A stretch of DNA of 20,000 bases, from IMG/VR virus record IMGVR_UViG_3300033067_002319; one strand, given 5' to 3'. Source of the stretch: an uncultured virus (IMG/VR IMGVR_UViG_3300033067_002319) (Duplodnaviria; Heunggongvirae; Uroviricota; Caudoviricetes). Both the position numbers and the translations under genes were made by a program. Position 1 is the stretch's first letter. The number at the start of each line of letters is the position of its first letter. The notes under the pieces were generated by a model that saw only the letters and a program-made list of their open reading frames with translations, searched no databases and was not told where the DNA came from. Shown in pieces: positions 1 to 20,000 of this stretch.

Positions 1-2
1 AG

Positions 3-152
3 TTCAGTGGTTTTGTCGCCGTCGAACAGTCCGGCAGCTACGACCAGGTCTTGATCGTGCGTCAGGACGGCCCGCAACAGAACGGTACATCGAACTGGGG
101 AGCCTCGACGATCACCATTACGGAAGTGGCGCAGGTCCTCTACCACACGTGA
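3..152 (+). CDS. 3' end of an unknown gene (partial, enters from the left edge)
   Basis: Open frame from base 3 (FSGFVAVEQSGSYDQVLIVRQDGPQQNGTSNWGASTITITEVAQVLYHT) ending in TGA at 150-152, just before the terminator hairpin. It converges on nrdJ. Confidence 0.55.
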   Translation, partial: FSGFVAVEQSGSYDQVLIVRQDGPQQNGTSNWGASTITITEVAQVLYHT

Positions 153-170
153 TCTGAACGGGCGCAGGGC

Positions 171-210
171 AAAGGAAAAAGCCCCCGGAGCATTGCTGCT
201 CCGGGGGCTT
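171..210 (-). terminator. Rho-independent terminator for the minus-strand nrdJ transcript (possibly weakly bidirectional)
   Basis: The minus strand reads AAGCCCCCGGAGCA-GCAA-TGCTCCGGGGGC-TTTTTCCTTT: a perfect 12-14 bp GC-rich stem, a GNRA tetraloop and a U-tract, about 60 nt after the nrdJ stop. Confidence 0.9.
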
Positions 211-269
211 CGTCTTGGAGGGGATTCCGATGCCGATCGAGTGAGATCAGAGGATAGCGCGAACGAAGA

Positions 270-3083
270 TCAGCTGCAACCCAAAGAGAGCCCGCACTGA
301 GGGCAGCGATGGCAGCTGGCGTTGCGAAGGGTGATGGTACCGCAAGTTGGGCACGGCGGACCATCGGCCGAGAGAGGCTTGGTGGTGATGGTGGGTGGGA
401 TTGTGTTGATCTCCAACATCTCCGGCTGGATCTGCTGGAGATCAGTGCGCCCCGCGTACTCGACCCCCAAAACACGCATCACGAGATCCACGAGGCTGGA
501 CGCCATCTTGATCGTCTCGTGGTTGGCGACCATCCCGTAAGGTTCGAACTTCGTGTGCGTGAACGTCTCGATGAACTCATCGAGCGGAACACCGTATTGA
601 AGTCCGAGGCTCACCGACTTCGCCCACATGCCCAAGAGCCCGCTGAGTGTCGAGCCTTCCTTAGCGATGTCGACGAAGATCTCCCCGACTGAACCGTCAG
701 GGTACTCTCCCGATCGCAAGTAGATCTTGTGGTTGTCGAGCTTGAGTGCCCAGGTTTTGCCGTTGCGTACCTTCGGCAACTTGCGTTGCACGCGCTTGAA
801 CTCCGGATCGGTCTTGGGGTGCAAGACAGGATCGAGGGTTTCAGGCTTCTTCTCCTCCGGACCAGACTTCGACGACACGGGCTGTGCGCCCTTGCTTCCA
901 TTGCGGTAGAGCGCAACGGCCTTGAGCCCGAGCTTCCAGGCTTGCATGTGAATGTTCTCGATGTCTTCAACCGTTGCCGTCTCCGGAAGGTTGATGGTCT
1001 TCGAGATCGCACCCGAAAGGAATGGCTGCACGGCGGCCATCATCTCGATGTGCGCCGCAGGTGCGAGATGGCGACCATCCGTACCCGAGGGGAAAGCTGT
1101 GTCGAAGATCGGAAGATGCTTGGGCTCCAACAAGGACCCCACAAAGCCGCCCGTGTTCTTGACGTGCTCGACGATCTGAGGGATCGCAGGACCTCGGTAG
1201 CCCAGACGCGTCAGCGTGGTTTCGAGACCTGCGTTGACGATCTTGAGCGTGCCCCCACCCGCGAGCTTCTTGGTTTGAACATGTCCAAGAAGAGGCTCGA
1301 CGCCGGTGGTGTCGCAGTCCATCAAGAACCCGATGGTGCCCGTGGGCGCGAGCAGTGTGACCTGCGCGTTGCGGATGCCCTTTTTGGCCGCCAATTCGGA
1401 AGCACGGTACCAAGACGCCTGAGCCGCGTGAAGCACAGGCAGGGCCAACGAATCCTGGCCAACATCACAAAGCTGCGCGAGCTTCGATGAGGCCGACAAG
1501 TGTTTGTGGATGATGTGACGGACCCCTTCTTTGTCCGCCTGAAACCCGTCAAACGGTTCCAAGGCCTTGGCGAGCTCTCCGCTCATTTCGTACGCGCAGG
1601 CTGACATCAACGACGTCAAGGCCCCGGCAAAGTGGTGGGCCCGGCGCTCCGAGTAACCCAAGCCTACCTGCATGAGCAGAGCGCCGAGGTCTGCATAGCC
1701 GAGCCCCAGCTGCCGGAACTTGTGCGCGCCCTCGGCGATCTTCTTCGTCGGGTAGGACGCGAAGTCCACGAGGATGTCCTGCGCGACGATGAAGGTCTTG
1801 CAGGCCGCCATGTACGAAGCGACGCCAAAAGAGCCATCAGGGAGAAGGAACTTGGTGAGTCGAAGCGACGCGAGGTTGCATGCGGAATCGTCGAGATGGA
1901 CGTACTCGGAGCAGGGATTTGTCCCGTTCAACCATCCCGCGTTCGGCGTCGTGTTCCAGTTGTTGATCGTGTCGTCGAACTGAAGCCCTGGGTCCGCGCA
2001 GAACCACGAAGCCTCGGCGATCTGGTGCCAGAGGTCCTTCGCGCGGATGGTCTTCACGACGTGGCCGCCGACACGCGAGGTCAACTCCCACGGCCCGTCT
2101 TGCTCAACGGCGCGCATGAAGCCATCCGACACGCGCACCGAGTTGTTTGCGTTCTGGCCGCTCACGGTTGTCGCAGCTTCGCCCTCCATCCCGGCGGAGT
2201 AGCCAGCCGCCACGAGGACTTGCATCTTCTTCTCTTCGCGGGTCTTCCAGGCTACGAACGCCTCGATCTCGGGATGGTCCGCGTTGAGGATGACCATCTT
2301 CGCTGCGCGGCGCGTGGTCCCTCCAGACTTGATCGCGCCCGCGAAGCAATCCAAGGGCGGGAGGAACGCCATCAAGCCGCTCGACACTCCGCCAGCAGAC
2401 AGCGGCGCGTACTTCTCACGGATGCGCGAGAAGTTCGCACCCGAGCCCGAGCCGCCCTTGAAGAGCCGCGCTTCCGACTCGGCGAAGTCGTAAATGCCGC
2501 CCGGTCCGACGAGCGAGTCGTCGATCGGTTGAATGAAGCACGCCGAGCATTGAGGTCGCTGGTACGCGTTCGTCGTCACGTGCGCGCTTTGCGTCTTCTC
2601 ATCCCATGCCCAGCTTCCGCCGGCGCCTACGTAGCCGCGCTCCCAACGGCGCACATTGAACCAGACGGGCGAATTGAATGCACCGTACTGATTGATGAGC
2701 AGGAACGCCAGCTCCGCTTCGAACGCGTCGGCGTCACCTTGCGTGCAGAAGTAACCCTGCTTCCAGCCCGAAACGGCGATGGCGTTCGCCACACCCTTCA
2801 CCATGTCGAACACGCTCGTCTCGGGGTTCGAACCCTTGGTGAAGTACTTCTGAGCCACGATACGCACCGCGAGGTCCGACCACGCGACTGGCGCTTCGAT
2901 GTTGTCCTGCCGGAACACTTCAGATCCGTCAGGGTTGGTGATCACAGCGCTTCGCGTGTTACGCGGAATTGCGTCGAACGGGTGCGTACCCGCGCGAGTG
3001 AAGAAACGAGACCACGACAACCCTCCAGGCAGGGTGGCAGTCGCAGGGGACGTTTCAAGAACAGGTTCAAACTCTTCGGCCAT
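270..3083 (-). CDS. nrdJ: Adenosylcobalamin-dependent (class II) ribonucleotide reductase, ~937 aa, with C-terminal TSCPD-like domain and Zn-ribbon
   Basis: Motifs FNSPVWFN, PQCSACFI, GGTTRRAAKM, TNPCSEY (radical Cys), SACNLASL, LLAPTGTIG, SGAISKTINLP, and C-terminal CPTCG...CHRCPQCG..GCS. Start placed at ATG 3083 (MAEEF, preceded by GGAAGGGA) because the longer ORF start overlaps ruvC. Confidence 0.95.
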   Translation of the reverse strand: MAEEFEPVLETSPATATLPGGLSWSRFFTRAGTHPFDAIPRNTRSAVITNPDGSEVFRQDNIEAPVAWSDLAVRIVAQKYFTKGSNPETSVFDMVKGVANAIAVSGWKQGYFCTQGDADAFEAELAFLLINQYGAFNSPVWFNVRRWERGYVGAGGSWAWDEKTQSAHVTTNAYQRPQCSACFIQPIDDSLVGPGGIYDFAESEARLFKGGSGSGANFSRIREKYAPLSAGGVSSGLMAFLPPLDCFAGAIKSGGTTRRAAKMVILNADHPEIEAFVAWKTREEKKMQVLVAAGYSAGMEGEAATTVSGQNANNSVRVSDGFMRAVEQDGPWELTSRVGGHVVKTIRAKDLWHQIAEASWFCADPGLQFDDTINNWNTTPNAGWLNGTNPCSEYVHLDDSACNLASLRLTKFLLPDGSFGVASYMAACKTFIVAQDILVDFASYPTKKIAEGAHKFRQLGLGYADLGALLMQVGLGYSERRAHHFAGALTSLMSACAYEMSGELAKALEPFDGFQADKEGVRHIIHKHLSASSKLAQLCDVGQDSLALPVLHAAQASWYRASELAAKKGIRNAQVTLLAPTGTIGFLMDCDTTGVEPLLGHVQTKKLAGGGTLKIVNAGLETTLTRLGYRGPAIPQIVEHVKNTGGFVGSLLEPKHLPIFDTAFPSGTDGRHLAPAAHIEMMAAVQPFLSGAISKTINLPETATVEDIENIHMQAWKLGLKAVALYRNGSKGAQPVSSKSGPEEKKPETLDPVLHPKTDPEFKRVQRKLPKVRNGKTWALKLDNHKIYLRSGEYPDGSVGEIFVDIAKEGSTLSGLLGMWAKSVSLGLQYGVPLDEFIETFTHTKFEPYGMVANHETIKMASSLVDLVMRVLGVEYAGRTDLQQIQPEMLEINTIPPTITTKPLSADGPPCPTCGTITLRNASCHRCPQCGLSLGCS

Positions 3084-3108
3084 GTTGGTGAATCCCTTCC
3101 AGTAGCTA

Positions 3109-3666
3109 TCAGACGTTCGGGGTTTTCTTGCGACGCGACTTCGACGTTCGCGTGAGAGAAGTTCGGTAAGATTTAAGCCCTTCGGCATGTCCTCGCGTGA
3201 GTGCGCGTTCGGGGTCCGCGTACATCCGAGCGAAGGTGGCGAGCGCGAGGGCGTCGGCTTGGTTGTCATCCGTGATCGTCAGCTTGTGCAGCTTGTTTAC
3301 TGCGTCAATGACGTCGGCTTTGGACGCGCTGCCGTTGCTCGCAGCAAAGAGTTTCAAGGTGGACGGGGGGATGATCAGCGGCTCCACGGACCAGATAGAG
3401 TAAACCACCTCTTGGATCACCCCGAACACACTCCCGAGATCGAACTCGCGATGGGTACTTTCGAGGCTTGGACCCTCCATGGCCGCGACCTCGACAGGGA
3501 ACCCTGCCAAGGCTTCCTTGAGCTGTTGGCGGATGTGACTGAGGCGCCGACCCCCGCGCAGGTTCTCGGCTACCTTTACCGTGAACAGACGGAGCACGAC
3601 GTTGTTCTCGCTCAAGAGCGCAACGCCCGGTGCGGTCAGTGATTGATCAATCCCGAGGAAATTCAT
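3109..3666 (-). CDS. ruvC: RuvC-like Holliday junction resolvase
   Basis: N-terminal LGIDQSLTAPG, AAMEG, LKLFAASNGSASKADV and DDNQADALALA match the RuvC acidic catalytic pattern. GAAGGA lies 8 nt upstream of ATG 3666. Confidence 0.85.
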   Translation of the reverse strand: MNFLGIDQSLTAPGVALLSENNVVLRLFTVKVAENLRGGRRLSHIRQQLKEALAGFPVEVAAMEGPSLESTHREFDLGSVFGVIQEVVYSIWSVEPLIIPPSTLKLFAASNGSASKADVIDAVNKLHKLTITDDNQADALALATFARMYADPERALTRGHAEGLKSYRTSLTRTSKSRRKKTPNV

Positions 3667-4573
3667 GGCCGTCATCCTTCGCATTCGGCAACAGGGGTAC
3701 GTACGTACTGCGGGCTTTCAGGCCACGCAGTGGGCGGTAACCGTACCGGTCAGCGACCCGCCTGCGAATCCACCCATCGCGACCGACCCCTTGTCGTTCG
3801 CGCCGATGTTCGTCATCCGCAACGTCCAGGGCTTCGACACACTTGAGCGTGTCGCGACGTTGCAGGACTTTGCTTCGTTGCCTGTCTCGGAGCTGGAGTG
3901 GTTCGACGTCAGGGGCATTGGCGGTGATGCTCTTCTGGGCGGAGCCCTTGCGGGTGATACGCTTCGGATCACGACGAACCTGTCGTACTGGATCCAGGAA
4001 CAGGTCCCGTACACAGATCAGGATTTCACCCTCACACAGCTTGCAAACCGCGTCCAGGGAGCCTCTGCGCGCTGTTTTACGAGCGGCGCAATTCAGCTTC
4101 CTGGGTATGTTTTCTCGGATCAAGATGTTGGCCGATGGGTGAGGTTGTCGGACTTTCCCACCACGGGTAATAACGGCTGGGCGCAGATCACGTCCTTCGT
4201 AGGCGGCACGGCTCAAACGAACAGGACCTTCTCCGCCAACGAGACGAATGGCAGCTGGGCGTTCCCTTGGCTTCGCATTCAAAGCATCTTTGGCGGGGTC
4301 GAACCTCGATACTTTCCCACGCGCGAACAGAACCTCGGATGGGAGTTGCGCCGCAGCGGCAGTTACCTCACGGCCGGCACAGGCGGCGCGACTGCCCGAG
4401 GTGTTGACGCGCCGCTCGTACGATCGGTGCGCAACACGACGCTGGCGCCGACGCTTGACGCGGCGACGGACCTCTTCGAAGTTGTGCGCAAGGACCTGAT
4501 GCGCCTTCAGCAAGCGGCGACGACGAACGACACGGCATTCACCGTGCTCATCACTACGACAGTAGGCCCATAG
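3665..4573 (+). CDS. Hypothetical protein (302 aa), paralog A of a three-gene family, possibly virion structural
   Basis: Long ORF with GAGGA 5 nt upstream of the ATG. Beta-rich, T/G/S-rich composition. Shares the MFVIR...LERVATLQDFASLP motif with the next two genes. Confidence 0.7.
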   Translation: MAVILRIRQQGYVRTAGFQATQWAVTVPVSDPPANPPIATDPLSFAPMFVIRNVQGFDTLERVATLQDFASLPVSELEWFDVRGIGGDALLGGALAGDTLRITTNLSYWIQEQVPYTDQDFTLTQLANRVQGASARCFTSGAIQLPGYVFSDQDVGRWVRLSDFPTTGNNGWAQITSFVGGTAQTNRTFSANETNGSWAFPWLRIQSIFGGVEPRYFPTREQNLGWELRRSGSYLTAGTGGATARGVDAPLVRSVRNTTLAPTLDAATDLFEVVRKDLMRLQQAATTNDTAFTVLITTTVGP

Positions 4574-4581
4574 GAGTTCAC

Positions 4582-4959
4582 GTGGCTTGGATCACCGCTA
4601 CATGCACTGAGACGCAAGTTGACGCCCAAACCTACAAGGTCGAGTTCAACGTCAGCGACGCTGGTGGCATTGAGAAAGAGCTCTTCGTCATGCGCGTGAG
4701 CGACGACAGCTTCTCTCACGTCGCACTCGTCTACGATCTCAAGACGTTCCCGAACAGCAAGCAGGAAGCCCTGACAAAGCGCCTCGCTTTTTACCGCGTA
4801 TCGCAGATGCAGCGAACCTTCGAAGTGAAGCCCACGGCGGCGAACTTCTCGACCTACACGAAGCAGCGCCTCGCGTTCGTCACCAAGGATTGGGCCGGCG
4901 ATTCCGTGGCCGAGTTCGGCGGGATCACGACGGTCGTGTACTCTTCGGATCCAACGTGA
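4582..4959 (+). CDS. Hypothetical protein (125 aa), paralog B (minimal domain)
   Basis: GTG start with AGGAG SD. Carries LFVMR...FSHVALVYDLKTFP. Its stop overlaps the next start (GTGA). Confidence 0.75.
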   Translation: MAWITATCTETQVDAQTYKVEFNVSDAGGIEKELFVMRVSDDSFSHVALVYDLKTFPNSKQEALTKRLAFYRVSQMQRTFEVKPTAANFSTYTKQRLAFVTKDWAGDSVAEFGGITTVVYSSDPT

Positions 4960-5942
4960 GCACAATCCCCAAAGTCTCCCAGGTTCGCCGCGCTGTTCGT
5001 CTGATCGACGGGACGATGGTGTTCGAAGTCACTTCGACCATTACAGACCCCGGCGGCTTGCCGTTCAAGGACCTGTTCGTGCTCTCGATCACGGACCCTA
5101 GCGACGCCAAGGACGACGTGCTCGCGCGCGTCGCTACGCCGCTCGACATCCAGCAGACCGATCCGAGCTCCCCCAAGTACGTTCGTGTCGCGGGCGACGA
5201 TCTGATCCACATCAGCGGGGATCCTTTTGGTCGCATCGCCAGCATCGACGACTTGACCGGGCTGCCGCGCGATCGGACGGACGCGATCCGGCGCAATCGC
5301 ACGGAGTACCTCACGTCGGTCATGACGGAGCAGTACACGACCTTGACGACAGCGGATGCGGCGTACAAGCAGATCCTCTCCCGTCTTTCAGCGTTGGTGG
5401 AAGGGTGGCGCACTTCGTTCACGGCGTTCGCCACGAACCCGAGCCAGCTGTACAACCTTCCCGTCCCCGGCGTGTCGGTGGAGGCCGAGCGAACGGCGAC
5501 GTACGTAGCGGCCCGTGATGCACGTATTGCGTTAGAGACGACACGAGACGCGGCCCAAACCGCCAAAGAAGCCTGTGAACGTGACTGCGTGGCAGACAAG
5601 GCGATCTACAACTTCTTGGTGGCGGATGTTGCGTTCTTGAACGACGCCAGGAATGTGGTGGCCTCTATTACGGAAGTAGGCACCACGAACGTCAAGGACT
5701 TCGTCCTTCGTACGGGCAGCTACAGCGCCGACGAGCGCAGCTACCAGGCGCTCTTGGACTCGAAGAAGGCTTCCCTCAACGAGTACGCAGCTCGCGTACG
5801 TGCGTGTGATGTGCGTTGCGCCGCGCTTGGCGACGCCTTGCTCACCGCTCAGCGCGCGGTCACTTCAGCGCAGATTACCGAGCGGAACGCCTTGGTGGAT
5901 GTGTACGCCGTGTGCCCCTCGTTCGATCCCAACGCCGTCTAG
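4956..5942 (+). CDS. Hypothetical protein (~328 aa), paralog C with C-terminal Cys-containing coiled coil
   Basis: GTG 4956 overlaps the upstream TGA (translational coupling). Carries LFVLS...LARVATPLD. The C-terminal half is Ala-rich and helical, with CERDC, CDVRC and a terminal VCP. Confidence 0.75.
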   Translation: MSTIPKVSQVRRAVRLIDGTMVFEVTSTITDPGGLPFKDLFVLSITDPSDAKDDVLARVATPLDIQQTDPSSPKYVRVAGDDLIHISGDPFGRIASIDDLTGLPRDRTDAIRRNRTEYLTSVMTEQYTTLTTADAAYKQILSRLSALVEGWRTSFTAFATNPSQLYNLPVPGVSVEAERTATYVAARDARIALETTRDAAQTAKEACERDCVADKAIYNFLVADVAFLNDARNVVASITEVGTTNVKDFVLRTGSYSADERSYQALLDSKKASLNEYAARVRACDVRCAALGDALLTAQRAVTSAQITERNALVDVYAVCPSFDPNAV

Positions 5943-5955
5943 CATTACCCCCAAC

Positions 5956-6990
5956 ATGATCGACCTCTACTCCGATCCGGGCCACGCGCTCTTTCGTCAG
6001 CTTGTTGAGCGAGCCCCCGGCGCGCTCGCGCACCTGAAGACTGCCTCGTTTGAGCCGTCCGGCGACGGCATCCCTCTGACGGCCTTCGCATGGGCCACGG
6101 AGCGCCGCTACCCCGTTCACACGCCCGAGCATGCCGTCGTGTCGTACCTGTACGCGAAGCACGCGGACGCGGTGAAGACGGCGGCGGTGGGTCGCGGGCT
6201 TCCGGCTGGCGTCCTGGGCGACATCAAACAGGCGCTGGAGATGTACGGGATCGCGGAAGCGGATCTCGCGTTCATGGAGACGAAGGTCGCCGCGATCTCG
6301 GAAGAAGACTGCCTCTTCCCCGACAAGAAGCTGTACCCCGTGCGCGACGCCGGCGAAGTGAAGCTCGCGGAGCAAGCCCTGCAAAGCGAGTACAAGAAGC
6401 TCACACCGCTCTCGCGGCACAGGGCCTTCACCAAGTTGTCGGCGGCGGCCATGCGGCATCAGGTGGAGTTGCATCCAGCTTCACACCGCTGGGCCGGAGA
6501 GACTGCCACGAACACGGCGGACCTCGCGGATCAACTTGCGGCGCGCTCCGTTCTCGCCAAGACGGCCGAGCACGCCGAAGCCTACCGGGTACTCAGCGAC
6601 GCCGTGCTCGCCGACAAAGCCTGGTTGAAGAACGACGACAACCGGAAGAAGCTCGCGGCGCACATCGACGAGCTGGACGGGCAGGCCAAGCTGCGCACCG
6701 AGTACGATCGCCGCATCCTCGACCCGGTCGCAACGGTGTACAACACCAACATCAAGCTCGCGGCGGACGACATGGACCTGGGTTGTGGTCGCGTGGGGCG
6801 CCAACACCTGATGCGCCTCCCGCCGAGCTTCTACGGGGACGCCTTGGGTGACGATGTTCTCCCCGAGATCGCACCCGGAGGCCGTCTTGATCCCGAGAGC
6901 CTTCACGCGGTGCTCAGCACCCTCCCTGCCACGAACAAGCTCAGCTTCGTGCAGTCGTTGCGTTCCGCCGGAGTCCCTGTCGCCGAATGA
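5956..6990 (+). CDS. Hypothetical protein (~344 aa) with internal F-x(4-5)-YPV repeat and many K-[TVL]-A motifs; putative head/scaffold-associated protein
   Basis: ATG 5956 follows the upstream stop at 5942. Repeats AFAWATERRYPVHTPEH and CLFPDKKLYPVRDAGE. ATGA overlap with the next gene. Confidence 0.7.
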   Translation: MIDLYSDPGHALFRQLVERAPGALAHLKTASFEPSGDGIPLTAFAWATERRYPVHTPEHAVVSYLYAKHADAVKTAAVGRGLPAGVLGDIKQALEMYGIAEADLAFMETKVAAISEEDCLFPDKKLYPVRDAGEVKLAEQALQSEYKKLTPLSRHRAFTKLSAAAMRHQVELHPASHRWAGETATNTADLADQLAARSVLAKTAEHAEAYRVLSDAVLADKAWLKNDDNRKKLAAHIDELDGQAKLRTEYDRRILDPVATVYNTNIKLAADDMDLGCGRVGRQHLMRLPPSFYGDALGDDVLPEIAPGGRLDPESLHAVLSTLPATNKLSFVQSLRSAGVPVAE

Positions 6991-7667
6991 ACACCTCCGA
7001 AGTCCTGAACGACGCGTGCGTCGAGGTTTCCGTGGCGTGGCGCGCGGCGGAGATGCTGCTCGGGCCCACGATTGGAGCCTGGGAGCCCGAGACGCTGCGG
7101 ATCGAACTGGAGCGGCACGGCGTACCGCCCACGGATTCGCTCATGGCGAAGCTGCTGGCCGCCCAGACGATCGTGACCACTTGCGCGTGGACGTACGACC
7201 ACGACGTGCTCTTCGCCTTCGCGCTGGCCTGTGATGGCATTCCCGCCGCTTCGAACGCGATCCACCACCCGACGCCGGAGCAGCTTGCATGGGCGATTCG
7301 CGAGATCGAGACACTCAAGGACGCCAAGATCACGGACGACCACGGCTTCGATCCTGACGCCATCGACCCTGCCGTCGCGGCGGTATTGCTCGACGAAGGT
7401 ATGGTGGTGACTCCATTGCCGCTCAAGTGGGCTCAGGACGCGCTGGACACCATGGTTCAAGGCGCCTCGGGCTTGAAGGACCGTGTGCTGCCGCGCTTCC
7501 TTGCGGCTCTTGAGCAATCGGACGAGTCTTTACGGCGTACGATCTCGAAAGAGCCCAAAGACGCCGAGACCGTGCAGCTGCACCGTTTGATCGAGTGCCG
7601 CCTGTACGAAATGGAACGCGCGCACTGCCGCGCAAAGCAGCATGCAATTCTCGACCGCAACATCTGA
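6987..7667 (+). CDS. Hypothetical helical protein (226 aa) directly upstream of the large terminase
   Basis: ATGA coupling with the previous gene and an overlap with the terminase start. No recognisable motif. Confidence 0.7.
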   Translation: MNTSEVLNDACVEVSVAWRAAEMLLGPTIGAWEPETLRIELERHGVPPTDSLMAKLLAAQTIVTTCAWTYDHDVLFAFALACDGIPAASNAIHHPTPEQLAWAIREIETLKDAKITDDHGFDPDAIDPAVAAVLLDEGMVVTPLPLKWAQDALDTMVQGASGLKDRVLPRFLAALEQSDESLRRTISKEPKDAETVQLHRLIECRLYEMERAHCRAKQHAILDRNI

Positions 7668-9372
7668 CGAAGTAATCGCGCTCACACGCTCTCAGTACGC
7701 CGAGCGCACCCTTCAGTGGGACCTGAAGCCGTACAGCCTCCGCGATTACCCGATGTTCAATGCCATCTACAACGGCAGCTTTCAAAGCTTGCTGTTGAAG
7801 ACGTGCCGCCAGGTCGGCAAGAGCATGACGCTGGCGGCCTTCGCCATTTCGGAGTGCGTGGCGATCCCCGGGTTCCGGACGTTCTTCATCGCCCCGACGC
7901 AAGAGCAGACGCGAACTTTCTCGTCAGACCGCGTCGGTAAGTTTCTCCACTTCTCGCCGCTCATCCGCGACAATTTCCTCGACAACAGTCTGCCGAACCG
8001 GGTGCTTCAGCGCTCGTTCATGTCAGGCTCGCAGATCAAGTTCTCGTACGCTTCTGACGACGCTGACCGCTGCCGTGGTAACAGCGCCGACCGGATCATG
8101 TTCGACGAGGTCCAGGACATGCTCCTGGATGTGATTCGACCTGTGGTGAACGAAACACTTCGTTCATCGAACTACGAATACGAGATTTACTGCGGCACGC
8201 CCAAGACGCTCGAAAACGGCATCGAGCACATGTGGCAGAGCTCGACCCAGACCGAGTGGGCGATCAAGTGCGACAGCTGCGGCCGGCATTCGTTTCTGCT
8301 CTCGGAAACGCAGTGCGGGAAGATGGGCCCTGTTTGCACCAAGTGCCAGGCGTACCTCAATCCGCGCAACGGGCAATGGGTCGATCTGAATCGCCAACCG
8401 CCTGATGAGGACGGAGACAGCAACCAGTACAAGGGCTTCCACATCTCGCGTCTGATGATGCCGCAGAACGTACCTGCGGCATGGGCGCCTGGGACCGAAG
8501 AGTGGAAGCGTGCGCTCCGCAAGTGGAAGAGCGTGCTCGGGGCCTTGTCGGGACCCAAGGCGTACCCGATCGCAACGTTCCGGAACGAAGTACTGGGAAT
8601 TTCCGATTCCCAGGGCACCCGGCTGGTCACCAAGGCCATGCTCGCCGCGATGGCCGACGGGCCTCCGATCTGCGCGAAGCCTAGCAACGCCAACATGCAA
8701 GGCGTCACAAAAATCTCCGCTGGGTTGGATTGGTCCGGCGGCGGATCCGCGCAGGCCACCAAGGATGGCGGCGTCGTGATCAAGTCACGTACGGTCCTGG
8801 TGATTCTCGGCAAGCTCGGCATCGGGCGAACACGCCTGCTCTACTTCAAGATCTTCCCCGGCACCGGACCTGTGGAAGAGATTGAAGAGATCATCGAGGT
8901 ATTGACGGCGTACGACCGCTGGGCACAGAACATGATGTTCATCGGCGCCGACGCTGGTGTGGGTTCGATGCAGATCGACATGATCCGCAAGCGAATGCCC
9001 AAGCCGCAGAGGGTGCACAAGTTTTTCTACAGCGGCTCGTACGGCGGTTACACCGGTTGGAGCCAAAAGAAACAGGCCCGGATTCTGCACCGCACGAAGG
9101 CGATTGACGCCATCATGACGGCCTTCATCCGGGGCGAGTTTCAATGGCCGAAAGAGCCCGAACTGATCATGGAAGAGGCGTACTCGGACATCCTCGCGGA
9201 GTTCGAGACGATTGTTGGAGGCGTGGAAGCACAACGTAAATTGTGGGACCACGCCCCCAACAAACCGGACGACTTCTTACATGGAATGGTGTTTGGGAGG
9301 ACGGCCTTGCAGTTGGCGTGCAACGAGTTGGATCTCACGTCGCACATCAACCCGGATCTTGAGGCTGATTAG
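7642..9372 (+). CDS. terL: Phage terminase large subunit (lambda gpA-like ATPase + RNase H-fold nuclease)
   Basis: Walker A KTCRQVGKS, FIAPT, Walker B RGNSADRIMFDEVQD, coupling motif GTP, two CxxC motifs (CDSC, CTKC), GFHISRL, FRNEVLG, nuclease GLDW and PDDFLH. Confidence 0.9.
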   Translation: MQFSTATSDEVIALTRSQYAERTLQWDLKPYSLRDYPMFNAIYNGSFQSLLLKTCRQVGKSMTLAAFAISECVAIPGFRTFFIAPTQEQTRTFSSDRVGKFLHFSPLIRDNFLDNSLPNRVLQRSFMSGSQIKFSYASDDADRCRGNSADRIMFDEVQDMLLDVIRPVVNETLRSSNYEYEIYCGTPKTLENGIEHMWQSSTQTEWAIKCDSCGRHSFLLSETQCGKMGPVCTKCQAYLNPRNGQWVDLNRQPPDEDGDSNQYKGFHISRLMMPQNVPAAWAPGTEEWKRALRKWKSVLGALSGPKAYPIATFRNEVLGISDSQGTRLVTKAMLAAMADGPPICAKPSNANMQGVTKISAGLDWSGGGSAQATKDGGVVIKSRTVLVILGKLGIGRTRLLYFKIFPGTGPVEEIEEIIEVLTAYDRWAQNMMFIGADAGVGSMQIDMIRKRMPKPQRVHKFFYSGSYGGYTGWSQKKQARILHRTKAIDAIMTAFIRGEFQWPKEPELIMEEAYSDILAEFETIVGGVEAQRKLWDHAPNKPDDFLHGMVFGRTALQLACNELDLTSHINPDLEAD

Positions 9373-10001
9373 GTGAAGAACCGCGTCATGGCGTACTCGA
9401 ACACCGCCATGCCGCGCTTCACGTCGGCGACGGCCCGGTGCTCTTGCAGCGCCGGGGCTCCGAGCGCCGCGTGGGCTCCGAGCGCCGCGTAGGCTTCGTG
9501 CAAGCCCCACACGTCCAGCTTGTACTGGAGTGCGATCTGCGCGGAGAAGCTCTGGAGCTCGATGATGCGCCGGGCCCAGGGATCCATCCACACCTTGCGC
9601 TTCTCGTCCCACACACGAATGCCTGCGTCGAGAAGAGCCGTCTCCAGGAAGCCGCGATCGAAGTAGACGTTCGAGCTGCAAAGCACGCCGTAGCGGGCGA
9701 ACTGGGCGAACTTCTTCCACTGCACGTGAGCTTCGGGTGATCCGACTGTGGGTGCGTTCACCCAGTCCGGATGCTCTTTGTGCCACCCGTTGACTTTGAA
9801 TGCCTCCGCGCCGAGGGCAGCCTGCTTCTCCGTCGGCTTGAACCGCCACACCCGGATGTCAGGGATCGTCGGCCACTTCTCGATCGACATCGGCACCCGG
9901 CAAGCCGCGAGCTCGATGATGACGTTCTCTTTGGGGTCGAGGCCGGTGGTCTCGACGTCGACGAAGAGCAGATCAGGGAGTTTTGTGTCGGGAATGTTCA
10001 T
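9369..10001 (-). CDS. DEDDh 3'-5' exonuclease (DnaQ/RNase T/oligoribonuclease-like)
   Basis: ExoI FVDVETTGLDP, ExoII SNVYFDRGFL, ExoIII HRAVADV. AAGGAG SD upstream; TTG 10004 is an alternative start. Confidence 0.9.
   Translation of the reverse strand: MNIPDTKLPDLLFVDVETTGLDPKENVIIELAACRVPMSIEKWPTIPDIRVWRFKPTEKQAALGAEAFKVNGWHKEHPDWVNAPTVGSPEAHVQWKKFAQFARYGVLCSSNVYFDRGFLETALLDAGIRVWDEKRKVWMDPWARRIIELQSFSAQIALQYKLDVWGLHEAYAALGAHAALGAPALQEHRAVADVKRGMAVFEYAMTRFFT
9455..9490. repeat. Exact 18-bp tandem duplication (GGGCTCCGAGCGCCGCGT x2) inside the exonuclease gene
   Basis: Read directly at 9455-9472 and 9473-9490. It encodes AALGAH/AALGAP in frame. Confidence 0.9.
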
Positions 10002-10227
10002 CAAAACGAATCTCCTTCACATAGCGGGTGAAAATACAAAAATGGTCCTTGTTACCCACCCGTTGGTAAACATGGGAGAACCCATCGTGAGGTTCGTACC
10101 CAATGCCACGCTTCCTGTCAATCTTTCGTAGAAACGCGTACCATCGCGACCGAAGCCGAAGCCACAACCCCAGCTTCGGAGGCGGCACGGGGATCACCAG
10201 CGCCGCCTTTCGGTATGGGTCAATCAC
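9973..10227 (-). CDS. Small basic hypothetical protein (84 aa)
   Basis: The GTG start overlaps the polymerase TGA (GTGA) and the ORF fills the gap to the exonuclease. No motif recognised. Confidence 0.45.
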   Translation of the reverse strand: MIDPYRKAALVIPVPPPKLGLWLRLRSRWYAFLRKIDRKRGIGYEPHDGFSHVYQRVGNKDHFCIFTRYVKEIRFDEHSRHKTP

Positions 10228-13200
10228 GCCGCGAACCCCTTGCTACGCGGGGCGCTCGTGACTTCATCCGGGTTGCGGAGGTCCTCGAAGACTTCCTCTT
10301 CCGTGCAGCCGTCAAGCTGCTGCGTGATCTCTGGCGGCAGGCCCGCGATGTACTTCGCTGCCGGCATGACCGAGCCGTAGTTGGCTCCGAGCTCGACGTC
10401 CCAGCGATACGGCACCGGCAGCCACGGGCACGCCTTCGCGACCCGATCCGTGCCGTACTCCTTGAAGATCGCTGGAACCTGGTGGGCGTACTTCTTCGGC
10501 ACCTGGAACATGATCGAGTCGTGGACTGTTCCGAGCAGGCGCCCGCGCAAGTCCCGCTCAATCACGGGTGCAACCCAGCAGAGCACGGACAAGACGATGT
10601 CCGAGTTCGTGCCCTGGATCTTAAAATTCACTGCCTGACGCTCTGCCTTGGCGCGCAGGCTGTTTGGGGCGTTCTTGATCGAGAAGCGGCGTCGGCGACC
10701 GTGGTAGGTTTCCACGATCTGGAACATCCGCATCTCCCACTTGGTCTGCTCCATGTACGCTTCGAGCGTAGGGAACTTGGTGAAGAGCATGTCGCGGATG
10801 GTCTGCGCCAGGACGAGGTCGATGCCGGCGATGTCGGCGATCTTCTTGATACCTGCGCCGAACAGCAGCCCGAAGACCAGGCGCTTGATGTTGTCGCGAA
10901 GAGCCTTGAGGCGTTTGCCGTACACCTTGTCGGGGTGGAGGTCGTCCTTACCCGCCAAGAAGTCTTCGTACGACCACGCGTGTTCGTCGTCGATTCCCGC
11001 CAGCGCCAATGCGTGCTGGCGGTCCGCGCCCGTCTTTGTACCTGCGACGGCGTCAGGGTTCAGGCACTGCGACGCGAAGAAGCAGTGGGCATCCATCCCT
11101 CCGATCAGCGCGTTGATCAGGGCTTCGTCCATCGCATAGCCGGCGAAGATGGAGACCTCAGCGCCCTTGGCGTCGGCGTTGCCGAAGCACATCGACTCAT
11201 CATCAGGAATGAAGAGGTTCTTGCACTTCACCCCTTCGAAGAGCGGCTTGCCGTTCGCTCCGAGAATGAGCTTTCCGTGCGAGTCACGAAGAGCTCCCAG
11301 ATTCCCTTTCGGGATGTTCTGGTTGTTAAACCCGATCCCTACGACACCCGACGAGCTGGACAGGCGGCCGGTCGAAGTGCCGTTGAGGTTGTAGTTCGGG
11401 TGGATCTTCCCGTCGCCGAACATGTTCGACAGGATGCCAATGTTCTTGAAGAACGAGTTACGCGCCTTGTCGGCCTTCTTCAAGGACATGATCAAGTTGG
11501 CCAGCGGGCACTGGTACCGCATCACCAAGTGCTTCAGAACAGCCTCAGATGTCTGCATCTGACCCTTCTCGGTGTAGTGCCGAGATCGGTACATGATGCG
11601 CCCGCCGACGTACCGGACGAGACCCGGGTTCTTGTCGGCCATTTCCTGGGCGAGCTTGGGGTCAGGGTGGACATACCCGACACCGCCTTCGAACAAGTAG
11701 CTCGCGAGTTTCTTTGAACTGCCGATCTTGAAGGTCTCGCCGCAGAGCTCGTAGACCTTGTTGGTGGTCGACGAGATCGTGTTGTCGAGGGCCTTGGCGC
11801 CCCATTCGAGATAACCCTGGTCGATCTTGACGCCGTTGTACTCGATCTTCCCGAGCTCGACTTGACGCGGTAAATAGGCCATCTGAAGAAGGTTCTTCAG
11901 CGGGTTCTCGTCCGGGTAGAGAACCTTCACCTTGTACTTGCTCAGCTCGCTTCCGGGCGGCGCAAACGAGATCTCATCGGCGACCTGATCCCGCCAACGA
12001 GCCAACTTCTCGTCTTCATCCAGCATCCTGTCCATCTGCTCGAATGCGATGCGCCGCGTGGCGTCGGCGTCGACAGCGGCGTAGAAGACCATCTCGTGGC
12101 GTGAAACCTTTTCGAAGCCGCCCTTGCGGGACTTCTGCTTGGCGGCTTCCTTCTGCGCCGCGCCAGAGAACTCCCCGTTCTTTTTGGCTGCGATGAGAAG
12201 GGCGATGTCGCTTCGCGCTTCGTCGCTCAGCGTGTTTGTCGCGAGCCGTTTCTCCAGTGACTTCACTTGAAACGTTGCAGACTTGATGTACTTCGCGGCC
12301 ACTGCACGATTGAGGGCTTCCACTACCGCCGGCAGCAGCCGGACCTGTTTGACCTTCGTGACCTGTACCAGTTCACCTTCGGCCTCAAGGTCCTCAGCCT
12401 CTGTCTTCTCCAGCTCGTCGTGCAAGCGATCCTGGTAGCCCGCGAGCTCTGGGTGCCTCTCGGCGGTGATCCGCTTGAGGCTGTAGTGGTTCTTCTTGTC
12501 CTCTTCGAGCGTGTGCTCGCCGGAGAGGGTGTCCCACTTCGTGTTGCCGATGGGACCCTGCGGGAACCCCATCTTCCACATGACCTTCTGATCGTACTTG
12601 AGCCCGTGGCCGACCAAGGGCTTGAACGTGTTGATCAGCTCGACGATCAGGTTCCAGGCTTCTTGCGGATCGTACTTCGTCTCCGGGTGCCAGAGCATGA
12701 TCGTCGCAGCACGCCCGGTGTCCCAGGCGAACGATGCCGCAACGACTTGAAGTCGGTCTTCGAAGGGGTGGAGGGTGTTCGTTTCGGTGTCGAAAGAGAT
12801 GGGCCAATCTTTCGGCGCGACGTCCTCATGCCCGGTGTAGTTGGCGATGAGTTTGATCAGCGATCGAACTTCCTCGATCGTCTCGGGGTATACGTAGTCC
12901 TTCTCCACTTCCTCGCGAGGTAGGACTCGGATCTCTGCTTTGGTTGCGATGCGCATGGCGCGTTCAACGTCAGCGAGCACTGAGGAGTACTTGCCGACCG
13001 CGCCCGCGATTGCCTTCAGCGACCGAGTGAACACCACCGTGAGCATGGCGTCGCCGAACGGCACGTTGTCGAACACACGGCCCGTTGCGTCCCTCTCGGA
13101 CTTGGCAGGGACGCCGAGCGAGTGGAGAGCCGTAAGACCGCAGGCGATGACGGTGATCGACTTCTCGCCGCCGTTGGCCGCGCGCCGCAACACGAGCCGG

Positions 13201-13622
13201 TTGATCTCGGTCTTGAGCGGCGTACGGCACGACGCGATCATGTCCTTGTTCGGTTTGTCCACGGCGCACTTGACGCCGTAGATGTACCGGAACCTGAGCG
13301 CATCGAAGGATGGGCGATCCTTCTGTACGTCCTGAATGGCGCGCTGAAGCACCTTCGAGCCATCGTCTCGGAACGACGCATGGAACAGCGACGAGTCAGG
13401 AATCTCCCGGCCGCCGATGACCATGAGCCGAGGGACGGTGGGCACGTCTCCGACAATGACGATGTCTGCGTGATCGTCGCCGGCGGAGTTGGGAAAGAAG
13501 TGGGTGTCTTTGAACGCGGGGCACGTGACGCAGCTGGGCCCTGCTTTCGAGACGTTGTCGGGCCTTGAGCACACCGCGCAGCAGAATGGCGGCGGTGGCT
13601 CTGGGCGAGAGATAGTAGGCAT
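10224..13622 (-). CDS. Family A DNA polymerase (1132 aa): N-terminal UDG-family-4-like domain, 3'-5' exonuclease, polymerase
   Basis: Exo motifs SFDTET, GHGLKYD, YAAVDADAT. Polymerase motifs TSTGRLSS, NQNIP, motif A DAKGAE, motif B RDNIKRLVFGLLFG, NFKIQG, motif C VHDS. N-terminal CxxC, IVIVGDVP, VKC and IASC resemble family 4 UDG. AGGAGA SD. Confidence 0.93.
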   Translation of the reverse strand: MPTISRPEPPPPFCCAVCSRPDNVSKAGPSCVTCPAFKDTHFFPNSAGDDHADIVIVGDVPTVPRLMVIGGREIPDSSLFHASFRDDGSKVLQRAIQDVQKDRPSFDALRFRYIYGVKCAVDKPNKDMIASCRTPLKTEINRLVLRRAANGGEKSITVIACGLTALHSLGVPAKSERDATGRVFDNVPFGDAMLTVVFTRSLKAIAGAVGKYSSVLADVERAMRIATKAEIRVLPREEVEKDYVYPETIEEVRSLIKLIANYTGHEDVAPKDWPISFDTETNTLHPFEDRLQVVAASFAWDTGRAATIMLWHPETKYDPQEAWNLIVELINTFKPLVGHGLKYDQKVMWKMGFPQGPIGNTKWDTLSGEHTLEEDKKNHYSLKRITAERHPELAGYQDRLHDELEKTEAEDLEAEGELVQVTKVKQVRLLPAVVEALNRAVAAKYIKSATFQVKSLEKRLATNTLSDEARSDIALLIAAKKNGEFSGAAQKEAAKQKSRKGGFEKVSRHEMVFYAAVDADATRRIAFEQMDRMLDEDEKLARWRDQVADEISFAPPGSELSKYKVKVLYPDENPLKNLLQMAYLPRQVELGKIEYNGVKIDQGYLEWGAKALDNTISSTTNKVYELCGETFKIGSSKKLASYLFEGGVGYVHPDPKLAQEMADKNPGLVRYVGGRIMYRSRHYTEKGQMQTSEAVLKHLVMRYQCPLANLIMSLKKADKARNSFFKNIGILSNMFGDGKIHPNYNLNGTSTGRLSSSSGVVGIGFNNQNIPKGNLGALRDSHGKLILGANGKPLFEGVKCKNLFIPDDESMCFGNADAKGAEVSIFAGYAMDEALINALIGGMDAHCFFASQCLNPDAVAGTKTGADRQHALALAGIDDEHAWSYEDFLAGKDDLHPDKVYGKRLKALRDNIKRLVFGLLFGAGIKKIADIAGIDLVLAQTIRDMLFTKFPTLEAYMEQTKWEMRMFQIVETYHGRRRRFSIKNAPNSLRAKAERQAVNFKIQGTNSDIVLSVLCWVAPVIERDLRGRLLGTVHDSIMFQVPKKYAHQVPAIFKEYGTDRVAKACPWLPVPYRWDVELGANYGSVMPAAKYIAGLPPEITQQLDGCTEEEVFEDLRNPDEVTSAPRSKGFAA

Positions 13623-13645
13623 TCAGTCTCTCCTGTGGGGGGTTT

Positions 13646-16600
13646 TTAGAGCGTGCCGTTACTTCGACGCGGACGGGAAAGCCCTGGGGGTCCGTCATCG
13701 TTTACGGCACGCGTGCGAGGAGTCTCTTCGGAGTCGGTTCGATTTCCTTCGGGCTTCGGAGGCTCTTTGTAGTGAAGACGAAGTTGGTTGATCATATCAC
13801 TGACGCGTAAAAATGTCAGTTCATTGCCAATGACATGAACTGCCAAGCTCTGTAACCAATTCGTCATCTCGGCCATCAGCGGAGCCATCTCCGCCTTTCG
13901 GATCACGCGCGAGTGCTGATCCATCTGGTACTTCATCTGCGTGGGATTCGCATGACAGTACGGCTCGGTGCGCGTGAGCAAACCGTTGTTGGCGTTGAGC
14001 GAAGCCCAGTCGACCGCAAGCAACTTGTGCTGCTCGTGGTAGTACACGCCGCACTGCGCTTGGTTGAGCTGCCGCCACCGCCCCTCGCTTGAAGCAAGCA
14101 ACGAGGAGATCGAGGACGTAGCTCCGTTTGCGCCCACGCGCACCGCGTTGACGCGCATGATCGTATCGAAGAGCTGGTTCGTCAGCGTGCTTCGCTCTGT
14201 CGCGGCGAGGTGGTCCTGCCGTGTCTTGGTGGCCGCGATGACGAACGCGCGCCAGTCTTCTCCGAGCAAGTCCATGAGCGGCGCGACACCGAAGAAGTTG
14301 CGCAAGAAACGCGAGTCGACATTGAAGCCAATGTCGAGCGCGCCCGTGGACAGCTCGTGCTCAATCGGACCCGAGCGGTCTCGCACACGCTTGTAGTACT
14401 TGAGCAAGCCAAGGGTCATCGTACGGCGTAAAGCAGCCAGGCCTTCGAGGCCGAACTGCTTCTTCAACCCAGCGGCCGGATCAGCCTTGCCCGTGCGCTT
14501 GACGGTCTCGACCGTGTATCGACGCGACGCATCCTGTGCGTCGAACGCGGGGTTGATGGACGCAGTCACGATGTTGGTCTTGATCACGCGCGTGACGGTC
14601 TTGCCGTCGAGGCTGCCGCGCGTGACGGTTGCGCCGCCAGGGAAGATGACCTGACGGAGCAACTGATTGATGTCCTCGACCTGTCGCGACTTGTGCGTCT
14701 GCGGTTGAAGCGGGTCGCGCGTGAACTCCTCCAAGCACATCGCCAGCGTGGTGTACCCGAAACGCTGGTAGAGCGACGCGGGAGTGTAGTCCGCCATGCC
14801 GACTGCCCAGCCGCAGACTTGCAGTTCTGGGTACTGACCCCCGCAGAACAAGCTCAGCAAAGTTGACTTGCCGGACGAAGGCTGCCCGACGAGTTCCAGG
14901 TGGATGCGAGAATCCGAGAGGTGCGGCGCGCTGAGCCCCGCCAGCATGCCCGCGAGCATGAGCGAGTCGACAGCCGTGTGTTGGAACTCCCAGTACGTCT
15001 TGATTGCTTCGGCGAGCTGAAGGAAGGTGTTTCGAAGGTCCGCGACGGTGATGAGGTTGCCTGCTTCTACGTCAGCCGGTGTCGCAAGATCGGGAGAGAC
15101 CGCTTGCGGTTGGATGTCGAAGATCAAGCGCCCGTCGCTCGGCCCGTCCAAACGAATGGCGGTGAGCTCATCTCCTTCAGGCTTGGCGTACTTCGCCTTC
15201 AGCACGTTGGGCCCATTCACGATGTAGAACACCACGCCGTTGGGGGCGTCCACGTCTTCGACAACATGAATACCCTGGCCGAGCGTGCGGCACTCGTCCT
15301 TGAGTGGAACCGCACAGAAGATCGATTGGAAGGCGATCTTCAAGTAGCTGCCAAGCGTACGTTGCAGCTCCTTCACAGGCATCACAAGGCCCGCCCCCTG
15401 TTGCGGCAGAATCCAACCTGGAATCGAGATCTGTTCCGCAAAGTACCGGTACACGTCGCCGGCGACGTTGGCGATCATGGCGATCAACGCTTCGCCATTG
15501 TCGACGAAGGCACGGACAGGGCGCCGCGACGCACGATGAAACAAGTGCAAGATCTGACCCCGCGCCGTCTCCTCGCGGTAGGTCACGTGGAAGTCGCGCA
15601 ACAACCCTTCGGTCAAACGCACAATGAATCCGGCTTCATCGTCCGCCGCTTGGATGATCTCGTTGCGGACAACGCTGGGCGTGAGTCCCAACGCTGCGCA
15701 GATTCGTGTGATGTACTGCTCGCGCTGTGAGTCAACGCGAACACACTCACCGAAAGCCACCGCCACCGTAGTGCGCTCCCGAACCTCGTCGGTGGTGTAG
15801 TGGAGCGCGTCCTCGATAGCACGATCTGCGGCCCACACATCAACGGGCGCGAACCACTTGGCCTTCTCGTCGAACACCACTTTCTTGAAGAGGGGGAAGC
15901 CCCCCATCACAACCAGCGCGTCCGGGTCGCCAGGGGTGCCAGGAACCTCTTTGAACTCGTTCCAACCTCGGAAGACCTTGACGCCGATCTCTCTAGCCGT
16001 TTTAAGGCGCTCGCGGGCCCAGCGCTCCCCGTTCGCGAGCGAGGGGTGATCGCTCATCATGTAGATCTCGTCGATACCCGCATCCCGAGAAAGGGCGTCG
16101 AGGTCGTTGAACGCTCCGTTCGATGCGATCACAGCCCAGGACGAATGTCCGCCGCTCAGAAGGCCTTCGAGCGTAGACAACATGTCGTTCTCGCCCTCGA
16201 CCAGAAGCCAGTTGATGTCCTTGGCCTCATTCTTGGAGAGTCCGCCGAGATACGGAGCCCACAGCCCGAAGTAGCCAATCGGTTCATCGTCAACTGAGCC
16301 AGGCATGAGCAGGTAGTGCCCGTCCTTCTCGTTGTCGAGAGCCGGCTTGCGCAACCGGATACGTCCCGGAGTGCGCATGCCGTGGCCGTTGAAGTACGCG
16401 ACCGCGTAGGTCCATTCGCTCGCAGCGGCAGCTGCTACCTCTTTCACGCGAGCGAGAATCTTCTCGCGCTTCTCCGCGTTGAGCGCAGTGGTTTGGTAAC
16501 GCTTGTAGTCGTCCGTCGCTTGGTTTTCCAGATACTCGGACGCGTACGCGAACAGCATGTGTTGCGGTGGCCATACGCCGTAAGGCAGCGCGCGAACATA

Positions 16601-17161
16601 TTCCTGCTTGTGCTCGCGCTGATGAAAGAGCCACTCCAATGTTGGTGTGGCGACTTCCATTGTGATGGGATCAAACTCCTTCGCCTTTTCTGGATCGGCA
16701 GGCGGAGAGATCAAGTGCAACAAGTACGTGTTGCACGCGTAGTACATCGCCTCCACCGCTTTCTGGTGGAGGTCGTACGCCTCGATGTCGCCCTCGAACT
16801 TTTCCGGCGCGACACGGATGCCCGTGTGCGTTTGAATCTGGATGAGCGCATCACGGAACGAGAGACCACGCGCGTCGCTGAGAAGCTGGAGAAGGTTGCG
16901 GGTGAAGTACCCACATGCCTTGCACTTGATCGTGCCCTTCGCGACGTTGATGTACATCGACGGCCTGGTGTCGATGTGTCCGGTGACCGCAGTCGCCAAA
17001 CACGTGAGCGACACGACCTGCGCATTGATCGCGGTCAGCTTGCGATCGGGGAACAAGGCCGAGAACAGCTGTCGAAGGGGGTTCACCCCCAACTTAGACA
17101 AGATTGCGTTACCGTCGCTGTAACGCCACTTCTTTTGAGTTTCAGTCGACTTTCGCGCCAT
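13646..17161 (-). CDS. Primase-helicase fusion (1171 aa): CHC2-type Zn finger, TOPRIM domain, C-terminal P-loop NTPase (SF3/AAA+-like)
   Basis: C...H-x-D-x2-PS...CKACG Zn finger; TOPRIM LLVEGEND and GDPD; Walker A GQPSSGKST, Walker B MCLEEF, sensor TASIN, Arg finger DASRR. Confidence 0.8.
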   Translation of the reverse strand: MARKSTETQKKWRYSDGNAILSKLGVNPLRQLFSALFPDRKLTAINAQVVSLTCLATAVTGHIDTRPSMYINVAKGTIKCKACGYFTRNLLQLLSDARGLSFRDALIQIQTHTGIRVAPEKFEGDIEAYDLHQKAVEAMYYACNTYLLHLISPPADPEKAKEFDPITMEVATPTLEWLFHQREHKQEYVRALPYGVWPPQHMLFAYASEYLENQATDDYKRYQTTALNAEKREKILARVKEVAAAAASEWTYAVAYFNGHGMRTPGRIRLRKPALDNEKDGHYLLMPGSVDDEPIGYFGLWAPYLGGLSKNEAKDINWLLVEGENDMLSTLEGLLSGGHSSWAVIASNGAFNDLDALSRDAGIDEIYMMSDHPSLANGERWARERLKTAREIGVKVFRGWNEFKEVPGTPGDPDALVVMGGFPLFKKVVFDEKAKWFAPVDVWAADRAIEDALHYTTDEVRERTTVAVAFGECVRVDSQREQYITRICAALGLTPSVVRNEIIQAADDEAGFIVRLTEGLLRDFHVTYREETARGQILHLFHRASRRPVRAFVDNGEALIAMIANVAGDVYRYFAEQISIPGWILPQQGAGLVMPVKELQRTLGSYLKIAFQSIFCAVPLKDECRTLGQGIHVVEDVDAPNGVVFYIVNGPNVLKAKYAKPEGDELTAIRLDGPSDGRLIFDIQPQAVSPDLATPADVEAGNLITVADLRNTFLQLAEAIKTYWEFQHTAVDSLMLAGMLAGLSAPHLSDSRIHLELVGQPSSGKSTLLSLFCGGQYPELQVCGWAVGMADYTPASLYQRFGYTTLAMCLEEFTRDPLQPQTHKSRQVEDINQLLRQVIFPGGATVTRGSLDGKTVTRVIKTNIVTASINPAFDAQDASRRYTVETVKRTGKADPAAGLKKQFGLEGLAALRRTMTLGLLKYYKRVRDRSGPIEHELSTGALDIGFNVDSRFLRNFFGVAPLMDLLGEDWRAFVIAATKTRQDHLAATERSTLTNQLFDTIMRVNAVRVGANGATSSISSLLASSEGRWRQLNQAQCGVYYHEQHKLLAVDWASLNANNGLLTRTEPYCHANPTQMKYQMDQHSRVIRKAEMAPLMAEMTNWLQSLAVHVIGNELTFLRVSDMINQLRLHYKEPPKPEGNRTDSEETPRTRAVNDDGPPGLSRPRRSNGTL

Positions 17162-17205
17162 GGGGGCCCTTCATTCCGCCGTGGTTAGATGTTGGCCAAG
17201 TTCAA

Positions 17206-18066
17206 CTAAATGTTGTTCGTGACCTTGAGCTTGCGTTTGTTGGACTGAGCTTCCTTGTACGCTTGCCCTGCACTACACGAGTTCAGGTACCCGCACCATC
17301 CACACGCCCAGCTCGGCTCCGGGGCAGGCCCCCCAGTGGCGATCTGTGCGAGCTTCCGAGACGTCCCTTGGAGCAGCTGTTGGATCCACGGTCCGCAGAT
17401 CGTAGCGATGTCCCTACGCGTCCAGGCACCCGGAGCACCGTTGGGGGAAGGGAACCAATCCACCTTGGGTTCGCCGATGTAGTGAATGCCCGAGAGCACG
17501 CCTTTGGCCCAAGGCCACGCGATGATCGCCATGAGCATGTAAGTGTAGAACTGCCCCGTGTGTTTGTGGATCGGCTGCTTCTTGCCGGACTTGTGGTCGA
17601 GGATCGTGACGTAGTCGTCTCGCGTCCTCATTCCAAGATCGAGCACGCCGCGCATGAGCCCGTCGTTGTCGAAAAACTCAACAGGCTTCAGGTCGACGTT
17701 GAATGCGAGCTTGTGCTCGATGAACTCTTCGGTGACACCCTCGTCGCGCTTGTACTGCTCGATGCGCGTGAGAAAGTCCTTGATCCCTGCCAGTTTGGCG
17801 GAGCAGTCGACTTGCTCCTCGCGCGTCAATTCACTCTTGACGCCGAGCTCGCGATAAACCTGCTCAAGATCGATCCCCGGCGTCAGAAGTCCAGCTTCCA
17901 ACACCGAGTGGGCGACAATGCCCACACGAGACGATTGCGCTTTGAGGGTTTCGGGTTCTTTGTTGATGTACTTGCGAGAGAACAAACTCCCGCAAGACAA
18001 CGCGCCGATCTTTGAGTAGGACCACGGCCTCCGGCTCATGACCCTCTCATCCAATTGCATCGCCAT
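17206..18066 (-). CDS. PD-(D/E)XK nuclease, Cas4/RecB/AddB-like, with probable 4Fe-4S cluster
   Basis: WSYSKI...C, GIVAHSVLE, RGVLD, ILDHKSGK, QFYTY and C-terminal CGWCGYLNSC. GGAG SD upstream of ATG 18066. Confidence 0.85.
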   Translation of the reverse strand: MAMQLDERVMSRRPWSYSKIGALSCGSLFSRKYINKEPETLKAQSSRVGIVAHSVLEAGLLTPGIDLEQVYRELGVKSELTREEQVDCSAKLAGIKDFLTRIEQYKRDEGVTEEFIEHKLAFNVDLKPVEFFDNDGLMRGVLDLGMRTRDDYVTILDHKSGKKQPIHKHTGQFYTYMLMAIIAWPWAKGVLSGIHYIGEPKVDWFPSPNGAPGAWTRRDIATICGPWIQQLLQGTSRKLAQIATGGPAPEPSWACGWCGYLNSCSAGQAYKEAQSNKRKLKVTNNI

Positions 18067-18102
18067 GTGAAACTCCGGTCGAAAGAAATGGGGGTGGGAG
18101 AC

Positions 18103-18144
18103 CCACGAGGCCGCGTACCCCGTAAAGGGCACGCGGCCTCGTGG
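18103..18144 (-). promoter_or_regulatory. Long intergenic stem-loop without adjacent U-tract
   Basis: CCACGAGGCCGCGT (18103-18116) pairs perfectly with ACGCGGCCTCGTGG (18131-18144). On the minus-strand RNA the stem extends by G-U pairs to about 19 bp. Confidence 0.7.
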
Positions 18145-18157
18145 TCGACCAGGGGAG

Positions 18158-19330
18158 TTACAGGTTACGCGGAGGCGCCTTCACGGGCGCCGCAGGCGCG
18201 GCTGCCGCACCGGGAACTTCCACGCCTGCGATCAGCGCGTCGAGGTCGCCGGCGGTGCCGACCGACCCTTGATCCACGGGCTTGGTGTTGTAGATCGCCG
18301 CGAGGCCGGGGAAGTAGATCTCGAAGTCGATCTGGCCCGCGAAGAGGTTGAGCAACACATCGGCTTCGGGAGTGTTCGGCGTGCTGTTGCTGGAGATGTC
18401 AGCCGCCACCTGGAAGAATGTGCCCTTGGCGTTGGTCGTCTCCTTGGCTTCGAGGGTGAAGCGCTTTGTCCAAGGCGTTGGCCACGGCTTGGACTTCTTG
18501 TCCATCGCCGCCGAGCCCGGTCCGATCGAGGTGCCCGAGAACACGAAGCGGTAGATGCCGGAGAAGTCCACGGGCACCACGTATACGTGGTGTTCGAAGC
18601 GGCAGTAGTCCGGCTGCGTACCATCGGGGAGCTCGCCGCCCTCCTTGAAGGGGCGCCAGTTGCACACGGAGCAGTCGCCGAACTTGTCGCCGCGCTTGCG
18701 ATCGAGCGAGCGGCAGATCGGCACGTCGGGACGAATCTCGACGTTCGGCGGATTCGGAGCCTTGCGCGGCGGCCAGAAGGTCGCGGCGGCGATCAGCGAC
18801 ACGACGTACACGTCGACTGTGTCGCTGAGGGTCTTGTAGCGCGGGTCGTTCTGAAGCATCTTGAGCGCCGACTTGGGCGCCGCGAGGATGCGACCGTCCG
18901 TCGTGTAGATACCCCCCTTGGGGGTCTCGCCGGGACGAAGCGGATCCTTGCCGGTGCCTTGGTACGTACGCATCTCCGGAAGGGAGAACGCCCGCTGTGC
19001 GGTGTGCACGCCGCGCTTGATCGGCGTCATGCCCGCGAGAGCCTTGATCATGTTCTCGCGCTCGGCGGGAGGCAGGTTCTCGACGGCGGAGGCGATCTCC
19101 TTTTTGGTGGGCGGCGAGAACTGCTGGATGTACGTCGCGAGGTGCGGGAGCACCTCGGAGTACTTCTTCACGAGCGCGTTGACGGGGACGATGTCACTCG
19201 CGAGGGCGGTGGTGATCCCAACTTCCTCAACGGGCTCGATGTTCTCGATCACTTCGATGGTCTCTTCCTGCTTCGTTGCGACTGCGGGCGTGGGAGGCGG
19301 CGTGTTCTTGTTGTTCTTGTTGTTCGACAT
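18158..19330 (-). CDS. Putative Zn-binding ssDNA-binding/recombination protein (390 aa)
   Basis: Cys pattern PICRSLD...GDCSVC...YCR, aromatic beta-rich core, low-complexity termini. First gene of the replication operon, next to a nuclease. Function is inferred from pattern and context. Confidence 0.5.
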   Translation of the reverse strand: MSNNKNNKNTPPPTPAVATKQEETIEVIENIEPVEEVGITTALASDIVPVNALVKKYSEVLPHLATYIQQFSPPTKKEIASAVENLPPAERENMIKALAGMTPIKRGVHTAQRAFSLPEMRTYQGTGKDPLRPGETPKGGIYTTDGRILAAPKSALKMLQNDPRYKTLSDTVDVYVVSLIAAATFWPPRKAPNPPNVEIRPDVPICRSLDRKRGDKFGDCSVCNWRPFKEGGELPDGTQPDYCRFEHHVYVVPVDFSGIYRFVFSGTSIGPGSAAMDKKSKPWPTPWTKRFTLEAKETTNAKGTFFQVAADISSNSTPNTPEADVLLNLFAGQIDFEIYFPGLAAIYNTKPVDQGSVGTAGDLDALIAGVEVPGAAAAPAAPVKAPPRNL

Positions 19331-19443
19331 TCTTTTGATGTTCCTAGTGTTCAGGGTGCTCTTGATTAACTGGGTCAGGTTTTCCTGCCTCAGCGACTCG
19401 GTTGGGTGTACACCTCGTTTCCGATCCAGTAAAGGTTGGCTCC
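19331..19443. promoter_or_regulatory. Divergent promoter region between the replication operon and the sigma factor
   Basis: The only sizeable divergent intergenic gap in the window, and more AT-rich than the flanks. Contains the palindrome GGTGTACACC (19405-19414). Confidence 0.5.
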
Positions 19444-20000
19444 ATGACGACCCCGGATCCCGTCGAATCGTTGTTGGACAAGCACTTCCGCGAAGTGGGG
19501 ATGTACAGTCAGCCTACGGCGGAAGAAGAACATCAGACCTTTACGGCGTACGCCGCTGCGCGCGCGAAAGCCGATATGGCGCTGTTCGCTCCCGAGCGGG
19601 AACGCTACGAGGCTGAGGCCACCACATTGGCGAAGCACATCGCTACCTGGTACCTCCGCTTCGTGATCCGGGAGGCAAAGCGTAAGCGCCGGCGCGATGA
19701 CCCTCGATTTCCGGACCTGATCACCGAGGGCTACAAGGGCCTCATGCGGGCCGTCGAGAAGTTTGACCCCGCACGGAAGGTGGACGTCAAGGGAAAGGAC
19801 GGTCGTAAGAAAGGCGAGAAGCCGATCCGGTTCCTGTCGTACGCGACGAACTGGATCAACGTGTTCCAGAACGACTTCTTGCGGAAGGGTGATGTGCACG
19901 TCCCGAATCACTCCCGGAAAACAGCTGGAACCGAAGCAAAGGCTCCGCCTCCAACCATCTCAGTTTGTACCCTCGATAACGTAATCTTGGCAGATGATTC
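19444..20000 (+). CDS. Phage-encoded sigma70-family RNA polymerase sigma factor (partial, runs off the right edge)
   Basis: Manual translation from ATG 19444 gives region 1.2 LDKHFREVGMYSQPTAEEE, region 2.1 YLRFVIREAK, region 2.2 DLITEGYKGLMRAVEKFDP and region 2.3 RFLSYATNWI. No stop before the window end. Confidence 0.88.
   Translation, partial: MTTPDPVESLLDKHFREVGMYSQPTAEEEHQTFTAYAAARAKADMALFAPERERYEAEATTLAKHIATWYLRFVIREAKRKRRRDDPRFPDLITEGYKGLMRAVEKFDPARKVDVKGKDGRKKGEKPIRFLSYATNWINVFQNDFLRKGDVHVPNHSRKTAGTEAKAPPPTISVCTLDNVILADD

Follow-up and report, generated by a model that had tools for sequence, protein, structure and literature searches.

The window analysed here, a 20,000-nt stretch of DNA from an uncultured virus of the Caudoviricetes, carries a plus-strand block of six genes (3665-9372) between minus-strand ruvC-nrdJ on its left and minus-strand exonuclease-polA-primase on its right, with zero spacer at both ends. 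Judged from related contigs, this layout is real and ancient, and being real and conserved it makes some antisense overlap at both junctions unavoidable. On balance, we favour the explanation that the block is an anciently fixed cluster, that the three clusters would be separate transcription units with signals inside neighbouring coding sequence, and that the overlaps would be short and mainly a by-product of compaction.

Six plus-strand genes flanked by minus-strand replication genes had been described in a first-pass annotation, and this was borne out by open reading frames, family hits and codon-position GC, the last of which (GC3 phase) supports the strand and frame of the block and flank genes. 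From the same evidence, neighbouring genes lie on opposite strands, as in an excludon, and opposite-strand genes are interspersed between same-strand genes, as in a non-contiguous operon. GC content is 0.60-0.66 within the block versus 0.58-0.63 in the flanks, without a compositional break. The left minus-strand cluster consists of ruvC (3109-3666), encoding a RuvC-like Holliday-junction resolvase (PHROG 159, E 1.3e-33; Pfam RuvC, 23.8 bits with a cut-off of 22.2), and, as its final gene, an nrdJ-like class II (B12-dependent) ribonucleotide reductase (270-3269; Pfam Ribonuc_red_lgC, E 3.1e-121; Ribonuc_red_2_N, E 3.1e-16; GC3 phase in agreement). The final gene of the right minus-strand cluster encodes a DnaQ/RNase T-type 3'-5' exonuclease (9369-10001; Pfam RNase_T, E 4.2e-9; PHROG 192, E 4.5e-18), which starts at ATG 10001 with GAAGGAG upstream. 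Beyond it (10224-19330), on the same strand, are polA (10224-13622), a primase-helicase (13646-17161), a PD-(D/E)XK nuclease (17206-18066) and g14 (18158-19330), supported by Pfam and PHROG matches, GC3 phase and an order kept in relatives. A very stable minus-strand hairpin (18103-18144; z -6.9), without an adjacent U-tract, lies between g14 and the nuclease gene. To call the flanking clusters operons is an assumption.

The block had also been labelled packaging/structural. The packaging part holds for its last gene, terL (7642-9372, plus strand), a GpA-type terminase large subunit with an ATPase domain above curated cut-offs (GpA_ATPase, E 4.3e-14, 53.2 bits versus 25.6; Terminase_6N, E 8e-6, 26.1 bits versus 22; PHROG 675, E 3.3e-43) and a best cultured match of 30% identity. 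The structural or head part is only a label, as five of the six genes have no Pfam or PHROG family; because terL alone is identifiable, the late or head identity of the remainder is unproven. No portal, major capsid, scaffold or protease was recognised among g3-g7 by Pfam, PHROG or structure matches for the g3 and g7 models, and four profiles had no sequence match in the PDB. The first gene, g3 (3665-4573, plus; 302 aa), is clade-specific, without a Pfam or PHROG family, and is conserved from residue 3 onward in 16 relatives. Its model is beta-rich with a C-terminal helix (AlphaFold2 pLDDT 84, pTM 0.82) and had no Foldseek match; residues 126-203 form a small beta-barrel resembling phage tail protein domains (best VIA Z 7.4), which we treat as a lead only. 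In the public record the start of g3 is placed 47 codons too late, an example of how automatic gene callers hide zero-spacer junctions. The conserved g4 (4582-4959, plus; 125 aa; alignment of 16 sequences) likewise has no Pfam or PHROG family. The GTG start of g5 (4956-5942, plus; 328 aa) overlaps the g4 stop in GTGA and was placed by family alignment at V23 of a long ORF; the protein has an N-terminal domain and a Cys-bearing coiled-coil-like tail, and none of 19 family members matched Pfam. For g6 (5956-6990, plus; 344 aa; start ATG 5956), an N-terminal DUF6582-type region was recognised in 16 of 49 family members (E <= 0.01, best 9e-8), the window's own copy scoring 18.7 bits, below the 27.3 cut-off. 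The all-alpha g7 (6987-7667, plus; 226 aa) overlaps g6 in ATGA and was modelled with confidence (AlphaFold2 pLDDT 94, pTM 0.91); a small-terminase identity is not demonstrable from its structure matches (Foldseek PDB best E 0.29, VIA best Z 5.8), and its one match in BFVD is an uncharacterised phage protein (E 6e-7).

A comparison of synteny with relatives, proposed in the first-pass annotation, showed the order kept in all 20 related viral contigs holding both flanks, at terL identities down to 37%. Among 80 related loci, polA lies right of terL on the opposite strand in 68 of the 68 holding it, g6 lies left of terL on the terL strand in 64 of 64, and the count for ruvC is 23 of 23. Independent contigs bridge the junctions: two stretches, 2500-4672 and 8892-9947, are covered in run X2, which comes from another study and is ~95% identical, and 9267-9417 is covered by a contig of run X7 from a third study. 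The relatives have not been cultivated; two of these phages are complete (172 and 187 kb, with terminal repeats). No phage record was matched by blastn, and no RNA-recorded sequencing runs holding this sequence were found. A crude caller divided the complete relative G002 into 54 strand blocks, a map that overstates the number of strand switches, 22 of the blocks being single ORFs and possible miscalls. In the relative L034, minus-strand genes even break up the block, with junctions of 1-45 nt. The relatives' genomes are mosaics of short alternating-strand clusters, which makes the nested block an instance of the clade's general style and implies many local promoters.

At the left junction, g3 (ATG 3665, plus) and ruvC (ATG 3666, minus) share a CATG (3664-3667), head to head with a 2-nt overlap, as had been read from the sequence. 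Both are real genes, ruvC by its family matches and g3 by GC3 phase, conservation and a confident fold. ATG 3666 is the most likely start of ruvC: further in-frame ATGs lie upstream at 3675 and 3684 and are not conserved, and relatives share the CATG start alone. The overlap of start codons is conserved, with the two additional ATGs as a caveat. AAGGA stands 8 nt upstream of ruvC on the minus strand and GAGGAA 5 nt upstream of g3; the ribosome-binding region of each gene lies inside the other, and the mRNA leaders must therefore be antisense over at least ~30 nt. Ten of 17 relatives retain the shared CATG start, despite indels in both N-termini, and three more have start spacings of -8 to +4 nt; the other four have 22-38-nt spacers holding only ribosome-binding-like sequence. 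When the relatives' CATG loci were compared, no conserved promoter-like element flanked the CATG.

At the right junction, both stop codons lie tail to tail in TTAG (9369-9372), TAG for terL and TAA for the exonuclease, a 4-nt gene overlap; any transcript not ending within the last codons will thus run antisense into the convergent gene. The same -4 overlap was found in L024 and L025, spacings of 0 to +25 nt or -12 nt in five more relatives, and 423-1662 nt of extra DNA in 9 of 17. No terminator hairpin had been noticed here, and our scan agreed: none was found, and folds of both strands were not better than shuffles (z -1.67 and -0.72). Nor was a recognisable terminator detected at this junction in the seven relatives with spacings of at most 25 nt or overlaps. 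The single clear minus-strand terminator of the first-pass annotation, given as 171-210, corresponds to the only canonical one in our scan (178-211, minus), which follows nrdJ with a 15-bp stem of 10 G-C pairs and then TTCCTTTGCC. In G002, ruvC and g3 still share CATG, and a 55-nt terL/exonuclease spacer contains a canonical minus-strand intrinsic terminator directly after the exonuclease (12-bp stem, 9 G-C pairs, tail CGTTTTCTTT); ruvC therefore needs its own promoter in that relative.

A sigma-70 consensus scan gave 2 sites versus 3.1 expected, neither near the junctions, and no promoter was located for g3 or ruvC. A candidate promoter of the right cluster, CTTTAC-17 nt-GTACAC (19408-19434, minus), put forward by inference only, lies in the 114-nt divergent spacer between g14 and a sigma-like gene. 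The same two elements at the same spacing occur upstream of the g14 homologue in G002, and TTTACA-N17-TATTAA is found at that position in L069; the N17 form is not enriched genome-wide. The sigma-like gene (19445-20000, plus, running off the window) encodes a sigma-70 region-2 protein (Pfam Sigma70_r2, 30 bits, cut-off 24) that is 41% identical to that of G002 (E 2e-38). The 172-kb complete relative has genes for a multisubunit RNA polymerase and a sigma-like factor; in G002 we identified a fused beta/beta'-N protein (Rpb2_6, E 2e-46; Rpb1_2, E 3e-17), a beta'-C protein (Rpb1_5, E 6e-15) and a Sigma70_r2 protein. A motif, CTTTACGSCGTAC, is strongly over-represented clade-wide, roughly 100-fold. 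One plus-strand copy in the block, TTTACCGCGTA (4790-4800), lies inside g4, 155 nt before the g5 start, and occurs at the same place in G002. Another, TTTACGGCGTAC (7529-7540, plus), lies inside g7, ~100 nt before the terL ATG, and uses the rare Leu codon TTA; this site is kept in L013-L018, L022, L023 and L069, and as ATACGSCGTAT in L024 and L025.

Zero spacer at both ends leaves two options, read-through transcription or the placement of all promoters and terminators within genes, a dichotomy which the first-pass annotation had drawn and which follows from the geometry. We consider the second branch the better account. Five clade-specific proteins followed by the large terminase would then form a block between two minus-strand DNA-metabolism clusters, and each of the three clusters most likely forms a transcription unit of its own, whose promoters and terminators lie inside neighbouring coding sequence. 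The antisense overlaps would be short and local, mainly a by-product of extreme genome compaction; at most, ruvC-nrdJ and the packaging cluster would interfere with each other to some degree, and a 5.7-kb read-through from exonuclease to ruvC would not be needed. The co-oriented motif copies before g5 and terL, with none on the minus strand of the block, count for separate units. According to the part of PMC10914365 drawn on here, mapped phage transcriptomes place 28% of their terminators within the next gene downstream; antisense RNAs of phages are also documented, as are terminators that act in both directions between convergent genes. Against separate units, the right junction of the window itself lacks a terminator, so that transcription may read through there, and the terminator argument comes from one relative, G002; against compaction alone, CATG has survived insertions and deletions on either side of it, which could reflect selection for the overlap as such.

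Such selection is the core of a second reading, possible though rather unlikely, in which the left junction is a switch in the strict excludon sense: face-to-face promoters inside g3 and ruvC would make the ruvC-nrdJ and g3-terL units mutually exclusive because polymerases would collide and RNase III would cut the paired leaders, timing packaging against DNA metabolism. The long retention of CATG is notable because prokaryotes have fewer divergent overlaps than any other class (331 in 58 genomes, versus 1,890 convergent and 12,737 codirectional; PMC2174442, Table 2, as far as that table goes). Even the 22-38-nt spacers of relatives leave no room for two promoters. In T4 and T7, moreover, a resolvase is functionally linked to packaging. 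However, no promoter was located, the exact overlap was lost in 7 of 17 relatives while gene order was not, purifying selection on two start codons would suffice for its retention, and tight junctions are general in the clade, which fits compaction. Coliphages 186 and P2 have face-to-face lytic and lysogenic promoters, mapped in 186 to a 62-bp intergenic overlap. The likeness lies in divergent genes with promoters beyond each other and 5'-overlapping, interfering transcripts, but here the promoters would sit inside coding sequence, whereas those of 186 are intergenic; convergent-promoter interference is the subject of PMC5001618, in the part consulted. The excludon (Sesto et al. 2013, as summarised in part of Toledo-Arana and Lasa 2020, PMC7154746) is similar in having opposite-strand neighbours whose transcripts must overlap; the left junction resembles its "5' UTR overlap" drawing, and the right one its convergent genes without a terminator between them. 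It differs in being defined there by observed overlapping RNAs and reciprocal expression, whereas the block is known from sequence, and in that the block has no intergenic DNA, so overlapping leaders would be partner-gene coding sequence.

A broader version, which we regard as unlikely, would take the CATG and both zero-spacer junctions together as a selected antisense toggle peculiar to this clade, making the DNA-metabolism and packaging clusters mutually exclusive, with CTTTACGSCGTAC as a control element (promoter, operator or sequence-specific terminator) of its transcription system.

Decidedly improbable, in our view, is the branch that the first-pass annotation favoured, a non-contiguous operon in which one early/middle minus-strand transcript would run through 5.7 kb antisense into ruvC-nrdJ and silence the block until late. 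The missing terminator at 9369-9372, with the sole canonical minus-strand one after nrdJ, would agree with it, as would the minus strand of the block, where no motif copy was found. But the G002 terminator stands where read-through would have to begin, nine of 17 relatives have the extra DNA between terL and exonuclease, and in distant relatives minus-strand genes interrupt the block, so the flanks are not one conserved unit. If made by the host polymerase, an untranslated 5.7-kb RNA would also be expected to be cut short by Rho, and ruvC has its own ribosome-binding sequence, though this is uninformative on its promoter. Given the G002 terminator, the alternating-strand clusters and the unproven late or head identity of the block apart from terL, the proposed read-through and repression of late genes are without support. 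The available part of PMC7154746 reports non-contiguous operons from S. aureus and from its phages; in menE-menC-MW1733-ytkD-MW1731, too, genes on the other strand come between functionally related genes that share a strand, but there a single gene intervenes and the flanking genes were shown to be co-transcribed, in contrast to six genes (5.7 kb) read from DNA here.

Very doubtful is leaderless back-to-back initiation, by which a phage polymerase or sigma factor would begin each mRNA at the A of its own start codon within the palindromic CATG, leaving a 2-nt overlap and no antisense effect. Both starts are ATG wherever CATG is kept, relatives without the overlap often use GTG, ribosome-binding-like sequence upstream of g3 appeared by eye absent or weak in ~4 of 10 CATG loci, and the clade has its own polymerase and sigma-like factor; against it, both genes have good, properly spaced ribosome-binding sequences in the window and several relatives, and the CATG has no conserved flanking promoter-like element. 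An assembly artefact or a recent inversion of the block can be set aside in view of the bridging contigs, the order in 20 of 20 relatives and the even composition.

The large lytic phages that encode polymerases of their own (phiKZ and others), as treated in part of PMC10914365, resemble the separate-unit organisation favoured here: both strands carry many transcription units, terminators fall within a neighbouring gene or act bidirectionally between convergent ones, and antisense RNAs occur. By blastn and by the best cultured terL match (30% identity) they are unrelated in sequence, their polymerase beta and beta' parts are split where those of this clade are fused, and start-codon sharing at cluster boundaries is not described in that part of the source. 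If the overlaps regulate, the phage would time packaging against DNA metabolism without intergenic DNA, with every signal inside a partner gene; if they do not, they show the extent of gene packing in an uncultivated clade of large phages. With its fused RNA polymerase, sigma-like factor and over-represented motif, the clade is a candidate for an undescribed transcription system.

The block consists of six plus-strand genes: g3 (3665-4573), g4 (4582-4959), g5 (4956-5942), g6 (5956-6990), g7 (6987-7667) and terL (7642-9372), which encodes a GpA-type large terminase. To its left, minus-strand genes encode a class II ribonucleotide reductase (270-3269) and a RuvC-like resolvase (ruvC; 3109-3666); to its right lies the minus-strand gene for a DnaQ-type exonuclease (9369-10001) and, beyond it on the same strand, those for family A DNA polymerase (polA), primase-helicase, PD-(D/E)XK nuclease and g14. 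The window has 61% G+C. For all of these genes, G+C content at the three codon positions backs both strand and reading frame, and its phase passes from the minus-strand to the plus-strand pattern at about 3650. Alignment and sequence reading placed the starts of g5 at GTG 4956 (GTGA overlap with the g4 stop), g6 at ATG 5956 and g7 at ATG 6987 (ATGA overlap with the g6 stop). The 70-nt overlap of the long g5 open reading frame with g4 had raised the possibility of a g4-g5 frameshift, which was rejected given the conserved GTG start. Neither Rfam families nor tRNAs were found in the window, the block shows no compositional break, and GC skew was unusable for an argument about Rho. An 84-aa open reading frame between polA and the exonuclease gene (g10; 9973-10227, minus) has no backing from codon-position G+C and is missing from most relatives; the stretch 10005-10223, which may act as a regulatory spacer ahead of the exonuclease gene, carries a minus-strand TTGACA-N17-TACGAA.

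Both junctions are as the first-pass annotation had described them. CATG at 3664-3667 holds ATG 3665 of g3 (+) and ATG 3666 of ruvC (-), and TTAG at 9369-9372 holds the TAG of terL and the TAA of the exonuclease gene. Within ruvC codons, a ribosome-binding-like GAGGAA precedes the g3 start by 5 nt; within g3 codons, AAGGA precedes that of ruvC by 8 nt. In the public protein record, g3 starts at Met48 and lacks codons 1-47 (3665-3805), the gene caller having avoided the head-to-head overlap although relatives conserve residues 3-47. Automatic annotation therefore hides junctions of this kind.

The block had been described as a packaging/structural one containing head genes. Only the packaging part of this description holds, as terL is the sole block gene that can be named, which leaves the label of head genes unproven; family and fold searches revealed no recognisable head function for g3-g7. 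No Pfam or PHROGs family was found for g3, g4, g5 or g7, while the N-terminal region of g6 is of DUF6582 type (16 of 49 family members match at E <= 0.01, with the window copy below the cut-off). Profiles of g3, g5, g6 and g7 gave nothing below E 0.02 against PDB sequences, and Atlas look-ups among g3-g7 yielded nothing beyond viral clusters without a name and weak leads to a tail tube or adaptor. The structural model of g3 (pLDDT 84, pTM 0.82) is beta-rich with a C-terminal helix, and that of g7 (pLDDT 94) is all-alpha; Foldseek against the PDB matched neither. The best hit of g3 in the wide VIA search, a 75-residue beta-barrel resembling phage tailspike, tail-tip and connector domains (Z 7.4), lies within the tool's stated noise, as does the best hit of g7 (Z 5.8), which has no solved counterpart and matched one uncharacterised phage protein in BFVD. 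A role of g7 as small terminase was not demonstrable by fold or family searches.

The layout as a whole is confirmed. The stretch lies within one 82.8-kb contig of sequencing run X1, its probable source, and contigs of two other studies bridge the junctions (run X2, about 95% identical, over 2500-4672 at the left and 8892-9947 at the right; run X7, over 9267-9417), so that the layout is no assembly artefact. A search for terL relatives returned 373 at E <= 0.001, with up to 65% identity and on contigs of up to 190 kb. IMG/VR was scanned with a terminase alignment, 80 loci were kept and the window proteins were run against them by tblastn. The polA gene stands right of terL on the opposite strand in 68 of 68 loci holding it, g6 left of terL and on its strand in 64 of 64, and ruvC left of the block on the opposite strand in 23 of 23; both flanks are arranged as in the window in 20 of 20 loci, with terL identities of 37 to 64%. 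The exonuclease gene adjoins ruvC in none of the compared loci. Stop-codon recoding in relatives, considered after alignment errors, was rejected, as the in-frame stops all lie at the ends of tblastn hits.

Among the 17 relatives holding both ruvC and g3, the shared CATG is kept in ten (L014, L015, L016, L017, L019, L021, L022, L023, L031 and L069, of which L015 and L022 are nearly identical in sequence). Three others (L024, L025, L028) have a ruvC/g3 spacing of -8 to +4 nt with GTG starts, and four (L026, L029, L032, L044) have spacers of 22-38 nt. The N-termini of ruvC and g3 both vary in length among the CATG loci, so that codons were gained and lost on either side while the four bases stayed unchanged. 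At the right junction, compared in 17 relatives, the 4-nt overlap of the window recurs in L024 and L025; the terL/exonuclease spacing is 0, -12, +6, +16 and +25 nt in five others and +55 nt in L023, and nine carry 423-1662 nt of extra DNA there.

The phage appears to have no close cultured relative. A blastn search with 3000-10300 gave zero matches among 50,697 phage records, no cultured hit covered 80% of the polA query, and the best cultured match of terL, that of Salmonella phage Arash, is 29.7% identical and lies in a neighbourhood laid out differently; a literature search for this phage found no paper. Two relatives, G002 (172,374 bases; L094-L102) and G003 (186,803 bases), are complete, with direct terminal repeats. 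G002 encodes a 1660-aa protein (L097:7201-12183, +) with RNA polymerase beta and beta'-N domains (Rpb2_6, E 2e-46; Rpb1_2, E 3e-17), a separate 599-aa beta'-C protein (L097:13236-15035, +; Rpb1_5, E 6e-15), a Sigma70_r2 protein and a ParB-like HTH protein. This multisubunit arrangement, in which one fused protein combines beta with N-terminal beta' and the C-terminal part of beta' stands apart, is unusual. The window holds a sigma-like gene (19445-20000, +) that runs past its end, scores 30 bits against a Sigma70_r2 cut-off of 24 and encodes a protein 41% identical to the G002 counterpart; a 114-nt spacer separates this gene from the divergent g14, and a minus-strand open reading frame at 19390-19911 has no backing from codon-position G+C. 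The terL of G002 (L023 10001-12169) encodes 725 aa, of which ~140 are inserted between query residues 161 and 154, and the terminase of another relative (P0022) has 920 aa and carries PF14528; these inserts are possibly inteins or homing-endonuclease inserts.

From the shared-codon geometry alone, the ruvC and g3 mRNA leaders must be mutually antisense unless both are leaderless, and terL or exonuclease transcripts must end within the partner gene or continue as antisense. The first-pass annotation had named two options, intragenic promoters throughout or a minus-strand transcript reading from the exonuclease gene through 5.7 kb antisense to the block into ruvC-nrdJ, which would repress the block. 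This regulatory reading has partial backing from the geometry, and its long read-through form has none. In G002, the spacer right after the exonuclease gene holds a canonical minus-strand terminator (12-bp stem with 9 G-C pairs, then CGTTTTCTTT) and ruvC still shares CATG with g3 despite it. Taken together, the observations favour separate transcription units over the read-through, with signals that would be embedded within neighbouring genes, although the terminator argument comes from this one relative. The mosaic build of the clade implies numerous local promoters, and its own polymerase and sigma-like factor also count for separate units. According to PMC10914365, mapped phage transcriptomes include antisense RNAs, terminators that fall within neighbouring genes, and bidirectional ones that separate convergent genes. 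Against separate units, a terminator scan and folds of both strands found no terminator at the right junction of the window, in line with the first-pass annotation, and no promoter for g3 or ruvC was located in the window; a scan for sigma-70 consensus promoters was uninformative (2 sites vs 3.1 in shuffles). A look-up of RNA runs for 2500-10500 listed none that contains the sequence.

The ruvC/g3 overlap may be a selected switch or may have arisen through compaction. In the prokaryotic counts of PMC2174442, overlaps of divergent genes are less frequent than any other kind (331, vs 1,890 convergent and 12,737 codirectional), so the long retention of CATG stands out and may speak for a switch; however, purifying selection on two start codons would be enough to explain it. 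A literature search on CATG start-start overlaps found nothing specific. Upstream of g14, CTTTAC-N17-GTACAC at 19408-19434 (-) is a candidate promoter of the replication cluster; the same elements at the same spacing precede the G002 homologue, and L069 has TTTACA-N17-TATTAA upstream of g14. As a general promoter form, CTTTAC-N17-GTAC was rejected, being present once each in the window and G002 and not enriched, and distant relatives do not share it upstream of their g14.

The motif CTTTACGSCGTAC is strongly over-represented in the window and G002. In the window, TTTACNNNGTA has 5 exact copies vs 0.04 expected, a count reached in 0 of 200 shuffles; the motif copies lie at 4790-4800 (+), 7529-7540 (+), 14421-14432 (-), 18115-18126 (-) and 19540-19551 (+). 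With up to 2 mismatches to TTTACGSCGTAC there are 9 copies vs 1.57 expected, 8 of them co-oriented with the local gene, and a repeat search revealed nothing new beyond one degenerate copy. In G002, where base composition predicts about 0.9, the hits number 88 and comprise 72 oriented sites and 8 palindromic pairs; C directly precedes 66 of the 72 oriented sites, of which 24 are intergenic, 26 co-oriented within genes and 22 antisense within genes. The core, TACGSCGTA, is a palindrome, and GTACGSCGTAC occurs 9 to 11 times per roughly 20 kb in other sub-clades, vs 0.1-0.2 expected. Copies occur in all three reading phases, with rare codons: TTA makes up 8 of 569 leucine codons, two of these eight within motif copies. 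Copies lie at conserved positions within genes: one in g7, ~100 nt ahead of the terL ATG, is shared by the window, L013-L018, L022, L023 and L069, and L024 and L025 have ATACGSCGTAT at that place. Between g14 and the PD-(D/E)XK gene, which most likely starts at ATG 18066 and not at GTG 18132, a very stable hairpin at 18103-18144 (-) carries a copy at its apex (106-nt fold of -59 kcal/mol, z -6.9), with ATTTCTTTCG 13 nt downstream. The motif may serve as a promoter, as an operator to which a dimeric protein binds, or as a sequence-specific terminator. In G002 (L094, L099-L101; e.g. 14649-16136) a second element, GGGTATAAG(G/A)A, stands directly before small-gene starts, is often preceded by a hairpin and a copy of the over-represented motif, and resembles an early promoter; no enrichment in the window was seen for this element or for GGTATAAG, the second G002 motif.

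The face-to-face promoter pair of coliphage 186 is the nearest mechanistic analogue for the left junction. The anatomy of the window fits two of the excludon drawings in PMC7154746, those of 5' UTR overlap and of convergent genes without a terminator, as well as the drawing of a non-contiguous operon there. Both classes are defined by observed overlapping RNAs, co-transcription and reciprocal expression, and the fit of the window is one of gene layout. The layout belongs to an already known kind, of which this is a further member.

A crude GC3-based gene map of G002 gave 205 genes in 54 strand blocks, 22 of which are single open reading frames and possible miscalls. In the more distant L034 the block itself is split by four minus-strand genes between g5 and g6 (2283-6918, -): a gene of unknown function, a reverse transcriptase (RVT_1, E 4e-21), a second gene of unknown function and a VWA/DUF2201 protein, which is metallopeptidase-like. 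A MoxR-like AAA ATPase gene also lies between g7 and terL on the minus strand (8702-9964), and the junctions at these inserts measure 1 to 45 nt. One gene separates the reverse transcriptase from the g5 homologue, so a diversity-generating retroelement may be present. Given this alternating-strand build in G002 and L034, the nested block is an example of how the clade is built in general, and no special insertion into one operon.
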